Of a stretch of 64,000 bases of DNA, positions 1 through 64,000 are shown in pieces. Within the stretch, counting starts at the first letter, position 1; the number at the start of each line of letters is the position of its first letter. The notes beneath the pieces were generated by a model. That model made no database searches. It was not told where the DNA came from and saw only the letters and a program-made list of their open reading frames with translations. This stretch comes from an uncultured Nitrososphaerota archaeon (GTDB lineage: Archaea; Thermoproteota; Nitrososphaeria; Conexivisphaerales; DTJL01), in the NCBI GenBank assembly GCA_963842885.1, contig CAWJIE010000004.1, positions 288,001 to 352,000 on the forward strand. Reading direction: 5' to 3'. The translations under genes and the position numbers were made by a program.

Positions 1-2
1 AG

Positions 3-560
3 GCCGCTCCTCTCGAGACGGATGAGGTAGCAGAGCTACGGAATGAGAAGATTGAGTTGGAGGATGAACTAGAGCAAGAACACGGCAAGGCCGAAGATTA
101 TCTGCGGCGCCTGCAGTATCTGCAAGCTGAGTTCGACAACTACAGGAAGCGTGTGGAGAGGGAGAGGGATGAGATGAACAGGTCGGCAGCTGACAGACTG
201 CTCGTGAACTTGCTGAGCGTCTTCGACGAATTGCGAATCGCCATCGAAGTGGCGAAGAAGACGGAGGACGAAGAGGTCATCGTCGCTGGGTTGGAGATGG
301 TGCTGAAGAAACTCAATTCGCTTTTCGAGAGCGAGGGGCTGAAACCCATAGAGGCCGTCGGCAAGGAGTTCGATCCTAATCTCCATGAAGCCATAGAACA
401 GGTGGAATCTGTAAATGAAGACGAAGGGCGAATTGTTGAGGAAGTCAGGAAGGGATTCACATTAAGAGGAAAAGTCATAAGAAGTAGTCTGGTGAAGGTT
501 GGTGTGGCGCCTAAGAAGCCAAAGAAGAATAGATTAGAGGTGTTTGTGAGTATTGAGTGA
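3..560 (+). CDS. grpE: Nucleotide exchange factor GrpE (5' end probably outside the window)
   Basis: [19 protein letters not shown] and [11 protein letters not shown] motifs; directly upstream of dnaK; frame is open to the window edge. Confidence 0.95.
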
Positions 561-2451
561 ATCTAAACCCGCACAGAAGGAGAAGATACTGGGAATCGAC
601 CTTGGTACGACCAATTCTGCAGCGGCCATTCTAGAGGCAGGTCGGCCGGTGGTTATTCCAAGCGCGGAAGGGCCGACGATGGCAGGCAAGATGTTTCCAT
701 CCGTGGTCTCTTTCACGCCTGACGGGACGCTGTTGGTTGGTGAGTCCGCGAAGCGGCAGATGTCCAGCAACCCGGAGGGGACCATCTCTGAAATCAAGCG
801 TAAAATGGGCACGGACTACAAGGTGCGCGTATTCGGGAAGGAGTACACGCCTCAGCAGATTTCCGCTTTCATCCTTCAGAAGATTAAGCGAGATGCGGAA
901 ACCTATCTAGGAGTGCCGCTGAAGAAGGCAGTCATCACCGTACCTGCGCACTTTGACGACAACCAGCGACAGGCCACCAAGGATGCAGGCGCAATCGCGG
1001 GCTTCGAGGTCATGCGCCTCATCAACGAGCCCACCGCGGCTTGCCTTGCTTATGGATTGGACAAGCTGGACAGGGAGATGAAGATTATGGTATTCAGCTT
1101 CGGAGGTGGCACCCATGATGTTACCCTCATGGATTTCGGGGGTGGTGTTTTCCAGGTGCTCGCCACCAGCGGCGATACCAAGACGGGTGGGGCCGACATT
1201 GACAACGCTGTCGTCACGTACCTAGTGGGAGAATTCAGGCGACAGAACGGCATCGATTTGACGGGCGACAGGGTTGCCATGACAAGGCTGAAGGAGGCGG
1301 CTGAGAAGGCCAAGATTGAGCTTTCGAACCTCGTGAATACGGATATCGACCTTCCGTTCCTGGCCATGGTGGGGACGACTCCCAAGAACTTTCATATCAC
1401 GTTGACCAGAGCCAAACTTGAAGAACTTGCTAGACCAATCGTTGAGAGAGTTAGGGCTCCGATCTTGCACGTCCTAGAGGACGCGAAACTACAGCCGCAA
1501 CAGGTTGACAAAATCATCTTGATTGGCGGGCAGACAAGGATGCCTCTGGTGAGGAAGTTCGTCGAGGAAATCGTAGGCAAGCCCGCCGAGCGGGGCGTAG
1601 ACCCGATGGAGTGCGTTGCGGTGGGAGCGGCCATCCAAGGAGCGGTTCTGGCTGGCGAAGTCAAGGACCTACTGCTGCTCGACGTGACTCCTCTTTCGCT
1701 GGGCGTCGAGACCATGGGCGGCGTCTTCACAAAGACTATTGAAAAGAACACGACCATCCCGACCAAGAAGAGCCAGATATTCTCCACGGCAGCAGATTTC
1801 CAGACGACTGTCACTATCCACGTGCTGCAGGGTGAGAGGCCAATGGCGGCCGACAACGTCTCCTTGGGCATGTTCAACCTGTCAGGAATACCTCCGGCGC
1901 CTCGGGGAGTTCCACAGATAGAAGTGACGTTCGACATCGACGCCAATGGAATAATCAGCGTATCCGCTAAAGACCTAGGCACCGGCAAGGAGGCCAAGAT
2001 TACTATTACCGCATCGACGAAGCTCTCAAAAGAGGATAAGGACCGCATGATCAGGCAAGCCGAGGAGTTCGCTGAGGCCGACAAGCAGAAGGTGGAAGAA
2101 GCGGAGACGCGGAACTCCGCTGACGCCATGCTTTACACCGCGGAGAAGACGAAGGGCGACCTTAAAGACAAGATAACACAAGAACAATTGGCCAGCATTG
2201 ACAAGGCCTCCAGCGACCTGCGAACAGCCTTGGCTGGCAAGGACTTGGCCGCAATCAAAGCCGCTAGCGACGCTCTGTCGAAGGTGCTTCAAGAGATTGG
2301 AACCAGCGTATATCAGAAGGCAGCCGAAGCCCAAGCAAAGCAGCAACAGGCCTCGCAGGCTGGCCCTCAGCAGGAGGGCCAACAGGGAGAGACGTCTCAA
2401 CAGGAACAGGGCGAGAAGGTCGTCGACGCAGATTACAAAGTAGTAAAATGA
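553..2451 (+). CDS. dnaK: Chaperone DnaK (Hsp70)
   Basis: [27 protein letters not shown] and [15 protein letters not shown] motifs. Confidence 0.99.
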
Positions 2452-2486
2452 AGAGAAGAAGTAGAGATTGCTCCATTGTGGCGTGA

Positions 2487-3576
2487 TTGGCCGTGAGCGG
2501 TAAGCGCGATTACTATGATGTATTGGCCGTTCCCAAGAACGCATCGAAAGACGATATCAAGAATTCCTACCGCAAGCTCGCGCTACAGTATCACCCCGAT
2601 AGGAACAAATCGCCGGGGGCCGAAGAACGATTCAAGGAGATATCGGAGGCCTACGCTGTACTATCCGACGACGATAAACGTGCTCAGTACGATCAGTTCG
2701 GCCACGCCGGCATAGACAGCAAGTATTCCCAGGAAGACATCTTCAGGGGAGTCGACTTCGATGAAATACTTCGAGGCTTCGGGTTCGGTGGATTCAACAG
2801 TATATTCGGCAGCACGTTCGGATTCGGAATGCAAAGAGAGTCGCCCAAAGGCAGAGACGTGCAGGTGGCTGTGGACATATCGCTGGAGGACGTGTCCAAG
2901 GGAGTCGTCAGGGACATAGAACTGGATCGGATGGAGAAATGCGATGTGTGTCATGGATCGGGGGCGCAGCCAGGGACAAATGTTAGGACGTGCCCACAGT
3001 GTAACGGAGCGGGTCAGGTTCAAAGGGTGCAATCAGCAGGGTTCGCGAGGCTAGTAAGGGTGGAGACATGTTCTAGGTGCTCCGGAACTGGGAGAATTGT
3101 TGAGACGCCCTGTCGCAATTGCAGAGGCAGTGGATTGGTGCAGAAGCATAGGACCTTCAACGTGAAGATACCGGCCGGCATCGAGGACGGTTACAATCTG
3201 AGGTTGGGCGGAGGGGGAGAGGAGAAGCGTGGCGGAGCTGGCCCCGGAGACCTGTACGTGATGGTGCGCGTCAGTCCGCACCCCACTTTCAAAAGGAGCG
3301 GGTCCGACCTCCTCTCCGAAGTCGGAGTGAGCTTCCCCAAGGCCGCTCTTGGAACCACTGTGAACATACCTACAATCGATGGTAGGGCCGAACTCAAGAT
3401 CCCTTCAGGAACGCAGAACGGGACTGTATTCAAGTTGAGGGGGAAGGGCCTCCCGAAGATGAATGGGTGGGGGAAGGGGAGATCAGTTCGTCAAGATGAA
3501 CATCGGAACTCCACGAAACCTCAATTCCAGACAGAAGAAGCTTCTCGAGGAGCTGGATAGAGAACTCTCCTCCTGA
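2487..3576 (+). CDS. dnaJ: Chaperone DnaJ, with a frameshift near 3479
   Basis: J-domain HPD and CxxCxGxG repeats; C-terminus (GDQFVKMNI...LLEELDRELSS*) continues in another frame after the ggggaagggga run. Confidence 0.95.
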
Positions 3577-3631
3577 CGATGATGGTTCCTAATGCGTTAG
3601 TTTTAAGGGTGGGTTGGCCTAGGGTCTGAGT

Positions 3632-5551
3632 ATGAAGCCGGAGCCCGTCAGACCAGAGGACTTCACCCAGTATTCGTTGCTTTCTGAGCCATCGGTGTCA
3701 CTCAAGGGCGACGCTGTCGCTATCACCGTCTACAAGGCTAATCTTGATGCAAATGAATATGAAGGGAATGTTTGGCTTGTTCCACTAGGGGGAGGTGCGC
3801 CTAGGAAGCTGACGTCGTCTGGAAAAGACGGTGCTCCGAAGCTCTCCCCTGACGGCAAGGATGTGGTCTTTACTTCTAAACGTGGAATCAAGAAGGGAAC
3901 CAAAGGAAACGGGCTCTACATAGTCAATGTCAAGAGTGGTGAAGTGAAGTTTCTACTGAGACGGAAAAGGGCAATCGAATCGCCGGCTTGGTTCCCCGAC
4001 GGCAGGAGAATCCTTTTCATCTCGGCGGTGGGCAAGGCTCAGGACGACGTCAAGACCATCAAACGGATCAACGTGTGGTTCAACGACAAGGGCTTCATCT
4101 ACAACGTAAGACGCCATGCTTTCATATTTGATTTCGCGACAGGAAAGGCTAAGCAGGTGACCAAAGGTGAATTTGATGTTGACAAGGCAGCCATTTCGCA
4201 TTCAGGGACGAAGGTCGCTTTCACGGCTTCCACGGACGACGTGCGACCCTATCTTACAGACGTCTTCATGTTAGACCTGAAGGGAGGAGGGACCACCAAG
4301 CTGACCGGGCATGACATGGAGATATCTTCGGTGGCTTGGAGTCCGGATGATTGTCAGCTCGTATTCCTCGGCCATCGAAGAACGCTTGGATCTGTCACTC
4401 ATGAACACCTATGGGTGATTGATGCTTCCGGAGGGACGCCGACGCAATTGGATCACATTGACAGAAGTAAGACTAACTCCTTGAACAGCGACGTCCGAAA
4501 AGGCGGGCTTAACGCAGAACCAAAGTGGGTTGGGGGCAATATCTTCTTCCTAGTGAATGATCATGGAGCGGTTCACGTATACGCTCTCGACCCAACAAGG
4601 AATGAAGTCAGACAACTCGTCGGAGGAGACAGGAGCGTTGAAGCGTTCGAAGTCAATGGGGACAGATTGTTCTTCACGTCGATGGAATCGACCAAGCTGC
4701 CAGACCTCTATGTTTACGACGGACGAATCAAGAAGGTCACTCGTTTCAACGAAGGTATAGACAGAACTCTTGCTCTTCACGAACCGGAGAGATTCAGCTT
4801 CAAGGCCAGCGATGGCGAGAGAATAGATGGGTGGGTGATAAGGCCTGCAGGGAAGGGAAAGGTCCCCACTATTCTGTATATCCACGGCGGCCCCAAGACG
4901 GCCTTCGGATGTGCATATTTGCACGAGTTCCAGGTGTTGGCAGCGAAGGGCTACGCAGTGCTCTATGTAAACCCGAGAGGGAGCGACAGCTACACAGAGA
5001 AGTTTGCAGACATCAGAGGCCACTATGCGGAGCGCGATTACCTGGACCTGATGGAAGCTGTTGACTACGCCGCTTCTCATTTCGATTTCATAGACAGCAA
5101 GAGGATTGGCGTGGCGGGTGGGTCCTATGGTGGATATATGACGAATTGGATAGTGACGCAGACGAACCGTTTCAAGGCAGCCGTCTCGGACAGGTCGATT
5201 TCGAATTGGTGGACCTTCTGGGGAACCAGCGACATAGGCCCGTATTTCATGAAGGACCAGATAGGTTGCGATCCGTGGGATGATGAGGAGACCACAATGG
5301 CGAAGTCGCCCATCCGCTATGTGAAGAATGTGAAGACGCCCGTCATGTTCGTTCACTCGATGGAAGACTACAGGTGTTGGATGGTCGAAGCCCTTCAAAT
5401 GTTTACGGCTTTGAAGTATCATGGAAAAGAGACGGAGCTCGTTCTCTTCCCTGGTGAGAACCATGAGCTCTCGAGGGGAGGAAAGCCTAAGCATAGGGTC
5501 CTAAGACTTGAGAGCTATCTCCGCTGGTTCGACTTGTATCTTAAGAAGTGA
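3632..5551 (+). CDS. S9 family peptidase (acylaminoacyl/dipeptidyl peptidase)
   Basis: Beta-propeller-like repeats, IHGGP, GGSYGG nucleophile, D..C and ENHEL motifs. Confidence 0.93.
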   Translation: MKPEPVRPEDFTQYSLLSEPSVSLKGDAVAITVYKANLDANEYEGNVWLVPLGGGAPRKLTSSGKDGAPKLSPDGKDVVFTSKRGIKKGTKGNGLYIVNVKSGEVKFLLRRKRAIESPAWFPDGRRILFISAVGKAQDDVKTIKRINVWFNDKGFIYNVRRHAFIFDFATGKAKQVTKGEFDVDKAAISHSGTKVAFTASTDDVRPYLTDVFMLDLKGGGTTKLTGHDMEISSVAWSPDDCQLVFLGHRRTLGSVTHEHLWVIDASGGTPTQLDHIDRSKTNSLNSDVRKGGLNAEPKWVGGNIFFLVNDHGAVHVYALDPTRNEVRQLVGGDRSVEAFEVNGDRLFFTSMESTKLPDLYVYDGRIKKVTRFNEGIDRTLALHEPERFSFKASDGERIDGWVIRPAGKGKVPTILYIHGGPKTAFGCAYLHEFQVLAAKGYAVLYVNPRGSDSYTEKFADIRGHYAERDYLDLMEAVDYAASHFDFIDSKRIGVAGGSYGGYMTNWIVTQTNRFKAAVSDRSISNWWTFWGTSDIGPYFMKDQIGCDPWDDEETTMAKSPIRYVKNVKTPVMFVHSMEDYRCWMVEALQMFTALKYHGKETELVLFPGENHELSRGGKPKHRVLRLESYLRWFDLYLKK

Positions 5552-5803
5552 TTCGATAGCTGGAATTTCGTCGTTTCTGATAGGCGCGTTCTTCTTCAGG
5601 CACTTCGTTATCACAGCCGCTTTCCGCGAGCCGTTGAGCTTCTTCTCAAGCGGATCTATGGAAGGCATGAATGACGCCAGTTGACAGGGGAGAGGACTCC
5701 CTATTGAAGAGTGGTCTCAATATGGAGCGACATAAAAAAAGGGTGTGTCTTCAATCAAAGGAATGGAAAGCGATAATTCTAAAAAGCCTCGACTTCGGGT
5801 GCT

Positions 5804-7390
5804 ATGAGTATGCCCAAGGCCGGCTACTGGATTAATCTCAGACATAATGGCGTCGCCTTCGTTCCACCATATCAGCCTCAAGGCTTGAGGTTGAGGTTCA
5901 AGAACAAATGGTTCTCCCTTGGCCCCCTTGCCGAAGAAATGGCCTATTCGTGGGCCAAGAAGAAGGACACATCATATGTCAAGGATCCGACGTATGCAGA
6001 CAACTTCTGGAGGAATTTCTCTGGGCAGCTTCCTGTGGAACTCAGGACCGCCTCTCTGAAGGATCTCGATTTTGAGGAGTTCAACAACCGCGTCGATCAT
6101 GAGAAGCGACAGAAGGAGCAGCTCTCTAAAGAGGAGAAGAAGAAGCTCGCGGCTGAGCGGAAGAAGGCCAAGGAGGCCCTGAAGGAGAGGTACGGCTTTG
6201 CGTACATAGACGGGGAGAGAGTGGAGATTCAGAATTGGGTGGTCGAGCCCTCCGGCATCTTTCAAGGAAGAGGGAACCATCCCATGCGGGGTAGATGGAA
6301 GCGAAGGATAGAGGAACGGGACGTAACGTTGAACCTCGATGTGAACGCACCCATACCTGCGGGGAACTGGGGCAAAATCGTCCACGAGCCCTCTTGCATG
6401 TGGCTGGCATCTTGGGTGGATGACCTGGCGGGGAAGGTGAAATACGTCTGGCCTCACGAAAGCAGCTTCCTAGCGCAGGAAAAGAACAAGTCCAAATACG
6501 ACAAGGCGTTCAAGCTCAACCAAAGCCTAGGGAGTATCCGCGAGAAGATTGAAGTGGGGCTTGCGAGCCGCGACCAGCAAGTCAGGAAGACTGCGACGGT
6601 TTGCTACCTGATAGATCGGCTCTGCATGAGGGTCGGCGATGAAAAAGATGAGGATGAAGTGGATACTGTTGGTGCCACCACTCTCAGGGTGGAACATGTC
6701 ACCCTGAGGGATAAGGAAATCTCCTTCGATTTTCTAGGCAAGGATAGCGTCAGGTGGCTGAAGGTCCTGCCGGAGGTGGAATCAAATGTGATGAACAATC
6801 TCAGAGAGTTCACAAGAGGGAAGAAACCCGAAGAACTTGTCTTCGACGGGGTTACCTCGTCGAAGGTCAATTCATATCTAGGCGGCATCATGCCGGGCTT
6901 GACGGCGAAGGTTTTCAGGACGTACCATGCCACCAACGTCGTAAGGGATTACCTCTCATCGGTCGAAGACAAGGTGAGCCGGGAGGATATCCAATCGGGA
7001 TTGTATTTTGCCAAGATGGCCAACCTTCAGGCCGCTACATTATGCAACCATAAGAGGACTCCGCCAAAGAGCTGGGACGAAAGCCTGAGGAAGAAGGAGG
7101 AGAAGGTCAAGGCGCTCAAAGCCATTCATCCTCTGACTGCAAGACAGGCAGATGCACACGGAAGGCGCCTGCGTAAAGCTCGATCATCCCTGGAGATAGC
7201 TAAGATGACCAGAGATTATAATCTGAATACGTCTCTGAAGAACTACATCGATCCGAGGATATACAAGGCCTGGGCGGGTCATCTGGGCTTCGACTGGCGG
7301 ACCCTGTACCCCAAGACGATGCAACGGAAGTTCGGTTGGGCGAACAAATCCAAGCTCGATTGGGCTACCATAACAGTCGCAAACAAATAG
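5804..7390 (+). CDS. DNA topoisomerase IB (eukaryote-like)
   Basis: GRGNHP, MRVGDEKD, FDFLGKDS, TAKVFRTY, LCNHKR and TSLKNYIDPR (catalytic Tyr). Confidence 0.96.
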   Translation: MSMPKAGYWINLRHNGVAFVPPYQPQGLRLRFKNKWFSLGPLAEEMAYSWAKKKDTSYVKDPTYADNFWRNFSGQLPVELRTASLKDLDFEEFNNRVDHEKRQKEQLSKEEKKKLAAERKKAKEALKERYGFAYIDGERVEIQNWVVEPSGIFQGRGNHPMRGRWKRRIEERDVTLNLDVNAPIPAGNWGKIVHEPSCMWLASWVDDLAGKVKYVWPHESSFLAQEKNKSKYDKAFKLNQSLGSIREKIEVGLASRDQQVRKTATVCYLIDRLCMRVGDEKDEDEVDTVGATTLRVEHVTLRDKEISFDFLGKDSVRWLKVLPEVESNVMNNLREFTRGKKPEELVFDGVTSSKVNSYLGGIMPGLTAKVFRTYHATNVVRDYLSSVEDKVSREDIQSGLYFAKMANLQAATLCNHKRTPPKSWDESLRKKEEKVKALKAIHPLTARQADAHGRRLRKARSSLEIAKMTRDYNLNTSLKNYIDPRIYKAWAGHLGFDWRTLYPKTMQRKFGWANKSKLDWATITVANK

Positions 7391-7503
7391 GATGGGGCCA
7401 TGGTTGGGCCGGACGTTGATCTCCGCTAGAGACGCGTTCATAGAGGCCTCTTCCAGAGCGAACGAAGGAAATAAATACCGATGCCTAGAGAAGCTCTCAC
7501 CGA

Positions 7504-7578
7504 GGGCTGGTAGTTCAGAGGTAGAATGCTCCCTTGGCATGGGAGAGGTCGGGGGTTCGAGTCCCCCCCAGTCCACCA
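7504..7578 (+). tRNA. tRNA-Ala(GGC), CCA encoded
   Basis: Cloverleaf GGGCTGG/CCAGTCC with G3:U70, anticodon loop TT-GGC-AT, TTCGA T-loop. Confidence 0.96.
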
Positions 7579-8221
7579 TTCCTCTGAGTATGCTGTCTGA
7601 TAGTTGGTCTAGAATGATTTGAGCATAATGAGATTACGTGTGGTTGCGACCCTCGCAAGGTTCATCCTGTTGGCAGGAGTACATAGCGAGTCCACGACCT
7701 GTGGCAACCTGTTGGCTTCGAAAAGCCCAAGATTATCTGAACCCGTGGTGTTCGACTTGGGCTCCGGCATCGGCTTCGAATACATGGAGAGATGCGATCG
7801 AAGCGCAGGGTTTCGCTAACCGTTTCAGAGATGCTGAACTGGTCGTCGGCCTTCTCAGGGATTAAGGGCATGTAAAGGTTCGCTGAACGGGTCGGCGGCT
7901 GGAGGAAGAATCCCAACTTCAGATATCAACTACTCAGCCATCACCTGACTCGAGAAAGCTCGGATAGGGAAAGTGGAGGGTACAGATGGCTCTATGTTGA
8001 GTTACTTAAAGAGGCCTCGTCGATTCTGCGAAATGATGAAATTGGTCGAATGTGTTGTTCGTATGAGGCGCTAGTCGAAAGCTAGGCTGAGGTAGACTGG
8101 CGCATGAAGGAGTTGTCATCCAGGGAGAACGTGACATCGGCCGCGCTGCTAGAGGTAGCTAAATCCATCTGAAAGCAATCCGCAATGGAGGCCGATATCT
8201 TCAAGGGAATGGAGCTTGCCG

Positions 8222-8677
8222 TCACTTCTTAGCCCACTTAGACCCTCCGCCAAGGTAAATCTCTTTCTTCCATATGGTAGGCTCGGTCTTGTACCTGCGG
8301 ATGGTTTCCTCGACCGCGGGGAAAAGCTTCTTGCGGTCCCTCGATATGGCTATCACCATGACCAGTATCTCGCCAACATGGAAGCTGCCTTCAAAATGGT
8401 AGATGGTGGCGAGCCTGATTCTGTACTTCCTCTTTACGTCCTCGCAAATCTGAGTGAGTATCTTGTCCGCGTATTGGGGGTACGTCTCAATAATCAACTC
8501 CTTGACCTCCCTGTTCTTGATGCCCGGCGACTTGACTAGTCCGATGTAGGAGGCCACTGCGCCGTACCTCCCCTTAGCGACTTCGAACGCCGTCTTCATG
8601 AGTTCCTCATAGCTCAGGGATCCCTTTCTGTAGATACCAGTAGGAGGAAGCTGTGGCTTTTCGCGTTGCTTAGCCAT
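8222..8677 (-). CDS. moaE: Molybdopterin synthase catalytic subunit MoaE
   Basis: GAVASYIGLVK, YPQYA and PTIWKKEIY motifs. Confidence 0.85.
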   Translation of the reverse strand: MAKQREKPQLPPTGIYRKGSLSYEELMKTAFEVAKGRYGAVASYIGLVKSPGIKNREVKELIIETYPQYADKILTQICEDVKRKYRIRLATIYHFEGSFHVGEILVMVIAISRDRKKLFPAVEETIRRYKTEPTIWKKEIYLGGGSKWAKK

Positions 8678-8695
8678 AGTAACTCATTACCTCGC

Positions 8696-9236
8696 CTAGG
8701 TCCTTGATATCGGTTTTCTTTTTAGTTTGGTGCCACAAAGGCCGCAAAGCATGTCCTTAGGAGGCCTATCGTAGCTCTTGAAGCATGCCGGGCAGTAATA
8801 TGACCACTCAAACTGCTTAGCAATGCCCTGAGTATTGGAGGATTTTGTGACCAAGCCCAGGGAAGAAGCTACGTTCTGCAAAGAATAGTCGTCGGACATT
8901 ATCGTGACGTCAAGGCTTCCCTGCTTCTTGAGGAATAGTGCGAGGCTGATGACTGAGATATCAGTCTCCGAAAGCCTTGCTTCTTCGCCTAGTTGCCTTG
9001 ATTCTGACCTTCACCGAGCCGATTATGTCAGGAGTGGCTTCCATGACGGCGAGGTCTCTAGCGTTCTGCGCTTCCTTCCGAAGGAAAGAGGAATATCCAC
9101 GGCCTCTTGCCTCGTCAATCACTGACGGCGTGGTGTACATCTTCAGGTCGATTCCTGACTGTAGGAGACCGGCGATCAGGGCCGACGTATCAAGGACCAG
9201 CGTGCGTTCTTTATTGCTGTTGTATGACATTTTCAC
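8696..9236 (-). CDS. nob1: Nob1-family PIN endonuclease with Zn ribbon (frameshifted)
   Basis: VLDTSA, TTPSVIDE, LSETDIS, DDYSLQNVA and CPAC...CGLCG split across frames. Confidence 0.85.
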
Positions 9237-10053
9237 TCAGTAACTTTGAAAGTTGTTTGAAAGGTTGGGGACTGAACCTTATAAAACAGGCAGGTTCGGG
9301 CGCAAGCGTGACATGCATCTCGTCTCCCTCTTTCGCATCGAACACCTGCTGCCCGTCGATAGTGACGTCGAATGCGGAAGTCGAAGAGACGGTAATTTCT
9401 CGAACGGGGAGTACCACCGGTGGGATTCTGTTAATGGGCAGCACCGGGGTCATTATGAAGACTTCGAGAGATTCAAGCACCACGGGACCTCCTGCTGAAT
9501 AGGAATAGCCGGTGGAGCCCGTCGGGGTTGAGATTATTAGGCCGTCCATCTTTGATGACATGGTCCTATCAAGGAACCGTAATAAGAATGACGGAGTAAC
9601 GTTGTGGCGAGGCCTGGCTAGATAGACTTCGTTCAACGCGTCAGGGAAGGTCTTCTCGTCCGTCATCGTTCTGAGTCTCGTGCGCTGCTCCAGATGATAG
9701 TCACCAGACTTCAACCTTTCCACAGCTATCGGAAGATCCCCGAGTTCGAGCTCGTTGATGATTCCGCGTCCGCCCAGATTGAGGCCGAGTACGGGCATCT
9801 GCTTCTTCAGCCCGCGGACGACGGTGAGGAGCGTTCCATCGCCCCCGAGACTCAGGACTAGGTCCTGTCTGTCGGTTGACACGGCTGCCAGCGAAGGCAG
9901 GCCTTTGCAATCGGGATGTCTAGCAGGTGGTATCGTGAACACATCGAAATGAGAAGATAGGACGTCAATTATTTCGTTGAAGACCGGTGTGCCTACAAGG
10001 CTCTCCTTCGAGGTCACGGCTACGGTCTTCACAACTTTAGCCGCCGAAACCAT
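9211..10053 (-). CDS. nadK: NAD(+) kinase
   Basis: LGGDGTLL, ALNE and DGLIISTPTGSTGYSYSAGGP motifs. Confidence 0.95.
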   Translation of the reverse strand: MVSAAKVVKTVAVTSKESLVGTPVFNEIIDVLSSHFDVFTIPPARHPDCKGLPSLAAVSTDRQDLVLSLGGDGTLLTVVRGLKKQMPVLGLNLGGRGIINELELGDLPIAVERLKSGDYHLEQRTRLRTMTDEKTFPDALNEVYLARPRHNVTPSFLLRFLDRTMSSKMDGLIISTPTGSTGYSYSAGGPVVLESLEVFIMTPVLPINRIPPVVLPVREITVSSTSAFDVTIDGQQVFDAKEGDEMHVTLAPEPACFIRFSPQPFKQLSKLLSENVIQQQ

Positions 10054-10192
10054 CTGACTTATGGGTCAAGCAGGCATTTAATAAGTCTGTCATGATGGGT
10101 GTGCGCAGTTAAGTTAATGAGTAGAGCAAGCGAGGCTAGCGTGGCCTCAATGATTGCACGGAAGAGCCGGCTGACATTTCGTGATGTAGATT

Positions 10193-10913
10193 ATGAGTGA
10201 TGAGAGGTCCTTCAAACATGCTAAGCTAGCCGTCCTTTACTCCGGAGGGAAGGACAGCAACTATGCGTTGTTTCAAGCTGCGAAGAGTGGATTCGATATT
10301 GCTTGCTTGCTTGCTGTCAGGCCCCCTGATGTGGAAAGCCTGCTTTTCCACTATCCTAATTCCGGGCTGACCGGAGTTGCAGGCTGAATCCTTGGGTATT
10401 CCCATCCTGACAAGAGACATCCGACCTGGCGACGAAGAGTTGGGTTCGTTGTCCCAGCTCGTGGCTGAAGCGAAGGCCAAATTCGGCGTGATGGGGATAG
10501 TTACTGGAGCTGTGAAAAGCAGGTATCAGATGGAGAGATTTGGCAAGGTGTTCGAGCGCAACGGAGTAAAGGGCGTAAATCCTTTGTGGGGAATCGACGA
10601 GGAAGCGTATCTCAGGAAGCTCGTGCCAGAAGGCTTCAGAGCGATCGTGACGCGAGTAGCAGCCTTGGGATTGGGCCCCGACTGGTTGGGCGCGGAACTC
10701 GACGCCCAGAAGATCGAGGACCTGATTATGCTTGCTCGCAAGAATCGCTTTAATCCTTCTCTCGAAGGCGGCGAAGGTGAGACTTTCGTCTTGGACATGC
10801 CCCTGTTCAAGAAGAAAGTGGTGGTTCTTGAAGCGGAGAAATCCTGGGAGAAGGGCGAAGGGACACTAAGTATTAAAAAGGCTATCCTGAGGAATAAAAC
10901 TGCCGATGTTTGA
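10193..10913 (+). CDS. Diphthine--ammonia ligase family PP-loop ATPase (frameshift near 10375)
   Basis: SGGKDS in ORF 10193-10387; PLWG and [11 protein letters not shown] in ORF 10377-10913. Confidence 0.85.
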
Positions 10914-12237
10914 GAAGATTAGAGAAGGCCTGCAGTCGGCGATAAAGCGGCTATTTGACGCCGACGTGGTAGACGAAGCAACCATCAAGGAGTTCGTCAA
11001 GGACATCCAAAGGGCGCTGATACAGGCTGATGTGAACGTCAAAGTAGTCTTTGACCTTAGCAAGAGGGTCGAAGAACGCCTTCTAGCCGAGAAGACCAAA
11101 CCGGGCGTTTCGTTGAAGGAACAGGCTCTCTCAATCCTGTACGACGAGTTAACCAAGATTATGGGGACGGAGACGAAGCTCAACCCGCCGTCCACCGAAC
11201 CCTTTACCATACTCTTGGTGGGAATCCAAGGGTCCGGCAAGACGACGGCTGCGGGCAAATTGGCTAGGTATTTTACGAGGAGGGGGTTCAGGGTGGGGTT
11301 GGTCTGTGCGGACACTTTCCGCGCGGGAGCATACGATCAGTTGAAGACTTTGGGTGAAAGAACGCAGACTGAAGTGTTCTGGGAGGAGAAACGAGAGCCT
11401 GAGGCCATCGCTGTCGACGGAAAGAAGCACTTCATCGAGGAAGGACAACGGCTCATTGTGGTAGATACGGCGGGCAGGCATAAGGAAGAGAAGTCACTCC
11501 TGGAAGAGATGAAGAGGATTGAGAACAGCCTCAGGCCCAACATCGCCCTTCTAGTCATCGACGGAACCATCGGCCAGCAGGCCTACGCCCAGGCGGCGGC
11601 GTTCAACTCCACCACCAAGGTAGGCGGAATCATAGTCACGAAACTTGATGGTACTGCGAAGGGAGGCGGCGCCTTGGCTGCTGCGGCTGCTACTGGAGCG
11701 AAGATAGTCTTCGTCTCTGCAGGAGAGCGTGTAGACGACTTGGAAGAGTTCTCTCCAAGCAGGTTCGCCGGCAGGATGCTGGGGATGGGAGACCTCCACG
11801 GTCTCCTGGAGAAGGTCAAGATGGCTGGCACGGAAGTGGACGAGGCTACCGCGAAGAGAATCACTTCTGGCAAGATGACGTTAGAGGACTTCTACGCCCA
11901 GATGGAGCAGCTGAACAAGCTGGGCCCGTTGCAGAAAATCATGGAGATGATGCCAGGCCTGCCCAAGCTGGAAGATGGGGCGGCGGAAGAAATGGAGCTG
12001 AAATTCAAGAAGTGGAAGGCCATAATTCGTGGGATGACTCCGCTGGAACGTAAGGACCCAGACCTCATCAACTCTTCAAGAATCAAGAGGATATCTCGTG
12101 GGTCGGGCGTATCGGAGAAAGACGTGAAAGACATGATGACTGCGTTTGAGCAGGGGAAGAAACTGATGAAGAACGCCAAGAGCATGCGAATGAACAAACA
12201 GCTTTTGAAGCAACTCAAGGGGAGCGGCCTAGTCTAG
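10906..12237 (+). CDS. srp54: Signal recognition particle protein SRP54
   Basis: GIQGSGKTT, DTAGRH, TKLDGTAKGGGAL and a Met-rich M domain. Confidence 0.97.
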   Translation: MFEKIREGLQSAIKRLFDADVVDEATIKEFVKDIQRALIQADVNVKVVFDLSKRVEERLLAEKTKPGVSLKEQALSILYDELTKIMGTETKLNPPSTEPFTILLVGIQGSGKTTAAGKLARYFTRRGFRVGLVCADTFRAGAYDQLKTLGERTQTEVFWEEKREPEAIAVDGKKHFIEEGQRLIVVDTAGRHKEEKSLLEEMKRIENSLRPNIALLVIDGTIGQQAYAQAAAFNSTTKVGGIIVTKLDGTAKGGGALAAAAATGAKIVFVSAGERVDDLEEFSPSRFAGRMLGMGDLHGLLEKVKMAGTEVDEATAKRITSGKMTLEDFYAQMEQLNKLGPLQKIMEMMPGLPKLEDGAAEEMELKFKKWKAIIRGMTPLERKDPDLINSSRIKRISRGSGVSEKDVKDMMTAFEQGKKLMKNAKSMRMNKQLLKQLKGSGLV

Positions 12238-13419
12238 ATGAAGGGCATGGCCCGACACGGCCAAGAGTGTCCTGCAGGAGATTAAGATATGTGCTTGGTG
12301 TCTGGGGAGGCAGTACTCCTCTTCGCCGACTGAGATTGAGAAGGTGGGTAGGAGGGCGGCAGACAGGCTGGGCCTCGTTCACCCAGAGATTTGTGAGCTC
12401 TGTGGAAATGCGTTCCAGCGACGAATCGAAATAGTAAACCGGGTGATCGCGGAGCTAGGGCAGATTGAGTTCTGCCACGTTTCAAGTTGGCGTTGCTCTG
12501 TCCGGCGATTCGATAGAGAAGGAGGACGAGATGCGTTCGAGATTAAGGCTAAGCAGCGGAATCAGCCTGAAGAAGGGCCTGACAACCATGTTCAGACATG
12601 AGCTTGCCAAGCGACTTGGCAAGAAGCCGGCCTTGAGGAATCCCGACATCACCATCAGAATAGGCTTGCCTGAAGAGTCAATCCAGCTTGAAAGCAAACC
12701 GGTTACCGCATATGTGGAGTACCTGAAGCTTGACCAGAGGCATTCCTGTAAGGGCGGTGCCTTGCACTGATTGCGGCGGCCAAGGATGTCCGTCGTGTGA
12801 AGGGACGGGTATTGGAAAGCTGGACGAGAGCATAGAGGCCGGGCTGACTCGTGCCTTCCTGGATGCCTTCGAGGGGAGGAGAATCAAGATCAGCTGGTCG
12901 GGAATAGAAGAAGAATCCTCTCTCTTGTTGGGGGGTGGAAGACCTACGTATGTTGAAGTCGTTGCGCCGGCGAAAAGGCTGTCGGGCTTGATGAGACTGA
13001 ACATGAAACCTACGAGGGACATGCAGCTGACAAGGGCCGAGCTCGCTCCCTTGAATCGAGAGAGGATAGAGGCCTTGGTGAAGGAAGTCGTCGTCACGGC
13101 GGATTTCGAGAGTGAGCTTGTGGCCTCAGATGTCCAGTTACTGGAGCAGGCATACAAGAACAGGGATTTGGTTGTTGTGGGCGATGGTAGAGGGAGAAGG
13201 AAGAGGGTCTACACACTGGAAGTGTCCCCCTCGGGAAGGAGAACTAGGATGCGTTTTGTGTTGGACAACGGAGTGAACCTCAAGCAACTCCTAGCCTTGA
13301 AAGCGGACTCTGGTGGAGGTCAGGAGATGGCGCAGCCGAGCTTCGCTGACCTGTTGCCGAGCAACAGGATTCTTGCGATTGAGAGCGATGTCGTGGGATT
13401 TAGAAGGGCCGATTACTGA
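12238..13419 (+). CDS. Pus10-like tRNA pseudouridine synthase, divergent and frameshifted
   Basis: Position between srp54 and rpl21e; CELCG, Y.KL.RGIP and GRPTYVEV spread over three ORFs. Confidence 0.7.
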
Positions 13420-13480
13420 GGAAAAACATTAATTATGGGGGAATGAAGGCTTGCTGTAAGCAAGCAATCGTGAGAACATA

Positions 13481-13759
13481 TTGCCTCATCACAAAGGATT
13501 CAGGCGCAAAACCAGAAGTCTGTTAACCTCGAAGGGTAAGCCAGGGCTGTCCAGGCTTATGATCGAGTATAGCGTAGGTCAGAAGGTCGCCATAGACATC
13601 GAGCCGAGCCAAGAGAAAGGCATGCCCCACCGAAGGTTCCAGGGCTTGGTAGGCATCATTCAAGAGGTCAGACCGCGAGCAGTCGTAGTCGACGTGCCCG
13701 TGGGAGACAAGACCAAAAGGATAATAGCTCGTTTCGAGCACATAAAACCGCTTAAGTGA
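13481..13759 (+). CDS. rpl21e: 50S ribosomal protein L21e
   Basis: GFRRKTR, KGMPHRRFQG and EHIKP motifs. Confidence 0.96.
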   Translation: MPHHKGFRRKTRSLLTSKGKPGLSRLMIEYSVGQKVAIDIEPSQEKGMPHRRFQGLVGIIQEVRPRAVVVDVPVGDKTKRIIARFEHIKPLK

Positions 13760-14109
13760 TTGGAGTTTTGGTCGGAGAATTAGAACGCAAGCCTCTCACA
13801 ATCCATGAGGCCAAGAAACTACTGGAGAAGGTGGACCCAGAGAAGGCAGACCAAATCCAGAAGAGGACCCTAGACTATGTAACGAAGTTTTCCAATGTCG
13901 ACGGCGATGACGCCAGAGCGATGGTCAAGGAACTGATTAAGGAAACGGGTTTGACCGAGCAAGAAGCTGTAGAGGTTGTGAACATAATGCCCAAGACTCG
14001 TGAGGAGCTCCGAACGTTTACCGTAGGATGGAGGAAATTGACCCCCACTGAGGTGTTGGACAAAATCCTCGTCATTTTGAATTCGAGAAGGCCCAAGTCC
14101 TCATCTTAA
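13756..14109 (+). CDS. rpoF: RNA polymerase subunit Rpo4 (RpoF)
   Basis: QKRTLDYVTKFS and VNIMPKTREELR; conserved position after rpl21e. Confidence 0.9.
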   Translation: MIGVLVGELERKPLTIHEAKKLLEKVDPEKADQIQKRTLDYVTKFSNVDGDDARAMVKELIKETGLTEQEAVEVVNIMPKTREELRTFTVGWRKLTPTEVLDKILVILNSRRPKSSS

Positions 14110-14246
14110 TCTTTAAATCTTAGTTCGGATGTTTTGTTAGTGCCTTACGAAGTGGAGCCCATTGACAACTCATAAGGTCAAGAATTCGAGTTCCTGCCCA
14201 GGCTTCCACATAGCGTTCTAGAACGAGAGATGGGTAGGTCACCAAG

Positions 14247-14810
14247 ATGAGCTTCCAACCTCAAATCAAGAAGTATGAAGAGTTCTCTTACGTGCTCGAT
14301 TTCATGCCTAGGGCCCGCTCCAAGATAGTCCACAATAGAGAAGGCTTCATCGTTCAGGCCCTGGGTGAAGAGTACCTTACGCTCCTAGAGTTGCTGGCTT
14401 TCAACAACGCCCAGTTCACCCAAGACGAAAGGGTGTACATTGGGAGGGACCATCGTGACAAGGTCATCAGTGTCCTCGGCAAGCTCAACTATGAAGACCT
14501 TACTCAAGGCGCGAAGAACGAGCTCCCCCCAGTCCTCGAAACGCTGGTCAAGAATGGAGAGCAGAAGTACGTTAGTTACTTCAACAATCTGCAGCCGATT
14601 ACACCTAGGCTTCATGCCTTAGAGCTAATCCCAGGAATCGGCAAGACCCTGACCGTAGAGATACTTGACGCCAGGGAACGGAAGCCATTCGAGTCTTTTG
14701 CCGACGTTCAGGCAAGAGTGGGGTTGAAGGAGCCGGCAAAACAGATCGCCAAGAGGGTATTCGAAGAGCTAACGGGCCAGGCGCGCCTTAACATATTCAT
14801 CAGGAAATAG
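14247..14810 (+). CDS. DUF655 family nucleic acid-binding protein
   Basis: YVLDF, TLLEL and RLHALELIPGIGK (HhH); conserved position after rpoF. Confidence 0.9.
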   Translation: MSFQPQIKKYEEFSYVLDFMPRARSKIVHNREGFIVQALGEEYLTLLELLAFNNAQFTQDERVYIGRDHRDKVISVLGKLNYEDLTQGAKNELPPVLETLVKNGEQKYVSYFNNLQPITPRLHALELIPGIGKTLTVEILDARERKPFESFADVQARVGLKEPAKQIAKRVFEELTGQARLNIFIRK

Positions 14811-14813
14811 GTC

Positions 14814-16115
14814 ATGAGATCGGTCAGGCTTGGTCAGCACTTCCTGAAAAACAAAGAAACCATGCATAGGTTGGTCGGCTGCATTCCTCCTCCTCCGAAG
14901 AAGGTGTTGGAGATAGGGACGGGAGACGGCAGGCTTACCGAACAACTGGTAGAGGCAGGTTACGAAGTGACAAGCTATGAGATAGATGGTCGCCTGTATA
15001 GTGAAGCGCGGAGACGGTTGGGAGACGGTGGGAACCTACGGCTCCTCCTCGGCGACGGGTTCGAGGACAAGAGTGAGTATGATGTCCTGGTCTCGAGCTT
15101 GCCTTACTACGCTTCGCGGAGGTTTGTGGAGTGGTTCTCCGCAGTTTCTACGCCTCTAGGCATCATAATGCTGCAGAAAGACTTCGTCGACAAAATCATC
15201 TCCGAACCTGGCGGGCGCAAGTACGGTGCCTATTCCGTGCTGACTTCGTATTGTTTTGCAAGCACGGAGCTGTTCGTCGTTCCACCACGCGACTTCGAAC
15301 CGATGCCTCGAGTCTACTCTTCCGCTTTGCAGATGCAGAGGCTGAGGAGCCTTTCGGAAGCCAGGCTCACAGCTCTGAGACTTAAGGCGCTGTTCAGCTA
15401 TAGAGGCAGGCTGGTGGCCTCTTTCGTGAGAGACATGAAGAAGAGACGGCTTTGGAACGACTCTGTAGACGTTGGGGGAGATTTGTTGCACCGAAGAGTG
15501 GAAGACCTTTCGCCCTTAGAAGCCATGTTCGATGATTGGCGGTACGATGAAGACTTGAGCGATGCGTACGAGCCCAGCGACGATAGCCTCTTCCTTTCCA
15601 ACGTGATAGCAGGAGTCCTTGCCGATAGGGTGGCTGAAGTCGGGGTAGGGTCTGGCTTCGTAATCGATGGATATGTTCAGGCGAATACGCCTGAGGTAGC
15701 CGTAGGCACGGATGTGGACATCGAAGCCATCAAAGTGGCGCGGGGGAGGGGCGGCCACGACTCGATCGAATACGTCCTCTGCCGCTCTTGCGACGCTTTC
15801 AGAAAAGATGCCTTCCAGTTGATCTTCTTCAACCCCCCCTATCTGAAGGATGAAGGAACTGGCGATGCGGCGACGTCAGGAGGCAAGGGAGGCGTTGAGA
15901 GAACATATGAGATGGCTTGCAGTTCGTTTGGGGCTCTGGCCACCCGAGGATCTATGATATTCTTGGCTTCCAACCTATCCGACGTTGAATCTCTGTTGTA
16001 CCAACTGCATGAAGAGAGAATGAGGCCAAGGAAGTTGGCATCGTCGAAGCTCTTCTTCGAGGAGCTCTACGCTTTCAAAGTAACAAAGGAGGGCCTCAAT
16101 CGAAAATCTCGATGA
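14814..16115 (+). CDS. ksgA: KsgA/Dim1 rRNA dimethyltransferase followed in frame by a HemK2-type methyltransferase (probably two genes merged by an indel)
   Basis: LGQHFL, EIGTGDG and SSLPYY in the first half; YEPSDDS, EVGVGSG and FNPPY in the second half. Confidence 0.8.
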   Translation: MRSVRLGQHFLKNKETMHRLVGCIPPPPKKVLEIGTGDGRLTEQLVEAGYEVTSYEIDGRLYSEARRRLGDGGNLRLLLGDGFEDKSEYDVLVSSLPYYASRRFVEWFSAVSTPLGIIMLQKDFVDKIISEPGGRKYGAYSVLTSYCFASTELFVVPPRDFEPMPRVYSSALQMQRLRSLSEARLTALRLKALFSYRGRLVASFVRDMKKRRLWNDSVDVGGDLLHRRVEDLSPLEAMFDDWRYDEDLSDAYEPSDDSLFLSNVIAGVLADRVAEVGVGSGFVIDGYVQANTPEVAVGTDVDIEAIKVARGRGGHDSIEYVLCRSCDAFRKDAFQLIFFNPPYLKDEGTGDAATSGGKGGVERTYEMACSSFGALATRGSMIFLASNLSDVESLLYQLHEERMRPRKLASSKLFFEELYAFKVTKEGLNRKSR

Positions 16116-17190
16116 CGTCGCCGTTAACAACCTTGTAGTCCTTGCCGACCCTGATGGGGGGCTTGCCGTAGCCTCGCCAGACCTTGGCGTATTTGAAATT
16201 GCGCCAGAGATCCTTATGGATATCCTTGGCAACATCGATGACTCTGCAATTACGTTTGATGAGAAGGGGACGCTGCGCTATGGTTCCACTTGACGACCTG
16301 GTGTTGATACGAATCAACTCCATGTTGGCGAGCATCATGTCGACGAATTTCGAAGGAGATGCGAACACGTTGTCGAAGTCGAATGATGCGGCCCCTACTC
16401 CTTCGATTGGGGCCAACCCCGGCGGCGTCAGGAAGGCGCACCTCTTGAAAGCCCTACCGAAGATGACCGCCTCAACGTCGTCCAAGGTTGCGTCTGGCGA
16501 TATCTTGACGATGCAGTTCAGTATGTTATAGCCCTGAAGGAATGAAATGACCTCTTCTTCGCTGAATGTGTCTGACCTGCCGACCAACCTGATTCCGCCT
16601 GTGGGCATGTTCTTCAGTTCCACGGCTGCCTGTTTCGGCGAGACTTCCAGATTGTGTTCGAGAGTCCATCGACTGAATTCACTCCAGTAGTCGGCCCATG
16701 ACCTGGATGGAAGGTTGATTAGGAGCAAATCGGAGGTCCTGATAAGGTAGAGTATCCTCTCCTGCACCTGCCTGCCGATCCCTCGGTCATAGGGAGTCAG
16801 CATGACCTGAAGGGTGAGACCGCCAAGATGATAGGCGCCTACGACCGGGCCCTGGTGGACCTCGAACAGGGAGGCCGTCAATCCGGTGAGCCCCTTGAAG
16901 AGGGGTGCGGCGGACTCGAACGGTCCGCTGAGAGCCACCTGGGGGAAGATGCCCTTCTCCACTTGCCATTCCACGCGGGTGCTGCCAGTCTTCTTGGACT
17001 TTGCTGACAGGATCTCATCATCAAGGTTCGATATCTGCTTCTTGATGGAGACCTCTAACCTCTCGGTCGACTTGTGATGAGGCATCAATGAATAGAACTC
17101 CCGAAGCAACTTCACTTTCTGCTTGGGGTCTTTGGCAGCTCGAGCTTGAGCCCAACGGGCTCTGGCCTCCGCTGTGATGTTAGTGGGCAA
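16096..17190 (-). CDS. DRG/OBG-like TGS-domain protein with a degenerate GTPase domain
   Basis: MPTNITAEA...PHHK N-terminus and TGS C-terminus (IHKDL, FKYAKVW, GDVIEI); no P-loop. Confidence 0.8.
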   Translation of the reverse strand: MPTNITAEARARWAQARAAKDPKQKVKLLREFYSLMPHHKSTERLEVSIKKQISNLDDEILSAKSKKTGSTRVEWQVEKGIFPQVALSGPFESAAPLFKGLTGLTASLFEVHQGPVVGAYHLGGLTLQVMLTPYDRGIGRQVQERILYLIRTSDLLLINLPSRSWADYWSEFSRWTLEHNLEVSPKQAAVELKNMPTGGIRLVGRSDTFSEEEVISFLQGYNILNCIVKISPDATLDDVEAVIFGRAFKRCAFLTPPGLAPIEGVGAASFDFDNVFASPSKFVDMMLANMELIRINTRSSSGTIAQRPLLIKRNCRVIDVAKDIHKDLWRNFKYAKVWRGYGKPPIRVGKDYKVVNGDVIEIFD

Positions 17191-17251
17191 TTATCGACTT
17201 AGTTGAACCAATGGTTAAATCCCCGTTTTTAATGTTCCTCTCGGAAACGAT

Positions 17252-17950
17252 ATGCGCCTGGAGCATCTTGGCGTGGCCATGGTTGAACCCCGGTTCGGTC
17301 TGAACATAGGATATGTTGCTAGGACCATGAAGAACTTCGGCGTGAGTCGTCTGTTCATTGTGGGAAGAGATGATGTGCCTCGCTCAGCCTTTCGTTTCTC
17401 CTCGCATGGAGCTGACGTTGTGAGAGGCGCTGAATATGTAAGCCTGAGCGAGCTGAGAGAGCGATTCGACCTTCTCGTAGGTACCACCGCCATAACCGGA
17501 GAGAGCGGCCGGAATCCTGTGAGGAAAACCGTCACTCTCGATTGGATGGCCAGCTTGGGAGTCGATCCCGCTAGGGTGGTCGTAGTCCTGGGGAGAGACA
17601 CCACGGGGCTGACTACTGCTGAGCTGGGCGCCTGCGACATGGTCTTGCATGTGCCCACCGGAACCTCCTATCCGACGTTGAACATCTCGCACGCGTTGGC
17701 CATAATACTGTACAGACTGGGCTCAGAGGAACCGAAGGGACTCCACCGAGTCAGTCGGGTCTATATGGATGAATTGCTAGAGAACTTCTCGAAGATGCTA
17801 CGCCTGGGGAGGTACCCGGAGCATAAGAGACTAATGGCTGTCAAGATATTCAACCAAGCAGTAATCAAATCGAATGCCGAGCAAGAAGAAATACTGACGT
17901 TAATGGGTGTGTTTCGAAAGGTGAACTTGGCTCTGGAGAGACGTTTCTAA
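17252..17950 (+). CDS. TrmJ/TrmH SPOUT RNA methyltransferase
   Basis: NIGYVARTMKNFG, LGRDTTGL and YPTLNISHA motifs. Confidence 0.9.
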   Translation: MRLEHLGVAMVEPRFGLNIGYVARTMKNFGVSRLFIVGRDDVPRSAFRFSSHGADVVRGAEYVSLSELRERFDLLVGTTAITGESGRNPVRKTVTLDWMASLGVDPARVVVVLGRDTTGLTTAELGACDMVLHVPTGTSYPTLNISHALAIILYRLGSEEPKGLHRVSRVYMDELLENFSKMLRLGRYPEHKRLMAVKIFNQAVIKSNAEQEEILTLMGVFRKVNLALERRF

Positions 17951-17989
17951 GAACCAATATACTTTTAAAGCGGCCTTAAACCTACGGAG

Positions 17990-18511
17990 TTGATTAGGTT
18001 GAAGGGACGCAACTATAGAGCGATCAAGGGACGGCCTTACACTAGGGTCGAATATATCAAAGGCCATCCCCAACTCAAGATTGCCAAGTTCACCATCGGC
18101 AATCCCAGCGGGAAGTATGATTATGTATTCAAGCTAATCTCGTGTGAGAGGGCTCAGGTAAGGCATAACGCTCTCGAGGCGGCGCGGGTGTCCGTCAACA
18201 AGCTTGCGACGGCCCTAGGAGAGGGTAACTACTATCTCTCCGTCAAAGCTTTCCCACATTGTATCCTGCGTGAGAACAAAGTGGTTGCCACAGCTGGAGC
18301 GGACCGGCTGTCGGAAGGAATGAGACGGGCTTTCGGTAAGCCGGTGGGTTTGGCTGCCAGGGTGGAAGATGGTAGCGTCTTGCTCGAGCTGGGGATAAAG
18401 GGAAAGAACGTCCAGCAGGCTAAGGATGCCATCAAGGTGGCTTCCAGCAAGCTACCTGTCAAGACCCGGCTGGAGATTGTTGAATCACCAGCTGAGGCGC
18501 TTGGTGCTTGA
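17990..18511 (+). CDS. rpl10e: 50S ribosomal protein L10e (uL16)
   Basis: HNALEAAR and LRENK..AGADRLSEGMRRAFGKP motifs. Confidence 0.97.
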   Translation: MIRLKGRNYRAIKGRPYTRVEYIKGHPQLKIAKFTIGNPSGKYDYVFKLISCERAQVRHNALEAARVSVNKLATALGEGNYYLSVKAFPHCILRENKVVATAGADRLSEGMRRAFGKPVGLAARVEDGSVLLELGIKGKNVQQAKDAIKVASSKLPVKTRLEIVESPAEALGA

Positions 18512-18512
18512 C

Positions 18513-19520
18513 GTGAGCGTATCGATTAGGGAAGACCAGATATCGAAAATTATAGCCGAGCAGAAACCCAAGAAAATCGGAATCCAAGCACCTGACGGAC
18601 TTCTGAACACCATATTGGAGCTCGCTGAGATGATAGAAGAAAAGCATGGCGTGGAAACGATGATATTGTTCGACCCAAGCTATGGTACCTGTGATTTGAT
18701 GAATCTCGATGCTAGGCGTTTGGGATTGGATTTGGTTCTGAACTTGGGCCACTCTGTGGGTGTCGACAAGATCGGGAAGTACACCTATCTGGTAGATGTT
18801 GAATATAACGTCGACTTCCGGCCTGTGTTGGACTTGGCCTTGGAGCAGTTCAAGGGGAAGTTCTCTAGGATTGGCGTCATGACCATCAGTAATCACAGGT
18901 CGCAGCTGGATGCAGCAGTGAGTTATCTGAGCGACAAAGGACTGTCTGCCGTCAAAGGAGAGAGTGAGGGAATGCTCTTCGATGGTCAGGTGTTCGGCTG
19001 TAACTACTACAGCGCACGCAACATCGCGAAAGATGTCGATGCATTCTTCTTCTTGGGGCAGAGCAGGTTCCATGCCATAGGGGTTCGACTGAACACGCGT
19101 AAACCCACATTCATGCTGGACCCGTTCTTCAATCTAGTTGAAGATGTGAGCAAGGAAGCTGAGCATGTCGAAAGGAAGGCCATATTGTCAATCCTGAAGG
19201 CCAGGGAGGCCGAGAGGATTGGAGTCATCGTGAGCATTAAGGAGGGGCAGCTCTTCAGGAAGCAAGCCGAAGAAATCAGAGATAAGCTGACCAGGCTAGG
19301 CAAGAAGACCTACCTTTTCCACTTGCGCGAAGTGAATGCGCAGAGAGTGGCGGCAATACGCGGAATTGATGCGTTCGTGGAAACTGCGTGCCCGAGGGTA
19401 GCTCTGGACAACGAGGATTTCGATCGACCGATGCTTTCTTATGAACAGGCTCTGGGCTTGATAAGGTTATTAGAAGGGAAAGAGTTGGGGGATATGTTCA
19501 ACTCAGGGTTTTGGGTGTGA
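18513..19520 (+). CDS. dph2: Diphthamide biosynthesis enzyme Dph2 (start approximate)
   Basis: IQAPDGL, YGTCD, GQVFGC and TACPRV cysteine motifs. Confidence 0.92.
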   Translation: MSVSIREDQISKIIAEQKPKKIGIQAPDGLLNTILELAEMIEEKHGVETMILFDPSYGTCDLMNLDARRLGLDLVLNLGHSVGVDKIGKYTYLVDVEYNVDFRPVLDLALEQFKGKFSRIGVMTISNHRSQLDAAVSYLSDKGLSAVKGESEGMLFDGQVFGCNYYSARNIAKDVDAFFFLGQSRFHAIGVRLNTRKPTFMLDPFFNLVEDVSKEAEHVERKAILSILKAREAERIGVIVSIKEGQLFRKQAEEIRDKLTRLGKKTYLFHLREVNAQRVAAIRGIDAFVETACPRVALDNEDFDRPMLSYEQALGLIRLLEGKELGDMFNSGFWV

Positions 19521-19526
19521 AGCGAA

Positions 19527-20198
19527 TTGGTGACTACAAAGAAAGCAAGACCAGACAGAGCTGCCCCCGGAGACAAATTGTCCGTCATAGAGGAATTCAC
19601 CGGGTCTAAGGGTACCTATGAAAAGGGAGGTGAGGTGAGGTCGCTCTTCATGGGAAAGGTCGAATATGATGCGGCAAGGCGAGAGGTCAGTGTCGCTGGG
19701 AAGGGGATGAAGGGCCCTGTCCCGTCTAGAGATGACGTCGTCATGGGTGTCGTTGAAGTGCAGCAAGGTGCTGGCCTCCAAATAAGGATCTATTCCGTGA
19801 ACGACATGGAAGTGAGTAATAATCTGATGGGCATGCTACTCACGAGAACCCGATCTTCCAGCCCCAGCAAGCCTGGTGATCTCGTACGTGCTGCCGTTAC
19901 AAGTAATGCGAACGGCATGATCTTCTTAGGCTTCAGAGACACGAATCTGGGGGTTCTGAAGACTTGGTGCTCTCTCTGCGGCGGGTTGATGGAAGGCGTG
20001 AGCGGCGGGAAGGCCAAGTGCACGGTTTGCGGCAACTTGGAATACCGTAAGATGGCTGGATTCGAGGAGGAACCGCAGTTCAGAGGGGGACCGAGACGGT
20101 ATGGCGAGAGGCGTCGTGAAGAACGGGGGGAACGCCACTACGGGGGCTCTGGTAGAAGAAGCTATGGGCGCCCACGCCGGCGTTATGAAGGTCGGTAA
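19527..20198 (+). CDS. csl4: Exosome RNA-binding protein Csl4 with an Arg/Gly-rich tail
   Basis: PGDKL..IEEF, GDLVRA.V and CSLCG..CTVCG..EYRK. Confidence 0.88.
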   Translation: MVTTKKARPDRAAPGDKLSVIEEFTGSKGTYEKGGEVRSLFMGKVEYDAARREVSVAGKGMKGPVPSRDDVVMGVVEVQQGAGLQIRIYSVNDMEVSNNLMGMLLTRTRSSSPSKPGDLVRAAVTSNANGMIFLGFRDTNLGVLKTWCSLCGGLMEGVSGGKAKCTVCGNLEYRKMAGFEEEPQFRGGPRRYGERRREERGERHYGGSGRRSYGRPRRRYEGR

Positions 20199-20245
20199 AA
20201 AGGAAACACTTAAACATACATCACTTAAGACTCCTAAATGTAGGT

Positions 20246-20527
20246 ATGCAAGTAAGAATCATCAAAGAGGACTCTACCAGTCTGGAAATCGACGTTACTG
20301 GTGCGGACCAGTCGCTGCTTCAGATAGTACAGGAAGAGCTGCTTGGTGACAAGCGGGTCGCGTTCGCTGCCTACAACAAGCCCCATCCTCTTCTGAAAGA
20401 CCAGACCATGCGCATCGCCGTCAGGGAAGGAGACCCAAAGAAGGTCTTCAGTGAAGGCTGTGAGAGGGCCGTGGAAAGGACCAAGAAGACCATAGTGTTA
20501 CTCGGTAAGATAATGGAGCGGGCCTGA
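20246..20527 (+). CDS. rpoL: RNA polymerase subunit Rpo11 (RpoL)
   Basis: VAFAAYNKPHPL; lies between csl4 and tfs. Confidence 0.9.
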   Translation: MQVRIIKEDSTSLEIDVTGADQSLLQIVQEELLGDKRVAFAAYNKPHPLLKDQTMRIAVREGDPKKVFSEGCERAVERTKKTIVLLGKIMERA

Positions 20528-20549
20528 GGCCTAGAGTGAGTGTTGCGAG

Positions 20550-20894
20550 ATGCAGTTCTGTCCGAACTGCGGCATGTGGCTTAAGATAAAGCTCGTGAAG
20601 ACAGACAAAGACAGTTTTATGGCGTTGACCTGTGATAAATGTGGGTACTTCTCAAAGAGCGTTAAGGATGAGGATGTAAGGATGGAAGAAGAATCAGAGA
20701 GCTCGGCGCCGATAAAGGTGGTAGGCGATGAAGCAAGTCAGATCAGGACCATGCCGACGACGACGTTGGAATGCCCGCGTTGTCATAATAACGAAGCGGA
20801 ATGGTGGTTCGTGCAGACCAGAAGCGGCGATGAGCCGCCTACACAATTCTATAGATGCACCAAGTGCGGCTATACTTGGAGACAGTATTCCTAG
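20550..20894 (+). CDS. tfs: Transcription factor S (TFS)
   Basis: Two Zn ribbons and QTRSGDEPPTQFYRC. Confidence 0.95.
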   Translation: MQFCPNCGMWLKIKLVKTDKDSFMALTCDKCGYFSKSVKDEDVRMEEESESSAPIKVVGDEASQIRTMPTTTLECPRCHNNEAEWWFVQTRSGDEPPTQFYRCTKCGYTWRQYS

Positions 20895-21107
20895 CCTTGT
20901 TCGAGGGCAAGGTGTCTCGCGACTTCTTTGGTCCACTCGCCCGATTCTTCCAGCTTCTCAATTTTGTGTAGGTAGTTCGATCCAATCCATACTTCCGTAG
21001 GCGATAATCCACTTCTGGTAGGCCGCCAGAATGCTTATCCTAGCCGAATTCATGGTGCCTGCAGAGTCCCGAAGTTTCGACGGGTTCTTTCTCACAGACC
21101 GGGCACT

Positions 21108-23204
21108 TCATCCGCTCGACCCTCCTCCGATGGGCTTCGGCCCGAGCGTTCGTTTCTTGGAAGGGCAGTCAGGATTGACACATAGCTGCCAAGGTCGTCG
21201 GCCATAGGTTGTAAACACCAAGACCACGGGCCAGCCACATGTTCTGCAGGGGTATTTGGTAGACCTTATGGTACCTCTCTGAGGAAGAGGTGCGGATGCC
21301 TTACAACCGTTGGGGTAGTTGCTGCAACCGACGAACCTCTTGCCGCTCTTCCGGGAGCGAATCAGAACGAGTTGTCCTTCGTGACAGACTGGGCAGCCAC
21401 CCAGTGTTTCCTTTGCCTTGGCAGTCTGGGTAGCAGCAAGACGAATCTCGTTGCCGACGCTGACCAAGTTATCCTCAAAAAGACTGAGGCATGTCAAGAG
21501 TTGGTCTACGGCTTCGAGGGTCACCGCGTCGGAGTCGAGAGTGGCGGCTTCGACGCCCTCCAGCTTCCTTTCAATTGATTTTGTCATTTCTATTGACAGG
21601 ATTGAGGGTGAGTATTTGGATGCGGCCTCGACGATGGCAAACCCAAGCTCAGAGAGTTCCAAGCTGTTACCCGAGATGTAACCCCTATCGAGCAGGGTTG
21701 AGATTACCTCTGCTCTGGTTGCCTTTGTCCCAATCTCGTCTCTTTCCATCCGTTCCAAAAGCGTGCTTTGATTGTATCGCGAAGGAGGGGCATCGAACGA
21801 TTGAACGACATCCACAGAGACGAAGGTAACGATATCCGTGACCTTCAAAGAAGGTAATCTCTGAGCCTCCCTGTCGTTGTTGAGGTCGTATATGGTAGAC
21901 CAACCAGGTGATATGGTGCTGGTCGCCGAAGCTCGAAACTCGTACTTTCCACAGGCAATCTTCAGAGAATGTCTTTCTTTGACCATGCTTTTGGCGAACG
22001 CTGACAGGAATCTGCGCACAATGAGATCGTAGAGTCGTCCCTCTCTCGTGTCCGTGTCGCGAAGGGGCTCTCCCGTCGGGTATATGGCAGGATGGGCCGG
22101 GTCCGACTTCTGGCCTTGAATAGGAGAGATTCTACCGCCCATCAACGATGCTACGATAGATTTGAAGCTATCTTGTCTGGAAAGCGCGTCGAGTATGCGT
22201 TCGTAGTTGACGGTCGAAGGAATCTGCTGGGAAGAAGTCCTGGGATAGGATATCGCTGCCTGAAGGTAGAGCTTCTCTGCGATCGAAAGCGTTTGAGATG
22301 GTGTAAGTCCCAGAATGCGGTAAGCTTCGTGTTGAAGGTCTCCAAGGTTGAAGGGTGGAGGTGGCGAAGTTGAGAATGGTTGCTTGGTGGCTTCCACCAC
22401 GACGCCCTTCTTTCCCTCAACTTCTTGTTTGACGGATTTCGCTTCGGCTTCGATTTCGATTCTGTTATTCGTGCAATCTGCCGGAAAGAGACCTCCATTG
22501 GCGTTGATGGAAGCCTTTGCTCGCCAATAGGGCACGGGCACGTGGGTTCTGATTTCGCTTTCCCTTTCATGGATGTAGTTGAGTGCAGGTCCCTGGACAC
22601 GCCCAATGCTCAAAGTGGTATACCTCCCCTCCGCTTCGAGGAGGCTGTCAGTCAGAACTCTGGAGAGGTTGACTCCCCAGATAAAGTCAAGAAAATGCCG
22701 AGTGCGACCTGCCTCGGCCATCGGCCACTCCTCTTGCCATTTGAGCTCAGAGAAGGATTTGACAAGCTCGTCGTTGGTCAGAGTTGAGAACTTCGCCCTG
22801 AAGGCCTTGACCTTCTTCGCACCGCAGGCATGCTTCAAAATGTTATAACCGATGGTGTCGCCTTCCAAATCGTAATCACAGGCTATGATCAGTTTGGAGG
22901 CGTGCTTCGACAGGGATTTGAAGGCCCTTATCCTCCAATCTATATCCTTCCGCTTCTTCTCGACATGGGATAAAGGCACCCAATGCAAATCGAGAACAGG
23001 ATGTATGTCACGTTTGGGGTAAGCGGGCGCCAACGAAAAGAGATGGCCGACGGCTGACATAATCACATAATTGGTTTTGCCACGACATAGGATATATGTG
23101 GCGTTGCCCTCGACTTGATTTCCCCCTATGGCGGCCGCGATTCGCTTGGCTATATCTGGCTTCTCGGCTACAATCAGGTCGTATTCTTTAGGGATCTCTG
23201 GCAT
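21108..23204 (-). CDS. topA: Type IA DNA topoisomerase
   Basis: AEKP, CDYDLEG, GRVQ, ISYPRT and GTKATR motifs; C-terminal Zn ribbons. Confidence 0.96.
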   Translation of the reverse strand: MPEIPKEYDLIVAEKPDIAKRIAAAIGGNQVEGNATYILCRGKTNYVIMSAVGHLFSLAPAYPKRDIHPVLDLHWVPLSHVEKKRKDIDWRIRAFKSLSKHASKLIIACDYDLEGDTIGYNILKHACGAKKVKAFRAKFSTLTNDELVKSFSELKWQEEWPMAEAGRTRHFLDFIWGVNLSRVLTDSLLEAEGRYTTLSIGRVQGPALNYIHERESEIRTHVPVPYWRAKASINANGGLFPADCTNNRIEIEAEAKSVKQEVEGKKGVVVEATKQPFSTSPPPPFNLGDLQHEAYRILGLTPSQTLSIAEKLYLQAAISYPRTSSQQIPSTVNYERILDALSRQDSFKSIVASLMGGRISPIQGQKSDPAHPAIYPTGEPLRDTDTREGRLYDLIVRRFLSAFAKSMVKERHSLKIACGKYEFRASATSTISPGWSTIYDLNNDREAQRLPSLKVTDIVTFVSVDVVQSFDAPPSRYNQSTLLERMERDEIGTKATRAEVISTLLDRGYISGNSLELSELGFAIVEAASKYSPSILSIEMTKSIERKLEGVEAATLDSDAVTLEAVDQLLTCLSLFEDNLVSVGNEIRLAATQTAKAKETLGGCPVCHEGQLVLIRSRKSGKRFVGCSNYPNGCKASAPLPQRGTIRSTKYPCRTCGWPVVLVFTTYGRRPWQLCVNPDCPSKKRTLGPKPIGGGSSG

Positions 23205-23279
23205 CAGATGAACGGAACCGTTTCTCGGAGGATGTACTTTTTATATTTAAATCATACCTGGCCGCAAGTCCCGGCAAGG

Positions 23280-23441
23280 ATGTTCGAGATAGTCTGCTCA
23301 AAGTGCGGCGCCAAAATCTACGCTGGAGATGAAGTGAAATCGCCGAGGCAGATACTTCGTTTGTATAAGGGGTTGTGTAAGAAGTGCGGCGCCAAGCTGA
23401 ATCCGGAAGAATTCGACGTTTCGGTGTCAAGTAATGCTTGA
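23280..23441 (+). CDS. Small Zn-ribbon protein
   Basis: MFEIVCSKCG...CKKCGAKL; TATA-like tttatattta upstream; divergent from topA. Confidence 0.7.
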   Translation: MFEIVCSKCGAKIYAGDEVKSPRQILRLYKGLCKKCGAKLNPEEFDVSVSSNA

Positions 23442-23446
23442 TGAGG

Positions 23447-24341
23447 TTAGCCGAACTGCAATTCTTTGAGAGCTTTAGCGAACACTGGTGCTACGGTCAC
23501 CTTGCTGAACTGATTCGGCACAGAATCTGACGTGATCAAGTGCTCCACGCCTGCCTTTGATACTCTCTCATAAGCCCCTTCCACGAAAAGGCCATGAGTG
23601 ATTAAGGCGTGGATGTGGTCGGCTCCTTTGCTCTTCAGTTGTTGGGCTACTTGGGCGATGGTTCCGCCGGTGCTAATGATGTCGTCTACCAGCACGATGT
23701 CGCGCCCACGTGGAGTTGCATGGCCCAAGTTGATATCTACAGATGTATCTCCATACCTTGTCTTCTGCATTACAACTGACTCGGCTCCAAATACATGTGC
23801 GGCCAAGCTAGCCCATTGCGCCGCTTCTCCGTCTGGGGCCACAATGATGGGATCATGGAGGCTGCACTGGGATTTCAGATGTTTAGCCAAGGAAGGGATC
23901 GCTGAAAGGTTGGCGGTAGGTATGTTGAACAACTCGTTCAGGTTATGGATTCTATGAAGGTGGCTGTCCAAGGTGAGGATGGCTGATGTTGGCGCAGATT
24001 CGATGATTTGGCTTATGATTCGAGCGCTAATGGCTTCCCCTGGTTTGAAACGGCTGTCTTGCCTGAGATAGGCCATGTAAGGGAAATATGCCTACGACGT
24101 TCTTAGCTCCAAGGTCTAGGAGGGTCTTCGCAAGGAAGACGTATTCCATCATCAGGCCATCTGGGTCTTTGTATAGTGACTGGGTGATTAAGGCCGTATC
24201 GTGTGGCAGTTCCTTTGTGAATCTCAGGTACCTTTCTCCGTCGGGGAAACGTCTAGTCTCGAAATCTATTACGTCGCAGGACAGACTTTCGGCAATCTTG
24301 AGCCCTAGGGGCTTGTTTCCCGACCCCGGCACAAGAAACAT
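23447..24341 (-). CDS. prs: Ribose-phosphate pyrophosphokinase (frameshift near 24080)
   Basis: FPDGE, YLRQD, APDGEA and VDDIISTGGT motifs over two ORFs. Confidence 0.92.
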
Positions 24342-24456
24342 GGATTTGGCTCGAAGGGTTTGGGTTTAAAAATGTGTTGCCACCTCGAAGCGAGAAAGGC
24401 GAGTGACGCAGCTGAAGTGAAGTATATAATCGTCTCCGAAGGAGAGTTGTTCGAGG

Positions 24457-24534
24457 GCCTCGGTAGCTCAGCCTAGTTAGAGCAACAGCCTTGTAAGCTG
24501 TGGGTCAGGGGAGCGAAGCCCCTCCGAGGCTCCA
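24457..24534 (+). tRNA. tRNA-Thr(TGT), CCA encoded, atypical T-loop
   Basis: GCCTCGG/CCGAGGC acceptor, ACAGC-CT-TGT-AA-GCTGT anticodon arm, TATA box near 24423. Confidence 0.9.
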
Positions 24535-24743
24535 TCAACCTTTTGAGAGCTATGGTGTTTGAAGTGTATATGGAGAAAGAGGTTGGTTCCCGGCAGAGTT
24601 TGTTGACAATTTGTCAACAGCTTTACTGGTTAATGCTTCGGCGAAGTCATCCACCAGAACCTTGTTGCTAATGATGCCGCTCGTAAGAATGCGGACAAAC
24701 TCGTTCAGGTTATCGAAACAGAGCCGCTTGAGGCGAAGGTTAA

Positions 24744-24821
24744 GAGGCGACGCCAATTCACTGACTTTGCTCCTAGACGTGATGTTAAACTACTCTCCGA
24801 AGCTTTGTCCAAATCGGCTAG
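24744..24821 (+). repeat. Direct copy of a polC (DP2) segment at 63820-63897
   Basis: 24756-24815 is identical to 63832-63891 (60 bp); 78 bp with 4 transitions when extended. Confidence 0.92.
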
Positions 24822-25005
24822 AGCGAGGAACAATCGAAACCCATTTCCCCAATAAGCAATCCATGCGTTCTCGTCTAGACTATCTCGGTCTTGTAGAAGC
24901 AGGTGGAATCGCCTTTTGAAGTCTTGGGTTCCACGATAGATGTAGACCTCCCGCATGATTGAAGGCGCAGTCGCCATTAAGGGAAACCGGCAGGCCAGAT
25001 GAACC

Positions 25006-26124
25006 TCAACTGCGTACTCGCGGGTTCCCGTACTGGTCCCAGCCTATGCCCAGGCCCTTCTCCACAACTCCCCTGAACAGAGCCTTCATCCTTCTCTCAG
25101 CCGCGTGGATATCTTGGACGGGCTTCTTGACAGCGAAGATGGCCGTCCCGCTTCTCAGGACACTTACATCGTAAAGGTCGTCCAACCTCAGCGTGCGGAA
25201 GAGTGGGCTACCCATCAGGATTGGTATCCCTTCGTGGTTTGAAAACGAATCCAGCCTTTCGAGGTCCAGCGTGAGGACCTTCTTGGGGTTGATAAAGTAG
25301 GTGCCTGTCCCGTCTCTCTTGCAAGAGTGTTCCATGAGGAAGGGCGAGACCTTAGTGGGCCTTCTGTTGCTCCCAGATACGGGACAGGAGGGCCTCTCCT
25401 TCAGCTTTATCGTATCGAAGCTAAAGTTGCGGAGGTCCACCATGAGCAGCTTGGACAAAAGAGAAGGTTCGGCCCCCGTCATTATCTTGACCGCCTCGGA
25501 GACTGCTATGCTCCCGACAATCCCGAGTATCGCAGGGTGAATGCCTACAACGGCGCAGGAGGGGACCGAGCCCTCCTGGAGGCCTCCGTAGAAGCATTCC
25601 AGGCAGGGGGTCTTCCCCGGCACTATCGTGATGACGGAGCCGAGCATTTCAATCGCTGAGGAGAAGACGTAAGGGACTTGCATTTCGTAGGCAGCCCTGT
25701 TCACTGCGTACCTAGCCCTTATGCCGTCCAGCCCATCTAGCACTACGTCGACGCCCCTGAGGTGCTCAAGCAAGCTTTCGTAGGTCAGGCTCTCAGCGAA
25801 TCCCTCAACCTTCACTGACGAATTCATCTCCTTCAGGCGGGCCAAGGCGCCTTCTATCTTCGGCCTTCCGGCGTCCGACTCCCTGTAGAGGTACTGGCGC
25901 TGGAGGTCAGTGAAGCTAACGATGTCCCTGTCTATAATCCTAATGGAGCCGATTCCCATGGATGCAAGCTGAACAAGGATAGGGACACCCAGGCCCCCGG
26001 CCCCTACTACGAGGACGGTGGAGCCCTTGAGCTTCTGTTGTCCCTCCCAGCCGATGTCTTGGAGGACAATCTGGCGTGAATACCTGTTGGCATCGGAGTC
26101 AGAAAGGGCTTCCTCAACCGTCAC
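25006..26124 (-). CDS. MoeB/ThiF/UbaA E1-like adenylyltransferase
   Basis: RYSRQI, GAGGLG, DRDIV, LQRQ and TPCLEC motifs. Confidence 0.93.
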   Translation of the reverse strand: MTVEEALSDSDANRYSRQIVLQDIGWEGQQKLKGSTVLVVGAGGLGVPILVQLASMGIGSIRIIDRDIVSFTDLQRQYLYRESDAGRPKIEGALARLKEMNSSVKVEGFAESLTYESLLEHLRGVDVVLDGLDGIRARYAVNRAAYEMQVPYVFSSAIEMLGSVITIVPGKTPCLECFYGGLQEGSVPSCAVVGIHPAILGIVGSIAVSEAVKIMTGAEPSLLSKLLMVDLRNFSFDTIKLKERPSCPVSGSNRRPTKVSPFLMEHSCKRDGTGTYFINPKKVLTLDLERLDSFSNHEGIPILMGSPLFRTLRLDDLYDVSVLRSGTAIFAVKKPVQDIHAAERRMKALFRGVVEKGLGIGWDQYGNPRVRS

Positions 26125-26217
26125 CTATCAGTCGCACGCTTCCCTGTCTCGAAGAAGCTTTCGCCGTTATAAGGGTACCTCAACCTCGAGGCGAGCCCTA
26201 GAGAAGTCTTCCCGCTT

Positions 26218-26511
26218 TCATCCACCGCCCGTCGGAGGAATCAGGGCTACAATGTCGCCTTCGTGAAGGATGGGGCTGGTAGTAATCATAGTGCCGTTGA
26301 CGATGATGTGGATTATCTCTCGGACTTCTTCAAGGTCGGGATGGAGTCTCAAAACCAAGCTGACGAGATTGGCGGTCGTAGAGCCGGATGGCAGTCGAAT
26401 ATCTTCACCTGACAGGCCTGCCAACTCCCGCACTTCTGCGTAGTAGAGCACCTGTATCTGCGTCGACTTGCTCCTCTCTGGAGTCGCGTGTCTAGAAGCC
26501 GTAGTGCTCAC
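26218..26511 (-). CDS. MoaD/SAMP ubiquitin-like sulfur carrier
   Basis: YYAEVRELAG and C-terminal PPTGGG. Confidence 0.9.
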   Translation of the reverse strand: MSTTASRHATPERSKSTQIQVLYYAEVRELAGLSGEDIRLPSGSTTANLVSLVLRLHPDLEEVREIIHIIVNGTMITTSPILHEGDIVALIPPTGGG

Positions 26512-26571
26512 ATTCAGCCGACCCTCTGCAATTCTAATATGTCTTTCGTTCCTTCTCTAATGGCTTCAGCC

Positions 26572-27691
26572 CTACGCGGGGGAGGCTACATACTCCTTCC
26601 AGGGCATGGAGAGGCCCTCCTCCACGATCTCTTCGTAAATCTCCTTCATCCTAGTCTCGGCGGCGTCGATGTCCAGGACTGGCTTCTTCACCTTGAACAT
26701 GGCTGTACCGCTCTTCAAGATGCTCACATCGTAAATGTCGTCCAACCTCAGCGTGCGGAAGATGTCGCCTTCGCTCAGCAGGGCGTAGCCTTTTTCCCCA
26801 GCGAAGGCGTCGAGCCTGCTGAGGTCCACATCCAGCGTCCTCCTTGGGTTAATGAAGTAAGTCCCGCTCCCGTCTCTGGCGCATGCCCGCTCTAGGAGGG
26901 GCGGGTGTATGTCGGTGAGGTTCGTGCCACTGCCGGAGACCGGGCAGTTCGGATTGATAGTAACCCTGAAAGAGTCGAAGTTGAAGTGCCGGAGGTCGAC
27001 TAGGCAGGAGCTTCGAAGCCAGCGAAGGCTTCTCCCCCGTGATTATCTTCACGGCTTCTGAAATGGCGATGTTGGCTATGACCCCCAACAAGGAAGGATG
27101 GACGCCGACGACCGCACATTTCCGGACGCCGTCGTCGCTCATCCCACCGAGGAAGCATTCGAGGCAGGGGGTCTCGTCCGGGATGATAGTGGACACGTTA
27201 CCGTACATCTCCAGCGCCGAAGAGAAGATGTATGGGACCTTCATCCTGTAGGAAGCCCTGTTCAAGGCATACCTCCCTCTCATGTCGTCGAGGCCGTCCA
27301 TGACGACGTTTACACCGTTGAGCAGCTCGAGGAGCCGGTCGTATGATAGTGACTCCGCATATCCTTCTACCTTAATTGAGGGGTTGATTTCTCTGATCCT
27401 CTTTACCGCCACCTCCGTCTTCGGCCTTCCGGCGTCCGACTCCCTGTAGAGGTACTGCCGATGGAGGTCAGTGACGCTGACGATGTCCCTGTCTATGATC
27501 TTGATTGTCCCGACCCCAAGGACAACTAGCTGAATCAAGATTGGAGAGCCCAAGCCTCCTGCGCCGGCGACTAGAACGGTGGAACGCTTGAGCCTGACCT
27601 GACCCTCCCAACCGATGTCCTTGAGGACGATCTGGCGGGCATATCTGTTTGCCTCGGCGTCGGTGAGGCCCTCGTCATATGGCTGGCCCAA
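26572..27691 (-). CDS. Second MoeB/ThiF paralog (frameshifted near 26850-27000)
   Basis: Highly similar to 25006-26124 (RYARQI, GAGGLG, TPCLEC, FRTLRLDD.YDVS). Confidence 0.9.
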
Positions 27692-28603
27692 TGGCTCTCA
27701 CGTTTGGTAATCCCTTAACCTATCAGAAAGTTATAAGTCTGTCTGCCTATGTAATCGCACCAAATCCCTGAGCCATTTCTAGAATAATCTAAGAATTTCT
27801 TTGAGGAGAGAGGAGGTTTTGAAGCCTCCGCTGAGATGAACCGGTCGCATGGCCCGTTTAGCACTCGCCCCAAGCCCCGGCGTGAAGTCGGGGCGAGGCT
27901 CATCGGCATGTTCTGGAGACAGGAATTGGTGATTCTGACAATCTCCTGCGACGTAGGTGCTGATAAGGGGAAACATGTCTGCACGCCGAGCGAATCTCTT
28001 GGAAGATGGTCTTGGCCAAGTCCGGGATTGAATTCTTCAAAGTGAATCTGTTGGAGCCGTTTCTGTCTGAGTCGTGCAGACATGTGCACAGCAAAGGCAT
28101 AATCATGTTATATTCGAAAACATATGGCCCTGAATCATGGGATGCGCAAAGGTTACTATAAGGTTGGGCGTATGGGACCCGTAAAGAGCATTTCCACTCA
28201 TTTCAAATTCAAACATTGAGTGAGTTGAGGAAAGATGTTATGATGACGCTCGTTCTGAGGAGTTATGCCCGTGAAGATGATTCTGAAATCGGCATTAGAG
28301 CGAAGGAGATTCGCAGATATAGAATATGATTGAAAGAAGAAGTTGGTTTTGAGCAAATTGCGGCTGAGAACATAGTGAACATGAGCAGAAAGGATGGCTT
28401 CGTAGGCAATAACCTCGAGCCGGAGCCTGCCTTACTTTATTGTAGCCTAAACGATAACTGCTATGCCTGGTGGCTCAGACCGAGGACACCGCGGCAGAGA
28501 AGGAGATGAGGCTCGAAAACGAAATCGGTCATCTTCTGGAACCGAGAATCCCTGAGGTACATGTATCTCATAGCCTCGGCGGTCTGAAGCCAGAGGTCAT
28601 TGA

Positions 28604-28954
28604 TTAATTTGACTGCCTGGTAGGGGACTTGTCGTTCCCCCATAACAGGCCGAGGAACGCCGGGATTTCATCGTCATGACCCGCGATTACAACGACATGA
28701 TTCTGCTTCTTAGCTAAAGTCAGAGCCAAGAGATGATGGCACTCCTTCTTCTTTCCTCTGGTCAAGGAAAAGTAGAAGGCAGGACATGTGCATAGAGGAG
28801 GATCATTAGATACCAGGTATTCTCCTTCACTACCGACGACCGTCCAGATTTCTGTTCCGCTGGGATTGAACACATGCTGTTTGACTCCACTCGAATCAAC
28901 TATCTCTGTTGCTTTCAGTAGAAGTTGGTCATGAATAGCGGCTGGTCTAGACAA
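28604..28954 (-). CDS. SWIM zinc finger protein
   Basis: CTCPAF...CHHLLA motif. Confidence 0.8.
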   Translation of the reverse strand: MSRPAAIHDQLLLKATEIVDSSGVKQHVFNPSGTEIWTVVGSEGEYLVSNDPPLCTCPAFYFSLTRGKKKECHHLLALTLAKKQNHVVVIAGHDDEIPAFLGLLWGNDKSPTRQSN

Positions 28955-29010
28955 TGTTCGTATCTATAAGAAAGGGTGATTTATCCGTTAGGCGGATGTA
29001 AAGCCGACCC

Positions 29011-29772
29011 TTGAAACTCCAACCCCTAGAGGAGGTCCCGGCATTATCTGCTTTGACAAGAGACGGCAAGCGTTTTTTGGTGTTGAGCGACCTTCATCTA
29101 GGGTTGACTAGTAGGATGGGACTCCGGAGGCCGTTTCCCGAAGAAGAAGCAGCGGAAATCTGTCAAAGAATAGGTCTAGCGAGCCGCAAGACCGGCGCCT
29201 GCAACCTGATTATGCTGGGCGATTTGAAACATGGATTATTCGAACCCGACATTCATGAAAGGAAGGCCCTCAGGAGCCTGACAGAGAAGTTGACCGAAGA
29301 TTTCGCAGTGTGGATCATGAAGGGGAACCATGACTACGGAATTGAGGATGTCATGGATTCGCGAGTCAGAATAATAGGAAGGAATGGGCTTGAGCTGGAC
29401 AAAACGGTATTCATCCACGGACATTCTTTACCAAGGTTGTCTGACAGTCTGGAATCATACGACATGATGGTTTCGGGTCATATTCATCCACAACGGGTAA
29501 TTGATGGCGAATGGAAGCCCGTTTGGTTGATTCTAAGAGGTAAAAGGGGTATGAGGCCTAGGGAGGTGATTATCCTACCTCATTTCAATAAGTATGCTTC
29601 ACGGGTCGGCTATCGGCCTGGTCCGCCAGTGACGATTGCGCCTTTCTTGCGTCGCCTTCAGCTGGATAGGTATGATTATGAGATGAAAGATTTGGCTTTG
29701 AACAAGGTAGAAGTCGGAACAGCGTCAGATATGATGTTGATGAAGGCCGGTGGTGGGGCCGGGCGGATTTGA
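29011..29772 (+). CDS. Metallophosphoesterase (calcineurin-like)
   Basis: SDLHLG, LGDLKH, KGNHD, IHGH and GHIHP motifs. Confidence 0.9.
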   Translation: MKLQPLEEVPALSALTRDGKRFLVLSDLHLGLTSRMGLRRPFPEEEAAEICQRIGLASRKTGACNLIMLGDLKHGLFEPDIHERKALRSLTEKLTEDFAVWIMKGNHDYGIEDVMDSRVRIIGRNGLELDKTVFIHGHSLPRLSDSLESYDMMVSGHIHPQRVIDGEWKPVWLILRGKRGMRPREVIILPHFNKYASRVGYRPGPPVTIAPFLRRLQLDRYDYEMKDLALNKVEVGTASDMMLMKAGGGAGRI

Positions 29773-29829
29773 ACCGCCGATCACCAGCGCCCAAGGCTGG
29801 TAGCGTGGACCAGGCTAGCCCACGGCCCC
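29751..29829 (-). tRNA. tRNA-Pro(TGG), CCA encoded
   Basis: Reverse complement reads GGGGCCG...CCAGC-CT-TGG-GC-GCTGG...TTCAAAT...CGGCCCC-A-CCA. Confidence 0.93.
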
Positions 29830-29893
29830 GCTCGAGTGAACGCTCTCTTGCGGCTGCTCACATGTACCATCAAGATAAGTGTTTGTAGCAAGA

Positions 29894-30277
29894 TTAGGCG
29901 TAATGGATGATGATGCGAGTCCTGTATTCTTCGTCGCTTGAGAAAACCTTACCGCAGTGGAAGCATTGGTATAGACCGGGGGGAAGGCTGATGGGAGAAT
30001 CTTCGTGATTTGCCCAAGACGCGGCTTCGTCTGCTAGGGCCTCCACGACTACTTTGTGTCCTTCCAACGTCTCCTTGAAACCATGTTGGCCCTGTGCCAC
30101 TAGGAATTCTTGGATGAGCACGATTACCAAGCTGGTGTCTTCGCGGATTTATCTTCAAGGATGATGGAGTGGGCCTTCAGAAGAGGTACAGTGGATAGCC
30201 TCTCTCCGATGTATGCTGACATCAGAGCAAGCTTTTCCCTTGAGGACATCGAACAGGATTTCGAGCATTAGTATCAT
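29894..30277 (-). CDS. Hypothetical protein with a C-terminal C2H2-like zinc finger (frameshifted)
   Basis: YQCFHCGKVFSSDEEY....H; the N-terminal part needs frame changes. Confidence 0.55.
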
Positions 30278-30354
30278 CTCACACGTGGGATAGATATGTC
30301 TGGTTCTGAACTAACGACATGTGTCAGATTGGATTCTAAGAGCTTCTGAAAAGG

Positions 30355-30467
30355 AGCCCCGGGCGGGATTTGAACCCGCGGTCTCTTCCTCTTTGTATCG
30401 AGTTTACCAAGGAAGCGCATTCGACCGCTATGCTCTCCAGCCTCGGGCACTGACGAGGTACCGGGGC
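30355..30467 (-). tRNA. tRNA-Thr(GGT) with two introns (8/9: 30435-30459; 37/38: 30391-30404)
   Basis: After removing both introns: GCCCCGG TA GCAT...ATGC G CTTCC TT-GGT-AA GGAAG AGACC GCGGG TTCAAAT CCCGC CCGGGGC T. Confidence 0.85.
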
Positions 30468-30536
30468 CTTCCGGGGCTCTTGAAGCCACGACCCAATGGG
30501 AGTTTTTAAGAATTTCGACCGAGGCTGACCGGGTCG

Positions 30537-32894
30537 TCATTGAATGTGGTGCATACGACGAAGGTCAGGCTCGAACGGCTTCAATTGAGCTGGAACTATT
30601 GTTGAGCTGGGATCCTTCAATGACAGCCCCTGAGACTTTTTGGCGTTCCAAATCCCTGAATCGAAGTCGAGGATTTGTTGTGTAAGATTGACATAATCAG
30701 ATTTGTATTCGAAAGATGGGAAGCTTTGTGAATGCACGCTGGTCAAGCCATACAGCTTCCTCCAGAGATAGTCCGTGATGAAGGGTGTTAGAGGTGCCAT
30801 CAATAGTAATATGTTCTTGAGACCCGTATGCAGGCCGTTCCAAGCTGCTTCCTGCTCTTCTTTGGTTATGCCAGGCCCTCCGTAGGCCCTAGCTTTGACC
30901 ATCTCGACATAGTGGTCGGCGAAGATGTTCCAGCTGAAATATCTGAGATCTAGCGCGGCCTTGCTGAACGTGTAGTTTTCATAGTTGGCGCGTGTTTTGG
31001 CTATGACGGAGGATAGCTCGCTAAACATCCACTCCTCGCTTGGAGTGATAGCCGCGCTCGGCCCTTCTGGAAAGGATGAAATCAGCCTAGAGATGTTCCA
31101 AAGTTTGGTGAGGAACTTCCCGGAGCCCTCAGTCCTCGCGTAAGAGTATTTCACATCCCCCTCTGTAATGTCTCCTTCCAAGAAGACCCAGGCGCGGAAA
31201 GCCTCTGCTCCGTATCGTTTGATGACCTCTTGCGGGTCAATTACGTTGCCCACGCTCTTGCTCATCTTCTCGCCGGACTCGTCGACTACATGATGGTTGA
31301 TCCAAACGTCCTTGAAAGGCGGTTTCTTGAACTGAAGGTACGACTTGAGTACTGTAAAATAGAGCCAGCTCCTGACGATTTCCTTCCCCTGTGGTCTAAG
31401 CGAACAGGGGTAATTCCTGTAGAAGAACTCTTTCTCCCACAGATAGCCAAGGATGTATTGTTGGGTGTTGCTTGAATCGAACCATGTGTCGAAGATCCTT
31501 TCTTCGCCCTTGAACTCGGTCCACCCGCAGCTTGGGCATCTGTCCACGGGGGGCTTCTCCTTCCATGGTCGATAGTACCGGCCGGGAGGAGGAATGATGG
31601 TTTCGCCGCACTTCATGCAATACCAGAGCGGTATCTCCGTCCCGTAGAAACGCCTTCTAGAAAGGACCCAGTCCACCGAGATGCTGTTAATCCAGTCTAT
31701 CAAGAGGTTCTTGCTTTGAGGGGAATGAAATGTCATCAAGTCTGTCAACTTCAGAAGGTCTTCCTTGTATGCGACCTGTTTGAGATAGATTTCCTTGGTG
31801 GGTATGAATTCGATGGGGTTTTTGCTCCGCCAGCAAATCGGTTCTCGGTGGGGAGCTTGTTCGATTTTGACAATCAAGCCATTGGTCTGGAGGTCTTCTA
31901 CTGTTTTCTTGCGAGCTTCCTTGACGGTCAGCCCCGAATAGGGGCCTGCTTCACCTACCATATGCCCATCCTGATCGATGATATACGTTGGAGGGATCGA
32001 AAGCTCTCTTAGGATTCTTATGTCGTTGTAGTCGCCGTAGCTACAAATCATGACTAAACCGGAGCCATACTCGGGTTTGGCGTAGGGGTGTGGAACGACC
32101 TTCACGACCTTCCCGAAGATAGGGATTATCGCCTCCCTCCCCGCTAGATTTGTGTATCGCTCGTCCTCTGGATTGTAGATGATGATTTTGCAGGCGGCGA
32201 GCAGCTCGGGCCTCGTCGTAGCTATTGTGATATCGCCGCCGTTGACTAGGGCGAATCTGATGAAGTTGAGATTGACTGAATATTCTTTGTATTCTACTTC
32301 GGCGTCGGAGATGGTGGTGCGGCATACAGGACAGTAGTTTGCTGTCTTCTCTCCTTCGTAAATTAGCCCGTCTTTGAATAGTCTGATGAACGTCTCTTGA
32401 GTGAGCCGTCGATACTCCGCATCGTCGGTTTCATAGACTGCGCCAATGCTATTCTTCTTCTCCCAACCGTTAATGCTGAGCCCCAGCTTCTTGAATGTCG
32501 TAACGGAGACGCCTTCGTAGCGGTCTAGGAGCTCTTTAGCTCTCTGGATGAACTCTTCGCGGGGGGTGTTCCTGATGCTTATCTTGAACTCCTTCTCCGT
32601 CTGTATTTCTATGGGTAAACCGTTTCTGTCGAGGCCCATCGGGAATAGCACGTTGTAGCCGGACATACGCTTGTACCTAGCTATGGCGTCCATGCAGGTG
32701 TATGTGTATGCTTGACCGATGTGAACGGGTGTGTTGATGTAAGGAGGAGGTGTGTCTATACTGTAAACCGGTCTTTCTGATTGGGGATCGAAGCTATACA
32801 ACTGTTCGTCAATCCATCTCTTGAACATCTGTTCCTCGAGTCCCCGGTTCCAGGTTTTCTCTTCAATCCTGGGCTTGAAAGACGAGGCTTCCAT
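30537..32894 (-). CDS. valS: Valine--tRNA ligase
   Basis: IDTPPPY, HIGQ, DWVLSRRR, DTWFDSS and KMSKS motifs. Confidence 0.95.
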   Translation of the reverse strand: MEASSFKPRIEEKTWNRGLEEQMFKRWIDEQLYSFDPQSERPVYSIDTPPPYINTPVHIGQAYTYTCMDAIARYKRMSGYNVLFPMGLDRNGLPIEIQTEKEFKISIRNTPREEFIQRAKELLDRYEGVSVTTFKKLGLSINGWEKKNSIGAVYETDDAEYRRLTQETFIRLFKDGLIYEGEKTANYCPVCRTTISDAEVEYKEYSVNLNFIRFALVNGGDITIATTRPELLAACKIIIYNPEDERYTNLAGREAIIPIFGKVVKVVPHPYAKPEYGSGLVMICSYGDYNDIRILRELSIPPTYIIDQDGHMVGEAGPYSGLTVKEARKKTVEDLQTNGLIVKIEQAPHREPICWRSKNPIEFIPTKEIYLKQVAYKEDLLKLTDLMTFHSPQSKNLLIDWINSISVDWVLSRRRFYGTEIPLWYCMKCGETIIPPPGRYYRPWKEKPPVDRCPSCGWTEFKGEERIFDTWFDSSNTQQYILGYLWEKEFFYRNYPCSLRPQGKEIVRSWLYFTVLKSYLQFKKPPFKDVWINHHVVDESGEKMSKSVGNVIDPQEVIKRYGAEAFRAWVFLEGDITEGDVKYSYARTEGSGKFLTKLWNISRLISSFPEGPSAAITPSEEWMFSELSSVIAKTRANYENYTFSKAALDLRYFSWNIFADHYVEMVKARAYGGPGITKEEQEAAWNGLHTGLKNILLLMAPLTPFITDYLWRKLYGLTSVHSQSFPSFEYKSDYVNLTQQILDFDSGIWNAKKSQGLSLKDPSSTIVPAQLKPFEPDLRRMHHIQ

Positions 32895-32949
32895 TAATGT
32901 GGCTAGCGTAATTTGATGAGTCTCTTAAGAGTTTAGTCGGTTGACTGAG

Positions 32950-34197
32950 CTACTTGGTTCTATATCTGAGCAGGGCGCCTATTCCGCCGAAGCTCTTGAA
33001 CATCTGTCCGTGTTCAGTCTTAGCGCTGACGACTTCGACGGAGGCGCCGATGGTAGACGCCTGATCAAAGAGAAAGTCAACTACGTCCTGTTGTGAGTAA
33101 TCCCACTCGTTAGCGTTGCACGAAGGACAGTTCTTACCCATGATTTCTGTCTTCTCGGAGAATATGTCGCTCTGTTTCACGAACCTTTCTATCGTCTGGT
33201 CGCATTTCCTGCATTTGAATTCTAGCCTGTAAAGATCCAGTTCTTCGGAAATGATGATGGTGCTGGCAGAGTTGTTCTTAAGGCTAAAGAGGACGTTGTC
33301 GAGGCCGTATACTGCCAAGCCATAGTCCTTCGATGCTTCACCTATGAATTTATTGATGATGTCCTTCTCTTGAACGAATCGAACGTCTTGGAGTAGTGAT
33401 CCCGCTTTCTCGACGGTTTCACGTATACCGGCTTCACCCGAATAAGAGATATCTACGAGGCCGATGACGCCGTTTTGTAGCCTATAGTCTAGGTATTCAC
33501 CTTTGTAGAATGAGTCTTTCGTGGGTCCTGGACCTCCCAGAATCATCTTCTTAACCGGAGTGACTTCGATGAATGCCTTATATGCGTGCACGGCGATGCG
33601 ATTGAAGAAATCATTGATTTCGTTGGCTCGGAGTCTCTCGAACCTGCGCGCTGACTGACCTCCTTGGCGGTGCTTACCAGCTACGCCTGATGTCATCTCT
33701 TCAATCACTGAAACTTTGTCTCCTACGAGGAGGCCGAGGGCGGCTTCGGCGGTGTCGATAGTTAGGATACCTATAGCCTCCTGTTCCCTAATCGTGTCTC
33801 TGAGGAGGTCAAGGTGAAAGTGGTCGTCGCATCTGTAAAGGTATACGCTGATTGGCTTCGGTGGTTCAATCTCGAAAAGCTGAATCACTTCCGTGTTAGG
33901 GCCACTGACCGGCAAAGCCCCACAGAAGATTACCAGACCGTTTGGTGGAGCGCTCTTGTATAGCTTGAGACGTTGTTGGACTCGGGTGAGTGCGTCTTGT
34001 ACGTGATTACGTGTCGTATCGCTCTTGATGTTGGATGCCGTTCCGTATTCGTCCCTGAGGTTGGCGATGACATCGTAGATGGGTCTCTTGGGTGGAACGT
34101 AAAGGGAAATGAGTTCCGTTCCCCGACCCTGTTTGCTGCCGAGCTCCGTTAGCAATTTCCTCACCCTGTACATTGCTACGGAGTCATATTCTGGCAA
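32950..34197 (-). CDS. prf1: Peptide chain release factor aRF1
   Basis: TASNIKS, YRCD and GGQSARRFER motifs. Confidence 0.98.
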   Translation of the reverse strand: MPEYDSVAMYRVRKLLTELGSKQGRGTELISLYVPPKRPIYDVIANLRDEYGTASNIKSDTTRNHVQDALTRVQQRLKLYKSAPPNGLVIFCGALPVSGPNTEVIQLFEIEPPKPISVYLYRCDDHFHLDLLRDTIREQEAIGILTIDTAEAALGLLVGDKVSVIEEMTSGVAGKHRQGGQSARRFERLRANEINDFFNRIAVHAYKAFIEVTPVKKMILGGPGPTKDSFYKGEYLDYRLQNGVIGLVDISYSGEAGIRETVEKAGSLLQDVRFVQEKDIINKFIGEASKDYGLAVYGLDNVLFSLKNNSASTIIISEELDLYRLEFKCRKCDQTIERFVKQSDIFSEKTEIMGKNCPSCNANEWDYSQQDVVDFLFDQASTIGASVEVVSAKTEHGQMFKSFGGIGALLRYRTK

Positions 34198-34260
34198 TTG
34201 GTATCGCCATCCTTACCCTCAACTTTTTATTGAGGGGTTAGATGAACTTATGGGAAAGCC

Positions 34261-34938
34261 TTGAAAGGGACAGTAATTAAGATTAGTGGTTCTGTATTCC
34301 TTTGGGATGGCATCAGCAAGAATCTCCCTCCGTTGCTGAAGCTCTTCAAGAATCTTGCCAAGGCTGGAGAGAAGTTGGTTTTGGTGGCTGGCGGTGGCGA
34401 GACGGCGAGACGCTACATAACAATTGGAAGGAAGCTAGGCATCGATGAATCGATGCTAGATGATTTGGGGTTGAGAGCGGCTCGTCTCAATGCCGAGCTC
34501 TTGGTCGGCGGATTGGGGGACTTGGCGTTCCCTACTGTCCCTGAGAATATGGATCAAGCGGCTGAGGCTTTTGGTACCGGCAAGATAGTTGTTGTTGGTG
34601 GTTTTCATCCAGGGCATAGCACCAACGCTGTCGCAGCGTTGACCGCTGAAAGGATACATGCAAACCTGTTTGTAAACGCAACAGATGTAGACGGTGTTTA
34701 CACTGCCGATCCCAACAAAGATGGTAGCGCTAGAAAACTAAGTCATGTTTCAACGGCGCAATTAAGGAAGATGTTCGGAGATGGAGAAATGAGAGCCGGA
34801 ACGTATGAGCTGCTGGATCTCTTGGCTGTAAACATCATCGAACGATCGAAGATAAGGACTGTCATATTGAAGTGTGAGCCATCGGCCATTAGCAAAGCCA
34901 TAAGGGGAGAGCCGGTTGGCACGTTGGTCATAGTGTAA
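34261..34938 (+). CDS. pyrH: UMP kinase
   Basis: KISGS, GGGETARRYI, PGHSTNAVAA and DVDGVY motifs. Confidence 0.95.
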   Translation: MKGTVIKISGSVFLWDGISKNLPPLLKLFKNLAKAGEKLVLVAGGGETARRYITIGRKLGIDESMLDDLGLRAARLNAELLVGGLGDLAFPTVPENMDQAAEAFGTGKIVVVGGFHPGHSTNAVAALTAERIHANLFVNATDVDGVYTADPNKDGSARKLSHVSTAQLRKMFGDGEMRAGTYELLDLLAVNIIERSKIRTVILKCEPSAISKAIRGEPVGTLVIV

Positions 34939-34942
34939 GAAC

Positions 34943-35161
34943 ATGAAGGATCTTTCGCAATTGCCGGCTCACGCCCATTGTAAGACCTGTGGTAAAGTTA
35001 TTCAGCCAGGTAGGAGTTACTGCTCAAGTGAATGTGAAACAATCGGCGTTAAGGAGGAGAGACACAAGAAGAGTGGCGACTTTGTTACACGGTTCGTCTT
35101 GGTGGCAATGTTCGGAATAGCCATTTTGTTTGTCTTTCTCCAGCTACTCTCTAAAGCTTAA
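34943..35161 (+). CDS. DUF2116-like Zn-ribbon membrane protein
   Basis: HAHCKTCGK..YCSSEC followed by a hydrophobic helix. Confidence 0.75.
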   Translation: MKDLSQLPAHAHCKTCGKVIQPGRSYCSSECETIGVKEERHKKSGDFVTRFVLVAMFGIAILFVFLQLLSKA

Positions 35162-35204
35162 TGGAAGCAAACCATAAAATAACCACAAACCCGAGTTGTG
35201 GACT

Positions 35205-35334
35205 GCGGGGGTCCCCGAGCCAGGTCAAAGCTTCCCGAATTAGGTGACTACAGGGGGCAGACGCGAAGCTCGTAAAGCCCAAACTCAAGATCTGCTGGCG
35301 TAGGCCTTCGTGGGTTCGAATCCCACCCCCCGCA
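35205..35334 (+). tRNA. tRNA-Leu(CAA) with two non-canonical introns (35229-35251 in the D-loop; 35261-35282 at 30/31)
   Basis: BHB-like junctions GGTC-AAA/GACT-ACA and GGGC-AGA/GCCC-AAA; spliced arm GCAGA-CT-CAA-GA-TCTGC; long variable arm. Confidence 0.9.
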
Positions 35335-35363
35335 CTACAATTTGGGTGGGAATACTTTTAAGT

Positions 35364-36515
35364 ATGAACCTCGAACTCTCCCGCCGATTGAACGATCAAC
35401 TCAAAGGCCAGTCGATGGTCAACTTCCTGAAAGGCTTCAATAGCGAAGCCACAAAGGACTCCTACTACAAGAAGCTCAGGTACTTCCTCGCTTTCACTCA
35501 TATGGAGCCTGACGAGTTCCTTGAGAAGAGCAGGAACGACTCGAAGTTCGCCGAACACGCAATAATAGACTATGTGGAAGCAAGGAGGAGCCAGGTAAGC
35601 GGTTCAACCATACACCAAGTCAGAGATGCTTTGAAGCATTTCTATGAGATGAATGACCTTGATGACGCGGTAAACTGGGCAAAGATTAGCAAGCTTATGC
35701 CGCACGCTAGGAAGATAGGCAGTGATAGAGCGCCAACCTTGGAAGAAGTCAGAACCATAATCGACAACGCTGATCTGAGAACCAAATGCATCGTTCTGTT
35801 GTGTTGTAGCACTGGGATAAGGCTGGGAGCGATAGCATCCTTGACTTGGAGAGACATCGAACCACTCTTCAAGGACGGAGATCTCGTTGCGGCAAAACTC
35901 ATCGTCTACCGAGAAGATCCAGAAGAGTACTCGACGTTTATGACGCCTGAGTGCTATCATGCGTTAGCGGAATACAGGAAAAGGAGAGAGGCAATCGGTG
36001 AGCTGGTGACACCGACCTCACCTCTCATTAGAGATGTCTGGGATAATAACAAGTATAGAGCTAGCAGGAAACAAGATCCAAAGGTGGCCAAAGCCCTCAG
36101 TGCCAAAGCGATAGGAAATGAGATGGGAGATTTGCTGAGGAAGGTTGGCCTAAGGAAGGCGGGTGATAAGAAACACGAGTTCAAGCAGGTACACGGTTTT
36201 CGTAAATTCTTCAAGACCAACGCTGAAAGAGGCATGAAGACAATCGACGTCGAGAAGTTACTTGGTCATGCGGAGAACTATTACAAGCCCTCCACGCATT
36301 ACCTGCTGGACGAATACGTCAAGGTAGTTCCGCTTCTCACAATCTCAGAGGCAGTTGAATTGAAGAACAAGCTCGAAGAGAAGGTGGTCGTCAGCGACAG
36401 GAAGGTCGGCGCGCTCGAAAGGGAGAACCTTATACTACAAGGCAGACTGGCCAAGATTGAGAAGGATTACGAAGAAGTGAAGGAACTAATCGAGTCTCGG
36501 TTGCTGACACGGTGA
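35364..36515 (+). CDS. Tyrosine recombinase/integrase
   Basis: STGIRLGAI (R), HGFRK (HxxR), LLGH and NYY (Tyr); C-terminal coiled coil. Confidence 0.93.
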   Translation: MNLELSRRLNDQLKGQSMVNFLKGFNSEATKDSYYKKLRYFLAFTHMEPDEFLEKSRNDSKFAEHAIIDYVEARRSQVSGSTIHQVRDALKHFYEMNDLDDAVNWAKISKLMPHARKIGSDRAPTLEEVRTIIDNADLRTKCIVLLCCSTGIRLGAIASLTWRDIEPLFKDGDLVAAKLIVYREDPEEYSTFMTPECYHALAEYRKRREAIGELVTPTSPLIRDVWDNNKYRASRKQDPKVAKALSAKAIGNEMGDLLRKVGLRKAGDKKHEFKQVHGFRKFFKTNAERGMKTIDVEKLLGHAENYYKPSTHYLLDEYVKVVPLLTISEAVELKNKLEEKVVVSDRKVGALERENLILQGRLAKIEKDYEEVKELIESRLLTR

Positions 36516-36566
36516 ACCCAGCGTTCCAAAGGCATTTATCGTCAAATAGCTAGAACGCCCTAACAG

Positions 36567-37061
36567 ATGCCGAGTTCAGAGCCCGTGCGCTCCAGCCGTC
36601 CTGACACATACGAGAAGGGCACGTTGCCCAACAAAACGCGGCTTCTCCTATACCTAGCCGTGAAGGGGAAGGTCAAGAAAGAGCAACCAAGTCTCCATGC
36701 CTTCTTAGCCAATGAGGTCGGATATAGCGTCAGCCAAGTCTATACCGACATCGAAGACCTTCAGAAGGACAAGCTCATTGCAGAGAAGAAGGAAGACGAC
36801 GGTTCTCACAGCTACTTGGTCACCAGGAAGGGTTACGACTCCATCCAGCACTTCTTTCGTTCGCCAATCCTTTACGGGGGGGAAGTCGCTCTAATGTCGA
36901 TCCTGCTTGTCTGGTTCGGGGTAGGATCGCTCTACGGCCAGATAAGCGGCTTGCCGCTCGCCGTGGGAATAGTGGCCGTCGCTGTCTTCAATGCGCTCTT
37001 TGGAATCAAGATGATGTGGACGCCCATTCGTCTTTCGAAAATTCGAAGATCCGTCTCATGA
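36567..37061 (+). CDS. Winged-helix protein with two C-terminal membrane helices
   Basis: SQVYTDIEDL...YLVTRKG wHTH pattern followed by hydrophobic segments. Confidence 0.6.
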   Translation: MPSSEPVRSSRPDTYEKGTLPNKTRLLLYLAVKGKVKKEQPSLHAFLANEVGYSVSQVYTDIEDLQKDKLIAEKKEDDGSHSYLVTRKGYDSIQHFFRSPILYGGEVALMSILLVWFGVGSLYGQISGLPLAVGIVAVAVFNALFGIKMMWTPIRLSKIRRSVS

Positions 37062-37115
37062 CGAATTCTAGACCTTAACTCCAGACCATCGGTAGGTAGT
37101 CCTCGGCGATGGAAC

Positions 37116-37802
37116 TTGTTGGGCACTAACACCATCAAGAGAACGTTCAAGGCTCTTTGGCCCTCGCTTAGTGTGTTTGGCATCGTAGACGCCGTAGCCA
37201 TTCTTGCATACTACTTCCTGCCAGATCACTCAGCTGAACTCGCACTGTCTAACGACAATCCAATGGGAATTGTGACTCACATTTTCTCCCACGTGTCAAC
37301 GTTGCACGTTATTGGTAACGCAGCTATGCTGCTGGCCTTCCCCGTCATGCTGGCCATAGTAGGATACATGGGGGCACAGATGACGGACCAAGGCGAACAG
37401 TACCTCAGGTTCATCGGCAGGTGGACGGTTCCGCTATTCTTCGCTACTTCGATTACCTCTGGCATAGTTGCATTCGCAACCCTATCTGCTTCAGGCAGAG
37501 CCTTCACGTTCTCTGGGATGTCGGACGGTGTGTACGGCGTCGCGGCGGGGCTTGCCTACGCTGGTTTTGTAAAGACTTTCCCCCACGTCAGGCTGGGCCG
37601 ACCGCTTCCCACCCTCCTTCGAGGCATCACGGTTATTCTCTTGCTTTACGTCTTCTGGGCTATTGCGAACAGCGCGTTAGGTAACCTAGGACATATGCTC
37701 GGCGTGCTGTCGGCAATCGCCTTTGTGACCGCCATCGGCGTCGCGGACACCGTCACTCCCATGCTCCAAGCCACGCTGCAAGAAAGGAGGCTGGGCCGTT
37801 AA
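37116..37802 (+). CDS. Rhomboid-like intramembrane serine protease
   Basis: THIFSH...HVIGN, SGMSDGVYG and LGHMLG in a multi-TM protein. Confidence 0.7.
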   Translation: MLGTNTIKRTFKALWPSLSVFGIVDAVAILAYYFLPDHSAELALSNDNPMGIVTHIFSHVSTLHVIGNAAMLLAFPVMLAIVGYMGAQMTDQGEQYLRFIGRWTVPLFFATSITSGIVAFATLSASGRAFTFSGMSDGVYGVAAGLAYAGFVKTFPHVRLGRPLPTLLRGITVILLLYVFWAIANSALGNLGHMLGVLSAIAFVTAIGVADTVTPMLQATLQERRLGR

Positions 37803-37874
37803 GGTGTTCTTCGACATAGAAACGCACGGCACCAACCCATTAATCGTTCGGCGATTTGTGAGAGCGAGAGCTGA

Positions 37875-38333
37875 TTGACTGAATCCTCTTTCAAGACTAG
37901 TTGGATTACTTTCATTCCCGTAATAGGGTACCTCTGGCTGTTGAGAGATGAAACTAGGCAAGACCTTCGTGAGAACGCAGGCATCATTCTGTTCAATACG
38001 TCTGGTCTTTGGCTTCCCCCTATTGTCTTCGGTCTCATCTTTTGGCATATGCACTGGAGAGTCCTTGCAGGATTCCTCCTGCTACTCGACATATACATGG
38101 CCGTGGCCTTCCTGTTCATGATTCTTGTAGCAACCTACATCGAGACTAGAATGGTTGGTGGAGGAAAGTACCACAACAGCAGGTTGTTCAAAGCTTTGAG
38201 GTGGACAAGGGTGGAAGGTCTTTCACGGGCTGAAGTTCGCAGGCGGTTCCTAGTCTTCAATTATCACGAATTAGTGAATGCAATAGTCGGATTGGCAATA
38301 GCCACTTTCATAGTCTTGTTGTTCTTTGGGTAG
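37875..38333 (+). CDS. Hypothetical membrane protein
   Basis: 152-aa ORF with several hydrophobic helices. Confidence 0.55.
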   Translation: MTESSFKTSWITFIPVIGYLWLLRDETRQDLRENAGIILFNTSGLWLPPIVFGLIFWHMHWRVLAGFLLLLDIYMAVAFLFMILVATYIETRMVGGGKYHNSRLFKALRWTRVEGLSRAEVRRRFLVFNYHELVNAIVGLAIATFIVLLFFG

Positions 38334-38387
38334 ACCTCTCGCGCACTTTGCGAGTGACGGCTTAATGGTATCGCAGCGTATGAGCGA

Positions 38388-38834
38388 TTATCGACCGAGT
38401 AGCGTCTTGTCTAGGATCAGACTAAACTCCGCAAGGTATGAGAATAGCACCACAGAGTGCCCTTCCGTTTGGAGGCGTTTGGGTAGTCGGAACGAAATCA
38501 CGCATGAGCCTTCCGACTGTCTATGGGGAAGCAAGGGATTAGGGAAGACATCTATATGCTTGATCATCTGGCCATCGCATGACAGCTGAGTTATCAGCAG
38601 GCCTTCGTCGCTATCGTTCTGCACAAGCATGCTGATTCGCCCATTCTCTATCTCCCAGCCTACCATATGCAGCTTGATGTCGGCGTTGTAGGCTTTGACG
38701 GCTCCCTCGACAAAACTGCTCTTGGTGAACCCCCTTTTCGTTGCCTTCTCCAGAGTAAGGTTCGTCTTGGCATCTAGTGAGAGTTTCCGTTTGACATGCC
38801 CTCCATCTTCCTCAGGTCTGCCTGCTAGTGACAC
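38388..38834 (-). CDS. Putative ribbon-helix-helix regulator with a beta-rich C-terminal domain
   Basis: KRKLSLD..T...L.......TKSSFVEGAVKAY resembles the RHH pattern. Confidence 0.5.
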   Translation of the reverse strand: MSLAGRPEEDGGHVKRKLSLDAKTNLTLEKATKRGFTKSSFVEGAVKAYNADIKLHMVGWEIENGRISMLVQNDSDEGLLITQLSCDGQMIKHIDVFPNPLLPHRQSEGSCVISFRLPKRLQTEGHSVVLFSYLAEFSLILDKTLLGR

Positions 38835-38927
38835 CGTCCCTACCCCAGATGTGGTACCCCTAAGGGTTTTATCTGTATAAATATAGTCCCCCTTTTTTTC
38901 TTAATAGGGCAGCTCTACCCATATAGT

Positions 38928-39080
38928 GTGAGCAAGCGGGCCCGCGCCAGAGTCAGCGACAAGGACCAGATTAGGGCCAAGCTTGTGAATCTAGAGAAAG
39001 AGCTTACAGCATTCAGGGAGCAATTTGAGGAATACCAGCGCAAGGTGCGCGAGGCACTCCTTGAAACGGAGGGAGCTTGA
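38928..39080 (+). CDS. Small coiled-coil protein
   Basis: 50-aa ORF (..IRAKLVNLEKELTAFREQFEEYQRKVREAL..) behind a TATA-like sequence. Confidence 0.5.
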   Translation: MSKRARARVSDKDQIRAKLVNLEKELTAFREQFEEYQRKVREALLETEGA

Positions 39081-39130
39081 GCATGGACCCGCGCCGTTGG
39101 TTGACCACCACAATGAGGGATTGAAGTAGG

Positions 39131-40258
39131 ATGAACCTAGACGACTTCATTTTTGGTCAGAATTGTCCACACCCTCAGGATACCCCATCAAGACCAGCGG
39201 GTGATGTCAGGTCCCGAATACTGAACAGCTGTCCGAAGTCCCGAAGACCTAACCCGACCCTGAGGGGTCGGGTTAACAAGGAGGGACTTTTGCCGCACCC
39301 ACTTGAACCCGTTAACAAACGGGTCTTCCACTTAACCCTTCAGGAACTGTCAGTCCGATGCTGCTATTGTGGAAGCTCCAATGTAACGAAGAAGGGGTCC
39401 AGAAAGAACAAAAAGACCTCACCGCAGCGCTACTTGTGCCATAGCTGCAAACGCAAGTTCACCGCTCGTAGCCTATTCGATACTCAAGTTGCCAAGGACG
39501 TCGACATAGGCTTGGACATGGCAGTCGCAGAACCGAGTCTAGCTGGTATTGCATCGAGATTACGGATAGACCTGGAGGTTGACTTGACGCGGTTCAAGCT
39601 CGCTGGGAATATTGCATCCGTTTCCCACTTACTGAACGTCTTTGAGGAAGATGATCGGGTACGCCCAATATGCGGAGAGCTGCAAGTGGACGAGATGTTT
39701 CAACGGTCGACTAATGGCTCTCATTTTTGGATTCTCAATGTCCTTGAGACGACAACCCGAAGGTGGCTTGTTTCGCTCGTTGCCGAGGAAAGGGATGAAG
39801 AAACCTGGCTCAAGGCTCTGAGGTTAGCAACGAGACGATGCCAGGGCTTCCAAGGGAAGACTGCAAAGTGCGATGGCTGGGGGCCTGCCAGCAAAGCAAT
39901 AGTGGCAGTCGGAATGGTTGCATTTGCAAGATCGAAGGCCGTGGATTACGGGCATATCAATCTTATTGAAAGGTTACATGGGTCTGCCCGAGGCTTGAGC
40001 TTCCCTCATAGGAAGTCGTTATCTTTCTCCTCGGCTACGCAAGACAGGGTCGATCTCTTGCGGCACCATTACAATTTGAGGGCTCATGATGGACTCCAAT
40101 CCAGGTCGCCATTCATGGTATCAACGGGCCTCAGGTGCCGAAAATTCTCAGAGCTGATACGCATAGCAGAGAGAGTGGTCTGGTCTAGGGCCGCCCGACA
40201 TTCAGGCAACAAGGAAGAGCGGCGTAGAGCACGGGAAAGTCTCGATCTCTACTTTTGA
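39131..40258 (+). CDS. DDE transposase with an IS1/IS6-like Zn ribbon (start uncertain)
   Basis: CCYCGS...QRYLCHSC, LQVDEMF, CDGW, IERLHG and HYN..H motifs. Confidence 0.8.
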   Translation: MNLDDFIFGQNCPHPQDTPSRPAGDVRSRILNSCPKSRRPNPTLRGRVNKEGLLPHPLEPVNKRVFHLTLQELSVRCCYCGSSNVTKKGSRKNKKTSPQRYLCHSCKRKFTARSLFDTQVAKDVDIGLDMAVAEPSLAGIASRLRIDLEVDLTRFKLAGNIASVSHLLNVFEEDDRVRPICGELQVDEMFQRSTNGSHFWILNVLETTTRRWLVSLVAEERDEETWLKALRLATRRCQGFQGKTAKCDGWGPASKAIVAVGMVAFARSKAVDYGHINLIERLHGSARGLSFPHRKSLSFSSATQDRVDLLRHHYNLRAHDGLQSRSPFMVSTGLRCRKFSELIRIAERVVWSRAARHSGNKEERRRARESLDLYF

Positions 40259-40368
40259 CGTGAGCATTTTCGGGTCCCGACGTGCGAAATCGGGACCTGT
40301 CGACGGGCTGGTGTGTTGTGACCGCTGGACTTCTGTCCGCCTTCGCAGGATTCCTCTTGAGGGTGCTG

Positions 40369-41127
40369 TCAAGAACTCGTCATCTCCGAGCGGTCCGTCT
40401 CCCTGTCAACTTTCGTCATCCATGAGTCATCGCCGACGGCCTTGCTGAGCCGTCGCAATAGGGTTTCGGCATCTTCTTCGTTTGCTATGTCGCAATCATG
40501 AGCGAATTCCTCTTTCAGTTCATCGATGCTGGGCTTGCGTCCTCTTTGTATTGAGGATTCAGGTTTCCGAACGACTGTAGTCAACCACTCAAGCTCACTC
40601 GGGGGTCTCTTGAATGGAATCCTTGACAAGTAGAACGGATAATCAACCTTAACGGGCATGACCTCGGGAAACGCACAATTGTAAATCAGGCGTGCGCCGT
40701 CACTCATTCGGCTTGACAACTTGGTCTTTAGTCTTGTATCAGTGGCGAGTCCGTAGAAGACAACGGTCGCTTCATTAAGATTCGCTTCTGGCAGCCTACC
40801 TCGAAACAAGTCATCCATGTCGCCAAGAACGGATTTGCCACATAGGGATATTGTCGGGTCAATCCTATCCCATTTTTTCAACCTCTCCATACAGACACTA
40901 TGACGTTCCTTGTCTTCTTCAATGCCCACAGCTTTTTTCACCTTGAATTCAGTCAAGGCAACAATTAGCGTCTGTCCCCAGCCTGAGCCAAGGTCGTAGA
41001 ATACATCTCGTTTGTCCAAGTCGGCTAAGCGAAACATGCGTCGGATATCTTGATTGGTGTAGATAATCGGTGGTCCTTTCGAGTCGTCATCCTCAAGGCT
41101 TACGTCATCAATCAGCTTCTTACTCAA
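40369..41127 (-). CDS. SAM-dependent methyltransferase (DOT1-like)
   Basis: DVFYDLGSGWGQ, AVGIE and ATVVF motifs. Confidence 0.8.
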   Translation of the reverse strand: MSKKLIDDVSLEDDDSKGPPIIYTNQDIRRMFRLADLDKRDVFYDLGSGWGQTLIVALTEFKVKKAVGIEEDKERHSVCMERLKKWDRIDPTISLCGKSVLGDMDDLFRGRLPEANLNEATVVFYGLATDTRLKTKLSSRMSDGARLIYNCAFPEVMPVKVDYPFYLSRIPFKRPPSELEWLTTVVRKPESSIQRGRKPSIDELKEEFAHDCDIANEEDAETLLRRLSKAVGDDSWMTKVDRETDRSEMTSS

Positions 41128-42246
41128 TCAAGAGTCTCTCCCGTTCGATTTCTTGCCTGCATTTTGTATGAGTGTCATCCATTTATTCTCTCCCTCTACG
41201 GTTATCCCCGCAACTTCGGCGGGCGTCTTACCGCCAAATGCCCTGTGTGGTTTCACGTAATTGTGGTGGATAGCATAACCGTTTGCGAAATTCCGCGCTG
41301 ACTCGATAGTGCGAAACGATCCGATTACGTGAAGCCTTTTCTTCATTACTCCGTTGAGCCGCTCCACCCTGTTATTTGTCGCTGGACCGACTAGGCCAGG
41401 ACCCTGAATGTGAATCGCAGGGCGCTTCAAGGTTGATCGTAGGGCTACATCATAGGGGGCTGCTCCGTCGGTCACCACCTCTTCGGGTTCTCCCGCTCGC
41501 CTTATCCCCTCTAGGACTATCTTGGTCGCTTCCACCACGTTCCTTCTCTGACTTACTCGGACGGCTATGAGGAAGCGGGTCTTTTCGTCCAGTAGATTCC
41601 AGAACAGAATGTGCCTTCCTTTGAGGTTCACGTAGGTCTCATCAACATTCCACCTTTCGCTGGAAAGGGAGACCTGACCCTCCAAAGCTGCGCTTGCCAG
41701 CACGACGTACTTGCGAATCCAGTTCATCACGGTGACGTGTGACACCTTTAGGTGCCAGACCGAGAGGAGATGGCCCGACACCTCCCTTAGGCTCAGCCCC
41801 CTAAAGTAGAGATCCAGGGCAGAGGCAACCGCTGAACCCTCTGTCTTGGAGTTTGCGAAGGTAGAATCCACGAACCTTGTGCGACACGATTTGCAGTAGT
41901 ATCTCTGGGTTGCTCCTTTCTTGTTGTGCCTGATCCCCCGACGTACCAGTTCTATTCCACCACACCTCGGACACTTCGGAGTCTCGGTCGTTTGGTTATT
42001 CAGGATGGTCGTTACTTGCTCAGTTGCTCTATGATAGAAGACCGCCGCGATGTGCTTGCACCGCTTATGGCTTTGGCGGTAATCAGGACAGGAGCACGCC
42101 CAGTGAGTGCGCCGCCACGAGACTGTATAGACCTCCGCACACGTCTGGGATTTGACTCTATAGCATGATGAGTCGACTCGATGAACGGACTTGAGCAATG
42201 TTAGCCCTCTGACTTCCCGTCTTCCGAGTGTCGCCATACGAATCAC
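41128..42246 (-). CDS. IS6-like DDE transposase with N-terminal SWIM finger and Zn ribbon
   Basis: CSCPD..CKHI, CPRCG..QRYYCKSC, WNVDETY, VTDG, NNRVERLN and TPAE motifs. Confidence 0.88.
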   Translation of the reverse strand: MIRMATLGRREVRGLTLLKSVHRVDSSCYRVKSQTCAEVYTVSWRRTHWACSCPDYRQSHKRCKHIAAVFYHRATEQVTTILNNQTTETPKCPRCGGIELVRRGIRHNKKGATQRYYCKSCRTRFVDSTFANSKTEGSAVASALDLYFRGLSLREVSGHLLSVWHLKVSHVTVMNWIRKYVVLASAALEGQVSLSSERWNVDETYVNLKGRHILFWNLLDEKTRFLIAVRVSQRRNVVEATKIVLEGIRRAGEPEEVVTDGAAPYDVALRSTLKRPAIHIQGPGLVGPATNNRVERLNGVMKKRLHVIGSFRTIESARNFANGYAIHHNYVKPHRAFGGKTPAEVAGITVEGENKWMTLIQNAGKKSNGRDS

Positions 42247-43127
42247 TTCCTTGTTTGATCCTGTGCCGCCCTCAGCTCACTAATCACGAGGGTCGCCGTC
42301 CGCTCAGCCACATAAGGGAGGTTTCTGAAGAACGAGGTGATATCCATGGCGAACTCCGAATCGTTTGCTTTGACCAACTGGCTCGTTGAAACAGATGGTC
42401 TGGTCTTGTTGTAGGCGCACGTTTGATCGGGGCAGGCTCCGCAGTAGTTCCCTGGAACCGTGATTGCTTTGTCGTTCTTCAATCGCTTGGCTTTCTCTAG
42501 AATGGAGCAAATAGAGAAGCGAGCAAACTCCTCCACTTCCAAGGGCCTGAACATTACGACTTGCCCCGTAATCACCCTGATTAGCATCAAAGGAGAGTCA
42601 TCCCAAAGGTAGCGGTCTATCTGTTCCAGAGGCAATCCCAAGCTGGCCTTGATTTCAAGCCTGATCCTCTGCTGACCGTTCTGCAGTATTCGGCAGGGGG
42701 TTCCGCTCTCTATGACGGCATCGTATATCCCGAAGTCCGCCTTCTCTTCTGTTGCAAGTCGCACATTGAGACCTTCCTCTTTTAGGCGGATCTTCAAGTG
42801 GTCGAGTATCTTGAGGGTGGCGTATTCGCTCTTCTCCCTGTAAACCGAATCGAACTTTTTGTATTCCTCTGGGATTTGGTGACACAGTATGAAGGCAATT
42901 CGTCTCTCACAGATGTCCGAAGTTAGGAGTTTCGTCACGCTCGCGATGCGCTGCCTACCCTTGTGAGTCCACCCATATCTGATGCACAGATCGTTGATCG
43001 TTACACGGAGCTGGTCTTTGCGGGCGGCGAATGCTGTGGAAGCTTCCAAGTCAGGCGGCAACGCGGCAGGTCTCTTCCTACGTTCGGGGTCTGTTCCTAG
43101 GTCATCGTCTGGGATTGGAGTCGTCAT
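42243..43127 (-). CDS. PD-(D/E)xK nuclease-like protein, possibly Cas4/AddB-like with an Fe-S staple
   Basis: ICERR near the N-terminus, GIYDAV...LEIKAS core, C-terminal CGACPDQTC. Confidence 0.55.
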   Translation of the reverse strand: MTTPIPDDDLGTDPERRKRPAALPPDLEASTAFAARKDQLRVTINDLCIRYGWTHKGRQRIASVTKLLTSDICERRIAFILCHQIPEEYKKFDSVYREKSEYATLKILDHLKIRLKEEGLNVRLATEEKADFGIYDAVIESGTPCRILQNGQQRIRLEIKASLGLPLEQIDRYLWDDSPLMLIRVITGQVVMFRPLEVEEFARFSICSILEKAKRLKNDKAITVPGNYCGACPDQTCAYNKTRPSVSTSQLVKANDSEFAMDITSFFRNLPYVAERTATLVISELRAAQDQTRK

Positions 43128-43357
43128 TGAAGCTCATCCTCGCCAAGAAAACGTTCAACCGCAAAGACGTGTTCGCACTTGATGCCTCTTTGCAAGAAAT
43201 CGGGGCACTCGCACCACCATTCACCTTTCTGCATCGAGACAGTGTGCCAAGTCGGTCCGCTCTGCGACTTCACTTTGAAGGACTGCGAACGACCTCGAAT
43301 AACAAATCCGATCTGTCTGCAGCCAGCTACGCGTTTCCCATTTTGTGTGTCCATCAT
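43124..43357 (-). CDS. Stand-alone SWIM zinc finger protein
   Basis: VKSQSG...WWCECPDF...CEHVFAV. Confidence 0.8.
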   Translation of the reverse strand: MMDTQNGKRVAGCRQIGFVIRGRSQSFKVKSQSGPTWHTVSMQKGEWWCECPDFLQRGIKCEHVFAVERFLGEDELQ

Positions 43358-43486
43358 ACCTTATCTACCTAATCGACCCATACGACTGGGCACTTTATAA
43401 AGGTATAGGTAGATGCGACCTAATAGGTATGGCGCTACATATCAGTGCATAAGACCTATAAGCCACACAGATAACATTCTGACGGG

Positions 43487-43657
43487 ATGGGCCAGAAATC
43501 AGCGGTTGCGCGTGCGAGCAACAAGTCTCCTTCGGTGCGAACTACAATCCCCGAGAAGATAGCCCAGGAACTGAAGCTTGACCCTGGGGACATCTTAGAC
43601 TGGGAGGTCGTGCAGGAGAAGGGTAGGCTAGTTGCTAAAGTTAAGAAGCTGGAATAG
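43487..43657 (+). CDS. AbrB/MazE/SpoVT-family DNA-binding protein
   Basis: SVRTTIPEKIAQELKLDPGDILDW; 56 aa, below the ORF-track cutoff. Confidence 0.85.
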   Translation: MGQKSAVARASNKSPSVRTTIPEKIAQELKLDPGDILDWEVVQEKGRLVAKVKKLE

Positions 43658-43672
43658 GCCTGCGACGTAGCC

Positions 43673-44320
43673 ATGGTCACGAGTAGCGCTTCTCACGGAC
43701 GGAAGAGACCATCTCTTAAGGTCAATCCAGAGGATGTGTTGCATTACATCGAACACACGCATCCCAACATACTGTCCGACGAACTGGACCACAAATCGGT
43801 CTCAGAAGCCTATCCTTGGGGCAGCGCTCAGTACAACGAAGCCGCATCCGTATTCCATGCCGCCCAGCGATACCACTTGACACCCGAACAGATGGCAAGA
43901 GTCATGGGTGGAGAGCTGACGGTCAAGCTAAAGCCGAAGAAGGATTGGGATAGGATCTTCTCGCGGTTCATAGCAAAGGACAAGGCAGACTGCGCCAAGG
44001 GTGAGAAGCGATTCTATCAATACCGCCTGAGGCGTGGCGATTGGAAGGCCGTCCCGAAGAACGGAGACGATTTCCTGAAATGGGCAAGAAAGAATGGCTG
44101 GGATCTGTGGACAGCCGTCCCCGAACTGGCCAAGCTGACTATGAGCTATCAAATGAAAGAGATATACAAGCCGATGGGAGGACCTCACTTGCTTCCCACG
44201 GCGATGTCTCCAAATGCAAAAGCGTGGGCTTCGAACTATGGCGTCGGTCTCTTGGCGCACATGATGGTTCACTACGGCATCGTCAAGGACGAGCGTAGCT
44301 TCAAGGACTTCGACACTTAG
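43673..44320 (+). CDS. Hypothetical protein
   Basis: 215-aa ATG ORF directly after the AbrB gene; no recognised motif. Confidence 0.65.
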   Translation: MVTSSASHGRKRPSLKVNPEDVLHYIEHTHPNILSDELDHKSVSEAYPWGSAQYNEAASVFHAAQRYHLTPEQMARVMGGELTVKLKPKKDWDRIFSRFIAKDKADCAKGEKRFYQYRLRRGDWKAVPKNGDDFLKWARKNGWDLWTAVPELAKLTMSYQMKEIYKPMGGPHLLPTAMSPNAKAWASNYGVGLLAHMMVHYGIVKDERSFKDFDT

Positions 44321-44370
44321 GCACTCTAACTCGCCTGAAATGGGGTCCCGCAAGCTAGCTGAGAAGGTTC

Positions 44371-44463
44371 GGTCAGTAGAGGAGATGTTCTATAACGGTT
44401 ACGGACAGAAAAGTCAGCCCTATCGGGCCCGTCGGGAATCGCGTCCACCTAGGTCCTCTAACA
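44371..44463 (+). repeat. Long inverted repeat, left arm (contains repeat A1)
   Basis: Matches the reverse complement of 53832-53915, including ACGGTTACGGACAGAAAAGTC and TCCACCTAGGTCCTCTAACA. Confidence 0.92.
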
Positions 44464-44539
44464 AGTTGCGATCGGAGGGCATACGGAAGATGCCGAGTCC
44501 AGAAAGCAGGGAATATAACGGTCTGGCTCATATCATCGC

Positions 44540-45589
44540 GTGATGGCCCAAGGCAGCCCACCTTCGCATGAGGTGTTACCAGCGGGCGATGGCCGCGTCC
44601 GCAAGTGGCTGGGAATTGCAGGGATCTTCCTCGGCATCGCGTGGGCGGCCAGCGATGTCCTTGCGCCCCTCTCGCTGTACTACGGCTACTTCCAGGGGAG
44701 CCTTGCCAGCTACCAGAACGACCTCCAGCCGTTCCTCAGTTTCAACGCGTGGCGGGTATTGACCGCGCCAGCTTCGGCCATGGTGGCGCTGGTAGGGTAC
44801 AGGGTGGCGAAGGGGCGAAGTCCCTCAAGGCCCGTCATCCTCGCCATAGTCCTGCTCTACGGCGGTGGCTTCAGCGTGCATTCGATCCTCACGGCCCTGA
44901 TGACTCCGTTCTTCCTGGGCCCCAACCTCTACCTCCTCCAGGGCGCGTTTCTGGCCGCATGCGGCGCGCTCTTCGTCCTGTACGGCAGGCGGGGCTTCAA
45001 GCTGGCTGGCTTCCTCCTTGCGGAAATGGGGGTCTTTCTCTTCTACATCGGTGGCCTGACCCTTCCGCCAGGCTTTGCAGACTACGGTTGGATGACCGTG
45101 GTCTCGACAGACTTCGCGAAATTCCACATCATCGAGGACCAGTTTCGCCTGTGGGTCTTCTTCACCCAAGACGTGGCACCTGCGTTCCTGGCAGTGGTCG
45201 GCGTCGCACTCGCAGCGGGAGCGATGAGGGCATATGCGTCCCAGAGGGAAGGAGTTGTGCACAAGATCGGAGACTTCCTTCTCTTTGTGTGCGGGTCAGC
45301 CTTCGGCCTCATTCTCATCATCGTCAGTTGCTTCGGTGGCGCCCTGTTCGGCGCCCTGCTGGTCTACTCCATCAACACTCTTGGACTCGGGGCGGCCTCT
45401 CCCTTCGTCCCGATACTCGCGGCTGGGCCGATCGTTTCCGCTGTCCAGGCTGTGGGTGGGGTCTTCGTGATCTTGGCATCCCTTCCCCGACGAAGTGGAA
45501 CTTCGTGGCGGTGGGGGCCTCCACTCGACTGGGCAGCAGGTTCATACGACGGCCAGAGCGGCACGGATAATAACCCAAGTCGCCTATAG
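44540..45589 (+). CDS. Multi-pass membrane protein (cargo)
   Basis: 349-aa hydrophobic ORF with visibly GC-rich codons. Confidence 0.7.
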   Translation: MMAQGSPPSHEVLPAGDGRVRKWLGIAGIFLGIAWAASDVLAPLSLYYGYFQGSLASYQNDLQPFLSFNAWRVLTAPASAMVALVGYRVAKGRSPSRPVILAIVLLYGGGFSVHSILTALMTPFFLGPNLYLLQGAFLAACGALFVLYGRRGFKLAGFLLAEMGVFLFYIGGLTLPPGFADYGWMTVVSTDFAKFHIIEDQFRLWVFFTQDVAPAFLAVVGVALAAGAMRAYASQREGVVHKIGDFLLFVCGSAFGLILIIVSCFGGALFGALLVYSINTLGLGAASPFVPILAAGPIVSAVQAVGGVFVILASLPRRSGTSWRWGPPLDWAAGSYDGQSGTDNNPSRL

Positions 45590-45599
45590 GAAATCTGCA

Positions 45600-46028
45600 A
45601 TGGCGACTCGAAGGAGGGTGGTGGTTGCGGTTGCTTCGACTCTCGTCGCGGTTGTTGTCGCCGTCGCCGTAGGCTTGTGGCTCTGGCTGGGAGCAGGCGG
45701 AGGCGGCGGGACATTCTCGGTGAGTTACTTGGAGGTGACTTCGCACCCGTCTCTTGGCTACAGCGAGGTGGACTTCACCATCTCCAACAGGAACACCGTT
45801 CCGATGGTCAGCTTGGAGGTCGATGTGAATGGCGAGAGCACGGCCCCCCTCACGATAGGCCCAACCGCCAGTTATCCAATTCCACCTGGGCAGACTGTCA
45901 CAGGTCTAAGCTACTCCCCTATCGTCCGCATCGTGCAGGGCCAGACCTACACTGTCGTTATCACGGCGGGGTTCGGCGACGGAACCAACGCGAGCTTCTC
46001 CTGGACCGTTGTGGCGGGAGGGACCTGA
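45600..46028 (+). CDS. Membrane-anchored surface protein, archaeal pilin/Ig-like
   Basis: MATRRR plus a hydrophobic helix, then FTISN and GQTYTVVITA strand patterns. Confidence 0.6.
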   Translation: MATRRRVVVAVASTLVAVVVAVAVGLWLWLGAGGGGGTFSVSYLEVTSHPSLGYSEVDFTISNRNTVPMVSLEVDVNGESTAPLTIGPTASYPIPPGQTVTGLSYSPIVRIVQGQTYTVVITAGFGDGTNASFSWTVVAGGT

Positions 46029-46070
46029 TGACAGCTCTAGCCTTGAGCAACAGGCTCAAGAGGCAGGGCA

Positions 46071-46103
46071 CGTCGGGAATCGCGTCCACCTAGGTCCTCT
46101 GAC
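46071..46103 (+). repeat. Repeat A2
   Basis: CGTCGGGAATCGCGTCCACCTAGGTCCTCT is identical to 44430-44459. Confidence 0.95.
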
Positions 46104-46152
46104 GGCCACAGAGCGACCACTTAAATCGGACAATCGAGCAAACCATCTCCGA

Positions 46153-47388
46153 ATGTCAGAGGACGTCGCGGCAGGAGAACCATCACAAGCACCCACGCCG
46201 AAAAGAAACTGGGGGGTGTGGGGAGTGTGGTTCGGCGTCGCCCTCTTCTTCTCGGTGGTCATTTTCGCGGAGGGCTACCTGGTCAACCTCATCCTGACCA
46301 CTCCAGGCTCCATGCCCGCTCCAATCCCTTTAGGCTATGCCGTGGCGCTCGGGATATGGGGCATCGTTCTGAATCTGGCGCTGATGCCTTTCGTGGGATA
46401 CTTCGTCCAGCAGAGGGTCAAGCCGTTCGACCCTACGGGGATCTTTGCCATGACCCTAGCTGCTGGGCTGCTGGTCGGGATAGTGCCCACGACAATCGGA
46501 CAGGTCTGCACGACCAATGCATCTACCACATGCAGCTACCAATTCGACGTCGGCACCCTCTGGAGTCAATCGTATTATGTAGTGTCCGCCCTCACAGACG
46601 CTCTCAACGTCTCACTAGTCATGCTGGCAGGGGCGTTCCTTTCGCAGTGGCGCCAGGGTGCGATCACGATGGCCAGCCCCGCCCGAAGTAAGCGCATCCT
46701 CCTCGTAGCTTGGCTGGTCATAGGCTTCGTAGCGGTAGGAGCACAGTCGGTCGCCTACGCTTTCGCCATCATCGGCATCAGCAACCCCTATCTGATCGAT
46801 CTTTCGTCGGGTCTTCCATGGTCGTACGGCAGCTTCGCGAGCCTGCTGGCGGGACCACTCCTCGCCTCCTGCCTCGGTTACTTCCTATACTCTAGGCTTC
46901 GTGAAGTCGGCATGAGGCAGCTGTTTTCGATGGTGGCCCTGGGGGGGATGCTGGCCTTCGTCATCACACAGGCGGCATACGGAATAACACTCGCAAGGGT
47001 GCCATCGGTCGTCTTCGGCACCATCGTCACAGGAATCTTCCCCGCGTGGATCGTCCTAGGCGGCTGCCTTCTCTCCATCCTTGAGAAGGGGCGGACACAT
47101 CCAGGCGTTGACGAGGCTGCTTCGCTCGGCCACCAGGATGCTTCAGGGAGGCTGTCGTACCCGACGCTCGCCGTCGGCTTCGCCGTCACGATTGCATTCT
47201 ACGTCCTTGGCGTATTGAGTCAGACCTCTGTGTTCAATACCTCGTATTCATTTAGGCAGGACGTCGGCGCGAGCGCGTTCTATGGTCTCCTTATCGGGCT
47301 TTTCATTGTTTTTTCTGGGTTTGCGCTGCTTCATTCAGAGCATCAAGCGAAGAAGGCCGTAGTCAGTGATGCCACCGACGTTCCTTGA
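46153..47388 (+). CDS. Multi-pass membrane protein (cargo)
   Basis: About 411-aa ORF with many TM segments; TTAAAT upstream. Confidence 0.7.
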   Translation: MSEDVAAGEPSQAPTPKRNWGVWGVWFGVALFFSVVIFAEGYLVNLILTTPGSMPAPIPLGYAVALGIWGIVLNLALMPFVGYFVQQRVKPFDPTGIFAMTLAAGLLVGIVPTTIGQVCTTNASTTCSYQFDVGTLWSQSYYVVSALTDALNVSLVMLAGAFLSQWRQGAITMASPARSKRILLVAWLVIGFVAVGAQSVAYAFAIIGISNPYLIDLSSGLPWSYGSFASLLAGPLLASCLGYFLYSRLREVGMRQLFSMVALGGMLAFVITQAAYGITLARVPSVVFGTIVTGIFPAWIVLGGCLLSILEKGRTHPGVDEAASLGHQDASGRLSYPTLAVGFAVTIAFYVLGVLSQTSVFNTSYSFRQDVGASAFYGLLIGLFIVFSGFALLHSEHQAKKAVVSDATDVP

Positions 47389-47460
47389 CCTTCTCTTCCA
47401 TGTCGCCTGTATTTGGATTGGATGCATATGCCCCCAGACCCTTTGCATGACGACTCTCCC

Positions 47461-47493
47461 TCGCGGGCTTGGACCTGCGAATGGGCTGGCTCG
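47461..47493 (+). repeat. Repeat B1
   Basis: TCGCGGGCTTGGACCTGCGAATGGGCTGG. Confidence 0.9.
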
Positions 47494-47629
47494 GTTTCAA
47501 GTTTGCCCAACCTGTAGTTTAGGCAAACAAAGGAAGCCCTTTCGTGGGTGGTCTTGAAGTCTGCTCCTTAGGGAAACCAAGTCTTGTTAAAGTTCTGCTG
47601 GAATCGGTTTTAGGCTGTGGTTTTCCTAG

Positions 47630-47715
47630 GTGGGCATGGACCTGCGAATGGGCTGCTCGTTCGTCTTTGTGTTATTGAAAACAATAGGTTAATTGAACAA
47701 GGGCGAGGCACCTTA
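47630..47715 (+). repeat. Repeat B2, extended ~85-bp direct repeat shared with 48206-48294
   Basis: GGGCATGGACCTGCGAATGGGCTG...TCTTTGTG.TATTGAAA...TAGGTTAATTGAAC. Confidence 0.9.
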
Positions 47716-48243
47716 CGGCCAGACTGCCTGACAAAGGTAACTGTTCCCAGCTGCTGTTATTACTGCGATGTCATAGCTCTGTCCCGAACTGACGTTCAGG
47801 GTCGACCTCCCAATCAATAGCTCTCCTTCGGTCCCAGATGCCAGCATGAAAGCGCCCGCTGAGGTCTTATTGAAACTCCCTTCAGGGGTTATGCTGCTCA
47901 GCGGGACCGACGCGTTGTTAAACAAGACCTGGGTAACGGTCGCTGAATAAGGACAATTGTTGAAAGTGGTGATGATGAGGGTGCTGTTCGAAGCGTCCGT
48001 CGATGTGGCGAGAACGAGTTTTTCCGTGTGTTCAGGGGGTATGTAGAGACCAGACCCAAAAGACGCTATAAGTCCGAAGAAGGCCACGAACCCCACCAAG
48101 AAGATGGCTATGACAATGTACCCCTTTTTGCCTGAACTATTTTGGGCCGTACAGGAGACTGAGGTATTGCGAAGATATGAATGCTGTGGCACAGGCGCTG
48201 AGAACGTGGGCTCGGACCTGCGAAATGGGCTGATCTCGTTCAT
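47713..48243 (-). CDS. Archaeal pilin-like surface protein (true start probably downstream of 48243)
   Basis: KKG|YIVIAIF class III-like signal, hydrophobic helix, GQSYDIAVITAAGN. Confidence 0.55.
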   Translation of the reverse strand: MNEISPFRRSEPTFSAPVPQHSYLRNTSVSCTAQNSSGKKGYIVIAIFLVGFVAFFGLIASFGSGLYIPPEHTEKLVLATSTDASNSTLIITTFNNCPYSATVTQVLFNNASVPLSSITPEGSFNKTSAGAFMLASGTEGELLIGRSTLNVSSGQSYDIAVITAAGNSYLCQAVWP

Positions 48244-48305
48244 CTTTGTGCTATTGAAATCAGTAGGTTAATTGAACGATAGGGGAGGCAACTTAGGTCC
48301 CCGAC
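48206..48305 (+). repeat. Repeat B3 with extension, ending in a degenerate A-like half site
   Basis: GTGGGCTCGGACCTGCGAAATGGGCTG...ACTTAGGTCCCCGAC. Confidence 0.85.
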
Positions 48306-48368
48306 ATTTGGCAGGCCAGAGTTCAACGTAGATGATTCAATCTGCTGGACGCTGCCAGTTGCAGGAGA

Positions 48369-49151
48369 CTAGCCTGATTGCCTCGGCAAGAGAACACGAA
48401 TCAAGTTCATGACGGCAAAGACGACCGCCGCCCAGAATGCAATATCTACCGACAGTCCTAACACGTCAATGGAAAACCACGGCTGAGACTGGAGAGGTCC
48501 AAAGGAGTAGAACTGATGGGCCCAAGCAAATGGCCACCCGACATCCATGTGGGAGAAGGTCCAGCTCCCAATTGCTGAAATGAATGTGAGAGCAAAACCA
48601 GCCGAAATGCTGGAAATGACCGAGGCGCCCCTTTCCGATGCGAAAGCCATCGTGATTGAGGCCAGCCCGACCACGACTCCGATGATGGCGAGGATGGGAA
48701 GACTGTAAGGAAACAGAGGACAGAATGCTGCACCACTTGAGCCGCAGTACGTCGTGCCTACGGTTGCAGGTGGCAACGTGGCTACATCGGCTACGATGCA
48801 AAGGATTCCGACGGCAATGCAGGTGTTCCTCAGCGTCTTGTGGACCTTGGTGTCAGTGGTATCCTTCGTCGCCGCCACCTTCACCATCTTCACGAAGGCC
48901 AGAGCCTCCTTCCCGTCGTCCGTCAGGAAATAGGCCCCGTCCGAACCGCTCCTGACCAAGCCGCCCAGCTTGCTCAAGTGGAATTGAAGGTGCCCACTAC
49001 TCTCAAGCCCTACCCTTCGCCTCAGTTCCGAGAAGCCAAGCGGGCCGTCTTCGAGAACGTGAAGTATCCTGATCCTGATTGGGTGGCCAAGGGCATCAAA
49101 GAGTTCCGCCTTTGACTTGTCGAAGTCAGTGTTGTCAGGCTCGTCAGGCAT
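48369..49151 (-). CDS. ArsR-type wHTH regulator fused to a membrane domain
   Basis: LFDALGHPIRIRIL, FSELRR, LQFHLSKL and YFLTDDG, then about four TM helices. Confidence 0.85.
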   Translation of the reverse strand: MPDEPDNTDFDKSKAELFDALGHPIRIRILHVLEDGPLGFSELRRRVGLESSGHLQFHLSKLGGLVRSGSDGAYFLTDDGKEALAFVKMVKVAATKDTTDTKVHKTLRNTCIAVGILCIVADVATLPPATVGTTYCGSSGAAFCPLFPYSLPILAIIGVVVGLASITMAFASERGASVISSISAGFALTFISAIGSWTFSHMDVGWPFAWAHQFYSFGPLQSQPWFSIDVLGLSVDIAFWAAVVFAVMNLIRVLLPRQSG

Positions 49152-49254
49152 AGCTTACGGTAAGTTGACTCGGAGATATAATGCCACGTTTATGGACAGG
49201 GAGGCGGTCATTCCCTCCCAGTCGGTCTACGAAACTGGCATGGCTACTCTAGGT

Positions 49255-49275
49255 CGTGGGCTTGGACCTGCGAGG
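49255..49275 (+). repeat. Repeat B4
   Basis: CGTGGGCTTGGACCTGCGAGG. Confidence 0.88.
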
Positions 49276-49742
49276 ACTCTATATAGAGCGCGTCTGCCCA
49301 TGCCTCCTATTGAAGTTCAGAGAAGGCAGCTTAATATCGGCCGCGCTCCCTTCGAGCATCAGTCTCGTCCTTGTGGGCGTCACTGACCGCAGCGAACTAT
49401 TTCCCCGAGATCGTCTCATTTCTAGTCCTGTTCACGATGGCGCTGTACTACGTCTACAGGACGGCGATACTCACCGCACTCGGAGACCGCCGCCCCTCCA
49501 GCACGACGGTGCTGCTTCTCGGGGGGCGCCCGATACGCCTGGCGGCGCTCGTCGAGCCTGTTCTAGTCGTGGCTGGAAGCCTCTTGGTGTCTTACCTTGT
49601 GATATATCTCATCACCGCAGGCTTCTTTCTGGGATACCAACTCATCATTGCGGGCTTGGGGACGATGGCCCTGGGGCTCGTCCTAGTTGCCATTACCAAG
49701 CTGCGAAGGCACGCTTGGCTTGAAAGCGATCGACGAACATAG
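49276..49742 (+). pseudogene. Membrane protein fragment, apparently 5'-truncated and frameshifted
   Basis: Hydrophobic coding sequence switches frame near 49385; bounded by B4 and A3. Confidence 0.5.
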
Positions 49743-49743
49743 G

Positions 49744-49781
49744 GGGAACCACGTCCACCTAGGCCCTCCGATGAGTTGCGA
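49744..49781 (+). repeat. Repeat A3
   Basis: GGGAACCACGTCCACCTAGGCCCTCCGATGAGTTGCGA; shares the AGTTGCGA tail with A1. Confidence 0.9.
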
Positions 49782-49888
49782 GTATAGAATGTTGTATACG
49801 GCCTTGGGCACATTCTGTGAAGGTTACGTACAAAGGAGCCAAGCTTGGTTGTCGGCTTCGGACACGAGGAGTTATTTCGCAGCTCGGG

Positions 49889-50584
49889 TCAGGACTTCCT
49901 TAGCCAGATTTCACGTCCGATGCCTTCGTCTACAGTTTCACATGTTCTGAAGTTGGACTTGGCGACAATGTCACAAATCTGGTCCTTCGTATAAGACGAT
50001 TTCAACAGACCCCTGAAAGTGAACCTCGTGACGAACGAGTTGACCAAGCCTAGCCGCATGTTGTTGACATATTCGTCAAGCTCAGCCTTGGTGGCTTCCT
50101 TCCGCATGTCTATGATTACCGCCTTTCCTCTGGGCCCGAGTACCCTGAAGACCTCGTCGAGTACTCTGGTGGGATCAGGGAAGTTCTTGAAAGCCGAAGT
50201 GCAGATGGCGAAGTCGAAAGTGCCATCTGAGAAGGGCATGTGCGCCGCGTCGCCTTGGTGGAACTCGACCTTTACGTTCGCCTCCCTAGCATTCTTCGAT
50301 GCGATGTCCACAAAGGTCTTGCTTATGTCGAGCCCCACGACCCTGTAAGCGCCAAGCCGAGCCAACTCGATGGACAGGTAGCCTGGGCCTGGGGCGACCT
50401 CTAGCACATTACTGCCTTCGGAAAGCTGGCCGCTCGCCAACTTGGCCCACGACGTGTACTGCTGCATGTCATTCCGCTGGGTCCTCGCATACCATTTGGC
50501 GATTAGGCCCTCCATAGCCACGCCCTTGTACGCTTTCCGTTTCTCCGAGGGTGAAGGTGGATTTGGCGTCTCGGCGCTGTCCAT
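49889..50584 (-). CDS. Class I SAM-dependent methyltransferase (UbiE-like)
   Basis: VLEVAPGPG, GLDIS and GDAAHMPFSDGTFD motifs. Confidence 0.9.
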   Translation of the reverse strand: MDSAETPNPPSPSEKRKAYKGVAMEGLIAKWYARTQRNDMQQYTSWAKLASGQLSEGSNVLEVAPGPGYLSIELARLGAYRVVGLDISKTFVDIASKNAREANVKVEFHQGDAAHMPFSDGTFDFAICTSAFKNFPDPTRVLDEVFRVLGPRGKAVIIDMRKEATKAELDEYVNNMRLGLVNSFVTRFTFRGLLKSSYTKDQICDIVAKSNFRTCETVDEGIGREIWLRKS

Positions 50585-50710
50585 ACTCCCTTCCGAAGTC
50601 GGACAAGGTTAGCGGTTATATAGAGACTTTGGCCTCGGCAGTCGCCTCGTTCAAGAACCACACTTGAGACTGCCGCCCGTCTCGTAGTGCAACTGCGTTG
50701 CGAGCCTAGA

Positions 50711-50741
50711 GGGAAGCGCGTCCACCTAGGTCCTTGACGGC
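50711..50741 (+). repeat. Repeat A4
   Basis: GGGAAGCGCGTCCACCTAGGTCCTTGACGGC. Confidence 0.9.
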
Positions 50742-50854
50742 ACTCAACGATAGACGTAGCCGATCCGCCTGTCTGTCATCAGTTCTCTTTCGATTTCCCA
50801 GTGTCCTCGCCTTTGCCCACGCTTGCTCCATCGACGACCCACCCACCGCCTCGA

Positions 50855-52141
50855 CTAAACCATTCTTATGTTCGGAATGGCCCTCTCGAACTGCTTCAAG
50901 GTCATTAAGAAGGGCAATCCAGTGGCGTCACCGCCATGTTCCAGTTCGTATTCGTAGATGCTCTTAATGTAGCTTGGCAGCCTCAACCAACCCGCCCCAT
51001 CGGTAATGTAGATGAGCCTGAGGTTACGCTTGTCACAATCGTCGTAAAGCTCCTTGAAGTGAATTACTACTTCCTTTATCTTCGACATCGACGTCGTGAA
51101 ATAGTTCGTCTCCACGGCGTAGACTACCTTGCTGCCCTTGGCAAGTAGGAAGTCGAACTTCTTGTCGCCACCTCTCCAGCGTTTCTGTTCTACGAACGAC
51201 CATCTCGAAGGGTCGGCTGGTATCAATCCAGAACCGAGGCGCTCTTCTACTTCTTCAAGATCTCGGGCGCCATTCATCGACTCGTGGACGAATCCTGAGG
51301 CGAGGAGTATCTGGCGTACCCGTGTTTCCCCATAGCTCCCTCTTTCTGCCTTCACTGACTCGACGTTGGTTGTGCGCATACTCCGCTTTAGGGCGCTAAG
51401 TATGACGCTTTCCTTGATGAGCAAGAGCAAGTCTTCTTCGAACAAAAGAAATTCTGCTATCCTCTTGGCTGAAGCTGGATCTGTGGTTATCCTAGATTTC
51501 CACAATTCCCAGCACGAGGCCTCATCGTCCAAATAGGAATCGATGGTACGTTTCATGCATGCCAGCTTCTGAATCTCGTCAAGAGGCTTGATTTCAGGCT
51601 GGATTCCCGTGTAGCTCGTCCACGCCTTCGATCTGATTGCGGAACGGTACTGGTCACCGAAACGGGGATCCTCACTCATCAGTTTGTCATAGTAGGCGAG
51701 GCTATCCAACTGATCAGGGTCGAAGAGGAGTTTTATGAGTTCCGAACTTGTAAACCTTAGCTGTCTGTGCAGATGCATGAATACTAAGAAGTAGCGGGGA
51801 TCTTCCCTTATGAGGTCGGCAACCCTAGCAACGAGTTCATCAGCCTTTGCAGAGACGGCGGCCAAATCCTGAACCCGCCGAGCAAGTGCCCAGAACTTGT
51901 CTTCCCCGCCGAACACGTCAAGCAAGAATCTGTTCAACACAGGCTTGTTGGGCTCAGTAGTCTGAGGACCAGCTTTGGGGAGAAGACGCCCTCGTTCGCC
52001 GATATCGAGAGTGGCGTAGAACTCAGTAACTCGCCTATCTGTCTCCGAACTCAACCCTACTGAAAGACTTCTCGTACCCAATGCTATATAAGTTGGCAGC
52101 CTTGGAGTTCGGCGTAGCATGGCGCCGAAGGCTGCGACCAC
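50855..52141 (-). CDS. DpnII-like type II restriction endonuclease (true start probably near 52054)
   Basis: KKFDFLL...YAVETNYF...SK..E and YITDGAGW motifs; divergent from a DNA methyltransferase. Confidence 0.75.
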   Translation of the reverse strand: MVAAFGAMLRRTPRLPTYIALGTRSLSVGLSSETDRRVTEFYATLDIGERGRLLPKAGPQTTEPNKPVLNRFLLDVFGGEDKFWALARRVQDLAAVSAKADELVARVADLIREDPRYFLVFMHLHRQLRFTSSELIKLLFDPDQLDSLAYYDKLMSEDPRFGDQYRSAIRSKAWTSYTGIQPEIKPLDEIQKLACMKRTIDSYLDDEASCWELWKSRITTDPASAKRIAEFLLFEEDLLLLIKESVILSALKRSMRTTNVESVKAERGSYGETRVRQILLASGFVHESMNGARDLEEVEERLGSGLIPADPSRWSFVEQKRWRGGDKKFDFLLAKGSKVVYAVETNYFTTSMSKIKEVVIHFKELYDDCDKRNLRLIYITDGAGWLRLPSYIKSIYEYELEHGGDATGLPFLMTLKQFERAIPNIRMV

Positions 52142-53129
52142 AAATAGGGCACTAAATCGGCCCAGATCTTACAAGAGCATGGAGCTTGTTACAGAGAAGG
52201 ACTACCTGCGCTTTGTTGGTCAGCATAGATCTGTCATGATTGGCGACGTCGAGATTGCGATAGGCCAACCATGGAACATCGGTAGCTATGCTCCGCCAGC
52301 CAGCTATGTTCCAGAAAGCTTCACAGTGTGGAGTTTCCCCGATAGAGGAGACTGGGCAACACACACGGGCAAGTATCGAGGTAATTGGAGTCCTTACATC
52401 CCGAGGAATCTGATTCTCAAGTACACGCAGGCTGGAGATACCGTACTCGATCAGATGGCGGGCTCAGGGACAACTCTGGTGGAGTGCAAGCTGCTTCAGC
52501 GCAACGGAATCGGAGTTGACATCAACCCAGACGCAGTCATGCTTGTCCAAGATCGGCTCAACTTCGCATACAATCCGTTGTTAACAGGAAGTGAACCATA
52601 TGTGGCGCCCAAGATCGAGACATATGTGGGAGATGCCCGCAACCTAGACAAGATACCTTCGGATAGCATCGACCTGATAGCAACTCATCCTCCATATGCT
52701 TTCATAATCAAGTACACAAAACAGAAGGTCGAGGGTGACCTCTCAAGCACGAGGCTTGATGAATACATCAACTCTATGAAGAGAGTTGCGAGCGAAAGTT
52801 TCAGGGTCCTCAAGCCAGGAAAGAATTGCGGAGTGCTGATAGGCGATTCCCGTGCTCACCAGCACTACATCCCGATTTCAATCGGCGTGCTAGAGGCCTT
52901 TAGAGATGCAGGCTTTATCTTGAGGGAAGACATCATAAAGCTCCAGCATCATACAAAAACGACCAGAGACAAATGGAAAGGGAGATATGACTTCTACAAG
53001 ATTGCCCACGAGCATCTGTTTGTCTTCAGGAAGCCCCTCTCCGATGAGAAGGTCGCGATGTTTCGTGATTCAGTTCGGTGGCCCAATGAAGGGTTTCTTG
53101 ATCAACTCGTGATCCCAGAAGGAGATTAG
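52119..53129 (+). CDS. N4/N6 DNA methyltransferase (true start probably 52179)
   Basis: YRGNWSPYIPRN, DQMAGSGTT, THPPY and RVLKPG motifs. Confidence 0.88.
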   Translation: MAPKAATTNRALNRPRSYKSMELVTEKDYLRFVGQHRSVMIGDVEIAIGQPWNIGSYAPPASYVPESFTVWSFPDRGDWATHTGKYRGNWSPYIPRNLILKYTQAGDTVLDQMAGSGTTLVECKLLQRNGIGVDINPDAVMLVQDRLNFAYNPLLTGSEPYVAPKIETYVGDARNLDKIPSDSIDLIATHPPYAFIIKYTKQKVEGDLSSTRLDEYINSMKRVASESFRVLKPGKNCGVLIGDSRAHQHYIPISIGVLEAFRDAGFILREDIIKLQHHTKTTRDKWKGRYDFYKIAHEHLFVFRKPLSDEKVAMFRDSVRWPNEGFLDQLVIPEGD

Positions 53130-53180
53130 GTAGATCTTCCACCTCATACTCATGCATGGTCAGCTTCTGATACCGTGACT

Positions 53181-53206
53181 GCCAGCCCATTCTTCGCAGG
53201 TCCAAG
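53181..53206 (-). repeat. Repeat B5 (inverted orientation)
   Basis: Reverse complement CTTGGACCTGCGAAGAATGGGCTGGC. Confidence 0.85.
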
Positions 53207-53412
53207 TGTCGTTATATCCTTCCTCCCTCATTCATGGCGTGAAGCCCCCTAATTACAAGGAGCAGCCAGCCCGCCACGGCCCCATGTGCCGAGACTGTGA
53301 AGCCTATGAGCCTGTCGACAGCACCTGCAAGAGATATTCCGCATCGGTCGATCCCAATTACGAATGTGATAGTTGGAAGAGAAACCCCAACCTTCCGATA
53401 AAGGCGGTCTAG
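53206..53412 (+). CDS. Small four-Cys protein with HiPIP-like spacing
   Basis: NYKEQP..CRDCEAY...CKRY...VDPNYECDSW. Confidence 0.5.
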   Translation: MSLYPSSLIHGVKPPNYKEQPARHGPMCRDCEAYEPVDSTCKRYSASVDPNYECDSWKRNPNLPIKAV

Positions 53413-53433
53413 CCTCGCAAGTCCAAGCCCGCG
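53413..53433 (-). repeat. Repeat B6 (inverted orientation)
   Basis: Reverse complement CGCGGGCTTGGACTTGCGAGG. Confidence 0.85.
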
Positions 53434-53464
53434 CCCTAATGTGTCTATCAACTATCTCGGGATG

Positions 53465-53698
53465 TTATTCGCCATCCGATGCCCGTCGAGGGAGCCGAAG
53501 CCTGTACTTGGGTGAGAGCATTTCCGCTATCGTGCCAATCAGGTAGCCCACGAACGCGCCTCCGATTATTCCAATCGGATAGGCGAAGTACAACAACACC
53601 GAGGCAGCAGGGCTTCTGTAGTTCTCGACGTAGATGACGGCCCAGCCTACTCCAACCAATATGCCCAGCAGCTCAAGAGCTGTGCGCGTCCTCATCAA
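53465..53698 (-). CDS. Small two-helix membrane protein
   Basis: 77-aa ORF with two hydrophobic segments. Confidence 0.6.
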   Translation of the reverse strand: MMRTRTALELLGILVGVGWAVIYVENYRSPAASVLLYFAYPIGIIGGAFVGYLIGTIAEMLSPKYRLRLPRRASDGE

Positions 53699-53831
53699 TT
53701 GTGAAGTACCCTGTCAGAGTAATTAACCTTAGTCTGTGCTACATCTTTGTTCGCAGCTTCAACTACAGGGTCAGCTTCAATTTGATTTCAACATGTTAGA
53801 GATAATCAATGAATTGAGAGACTTGTTTGCC

Positions 53832-53915
53832 TGTTAGAGGACCTAGGTGGATGTGGTTCCCGACGGATCCGACTTTTCTGTCCGTAACCGTCATAGAATA
53901 TCTCCTTTGCTGGCC
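53832..53915 (-). repeat. Long inverted repeat, right arm (contains repeat A5)
   Basis: Reverse complement matches 44371-44463 apart from a 9-bp gap and scattered transitions. Confidence 0.92.
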
Positions 53916-54488
53916 AAGTTCTATTTCAGAGCTAAGGGTCTTAGCAACTGATGATGTCTGATGCGACGCGAAGCGAGAAAGGTGAAATTGAACCCAACAT
54001 GATTGGTCATAGTCCCACCCCCCGCACATATTGTAGAATTGAGTAGCATGCGTCCTGCCCAGACAGTTTACCGCGTCCGCCCGCTGCAGTTCTTTTGCTG
54101 AGAGATAGTGTAGAACGTAACTCTAGTCAAAGATGGCTGATCATGCCGTTTAGTAGTCATATGGCGACCTGGGGAGTGATGCGACCAAGGAAGCAAAGCA
54201 CAGGAATGTTTAATGCTGTCAGAGTGTCCTTTGGCGCGTTAGACGCCAAGCCGGTCAAAATCGGTAGGTCGATTGTCAATGGTTTGTAGTCTAGGCATCG
54301 GGCCTCGGCTTTGGGATTTCTCAAGAGAGTTCTATTAGGACCGTTTTCGTAAATGGTTACACCGTCGGATACTTGAATTTTGATGACATCTATCTGGCGA
54401 AGGAAGACAAAATCATCAGGCCGAAAGCGGAATATGTTAGGTTGAGAAACCGGGAATGTTTATTTTTGAGTGGGCGACAAAGTCTGAC

Positions 54489-55133
54489 CTAGGTTCGCTT
54501 ATGGTTGAGTTTGGACGCTTTAAGTGCTTCGAATTCCTCTGGAGTATCAACATCGAGCAAGGAAAGGAGAGAAAAATCAAATTCGGCAAGGTTTTCGGTG
54601 GATATGAACAAGGTTTTCTTGCATTTTTTAGCGATTTGCCAGAGCTCCAACGTCTTGCTTTTCCAAAGATCCTCGAGCACTGGCAAAATAGTCTTTCTAT
54701 TGTAGACGGCGTGTATTGCTTCGAGCTTGCCATCTGGCCATAAAGGTATCACTGAATCGAACTCCTTAGACTTGGAAATCATTTCTATCATCACGTTCGG
54801 GTTCATGAAAGGTGAATCGACTGGGAATACGGCTACGTGTTCTTCAGGAATTTGCCGGAAGGAAGACAAGAGGGCCAAAAGGACCGAGCGAGGACTATCG
54901 TATGAATCTGTCAAATAAGTTGTTCCGGGTGGAAGCATAGGCCTTAGACGGCTAGTTCCTCTACTGTCATGAGTTGATACATAGATGTGGTCGGCGAATC
55001 CGTTAGCTGCGTCGTAGGCCCAGGTGATAAGAGGTTTAGATTCTATTATTAGAGTGGCCTTTTCTTTGCCCATGCGTGAGGAAAGGCCTCCTGCTAGTAT
55101 CAAGGCGGCAGAAGCTCCATGTTCCGATTGCAA
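54489..55133 (-). CDS. mobA: Molybdenum cofactor guanylyltransferase MobA
   Basis: ILAGGLSSRMGKEKA, PVDSPF, LEAIHAVY and DVDTPEE motifs. Confidence 0.88.
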   Translation of the reverse strand: MQSEHGASAALILAGGLSSRMGKEKATLIIESKPLITWAYDAANGFADHIYVSTHDSRGTSRLRPMLPPGTTYLTDSYDSPRSVLLALLSSFRQIPEEHVAVFPVDSPFMNPNVMIEMISKSKEFDSVIPLWPDGKLEAIHAVYNRKTILPVLEDLWKSKTLELWQIAKKCKKTLFISTENLAEFDFSLLSLLDVDTPEEFEALKASKLNHKRT

Positions 55134-55208
55134 ACGTGTTTACTGTCGTAAGTACTTACATATAATCGTAAAATAGGGCGAATTCAGAATAGTGATGACG
55201 CAAGGTCA

Positions 55209-56639
55209 ATGGTGAGCCGTAAAGAGGATGAGGTTGCAATAGTAAGGAAGATGCTTGAGCTAGGCTACGAAGTCGAACTCGATGCGATTGGGGAGCTGCT
55301 TGATCAAGAAGGCGGACCTGAGCCAGTGCTTCGCATACTCGAAACTATAATGAAGATTAAGGCCAAGCAGCGTGGGAAGCATTTTGTTATTGGCTCTAAG
55401 GACGTTAAACCGTTTCTGCATGCCAATGCCGATTTGGGTGTATTGGAAAGAATCGTGCCGGACTTTAAGGTCATCTTCGATCCGACTGGAAGCATCAGCC
55501 CTACGGCTGACACATCTGGATATGTAGAGATGTTCAGGAGCAGGATTGAGAAGATGTCTTCCATCATACGAAACCGACCTGATTTCTTTCAAATTGAGAA
55601 ACTGAATGCCATCAAGACGCCAATTTCGGGCAAAAAGGTGTTAGCGAAAGTTGTAGGACTTGTCGTGTCAAAGAAGGTTTCTGAGGATTACACATCGTTA
55701 ACTTTGGAGGATGACAGTGGATACTTACGGTTGATGTGTACTGACGACGCGATGCGAAAGGTGGATGAGGTTTTGATTGACGAATTCGTCTTGGCGGAAG
55801 TCGAATCGTTACCTCGAGGGTATTATGCTAGGAACATCTATCATCCAGATTTGCCTGAAAAGTCTAAACGAACATCGGACGAAAGGGTTTATGCCGTTTT
55901 CGTCTCGGATCTTCATGTGGGGTCGGCGGATTTTGACGAGGCTGCCTTTCTAAAGATGATTAGTTGGCTGAATGGTGATTTCGGTGAGCTAGAAATCGTT
56001 TCTCGAGTCGGGTATTTGATTCTGAATGGAGACCTCGTTCAGAATCCGTTGGCTCGCGACGGTCATTTGAATGAGATGGGTGTGGAATCATATTACGACA
56101 TGCTCGCGGATTACTTGAGCAAAATCAAGAGACCGGTGAAGATCTTCGTCGTGCCGGGGGAAATGGATGCTACACGAATGGCGTTGCCTCAGCCTGCTAT
56201 CATCAGGAAATATGCGAGGAGGCTCTACGAAATGAAAGGCGTGTTGATGTTGGGTAACCCATCTATGATAAGCCTCAACGGCGTGATAGTCTTGCTCTAT
56301 CATGGGCAGAGCTTGGATGATGTCTTTAGACAGCTACAGTCCACCTCTTCGAGCAGGCCCTGTACTGGAATCCGTGCCTTGTTGAGAGCCAGACACATGG
56401 CTCCTACATATGGTGGATTGACTCCGTTGGCTCCTGAAAGAGAAGATCTTTTGATTGTAGATCCGGTTCCTGACATCGTACATTGTGGTCATGTTGGCAT
56501 TCCGGATGAAGATGTCTATAGAGGGACGTTGTTACTGTCTACTCCTTCCTGGGTTGTTGACATGAAATCGTCTGCTGGTAGCCAAGGTAAGGCAGCGCTG
56601 GTTGATTTATCGACCTTTGATGTTTTGTGGCGAGCATGA
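55209..56639 (+). CDS. polB: DNA polymerase D small subunit DP1, exonuclease motifs degenerate
   Basis: LEDDSG OB fold, SDLHVGS, YHGQSLDD and RHMAPTYGG; adjacent to cdc6. Confidence 0.88.
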   Translation: MVSRKEDEVAIVRKMLELGYEVELDAIGELLDQEGGPEPVLRILETIMKIKAKQRGKHFVIGSKDVKPFLHANADLGVLERIVPDFKVIFDPTGSISPTADTSGYVEMFRSRIEKMSSIIRNRPDFFQIEKLNAIKTPISGKKVLAKVVGLVVSKKVSEDYTSLTLEDDSGYLRLMCTDDAMRKVDEVLIDEFVLAEVESLPRGYYARNIYHPDLPEKSKRTSDERVYAVFVSDLHVGSADFDEAAFLKMISWLNGDFGELEIVSRVGYLILNGDLVQNPLARDGHLNEMGVESYYDMLADYLSKIKRPVKIFVVPGEMDATRMALPQPAIIRKYARRLYEMKGVLMLGNPSMISLNGVIVLLYHGQSLDDVFRQLQSTSSSRPCTGIRALLRARHMAPTYGGLTPLAPEREDLLIVDPVPDIVHCGHVGIPDEDVYRGTLLLSTPSWVVDMKSSAGSQGKAALVDLSTFDVLWRA

Positions 56640-56641
56640 CC

Positions 56642-57868
56642 TCAGAAAAGCGTTTTCATGGTTTCGTCGTCCTTCAGAGATGCTTCCACCACCTGTTGCG
56701 GTACCTCTAATCTAATCTTCTTTGATCTGCCCATCCTGCCTTTGCTCACCACCGGGGCAGAGACGAGGCCCAGTAGATCTAGCTCGCTGAGCAAACCGCT
56801 TACTCTCCTTTGTGTTAAAGGCTCAAGTCCGAGTTGTTTGGTGATGTCGATGTATTTTGCGTAGACATGGCCGGTGTTCTCTGCCTCTTTGAAGTATGAA
56901 ACTGTGAACAGTGTAAGCTTGCCATGAATCGGCAGTGATTGAATGGCTTCGAGCACGCGGTCTCTTTCTATGCTCTTTGAGGCCTCCTTCACGTGAGAGT
57001 CTGTGACGATTTCGGCGCCTTCTCTTTCAGCGAGCTCTCCAGCGACCCGCAGAAGGTCTACGGCGCGCCTTGCGTCTCCATGTTCTCCGGCTGCCATGCC
57101 CGCGCAAAGATTAACTGCGGCTTCGCTGACTTTCTCTTGAACGAAGGCCATCTCAATTCGTTCGTGTAGTATTGCTTTAAGTTCGTCCACGGAATAAGGA
57201 GAAAACACTATTTCCTCCTCATTGAGGCTACTGAGGACCCTAGGATCGAGGGATTCCTTGAACTTGAGGTCATTTGATATGCCAACGAGTGCGATGAATG
57301 CGTTGTTAGTTAGGTTCTCGTTGGCCCTGGTGAATTCATAGAGTAAGTTGTCGCCAGAAGATTTCACCATGAAGTCGATTTCATCTAATATGAATATCGT
57401 CTTCAGAGAATCTTCTCTTATCTTGGTGGTGATTCTGTTGAAGGCTTCGCTGAGAGACAACCCGGTAAATGGAAGTATAACTCCAAGACTGGAAGCTAGT
57501 TCCGAGAGGATTCTGTATTCTGTCGAGGCGATACGTGTGTTAACATATGCTGTTCGGACGTTTGTATCAATGGTCTTGCTCTTTTCCGCCATGCGTTTTA
57601 GGACATATTTCGTGACGACGGTCTTACCCGTGCCTGTCTTGCCATAGATGAGAAGGCTAGATGGTTTGTGACCTGTTAAAGCAGGGGATAGAATTTGAGC
57701 GACGCCTTTAATTTGAGCATCTCTGAAGTGAATCTGATTTGGGATGAACTCGTTTCTAAGGACGTTCCTATTGATGAATAGTGTTTTACCGCTTATCGCT
57801 CTTTCGAAGATATCATCTAATGAATCGGAAGGTTGGTTTGTCAAGGGCCCCCGCCCCAATATTTCCAC
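56642..57868 (-). CDS. cdc6: Orc1/Cdc6 replication initiator (start probably near 57844)
   Basis: YGKTGTGKT, LDEID, LDPRVLSSL and HGDARRA motifs; wing GRMGRS. Confidence 0.97.
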   Translation of the reverse strand: MEILGRGPLTNQPSDSLDDIFERAISGKTLFINRNVLRNEFIPNQIHFRDAQIKGVAQILSPALTGHKPSSLLIYGKTGTGKTVVTKYVLKRMAEKSKTIDTNVRTAYVNTRIASTEYRILSELASSLGVILPFTGLSLSEAFNRITTKIREDSLKTIFILDEIDFMVKSSGDNLLYEFTRANENLTNNAFIALVGISNDLKFKESLDPRVLSSLNEEEIVFSPYSVDELKAILHERIEMAFVQEKVSEAAVNLCAGMAAGEHGDARRAVDLLRVAGELAEREGAEIVTDSHVKEASKSIERDRVLEAIQSLPIHGKLTLFTVSYFKEAENTGHVYAKYIDITKQLGLEPLTQRRVSGLLSELDLLGLVSAPVVSKGRMGRSKKIRLEVPQQVVEASLKDDETMKTLF

Positions 57869-58380
57869 TGGAAAATATATAACCTGATGGTTTGTTGAGA
57901 GTTAAAAGAAAACTATACCGCTTTTGTTTACTCTAATGAATACATATACTATCATGTCAATACTAATTGGCTAACGACCTAGACCAAATTCATATAGCAT
58001 CATCCAACGTTATACTGATTACCACGAAGAAATCTTCGACAATCTCCACTGGCAATCCATGGGTGCCCCCGTCCAGCCACACCACGGACATCCGATCCCT
58101 TGGCAATCTGTTAACTTTTAAACATCATTCGACCAACAGAGCCGATTCCCTGACCCCTTTGTTTCCACTGAACTCATTCCACACCACAGATTTGTTAACA
58201 TGCTCAAGTCGACCCCAGTGCGTCCACTGGGGCTCATAGAACTAACTAATCTTCTTGTTCTGCCAAGCGACAAGTTAACTTCGGTAAACAACCATCAAAA
58301 ACACCTGCCGTCTCATAACGAATCGAACAAGATTCACAAACCGGTTAACAGGTCATCACTGTTAACTGTTATATTCGCTA
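57854..58380. other. Replication origin with ORB elements and an AT-rich DUE
   Basis: ORB-like CCCCAATATTTCCACTGGAAA (57854-57874) and ACCCCTTTGTTTCCACTGAAC (58153-58173); TCCACTGG mini-ORBs at 58045 and 58223; AT-rich 57875-57970; upstream of cdc6. Confidence 0.85.
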
Positions 58381-58402
58381 AGCATTGACCTTACTCTACT
58401 CC

Positions 58403-58840
58403 TTGGGAAGACAGGTAAAAGTCCAATTCGAGGGATCCGACGGAGAACGATACACCATCAAGCTAGAGGGAACTCTTTCCCGAGACAAAGTGATGCGCAT
58501 AATGGATATGTATGAACTATTGGCCCAGGAAGAGAGCTCCAAACCCGAAGCAAACGACGAGACATTATACGGCAGAATCCAAGGCCTTATCAGCGAGAAG
58601 TTCACTCTCAAACAATTCACATCAGATCAAATACGAGATACATTCGAAGACATTTACAACCAACCAATCAAGCTAGCTGAAGTAAGTACATATCTTTCAA
58701 GGATGAACAATCAGGGCTTTGTAGCTAGAAGGAAACGTAGCAGAAAATGGCTGTACTCGCTCGTTCCTCCTGCGAAGATTCAGACGCCACAAATAATACC
58801 CAGACAGGGAACTCGGTTTACTCAGATAATAGACCGTTGA
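58403..58840 (+). CDS. Origin-adjacent winged-helix protein
   Basis: FTSDQIR..F......IKLAEVSTYLSRM...G.V.R wHTH pattern. Confidence 0.75.
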   Translation: MGRQVKVQFEGSDGERYTIKLEGTLSRDKVMRIMDMYELLAQEESSKPEANDETLYGRIQGLISEKFTLKQFTSDQIRDTFEDIYNQPIKLAEVSTYLSRMNNQGFVARRKRSRKWLYSLVPPAKIQTPQIIPRQGTRFTQIIDR

Positions 58841-58879
58841 GAAACCCTCCAACGACAAAAAAGGCATTAAATGTAGATA

Positions 58880-59518
58880 CTAGAGACCGGGCAGGGGGCT
58901 ACCTGTGACCATATCACGTCCGGTATCACTCAACACATAAGAATAGGGCTTCTTCGAGGCGTCCCTGACCACAAATCCCCTATCCGCCAGAGACTTCATT
59001 ATCCTAGCAGCATGTTCCCTGCTACTCCCCAAAACAGCTTTGATCTCAGATGCGGTCATTCTTCGACCTACAAGACTTCTTAACACTACAACCTCAACCT
59101 TGGAAGATATTTTCAAGTCGCTCCGATTAACCAGTTTACTACCTTCCTTCCTGGCCCTTTCCATCGAAGAAACGGGCTCTAATCGCTGACGAAACACTGC
59201 GACGTCCGATTCTCGAGTCGCCGAGGTCAGATTGGTGACAGCGGGTGGAAAAGGAGTAAGAGCTTGGAAAGCCGACCACCCGGTTCTTAGCAATCGATCC
59301 TCCAAGACATCAAGTTTCACCTGTACATCAGCGAGTCTTCTGTCCTGTAGCGAGGCCCTCGCGTTCAACTCTTTCATCATACTTGCTATCACATCAGAGC
59401 TATCGACATAAGCAGCCGAAGCTCGCCGTAGCACAGGTAGATAGCGTATCAGAACAATGAATGAAGAGATACTGAGCAATGAAACCCCAAATGCAATGTA
59501 GACTAACACATCAACCAT
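58880..59518 (-). CDS. Membrane-anchored coiled-coil protein with a C-terminal wHTH
   Basis: N-terminal TM helix, coiled coil, SREHAARIMKSLADRGFVVR..KPYSY. Confidence 0.75.
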   Translation of the reverse strand: MVDVLVYIAFGVSLLSISSFIVLIRYLPVLRRASAAYVDSSDVIASMMKELNARASLQDRRLADVQVKLDVLEDRLLRTGWSAFQALTPFPPAVTNLTSATRESDVAVFRQRLEPVSSMERARKEGSKLVNRSDLKISSKVEVVVLRSLVGRRMTASEIKAVLGSSREHAARIMKSLADRGFVVRDASKKPYSYVLSDTGRDMVTGSPLPGL

Positions 59519-59565
59519 ATGATGACAACATGTGATTTCTGAGGTGTGATATAAGTCTTGTCAGG

Positions 59566-59970
59566 TCACTTGTGTGATGCCCTATGCAACACAGCACTCA
59601 CCAACGCCAGAAACCGGTTTGACTCATCATCAGTCAATTCGCGGACTGCAGACTGCTCAAGCATGGACGCAACCCTCGGGATAGAGCCAATTACGCTTGG
59701 CGATACCAGGTCCAAGCTCAGGGCTAGAATCAAGGTAGCTATCGATTCAGAGATGACGCCTTCTGCTTGAGAAGCCGACCTCTCCATGGAACCCAGTGAA
59801 GTCTGCTTATCTCTCATTGACAGAACTTCCTTCAACTTCAAACGGTTCTGCAAAGCATACCTTCTTACGAGAAGCGCATCAAGTTGGGCTCTCTTGAAAT
59901 GCGTCCGGTCGAAGAGAGCTCTGAACGTCTCTCGTCGTAACACATCTTCTAACACGGTTAAGTTATACAA
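59566..59970 (-). CDS. Hypothetical protein
   Basis: 134-aa ORF co-oriented with the downstream wHTH gene. Confidence 0.55.
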   Translation of the reverse strand: MYNLTVLEDVLRRETFRALFDRTHFKRAQLDALLVRRYALQNRLKLKEVLSMRDKQTSLGSMERSASQAEGVISESIATLILALSLDLVSPSVIGSIPRVASMLEQSAVRELTDDESNRFLALVSAVLHRASHK

Positions 59971-60092
59971 ATTTGTATATTTACGTATTCTGAGATGGGC
60001 TGAGTCGCTTGGTCTCAGAGAGCCGAAGCAAACATGATACGTTTATAACACAACCAAATCCCTACTCAATAACTAAGTCACTTGGTGAGATA

Positions 60093-60329
60093 ATGGGGAG
60101 ACGTCGAAGGAAGGTATACAAACCGGTCAGAAAAACCCTGCCGAAAATATTCAATTGTCCTAGGTGTGGCGCTCCATCCGTGAAGGTTATAAAGAAATCC
60201 GAAGAATTTCATGTGATATGTGGATCTTGTGGCTTGGCATACGATTCTGCCCCGCAAAGGCCGCGCGAAGTGATAGACATCTTCAACGACTTTGTCGACG
60301 CATTTTACAAAGGCAAGATTGGGGCCTAA
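60093..60329 (+). CDS. elf1: Transcription elongation factor Elf1
   Basis: MGRRRRK...LPKIFNCPRCG...CGSCGL...IDIFNDFVD. Confidence 0.9.
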   Translation: MGRRRRKVYKPVRKTLPKIFNCPRCGAPSVKVIKKSEEFHVICGSCGLAYDSAPQRPREVIDIFNDFVDAFYKGKIGA

Positions 60330-60332
60330 ACT

Positions 60333-61091
60333 TTGGAGCCAAAGGTCGACTCATACATTCTCAATGAGCTCAAGACCAAGAGCGCCCTGGTCTTCGCTTT
60401 ATTGGATTCTGAGAATGTAAGCCCAGAACAATCGGCATCGATAGCCAAGAAGATCGCTAGGGCAGGAGCCGACGCCATTCTGGTCGGCGGTTCAACAGCA
60501 GTCGACCAACTAGCCCTTGACATGGTTGTCAAACGAGTTAAGCATGTTGTGACTATTCCTGTGATATTATTCCCAGGAAATGTGACCGGCGTCTCTCCAA
60601 ATGCCGACGCAATACTTTTTTCATCACTTCTCAATTCTAGTGACCCATATTTCATAATTGGTGCACAAGCTCTCGGCTCGTTATTAGTCAAGAAGTATCA
60701 CATCGAAGCACTACCTACAGGATACATCATTGCTGGGGAAGGGGGTGCCGCCGGTTTCGTCGGCAGAATTCACTCATTCCCTCAGAACAAACCGGAGCTT
60801 GTTGCTCTCTATGCGCTTGCCGCTCAGTACCTAGGAATGAGATATGTGTACCTTGAAGCGGGATCGGGCGCTTCCTCAGTTATACCAGCTGGAACAATTG
60901 CAAGGGTGCGAAAACTATACGAAGGCCTTCTCTTGGTTGGAGGAGGCATAAGAGACCAGAGAACGGCCCTTGCAGCCATCGAAGCTGGGGCCGACATAAT
61001 AGTAGTTGGTAATCTGATTGAAACACAAGGTTTCGAAGAAGTTCTACGGCAAATATCTTTGGTCGCACACCATAAGCGATCTAAGAGATAG
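60333..61091 (+). CDS. Geranylgeranylglyceryl phosphate synthase
   Basis: DAILVGGST, ILFPGN, PTGYII, YLEAGSGA and VGGGIR motifs. Confidence 0.93.
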   Translation: MEPKVDSYILNELKTKSALVFALLDSENVSPEQSASIAKKIARAGADAILVGGSTAVDQLALDMVVKRVKHVVTIPVILFPGNVTGVSPNADAILFSSLLNSSDPYFIIGAQALGSLLVKKYHIEALPTGYIIAGEGGAAGFVGRIHSFPQNKPELVALYALAAQYLGMRYVYLEAGSGASSVIPAGTIARVRKLYEGLLLVGGGIRDQRTALAAIEAGADIIVVGNLIETQGFEEVLRQISLVAHHKRSKR

Positions 61092-61097
61092 AGCGTC

Positions 61098-64000
61098 TTG
61101 GGACTTAATCGAGAGAAGCCAAACCTTGACGTAATTCAAAGAACCCTTAAACAACTTGAAGGCATGCCGTTGCAGGCATACTATGAAGGCATTTCCGATT
61201 CCTATCAGAGAGCATATCGATACACCATAACCGTAAAGGAGAAAAGCAACGACCCAGATCCTTGGCCACAATCACAAGAAGTATGTGACAAAGCAGATCG
61301 ACTTGAGGCACTCACACAAATCCACGGAATCGACAAACGACTCCGGGAGTATGAATCAAGCTCCTCAGTCGTCGAGACCGCTCTCAAGCTGTCTGAAGAC
61401 ATAGCGCTCGGCCACTTCGGTTTCTTCGAAAAAGAACAAACCTTGAATTTAGCCATAAAAGCCTCAGTTGCAGTTGTGACATCTTATGTGAGCGCTCTCC
61501 CTGTAGAGGACATCACAAAGGTCGTCATCAAGAAGAACGGTGATGGCACGCTTTATCCAGCCGTCTTCTTCGGTCAGATATCAAACATCATCTCTCCGCT
61601 TCAAGCTTCGTTTCTCCTCCTTATCGTCGACAAAATACGAATCATGGTCGGCTTGGATAAATATCACGTTAACTCCACGGGCGAGGACGAGATTGCCCGG
61701 TTCTTAGAAGAAGTTGGTGCGTATGAAAGGGAAGTAGGTCCCTTTGAATCGCACATCAACGAGAGCCACCTGCGTCTGGTCCTGCAAAACTTGCCTATCG
61801 AAGTTGATGGCTATGGAACCGAGGATTTTGAAGTCTTGATTAACAGAGGACTCAGTAGGATCAGAGACAACAGACTCAGAGGCGGCGCCCTGCATGTTCT
61901 AATCGAGGGAATCATCGGCAACTCAGCTCGTCTTTACTCTCTGTCAAAGGAACTGCAGCTACAGGAATGGACTTGGTTGACCGGCCTGGATAACGCCGGG
62001 AAGCCGAAAGGTCCTGGAGACCTCCAATCTTACATTCTCAACGCGAAGCCTGGCAAACCTGTTTTGTCGTTACCAGACAGGCAAGGGAGTTTTCGACTGC
62101 GCTACGGCAGGGCTCAAAATACCGGGTATGGTTGCTTCGGATTCCACCCTGCTGTCCTTGAACTCCTCGATTTCCCTATAACCACGGGAACGCAAATCAA
62201 AGTTAGCATCGCTAACCGGACCGGGTCTGTAGCCGTAGTCGACTCTCTGGAGCCCCCAATCATACGGCTTAACAATGGTGACACATGCAGGGTTGATAGC
62301 ACCGATCAGGCCAGGGCTTTGAAGGAACAAGTGGAATCCATCATTCATCTAGGGGATGTACTAGTATCACCCAACGAATTCTCCAGTTCGGGCAGCAAGC
62401 TGGAGCCATCAGGCTACGTCGAGGAGTGGTGGATTTCGGACCTTCACAGGAGTCAAGAAGATAGACACCTCGACTTGCAACAGCTTTCAGCCCTCACAAC
62501 CCTCGACATCAACAGGCTTCAGATGATGTTGACTAATCCTCTCTCCGTCAGACCGACCCTTTCCGAGTCAATACAACTTTGTGATGTGATAGGAATTCCC
62601 CTTCACCCTCGCTACTTGTACTACTGGGACGCACTCACCATAAAAGACGTATTTACGCTGAGAGAGAACATTGTAGACTACAAGGATGTGAGACCAGACA
62701 CCCGCTCTCTCACATTCATATACTCCCAACAAACCAAACGAATCCTCGACGCAGCCGGGATTCCGCACAAACTCTCAGCCTCTTTGCTAACTGTCTCAGG
62801 AGATGACGCGAGAACAACATATCTGACCTTGGCTCCGGACAAAACGATTCCTCTCGGGGCCACGTATTCTGATACTCTGACTCTTCTCAAGTTCCTATGT
62901 GGCTTCGAACTAAAAAAGAAAGCATCGACACTTGTTGGTGTAGCAATGAGGCGGGTTGAGATAGCTAGCGAACGAAAAATGAGACCGCCTGTGCACGTGT
63001 TATTTCCCGTTGGAACGAAGGCCGGACTTTCTCGAGATCTTCTGCAATTCTCGCGCTCACCGTCTAAAGTAGAAATCCGCATGAGAGTATGTCCTTCCTG
63101 TAACTCACAATCGCCATATGAATCGTGTCCGTTCTGCGAATCGCGGACTTCACAGCTGTATTATTGCACAACTTGCAGAAAGGAGAGCCGTGATGCAACG
63201 TGTCCAGACTGTGGAAACACGACATCTGATTCTGTGACTGCCGTCCCCCGGATGCAAGATCTCCTAAGGGCCGCTTCGACTAGTCTAAGCCTCCAACCTT
63301 ATCCTCCCCTTAAGGGCGTGATCAAACTCTCTAACCGTTTGCTGATGCCCGAACGACTAGAGAAAGGCATTCTTAGACAAAGGCATAACCTTACCGGCTT
63401 CAAAGACGGAACAACCAGATACGACACGGTCAATGCGCCACTGACTCATTTCAAGCCCTCTCAGTTTCACATGAACATCAAGACTCTTCATGACTTGGGC
63501 TATACCATAGATAGATACGGCCAACCCCTTGAGTCAGAAGAGCAAATCCTAGAACTCAAGCCGCAGGACGTGATTCTCCCTGAGGAAAGCGGCGATTATT
63601 TCAAAAGGCTGGCTGCATACTTAGACGACCTTCTGTCCCGTTTCTCCAAGGTAGAAACCTACTACAACGTTCAGAATCAAGAAGACCTGCTCGGCACTCT
63701 CGTGGTTGGGATATCTCCCAAGGCCTCGATTGGCGTCATAGGCAGAATCATAGGCTTCACAAGTGCGCGAATTTGTTATGCTCATCCAATGTGGCATGCA
63801 GCTAAGCATCGCGATTGTGGAGGTGACGTCGATTCACTGACTTTGCTCCTAGACGTGATGTTAAACTACTCTCCGAAGCTTTGTCCAAATCAGCTAGGGG
63901 GACTACTCGACGTCCCCTTCATGATCGAGCCAATCGTCTTACCCCCAATTATGTCCAAAGGAACCTCATTCGACGCATTAGATTCATACACCCAAGAATT
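61098..64000 (+). CDS. polC: DNA polymerase D large subunit DP2, divergent, runs off the window end
   Basis: The TTG at 61098 and the motif at 63795 are in the same frame; motifs include FRLRYGR, GYVEEWW, PLHPRY, ERLEKGILR, FKDGTTRYD, KPQDVIL and YAHPMWHAAKHRDCGGD. Confidence 0.92.
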   Translation, partial: MGLNREKPNLDVIQRTLKQLEGMPLQAYYEGISDSYQRAYRYTITVKEKSNDPDPWPQSQEVCDKADRLEALTQIHGIDKRLREYESSSSVVETALKLSEDIALGHFGFFEKEQTLNLAIKASVAVVTSYVSALPVEDITKVVIKKNGDGTLYPAVFFGQISNIISPLQASFLLLIVDKIRIMVGLDKYHVNSTGEDEIARFLEEVGAYEREVGPFESHINESHLRLVLQNLPIEVDGYGTEDFEVLINRGLSRIRDNRLRGGALHVLIEGIIGNSARLYSLSKELQLQEWTWLTGLDNAGKPKGPGDLQSYILNAKPGKPVLSLPDRQGSFRLRYGRAQNTGYGCFGFHPAVLELLDFPITTGTQIKVSIANRTGSVAVVDSLEPPIIRLNNGDTCRVDSTDQARALKEQVESIIHLGDVLVSPNEFSSSGSKLEPSGYVEEWWISDLHRSQEDRHLDLQQLSALTTLDINRLQMMLTNPLSVRPTLSESIQLCDVIGIPLHPRYLYYWDALTIKDVFTLRENIVDYKDVRPDTRSLTFIYSQQTKRILDAAGIPHKLSASLLTVSGDDARTTYLTLAPDKTIPLGATYSDTLTLLKFLCGFELKKKASTLVGVAMRRVEIASERKMRPPVHVLFPVGTKAGLSRDLLQFSRSPSKVEIRMRVCPSCNSQSPYESCPFCESRTSQLYYCTTCRKESRDATCPDCGNTTSDSVTAVPRMQDLLRAASTSLSLQPYPPLKGVIKLSNRLLMPERLEKGILRQRHNLTGFKDGTTRYDTVNAPLTHFKPSQFHMNIKTLHDLGYTIDRYGQPLESEEQILELKPQDVILPEESGDYFKRLAAYLDDLLSRFSKVETYYNVQNQEDLLGTLVVGISPKASIGVIGRIIGFTSARICYAHPMWHAAKHRDCGGDVDSLTLLLDVMLNYSPKLCPNQLGGLLDVPFMIEPIVLPPIMSKGTSFDALDSYTQE

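Follow-up and report, generated by a model that had tools for sequence, protein, structure and literature searches.

Small gene modules joined at two attachment-type sites in an archaeon of the Conexivisphaerales

Positions 44371–53915 of the window, the whole 64,000-nucleotide stretch of DNA analyzed here, form an array of ten small gene modules that are joined at two attachment-type sites, A and B (Table 1). Each module carries one or two genes in either orientation, with promoter-like boxes of its own. We read site B as the place where modules join in an exchange system that is present throughout the genus. Comparison of related genomes indicates that the flanks reassort exactly at the A and B sites and that sister species have exchanged the adjoining genes. 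We consider conservative site-specific recombination at these sites a moderately probable mechanism for the exchange of the modules.

Table 1. Features of the array and of the surrounding island (window coordinates)
Feature	Position	Strand	Description
tRNA-like gene	35205–35334	+	Perfect 7-bp acceptor stem, T-arm; 3' end is the island attL; read from sequence
attL	35321–35335	+	Copy of 15-nt direct repeat TCCCACCCCCCGCAC
Island tyrosine integrase	35364–36515	+	Pfam Phage_integrase, 31.4 bits (cut-off 27.1)
DDE transposase	41128–42246	-	Inside island; IS240/IS6-like, SWIM zinc finger; Pfam DDE_Tnp_IS240, E 1.1e-22
Left long site	44371–44463	+	C element (~44381–44417), then A1 (44425–44462)
Module A1-A2	44540–46028	+	349-aa multi-pass membrane protein (44540–45589) and 142-aa protein (45600–46028); no match in Pfam search
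A2	46066–46103	+
Module A2-B1	46153–47388	+	411-aa membrane protein; own TATA-like box CACTTAAATC
B1	47462–47480	+	Followed by gene-less unit with fam2 hairpin (~47481–47530)
B2 and fam1	47629–47698	+	B2 47629–47647, fam1 47656–47698
Module B2-B3	47713–48243	-	176-aa protein, hydrophobic N-terminal segment; no Pfam hit, pilin-like label unconfirmed
B3 and fam1	48205–48277	+	B3 48205–48223, fam1 48235–48277
Module B3-B4	48369–49151	-	260-aa membrane-anchored HTH protein, DUF7347/ArsR-like; Pfam DUF7347, E 6e-14
B4	49255–49273	+
Module B4-A3	49371–49742	+	123-aa membrane protein; no Pfam hit
A3	49735–49772	+
Module A3-A4	49889–50584	-	SAM-dependent methyltransferase; Pfam Methyltransf_11, E 1.3e-24
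A4	50702–50739	+
Module A4-B5	50855–53129		Restriction-modification pair on opposite strands
Endonuclease of A4-B5	50855–52141	-	DpnII-like; Pfam DpnII, E 1.7e-15
N6/N4 DNA methylase of A4-B5	52119–53129	+	Pfam N6_N4_Mtase, E 8.7e-24
B5	53186–53206	-	C4:341186–341206; inverted relative to B1–B4; E 0.011
Module B5-B6	53206–53412	+	68-aa Cys-containing ORF; no Pfam hit
B6	53415–53433	-	Inverted
Module B6-A5	53465–53698	-	77-aa membrane protein
Right long site	53828–53915	-	A5 (53832–53872) and C element; inverted partner of 44371–44463
attR	54013–54027	+	Copy of TCCCACCCCCCGCAC; right end of the 18.7 kb island

Both repeats of the original prediction are real. The pattern GGGAAnnnnnTCCACCTAGGnCCT, which represents repeat A, has five exact matches in the window (44434, 46075, 49744 and 50711 on the forward strand, 53838–53861 on the reverse strand) against a chance expectation of 0.07, and this number was reached in none of 100 shuffles. 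With up to three mismatches, repeat B has five matches (B1–B4 and, inverted, B6) where 0.06 are expected by chance, and nhmmer adds B5 as a sixth copy. The predicted A copies were found 0–6 nt from where they had been placed, and the sixth B starts at 53186, not at 53181; a further, partial A copy supposed to lie around 48290 has no more than a 9-mer (one mismatch) in common with A and is missed by the A profile at E≤1. Stop codons do abut the repeats, with ORF ends at 49742, 53412 and 47713, and the picture of two arrays that converge, with a long A site at the head of each, holds as a description of the layout only. Pfam bore out the predicted ArsR-TM protein as an HTH protein, the methyltransferase, and the restriction-modification pair as a DpnII-like endonuclease and an N6/N4 methylase, whereas the proteins described as pilin-like and the other membrane proteins have no Pfam hit.

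Repeat A is about 40 nt long, and its outer copies are embedded in inverted repeats of about 95 nt, the two long sites, which are 82–88% complementary. The C element in these sites has further copies at C9:23–89, C5:17152–17190 and C3:382513–382545. Across the whole genome, exact copies of the 14-nt A core are confined to the five at the window locus; one mismatch gives six matches versus four for a reversed control, and a profile search yielded one further A-like site (C3:382450). A-like arrays are present in the related genome G003, where a 5.4 kb contig carries three co-oriented sites. The claim that neither repeat occurs outside the array thus held for both within the window and for the exact A core genome-wide, but not for B, which has 65 copies (up to two mismatches) in 2.03 Mb versus none for the control.

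The B sites are real, intergenic, clustered and co-oriented. About 30 nt are conserved as a block, whose core is TTCGCAGGTCCAAGCC(C/T)ACG. In three sister species, a B 15-mer with at most one mismatch has 24 (G001), 61 (G002) and 49 copies (G003), compared with 0–1 among 27 further genomes drawn from the genus, the family and the order; a fourth species, G004, carries a variant core (7 copies, none for the control). Nearly all sites (61 of 64) are intergenic, flanked by genes in any orientation and frequently, as at B1 and B2, by convergent ones. We counted 45 neighboring pairs no more than 12 kb apart; 1000 random placements averaged 19.4 and never exceeded 29. Neighbors were co-oriented in 42 pairs and opposed in 3, irrespective of gene orientation, at a median spacing of 1327 nt. 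Gene calls were crude and all genomes compared are metagenome-assembled; on these calls the units between the 45 pairs held no gene in 5 cases, one in 19 and two in 10, and units of only 165–670 nt were common. The 68-aa ORF between B5 and B6 was missed by the gene caller. The clusters amount to roughly ten co-oriented arrays in each genome, located both on the chromosome and within integrative elements. At least one membrane segment is predicted in 38 of 70 module genes, compared with 593 of 2092 elsewhere. The host is a soil archaeon, and the genes of the array are small and mostly encode membrane proteins.

B has neither a hairpin nor dyad symmetry, lacks terminal inverted repeats and shows no excess in a folding test, in keeping with the prediction that the sites are not attC-like; it does contain a direct repeat, AGCCCA-N12-14-AGCCCA. 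Classical core sites of tyrosine recombinases possess dyad symmetry. Upstream of B the sequence is unique at about half of the sites, and the remainder follow one of four short families (fam1–4), of which fam1 and fam4 include TATA-like boxes. An IS110-family element inserts in fam3 adjoining B and not in B itself.

The behavior of the flanks was examined for 180 B sites with 2500 nt on either side from four species (G000–G003). Long homologies extended to a B site in 23 cases, 8 of them upstream-only, 15 downstream-only and none two-sided, and every one terminates inside the conserved block, between -15 and +26. Entire units bounded by B on both sides are found again in other species, beside unrelated neighbors, at 77–94% identity, above the roughly 68–76% of syntenic core DNA. 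Examples include an ABC-transporter pair (C2:26699–28844 versus G002:C112, 87.6% over 2176 nt from B to B) and the modules C8:5515–6090 (90% to G002:C93) and C8:4314–4834 (88% to G002:C69). In the window, the whole B2-B3 unit (47647–48223) is 76.8% identical to C2:98998–99590 and about 80% (77–82% by alignment) to G002:C51. Module A2-B1 is 86.5% identical to G001:C14:10295–11576, the homology beginning about 25 nt past the A/B core and ending within B1, and a paralogue of its 411-aa protein (C2:29317–30672) is B-flanked as well. Upstream of this same gene the window has A2 where G001 and G002 carry B; A is a second, rarer junction site that can stand in B's place. Elsewhere, paralogues of the HTH protein of module B3-B4 follow a B site (C2:18072) or A-like sites (loci in G003). 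The data show neither invariant gene content nor breakpoints away from the repeats, which supports the proposal that genes are reassorted at the sites.

Matches to contigs from three peat metagenomes break off at 44424, 46094/46075 and 49744, all of which are A sites. Contigs spanning 44424–46094 diverge from the window at both A sites, and another matches from 49744 rightward, with 689 nt to the left of that point that do not resemble the window. Loose ends accumulate at 47465–6, 47664, 47697 and 48279, where B and the adjacent families end. The runs cover about 6% of the stretch with short contigs of relatives, and their joints are short-sided and may stem from repeats. At this coverage no excised circle, empty site or presence/absence variant within a population was seen. 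Apart from the IS110-family element, the genome holds no near-identical module duplicates, so recent activity is not demonstrated.

Within an 18.7 kb element that is inserted at a tRNA-like gene, the array makes up the integrase-distal part. The tRNA-like gene, as read from its sequence, probably bears an intron. This gene is conserved beside pyrH in G001, G002 and G004, and was called by neither ARAGORN nor Rfam. The repeat TCCCACCCCCCGCAC occurs exactly twice in the window and once in relatives, and in G002, G001 and G004 pyrH and the tRNA lie only 1.5–4 kb from a MobA-like gene. The integrase scored 64.8 against the NCBIfam XerA model (cut-off 220) and 19.4 bits against the integron integrase (cut-off 265); both scores are below cut-off, so that it belongs to neither family, and the prediction that it is not IntI stands. 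The island shares its layout with a locus in G003 (C59). There, 16 co-oriented B sites are followed by a 12 kb element that bears an integrase, has a 27-nt repeat at its borders and carries three further B modules at the end away from the integrase.

Repeat A points to a different tRNA. The last 18 nt of the tRNA-Lys gene at C4:182468–182565 match the reverse complement of A1 exactly, and the alignment runs about 50 nt onward into the anticodon-stem and intron part. By this alignment A appears to copy the 3' half of the tRNA-Lys gene in degenerate form, a conventional kind of integrase attachment site. In tRNA-targeting archaeal integrative elements of the SSV/pNOB8 type, att is the 3' part of a tRNA gene. 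The island is a textbook case of such an element (tRNA 3' end, integrase, 15-nt repeat), and A resembles their att sites in its tRNA-Lys half, but its five copies lie inside another element, far from the tRNA-Lys gene, and bound units of 1–3.7 kb without an integrase.

Genome searches found no recombinase linked to A or B. The island integrase has its own tRNA att site and nothing connects it with A or B; the other three tyrosine recombinases of the genome are far from B arrays, and the only Y1 transposase belongs to an ordinary IS200/IS605 unit far from every array. G004 has variant B sites yet no detectable tyrosine recombinase in an assembly that is 90% complete and in 190 contigs.

For the exchange itself we infer circular intermediates and conservative recombination. 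A module would exist, at least transiently, as a circle bearing one site, and a site-specific recombinase encoded in trans, most likely a tyrosine integrase, would join this site to a resident copy, giving site-module-site. Repeated rounds would build co-oriented arrays, and the reverse reaction would delete a module. Several of the observations above weigh against this mechanism: the lack of a recombinase linked to A or B, the variant B sites of G004 beside no detectable tyrosine recombinase, the missing dyad symmetry of B, the failure to see circles, empty sites, presence/absence variants or recent duplicates, the short upstream families, and the dependence on metagenome-assembled genomes with crude gene calls.

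Alternatively, B and perhaps A may have another primary role, for example as part of a small RNA or leader or as the binding site of a protein, and ordinary homologous recombination may swap modules between the 30-nt repeats after DNA uptake, without a dedicated recombinase. We regard this as possible but considerably less probable. It would account for sites that have no associated recombinase and no dyad symmetry, the TATA-like boxes of fam1 and fam4 could drive transcription through B, and comparable repeat arrays in Neisseria are proposed to favor recombination with acquired DNA (PMC3898611). However, a stretch of 30 nt is short for homologous exchange to be efficient, co-orientation regardless of genes fits site-specific insertion better than a transcription-linked role, and B often lies between convergent genes. 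In addition, the 16-nt core is near-invariant across some 200 copies from four species with a core-gene divergence of about 30%.

It is also conceivable, although unlikely, that the arrays are full-size integrative elements that piled up in tandem and decayed, with A and B as left-over att sites and the modules as survivors of deletion that are singly immobile today. The tRNA-like nature of A, a classic archaeal att, and the position of the window array and of the three modules of G003 inside integrase-bearing elements with their own att repeats agree with this. Yet the same B-bounded single-gene modules recur in different species beside different neighbors, and random decay of large elements would not produce one and the same unit two times; very short units are common, and to place about 65 sites at roughly ten loci, tandem integration would have had to occur independently very many times.

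Less probable still is a selfish dispersed repeat (REP-, MITE- or NIME-like) that copies itself into already variable intergenic DNA, so that the coincidence with breakpoints is only apparent. B is short, intergenic, multi-copy and genus-specific, is associated with the RS-like families fam1–4, and adjoins the fam3 target of the IS110-family element, much as dRS3 is described as a target in Neisseria. But insertion of a repeat would leave some pairs syntenic on both sides, whereas none of the 23 homologies passes beyond B; terminal inverted repeats and a fold are absent, and the sole Y1 transposase is distant. Fusion of unrelated fragments by metagenome assemblers is very improbable: many B sites in the fragmented G002 and G003 assemblies lie within about 400 nt of contig ends, so the repeat does disturb assembly, but the genome of the window was assembled into 11 contigs, the longest of 576 kb, and has arrays deep inside them, usual k-mers are as long as a 30-nt repeat or longer, and the same B-to-B modules occur in independent assemblies of different species.

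Site-specific exchange of modules at A and B, the explanation that we favor, has parallels in several known systems. Among these are integrons (IntI, attI and attC-bounded cassettes), which have been reported in Archaea too (PMC9668308). As in integrons, mostly single-gene units stand between co-oriented recombination-type sites, the same unit recurs in different arrays and species, and many genes encode membrane proteins or proteins of unknown function. An IS110-family element is specialized here on array-associated sequence. The association of IS1111 elements with attC is the integron parallel. Unlike the hairpins that define attC by structure, A and B are linear, non-palindromic motifs, and about ten arrays occur per genome instead of one. 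IntI (the best score being that given above) and an attI/Pc platform are absent here, and genes of either orientation have promoter-like boxes of their own.

The modules also resemble those of the XerC/XerD dif/pdif system and its "module islands" in Acinetobacter, which hold single genes, toxin-antitoxin pairs or IS elements (PMC12907356). There, small modules are likewise bounded by a short conserved site (about 28–30 nt), islands lie on chromosomes and mobile elements, identical modules appear in different contexts, and the recombinase, whose gene lies elsewhere, acts in trans, as we propose here. However, in pdif a 6-bp spacer separates two inverted arms of 11 bp, and the sites alternate in orientation (C/D, D/C), whereas B has no dyad and is predominantly co-oriented. 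Intergenic mosaic elements of Neisseria, with dRS3 repeats and RS elements, were proposed to mediate gene insertion, deletion and exchange (PMC3898611). Like the arrays described here, they combine a 20–30 nt repeat with families of 30–160 nt sequences in intergenic arrays and are associated with surface or membrane protein genes. In contrast to B, dRS3 ends in inverted repeats of 6 bp and is present about 700 times, whole genes and not merely short RS pieces lie between B repeats, and the IS110-family element enters fam3 beside B and not the repeat itself.

The original prediction of an integron-analogous system is therefore partly supported: genes do reassort at the sites, but there is no intI/attI/Pc platform and the integrase is tied to its own tRNA att. 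The system is integron-like in its logic, yet it is not an integron, and the array in the window is one small array out of many in this genome.

Both repeats of the array are real, and the finding is larger than the original prediction could see. Repeat A, a junction site of ~40 nt, has five exact copies in the window against 0.07 expected, and repeat B, with a conserved block of ~30 nt, has five copies with at most three mismatches against 0.06 expected, together with a sixth. Copies A1-A4 and B1-B4 on the left point in one direction and B5, B6 and A5 on the right in the opposite one, the outer two A copies sit within inverted repeats of ~95 nt, and stop codons adjoin the repeats. The orientations and the stop codons are as had been predicted; a predicted partial A copy near 48290 was unsupported. 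Among the gene identities proposed, Pfam recognized a DUF7347/ArsR-type HTH membrane protein, a SAM methyltransferase, a DpnII-like endonuclease and an N6/N4 DNA methylase, and left the remaining membrane proteins without a family. The source genome is a metagenome-assembled genome of 2.03 Mb in 11 contigs with ~58% G+C, and the archaeal origin of the window is evident from its genes for the PolD small subunit and Cdc6/Orc1. The G+C content is 44-56% across most of the window, compared to 57-60% for the contigs overall; it is ~46-49% in the conserved PolD/Cdc6 origin-side genes and 59-60% in the modules at 44-47 kb.

The repeats had been thought to be confined to the array. This holds for the exact 14-nt core of A, whose five copies in the genome all lie at this locus (with one mismatch, 6 copies against 4 for a reversed control; a profile search found one further A-like site), and it fails for B, of which the whole genome has 65 copies with at most two mismatches against 0 for the control, or 64 by profile search at E≤0.05. 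The invariant core of B is TTCGCAGGTCCAAGCC, the conserved block reads (C)AGCCCATT(T)CGCAGGTCCAAGCC(C/T)ACG(T/C)C, and the repeat contains the direct repeat AGCCCA-N12-14-AGCCCA. The consensus has no dyad, with GGTCC/GGACC as its sole palindrome, and the position table of the profile showed no terminal inverted repeats. No excess of secondary structure was found from -50 to +30 of 63 B sites (mean z against shuffles -0.03, equal to flanking controls), in agreement with the view that B is not attC-like. An Rfam search of 43000-55000 gave only a sub-threshold snoRNA match (24.9 bits against 70).

B sites are almost always intergenic (61 of 64, by our own crude gene caller), with neighbouring genes in any orientation. 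They are clustered, with 45 pairs of neighbours no more than 12 kb apart, whereas 1000 random placements averaged 19.4 such pairs and never exceeded 29. The two sites have the same orientation in 42 of the 45 pairs. Their spacing has a median of 1327 nt and ranges from 165 to 11155 nt. Such gene-sized intervals differ from the identical repeats, regular spacing and short spacers of CRISPR, which had rightly been set aside. One gene is found in 19 of the 45 intervals, two in 10 and none in 5. Membrane segments, as predicted by a crude hydropathy scan, occur in 38 of 70 genes in B-to-B units versus 593 of 2092 elsewhere (Fisher p ~1e-5).

Among the sister species of the same genus (G001-G004), the 15-mer of B with at most one mismatch has 24 copies in G001, 61 in G002, 49 in G003 and 1 in G004, compared to 0-1 copies, the control level, in 26 genomes of other genera of the family and order. 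In G004, a variant core, TCGCAGCCCCAAGCC, occurs seven times instead (0 times for the control), and three of these seven sites are co-oriented within 1.1 kb; this variant is also sporadic in the source genome and in G001-G003. When one genome per species was scanned for exact B, multiple copies appeared only in records of Conexivisphaerales or Nitrososphaerota archaeon MAGs, and all other matches were single copies in unrelated bacteria. The metagenome search for A gave no match to the strict pattern and 119 stretches with a loose 15-base pattern, none of which carries a real A or B site.

Several simpler identities for B were considered and rejected. It is not a coding sequence, as, besides its intergenic position, its reading frame varies between copies. 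As a promoter of a co-directional gene it fared no better: a hand tally found a co-directional downstream gene at 7 of 13 sites preceded by fam1, one of four short sequence families upstream of B. Nor does it terminate a longer MITE or IS, as the downstream flanks are almost all unique and so are about half of the upstream ones. Neither B nor A lies inside tRNA genes; a T-loop regular expression matched three times in 63 B flanks, and none of the matches is tRNA-like. The B core does match 13 of 14 nt of a tRNA-Asp(GUC) gene (GGTCCAAGACCACG, in the intron/variable region; E 0.04 against 31 tRNAs), which could be chance or a hint of the origin of B. The tRNA-Lys gene that resembles A is 1.1 kb away.

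To compare the surroundings of the sites, an all-against-all comparison was made of 180 B sites with 2500-nt flanks on either side, taken from the source genome and from loci fetched from G001-G003. The long homologies that reach B all end there: 8 are upstream-only, 15 downstream-only and none two-sided, and their end points fall between -15 and +26 from the first T of the B core. For example, site 810 on G002:C69 has a left flank in common with C8:4834 of the source genome and a right flank in common with G001:C13. Furthermore, complete units with B at either end are found again in other species, among unrelated neighbours. The identity of these shared modules exceeds that of the syntenic core DNA around the window, which is 68-76% between the same genomes; modules have therefore either moved between species after the species diverged or been under unusual constraint. 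Overall, the predicted reassortment at the repeats has strong support from evidence that is purely comparative in kind.

Three peat metagenomes are consistent with this picture. Short contigs of relatives match the array in pieces that end at 44424, 46094/46075 and 49744, which are A sites, and loose ends accumulate at the ends of B and of the neighbouring families. These three runs cover ~6% of the stretch and show where similarity ends, not excision or strain variation; uncovered parts and joints with a short side were left out of the evidence.

The array occupies the integrase-distal 9.5 kb of an integrated element. From the pyrH-tRNA side to the MobA-PolD-Cdc6 side, the distance is 1.5-4 kb in G002, G001 and G004 versus 19 kb in the source genome. 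The difference is an island of 18.7 kb. Its start coincides with the 3' end of a tRNA-like gene that is conserved, a tyrosine integrase comes directly after, and the 15-nt sequence TCCCACCCCCCGCAC, present once in the relatives, has its second copy at the other end of the island. The tRNA-like gene, which is the integration site of the island, combines a T-arm and a perfect acceptor stem of 7 bp with a long internal insert, and its homologues adjoin pyrH in G001, G002 and G004; it was called neither by ARAGORN, with or without the intron option, nor by Rfam in 35000-35500. The island also encodes a MazE/AbrB-like protein of antitoxin type (56 aa), for which no obvious toxin partner was called, and an IS240/IS6-type DDE transposase whose N-terminus carries a SWIM zinc finger. 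The same layout is found in G003, where contig C59 carries 16 co-oriented B sites followed by a 12 kb element with a 27-nt fam4 repeat at both ends, a distantly related integrase (23% identity) at its left end and three more B modules at its right end. Because fam4 bounds this integrase-bearing element, it is the att site of that integrase family; fam4 also lies directly upstream of B at three sites of the source genome.

A behaves like B and can replace it. The 411-aa membrane-protein gene of the array has homologues in G001 and G002, and in all three genomes its conserved part opens with the TATA-like box CACTTAAATC, ~25 nt past a junction site (A2 in the window, B in G001 and G002); the downstream homology stops inside B1. 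G003 also has A-like sites, among them three co-oriented ones that flank DUF7347-type genes on one 5.4 kb contig. The reverse complement of A1 is identical (18/18) to the last 18 nt of a tRNA gene elsewhere on the contig, comprising T-loop, T-stem and acceptor, and a gapped alignment runs ~50 nt into the anticodon-stem and intron part. ARAGORN labels this tRNA ambiguously (Lys|Stop); from the loop CTTTTAT, we infer an intron-bearing tRNA-Lys(UUU). The attachment site of an integrase usually takes the form of a copy of the 3' half of a tRNA. A resembles such a site in its identity with the 3' part of the tRNA and differs from it in that a cognate integrase would be expected beside one copy, whereas none lies between or beside the A copies. 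The tRNA-Lys locus contains no second copy of A.

Upstream of B, in the TCGCAGG orientation, fam1 is found at 17 sites and fam2, with a hairpin of 7-bp stem, at 9; other sites have fam3 or fam4, and about half have unique sequence. An IS110-family element (Pfam DEDD_Tnp_IS110 and Transposase_20) has three copies inserted at the identical point of fam3 (GGATATCTGT / CGCTGCTGG / AAAAGAAATC), 15-40 nt from B and with TGCTG-like letters at both junctions. This element is a site-specific parasite of array-associated sequence. The C element, a 37-nt sequence, precedes A in both long sites and occurs alone or in reverse order at other loci, with an unconserved reading frame. At the edges of the large B array on C2 are two near-identical 91-aa zinc-ribbon-like ORFs (VRVRGEKA.DGNF.VVRTYC.DCGKLLDEERLL...), each downstream of fam1-like sequence.

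Coordinates of the features discussed (without contig prefix, window coordinates; contigs without genome prefix belong to the source genome)
Feature	Location	Compared with	Identity or sequence
Tyrosine integrase	35364-36515		
tRNA-like gene	35205-35334		
Second copy of 15-nt sequence, island end	54013-54027		
DDE transposase	41128-42246		
MazE/AbrB-like protein	43487-43657		
Inverted repeats with outer A copies	44371-44463, 53828-53915		
411-aa membrane-protein gene	46153-47388	G001:C14; G002:C96	86.5%; 74%
Sixth B copy in window	53186-53206		
PolD small subunit	55209-56639		
Cdc6/Orc1	56642-57868		
Further A-like site	C3:382450		
tRNA resembling A	C4:182468-182565		
tRNA-Asp(GUC)	C4:183690-183787		
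Shared B-to-B unit, ABC-transporter pair	C2:26699-28844	G002:C112	87.6% over 2176 nt
Shared B-to-B unit	C8:5515-6090	G002:C93	90%
Shared B-to-B unit	C8:4314-4834	G002:C69	88%
Shared B-to-B unit, 176-aa protein	window	C2:98998-99590; G002:C51	76.8%; ~80%
fam4 direct repeat	G003:C59:13072-13120 and 25306-25355		CATTTAAC...GAAACCCyACGCGTAACT
Variant B core, G004	G004:C95:3956-5094, G004:C11:359, G004:C93:5842, G004:C116:7994, G004:C51:2645		
IS110-family copies	C3:1352-2725 (broken gene), C3:189171-190540, C7:~19000-20300		92.8-94.7% identical
C element	44381-44417, 53879-53915, C9:23-89, C5:17152-17190, C3:382513-382545		AAGGAGATrTTCTATrACGGTTACGGACAGAAAAGTC
91-aa zinc-ribbon-like ORFs	C2:34284-34559, C2:50908-51183		
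Y1_Tnp match	C5:213342		

The search for a recombinase in or beside the arrays found none except the IS110-family elements. When 842 ORFs near B sites were clustered, the only common recombinase-like family was again the IS110-family transposase, within the source genome only; among the five genomes, IS110-family genes occur in the source genome and G002 only. Three other candidates were rejected since they do not track B: TnpB, present in all five genomes and not near arrays; a serine recombinase, present in the source genome only; and the Y1 transposase, present as a single IS copy. Tyrosine recombinases were found in the source genome and in G001-G003 and were undetected in G004, a distribution that does not decide the matter, since variant B sites are present in G004. 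The window integrase, 8 kb from the array and next to its own tRNA att site, falls below the NCBIfam cut-offs for both IntI and XerA; its score of 19.4 bits against a cut-off of 265 for integron integrases bears out the prediction that it is not IntI, and the integrases tested against XerA reached 64.8-74.4 bits (cut-off 220). The lack of dyad symmetry in B is unusual for the core site of a tyrosine recombinase.

The closest systems in logic are integron cassette arrays and the dif/pdif "module islands" of Acinetobacter (PMC12907356, available text), and the closest in texture the dRS3/RS mosaic arrays of Neisseria (PMC3898611, available text). As in integrons, the same unit occurs in different arrays with its boundaries at the site. 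However, integrons have an IntI-type recombinase beside the array, and their attC is an imperfect inverted repeat (R''-L''...L'-R') that folds as a hairpin, unlike B; their cassettes are mostly promoterless, co-oriented and expressed from Pc, whereas here the genes lie on both strands and seem to have TATA-like boxes of their own, such as the one of the 411-aa gene. The 28-bp dif/pdif site has two inverted 11-bp arms around a 6-bp spacer, a dyad that B lacks, and its orientation alternates along the island, in contrast to the uniform orientation of neighbouring B sites (PMC12907356, available text). The Neisseria arrays share with ours the short families interleaved with a repeat in intergenic arrays, but the 20-bp dRS3 has 6-bp terminal inverted repeats that B does not have (PMC3898611, available text). 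In our arrays, gene-less units fill some of the B intervals. REP/BIME elements with RAYT combine a palindromic unit with a Y1 transposase; B has no fold, and the single Y1_Tnp match adjoins a TnpB gene as an ordinary IS200/IS605 unit. The archaeal integrons described in the available text of PMC9668308 have canonical attC sites. Our literature search turned up neither a non-attC module system from archaea nor repeat-bounded arrays from Conexivisphaerales or Nitrososphaeria.

How the arrays arose can be proposed from their present organization. Circular modules with one site each would be inserted repeatedly by conservative site-specific recombination, the same reaction would delete them, and the recombinase would be supplied in trans. 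We favor this mechanism, by a modest preference, because it matches everything that was seen together here: modules lie between sites, the sites are co-oriented, homologies are one-sided, A and B can replace each other, A is att-like, and arrays reside on integrative elements. Its main rival, homologous exchange at a repeat that is retained for some other reason, appears unlikely to us. Fossil att sites, a reading that touches on the tRNA likeness of A, are an improbable explanation of the arrays, and we give still less weight to B being a selfish dispersed repeat. That the arrays are an artefact of assembly is very improbable.

Beyond the preference for conservative insertion and deletion in trans, we tentatively suggest, with less than even confidence, that B may serve as core site in an archaeal system of gene-module exchange that has not been described before: non-palindromic, unstructured, ~30 nt long and used both on integrative elements and at numerous loci of the chromosome. 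Its recombinase would lie outside the IntI/Xer families and might be an integrase that has diverged, an IS110-type enzyme guided by RNA or a protein without a known family. The system would carry modules for membrane proteins, transporters, restriction-modification and toxin-antitoxin pairs from species to species within a Conexivisphaerales genus. If this is true, such a site, 30 nt long, non-palindromic and recombined in trans, would also have interest for genome engineering, as a tool. Integron cassettes, pdif modules and other site-bounded modules are among the main ways in which bacteria adapt rapidly. For archaea, we found no kind described other than the canonical attC integron (PMC9668308, available text). 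Here, junction sites, modules and reassortment between species are directly visible in genomes, and therefore the hunt for the enzyme and a test of the exchange of surface and defence genes in uncultured soil archaea become concrete.

Follow-up and report, generated by a model that had tools for sequence, protein, structure and literature searches.

Most archaea other than Crenarchaeota are considered to depend on PolD as their essential replicase. For eukaryotic Pol epsilon it has already been argued that a structural role can be separated from catalysis. The C-terminal half of Pol epsilon is an inactivated polymerase module that is kept together with an inactivated phosphoesterase subunit, Dpb2. 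The N-terminal domain of Dpb2 links to GINS, as does that of the small PolD subunit DP1 (DP1N), and the pair of DP1N and Gins51C is the structural counterpart of Dpb2N and Psf1C (Oki 2021). The polymerase folds differ: PolD has a two-barrel fold, Pol epsilon a family B fold.

Inactivated PolD has also been described in archaea. The parts of Kazlauskas et al. (2020) that deal with the class Nitrososphaeria report UBA160, UBA164 and one more MAG in which DP1 is inactivated, DP2 is not active, no PolB has a Cys-rich C-terminal domain, and the C-terminus of the main PolB is a PIP-like tail free of Cys motifs. These parts describe no full-length DP2 under selection and call their conclusions premature. 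For the Heimdall_B3/LC3-like group (Hodarchaeales) the same source reports a full-length DP2 without the catalytic Asp. That group belongs to another phylum, represents an independent loss and also carries a PolB with a Zn-binding C-terminal domain. In the other literature that we searched we found no report of an inactive PolD for Conexivisphaerales or Nitrososphaeria. Inactivated PolD in related MAGs was thus known from that source; the new insight is a graded decay across a whole order.

Here we analysed a window, by which we mean the whole stretch of 64,000 nucleotides, from the genome of a soil and peat archaeon of the class Nitrososphaeria. This genome shows the same combination as the MAGs of Kazlauskas et al. 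(2020): an inactivated DP1, no active DP2 and no Cys-rich C-terminus in PolB, the last judged by eye. In contrast to what is described for them, the DP2 of the window keeps all domains and 74–76% of the near-invariant columns of the family. Like the Heimdall_B3/LC3-like protein it is full length and lacks the catalytic Asp, but no Zn-binding domain was seen in the PolB of this genome. We consider it probable, at roughly three chances in four, that this PolD is a family-D polymerase that has lost catalysis and whose two subunits are kept by selection as a non-catalytic part of the replisome.

The family identity of the two subunits is hardly in doubt. We regard the sequence matches to solved PolD structures from P. 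abyssi as decisive (E 3.7e-168 for DP2, 6.4e-68 for DP1). All three DP2 domains are present by homology, N-terminal, central and catalytic (Pfam PolC_DP2_N, _central and _cat, E 1.3e-55, 2.5e-90 and 6.5e-82), with scores of 188.9 bits for PF03833, 303.5 bits for PF24844 and 275.3 bits for PF24846 against a cut-off of 24.3. The score for TIGR00354 (739.9) is above its cut-off of 702.15, that for PRK04023 (809.5) is short of its cut-off of 1269. DP1 matches Pfam DNA_pol_E_B (E 3.3e-20). With canonical PolD (P. abyssi and Thermococcus sp. 9 deg N; PDB 5IJL, 6T8H, 6HMS) the locus shares the three DP2 domains, the cysteines of Zn-I, Zn-II and Zn-III, the YRRPP loop, the PIP-like C-terminal tail, the N-terminal domain and the OB and PDE fold of DP1, and the position of the two genes on either side of orc1/cdc6 (Table 1).

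Table 1. Location of the genes and motifs discussed in the text, in window coordinates
Feature	Position	Strand	Remarks
DP1 (PolD small subunit)	55209..56639	+	N-terminal domain and OB/PDE fold retained; exonuclease site disabled
DP1 phosphodiesterase motif III	56154..56171	+	GNHD to GEMD; metal-ligand Asn and proton-donor His gone
DP1 motif V	56487..56504	+	GHVH to GHVG; second metal-ligand His gone
Orc1/Cdc6 initiator gene	56642..57868	-	Pfam Cdc6_lid, Cdc6_C, AAA; between DP1 and DP2
DP2 (PolD large subunit) gene	61098..64000	+	open up to the window end, runs on beyond it
KH-like template-binding loop	61566..61604	+	canonical PIRxxGGT to QISNIISP (alignments)
b-motif of DPBB-1	62193..62225	+	KxxRxxK to KxxIxxR; primer-3'-end Lys to Arg (alignments)
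s-motif	63708..63734	+	PHT to PKA; steric-gate His to Lys (alignments)
a-motif (acidic motif), HAAKHRDCGGDVDS	63795..63836	+	Gly for the first invariant catalytic Asp; His for the first Arg of KRR
78-bp copy of DP2 63820-63897	24744..24821	+	intergenic; 74/78 identical (blastn)

What sets the window DP2 apart from canonical DP2 is the replacement of the first catalytic Asp, which binds metal, of an a-motif Arg that binds the triphosphate, of the steric-gate His, of the b-motif Lys and of PIRxxGGT. They amount to five distinct lesions of functional motifs: the a-, b- and s-motifs account for four and the KH-like template loop for the fifth. In the alignment the a-motif reads KHRDCGGDVD, compared to KRRNCDGDED in P. 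abyssi. NxDGD has become DCGGD: a GGA codon at 63819-63821 (G908) replaces the first Asp and the second is retained. Among 66 canonical sequences the first position is Asp in 64 and Glu in the remaining two. Three Asp are still found in the motif (D906, D910 and D912). According to the mutagenesis results of Zatopek (2020), D964A or D966A abolishes activity and R960A reduces it, and the section of Raia (2019) on 956-DGD-958 gives only its two Asp as strictly conserved.

The other motifs tell a similar story. The steric-gate position is His and the b-motif position Lys in 66/66 canonical sequences; the window has Lys and Arg, respectively, and its congeners have Arg or His at the b-motif. Among the substitutions listed by Zatopek (2020), H931R and H931Y abolish polymerase activity, with Lys not among the changes tried there, and K398A leaves fewer than 15% of the primers extended. 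The equivalent K-to-R change abolishes the activity of E. coli RNA polymerase (same source). In the KH-like loop all seven near-invariant columns are altered, and the N-terminal motifs TEGIVSAP and GPIRSSGGT of P. abyssi read TSYVSALP and GQISNIISP. Because the five lesions lie at positions whose function has been established by published mutagenesis or structure, DP2 would be dead. This argument is made by analogy with mutants of the Thermococcus and Pyrococcus enzymes. The case for a dead PolD is weaker for the steric-gate Lys and the b-motif Arg, whose effect in PolD is judged from other substitutions.

DP1 is damaged in parallel. An active DP1 exonuclease has five phosphodiesterase motifs with seven metal ligands and a proton-donor His. 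In the alignment motifs I (DxH), II (D) and IV (H) are retained, as is DP1N, and motifs III and V are damaged: compared to canonical DP1, the GNHD of motif III and one His of motif V are missing. In the passages of Sauguet (2016) on the nuclease site, H451 is essential for nuclease activity and H563 and H565 are the ligands of motif V. The PDB chain that we aligned carries H451A, so the wild-type His was taken from Sauguet (2016) and four outgroup DP1s. GNHD is found in none of the 20 DP1s of the order and in all four from other orders of the class, a count that rests on 24 of 30 loci fetched. To judge from these motifs, the heterodimer would no longer polymerise or proofread. The initial annotation had described a mutated RRNCDGDED motif with GGA in place of the first catalytic Asp, eroded N-terminal motifs, a degenerate DP1 and an open DP2 frame of more than 960 codons near cdc6, together amounting to a possibly dead PolD. 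All of this is borne out, the frame being open for 967 codons without a stop inside the window.

One could also argue that the metal site of PolD has been remodelled and that the enzyme still works as a polymerase or as some other nucleotidyl transferase. D910, D912 and the Asp that Thaumarchaeota have in place of the Asn would then make up for the lost Asp, and the other changes would tune specificity, for example towards slow or specialised synthesis. Several observations fit such an enzyme. DCGGDVD retains three acidic residues, and N962D is active and native in Thaumarchaeota according to the N962D results of Zatopek (2020). Besides the many near-invariant columns that are kept, the a-motif, the s-motif and the FRLRYGR stretch of DPBB-1 are among the most conserved windows in the clade (0.81–0.85). 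For the a- and s-motif stretches conservation is 0.81, compared to 0.62 for DP2 overall. We nevertheless think that an active enzyme is improbable, for the following reasons. First, D964A by itself abolishes activity (Zatopek 2020, in its mutant assays). Second, five functional motifs are altered together. Third, the second Asp is also replaced, by Glu, in two cluster representatives of the clade. Fourth, the DP1 exonuclease has been disabled in parallel. Fifth, sister genera without any acidic residue in the motif still keep the gene.

A dead polymerase could be on its way out of the genome, and DP2 does end 31 codons past the window end (998 codons in total), through a 1-base frameshift located 70 bases past that end. 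The Zn-III region and the C-terminal tail lie in a separate open reading frame of 163 amino acids in the +1 frame, just outside the window. Furthermore, no DP1 or DP2 was seen in one family of the order, represented by two genomes that are 86% and 68% complete. It is very unlikely, however, that DP2 is a pseudogene that has already lost its frame in this genome. In all three runs that span the place (two studies), the contigs do not have the extra base. Since three independent assemblies are without it, the frameshift seen in the assembly of the window probably arose as an assembly error. For the same reason we rejected a programmed frameshift at the 3' end of DP2. Three differences between strains lie downstream of the shift, and all are synonymous when read in the shifted frame. 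The genes are unbroken in the congeners (DP2 frames of 1155–1180 amino acids) and in a near relative whose DP2 is 92% identical (1130 amino acids).

Selection tells against a pseudogene as well. In six of six pairs compared, pN for DP2 (0.21–0.28) is far below pS (0.75–0.81); synonymous sites are saturated among the congeners (pS of at least 0.75), so we report pN and pS instead of a dN/dS ratio. Six of the seven strain-level differences inside DP2 are synonymous and the seventh changes Ile to Val. Of 180 columns that are invariant in canonical DP2, 134 are kept, 15 hold another fixed residue and 31 vary in the clade. PolD is kept, as had been proposed, under purifying selection and with unbroken orthologues. 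DP2 is not decaying within the genus; its state is stable and selected.

The Gly codon itself is confirmed as neither chance nor a sequencing error. It is spanned by contigs of three public runs from two studies (X1, X2 and X3) with no difference listed there, each covering contig having one further difference without a stated place. The same DCGGD occurs in all three congeners that have DP2, and the first catalytic Asp is absent from 12/12 database clusters at 60% identity or more. The other 108 of the best 120 hits, which are more distant, all retain it. Profile searches of the genome found a single DP2 and a single DP1; no further polC and no canonical PolD turned up elsewhere in this genome, which is 87% complete and so leaves a small chance of a second PolD. 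That the codon is an assembly or sequencing error, or DP2 a decaying paralogue next to a canonical PolD, is hardly credible even for a metagenome assembly of this completeness, given the same residue in three congeners and 12 clusters, the agreement of the three runs, a single match each to PF24846 and PF04042, and a fragment of 78 bp as the sole other DP2-like DNA.

This fragment had been considered as a possible donor of the Gly codon. It was rejected as a second DP2 gene: it is 78 bp only, and no second copy was found in the four congeners searched. The protein match at the fragment, 42% over 71 residues, is carried by 26 near-identical residues. In runs X1–X3 contigs have loose ends at both borders of the copy.

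The search for PolB genes found an intein-bearing PolB on contig C5 with intact Exo I–III, DFASLYPS and YGD/TDS motifs, the last of which is split by the intein. By eye, its C-terminus has a PIP-like tail and no Cys motifs. To judge from these motifs, this PolB is likely the replicase of the genome.

In other genera and families of the same order, which has a cultured member in Conexivisphaera calida, DP2 is progressively more eroded. The series begins with the genus of the window, which is the least eroded end with full architecture and dead sites, continues with forms in which all Asp are lost, and reaches relics of 700–850 amino acids. The relics keep the Zn fingers, the DP1-binding C-terminal domain and the PIP-like tail, and the DP1 beside them is always exonuclease-dead. 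The initial annotation had suggested an intermediate stage of loss. The graded series supports this idea for the order; within the genus it does not hold, DP2 there being stable and selected.

Which parts have been retained points to what a dead PolD could be doing. Modules for contacts with GINS, between DP1 and DP2, and with PCNA or primase are all present in the subunits, and their partners have been named by Madru (2020) and Oki (2021). Zn-III in the 163-amino-acid piece keeps its four Cys and the YRRPP loop; the KxRRxP loop that binds DP1 reads TYRRPP, with the first Lys replaced by Thr. The C-terminal tail is QxxIxxYV, and Qxx[LI]xx[FY] terminates every DP2 form in the order. A complex model of DP1 (residues 100–476) with the C-terminal piece of DP2 scores 0.74 (best control 0.00) and passes a mark that 58 of 80 solved complexes attain, as do 2 of 110 mismatched pairs. 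The model places the RRPPL loop within DP1; agreement between runs is 51% of contacts or more, and the pLDDT of the partner is 66 or higher. This pass may reflect memory of similar solved complexes.

We infer the scaffold role and its partners solely from the retained motifs. The dead DP1–DP2 heterodimer would persist as a non-catalytic component of the replisome. Its link to GINS/CMG would run through the N-terminal domain of DP1, which would in turn be held by the Zn-III loop of DP2. PCNA, primase or both would dock onto the C-terminal Qxx[IL]xx[FY] tail. DNA may still be gripped in the conserved two-barrel cleft, while bulk synthesis would be done by the intein-bearing family-B polymerase. 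Such a PolD would resemble the essential non-catalytic half of Pol epsilon with Dpb2. The high conservation of the a- and s-motifs is not obviously needed by a pure scaffold and counts against this role.

More tentatively, and with somewhat less than even odds, the order could represent a natural deletion series of PolD. It would show that an essential structural job in the replisome, linking CMG/GINS, primase and PCNA, is separable from synthesis. It would retrace the eukaryotic route to a C-terminal domain with an inactive B-subunit, and in this genus the cleft may bind the primer-template as a non-synthesising clamp.

For the annotation of genomes in this clade our results are a warning, since the label "DNA polymerase II large subunit" does not imply a working PolD. 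If both subunits are indeed selected after the loss of both active sites, then the structural role of PolD in the replisome has been separated from catalysis. The graded series within one order shows which parts of PolD are dispensable and which are indispensable, and it supplies proteins that are open to direct expression and testing. Such a lineage would also serve as a concrete model, from archaea, of the way in which eukaryotic polymerases came to have fixed inactive B-subunits and C-terminal domains.

The initial annotation's open DP2 (PolD large subunit) frame of more than 960 codons near cdc6 is borne out. All three Pfam domains of DP2 are present, the score exceeds the TIGR00354 cut-off, and the frame aligns to the P. 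abyssi DP2 structures (E 3.7e-168). The closest named public records, at 57–66% identity, are MAGs that bear the labels Conexivisphaerales, Nitrososphaerales or Nitrososphaerota archaeon, so the host belongs to the non-marine Nitrososphaeria; the sequence occurs in runs from peat and freshwater metagenomes.

Coordinates of the features discussed (window positions unless a contig is named)
Feature	Position	Strand	Remarks
DP1 (PolD small subunit)	55209-56639		first in gene order of the neighbourhood
orc1/cdc6	56642-57868	minus	follows DP1
TrmB-like regulator, Elf1, PcrB-family gene			in this order between orc1/cdc6 and DP2; PcrB-family gene: PF01884
DP2 frame	61098-64000	+	open, 967 codons (translation)
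Copy of DP2 stretch 63820-63897	24744-24821		78 bp, 74/78 identical
Main PolB	contig C5 of this genome (G000), 348276-353402		one 1709-aa frame, two inteins

We compared this DP2 with 66 canonical sequences, 63 from loci L039–L114 and three from other orders of the class. The 63 are those of the 76 loci with a frame of 1050–1350 aa; 13 truncated or over-long ones were left out. Among 178 reference columns, each at least 95% invariant across the 66, the three congeners with unbroken frames retain 132–136 and the window's first ORF retains 118, its C-terminal piece lying outside the count. The lost columns cluster in functional motifs. As first described, the catalytic a-motif reads KHRDCGGDVD (KRRNCDGDED in P. 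abyssi), so that Gly (G908, GGA at 63819-63821) replaces the first Asp of NxDGD. The two Asp of NxDGD are given as the only strictly conserved ones in PolD (Raia 2019; Sauguet 2016), and in Thermococcus sp. 9°N D964A and D966A each abolish activity, as do the equivalents in P. horikoshii (Zatopek 2020). KRR has become KHR, and R960A lowered primer extension (Zatopek 2020). The s-motif PHT reads PKA; its His is the steric gate, and the substitutions tested there, Arg and Tyr, abolished activity (Zatopek 2020). The b-motif KxxRxxK reads KxxIxxR; K398A left less than 15% of primers extended, and transcription was lost in E. coli RNA polymerase carrying the corresponding K-to-R change (Zatopek 2020). 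Alignment to the P. abyssi structures also upholds the eroded N-terminal stretches, TSYVSALP and GQISNIISP; the KH-like loop PIRxxGGT, which adjoins the first template base (Raia 2019), is wholly substituted. Asp for Asn as the first residue of NxDGD is usual in Thaumarchaeota and compatible with activity (Zatopek 2020). Two Woesearchaeota records (L100, L101) have DCEGDE, with Glu for the first catalytic Asp, in otherwise canonical DP2s.

The exonuclease site is altered as well. Compared with P. abyssi DP1 and 23 others, the window's DP1 retains phosphodiesterase motifs I, II and IV. Motif III is GEMD for GNHD, so that a metal ligand is gone together with the His that acts as proton donor and that the nuclease cannot do without (Sauguet 2016). 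Motif V is GHVG for GHVH. GNHD occurs in none of 20 DP1s within the order and in 4/4 from other orders of the class (24 of 30 fetched loci covered), from which we infer that the exonuclease was probably inactivated no later than the order's root. The DP1s of genus g6 (L140, L132, L138; 398–406 aa) have motifs I, II, IV and V and are without the N-terminal GINS-binding domain, which is present in every other DP1 of the order.

The altered DP2 is not a peculiarity of one genome. Gly stands at the first Asp in all three congeners possessing DP2; in the fourth (88% complete) neither DP2 nor DP1 was found. Among the best 120 hits from a collection of 5.8 billion proteins, each of the 12 with at least 60% identity lacks the first Asp (10 Gly, including the window's own protein, and 2 Ser), and the remaining 108 retain it. 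In two of the 12 close clusters the second Asp is Glu (CGGEVD). At 60% identity, the farthest of the clade preserves both KRR and the b-motif Lys, a hint that the losses came in a certain order. The GGA codon itself appears to hold in other data: contigs from three public metagenome runs (X1–X3) list no difference there, with one difference each left unplaced by the comparison table. For the dN/dS comparison that had been proposed, pN among four congeners is 0.21–0.28 and pS is saturated (0.75–0.81). Strain-level differences within DP2 number seven, six synonymous and one Ile to Val. Our results show that both active sites are altered and that the genes are under selection.

One could also argue that the two-barrel cleft may retain some function, such as binding DNA or nucleotide. 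The strongest point for this is that, across 10 full-length sequences, the former a-motif, s-motif and DPBB-1 stretches are among the clade's most conserved windows (0.81–0.85 vs 0.62 overall). Of 180 canonical-invariant columns, the clade keeps 134, has fixed another residue in 15 and varies in 31.

Decay by frameshift is unlikely. Within the assembly, which totals 2.03 Mb in 11 contigs and is 87% complete, the frame ends after 998 codons and the C-terminal domain sits on a separate +1 ORF of 163 aa. The cause is a single extra base 70 nt past the window's end (contig C4; L006:4473), and the protein on record for C4 is the truncated form (972 aa). The base is absent, and the frames joined, in all three runs covering the site, a partly independent comparison: X1 and X2 are one study, X3 another, and one of them may be the source of the assembly. 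Three strain differences 3' of the shift are all synonymous in the shifted frame. The congeners' unbroken frames measure 1155–1180 aa, and in a database relative whose catalytic part is 92% identical, DP2 is 1130 aa long with a normal C-terminus. We read the frameshift as an assembly error or private variant.

Erosion is graded across the order. Our query (P0001) has matches in 35 of 41 related genomes, and the order's DP2s form a single clade (SH-like support 100; FastTree on 47 rows, eight belonging to the order and 39 drawn from the 66 canonical sequences). Branching within it is unsure because of long branches: relative to a median of 0.24, terminal branches are 0.25–0.32 in this genus and 1.15–3.11 in the order's other DP2s. 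The catalytic-domain Pfam score falls from 291 bits in a congener to 225, 217 and 199 in other genera of the family and then 75, 31.5 and 19; in one genus a Pfam search did not detect the domain. Invariant columns kept drop from 136 to 89, 84, 76 and 70. In other families of the order, relics survive as open frames of 687–845 aa (L017–L035), barely recognised or missed by Pfam. They have lost the greater part of the two-barrel core and retain the Zn-finger cysteines and C-terminal domain; every inspected form in the order ends in Qxx[LI]xx[FY]. One family includes two genomes, 86% and 68% complete, in which neither DP1 nor DP2 was found.

A PolD that is probably non-catalytic and retained under selection leaves PolB as the likely replicase. 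The proposed search for PolB genes returned one main frame on C5 and a second on contig C3 (motif C, HGIVDS). The C5 protein has Exo I–III and DFASLYPS, ends in a PIP-like sequence and lacks a Cys-rich domain; inteins split motif B and motif C (YGD/TDS across the intein). PolB is present in 39 of 41 genomes. Long PolB frames (1019–1372 aa) also occur in other members of the family.

What PolD retains are the DP1 N-terminal domain, the Zn-III YRRPP loop and the DP2 C-terminal tail. A predicted complex places the DP2 RRPPL loop in DP1 with a score of 0.74 (best control 0.00), a mark attained by 58/80 solved complexes and 2/110 mismatched pairs, though a similar complex is already solved and may have informed the model. 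Contact agreement between runs is at least 51% and partner pLDDT at least 66. DP1N binds Gins51C, a structural equivalent of Dpb2N–Psf1C binding (Oki 2021), and the DP2 C-terminal PIP binds PCNA as well as primase (Madru 2020). A dead DP1–DP2 heterodimer could thus bridge CMG, primase and PCNA, with PolB synthesising DNA alongside.

The 78-bp copy of the a-motif region is intergenic: the preceding ORF ends at 24341 and the next one starts at 25006. The left edge of the copy coincides with the second base of the Gly codon. In three runs, metagenome contigs with loose ends on either side confirm that it exists; a second copy was not found in the four congeners searched.

The phenomenon of a dead PolD is already known in outline: for two or three Nitrososphaeria MAGs, Kazlauskas et al. 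(2020) noted that DP1 is inactivated and that both an active DP2 and a PolB with a Cys-rich C-terminal domain are missing. Beyond this, searches of one literature collection found nothing further. The window's genus is a new member, the least eroded. To the known outline our study adds the graded, order-wide series and the continued conservation of the dead cleft.
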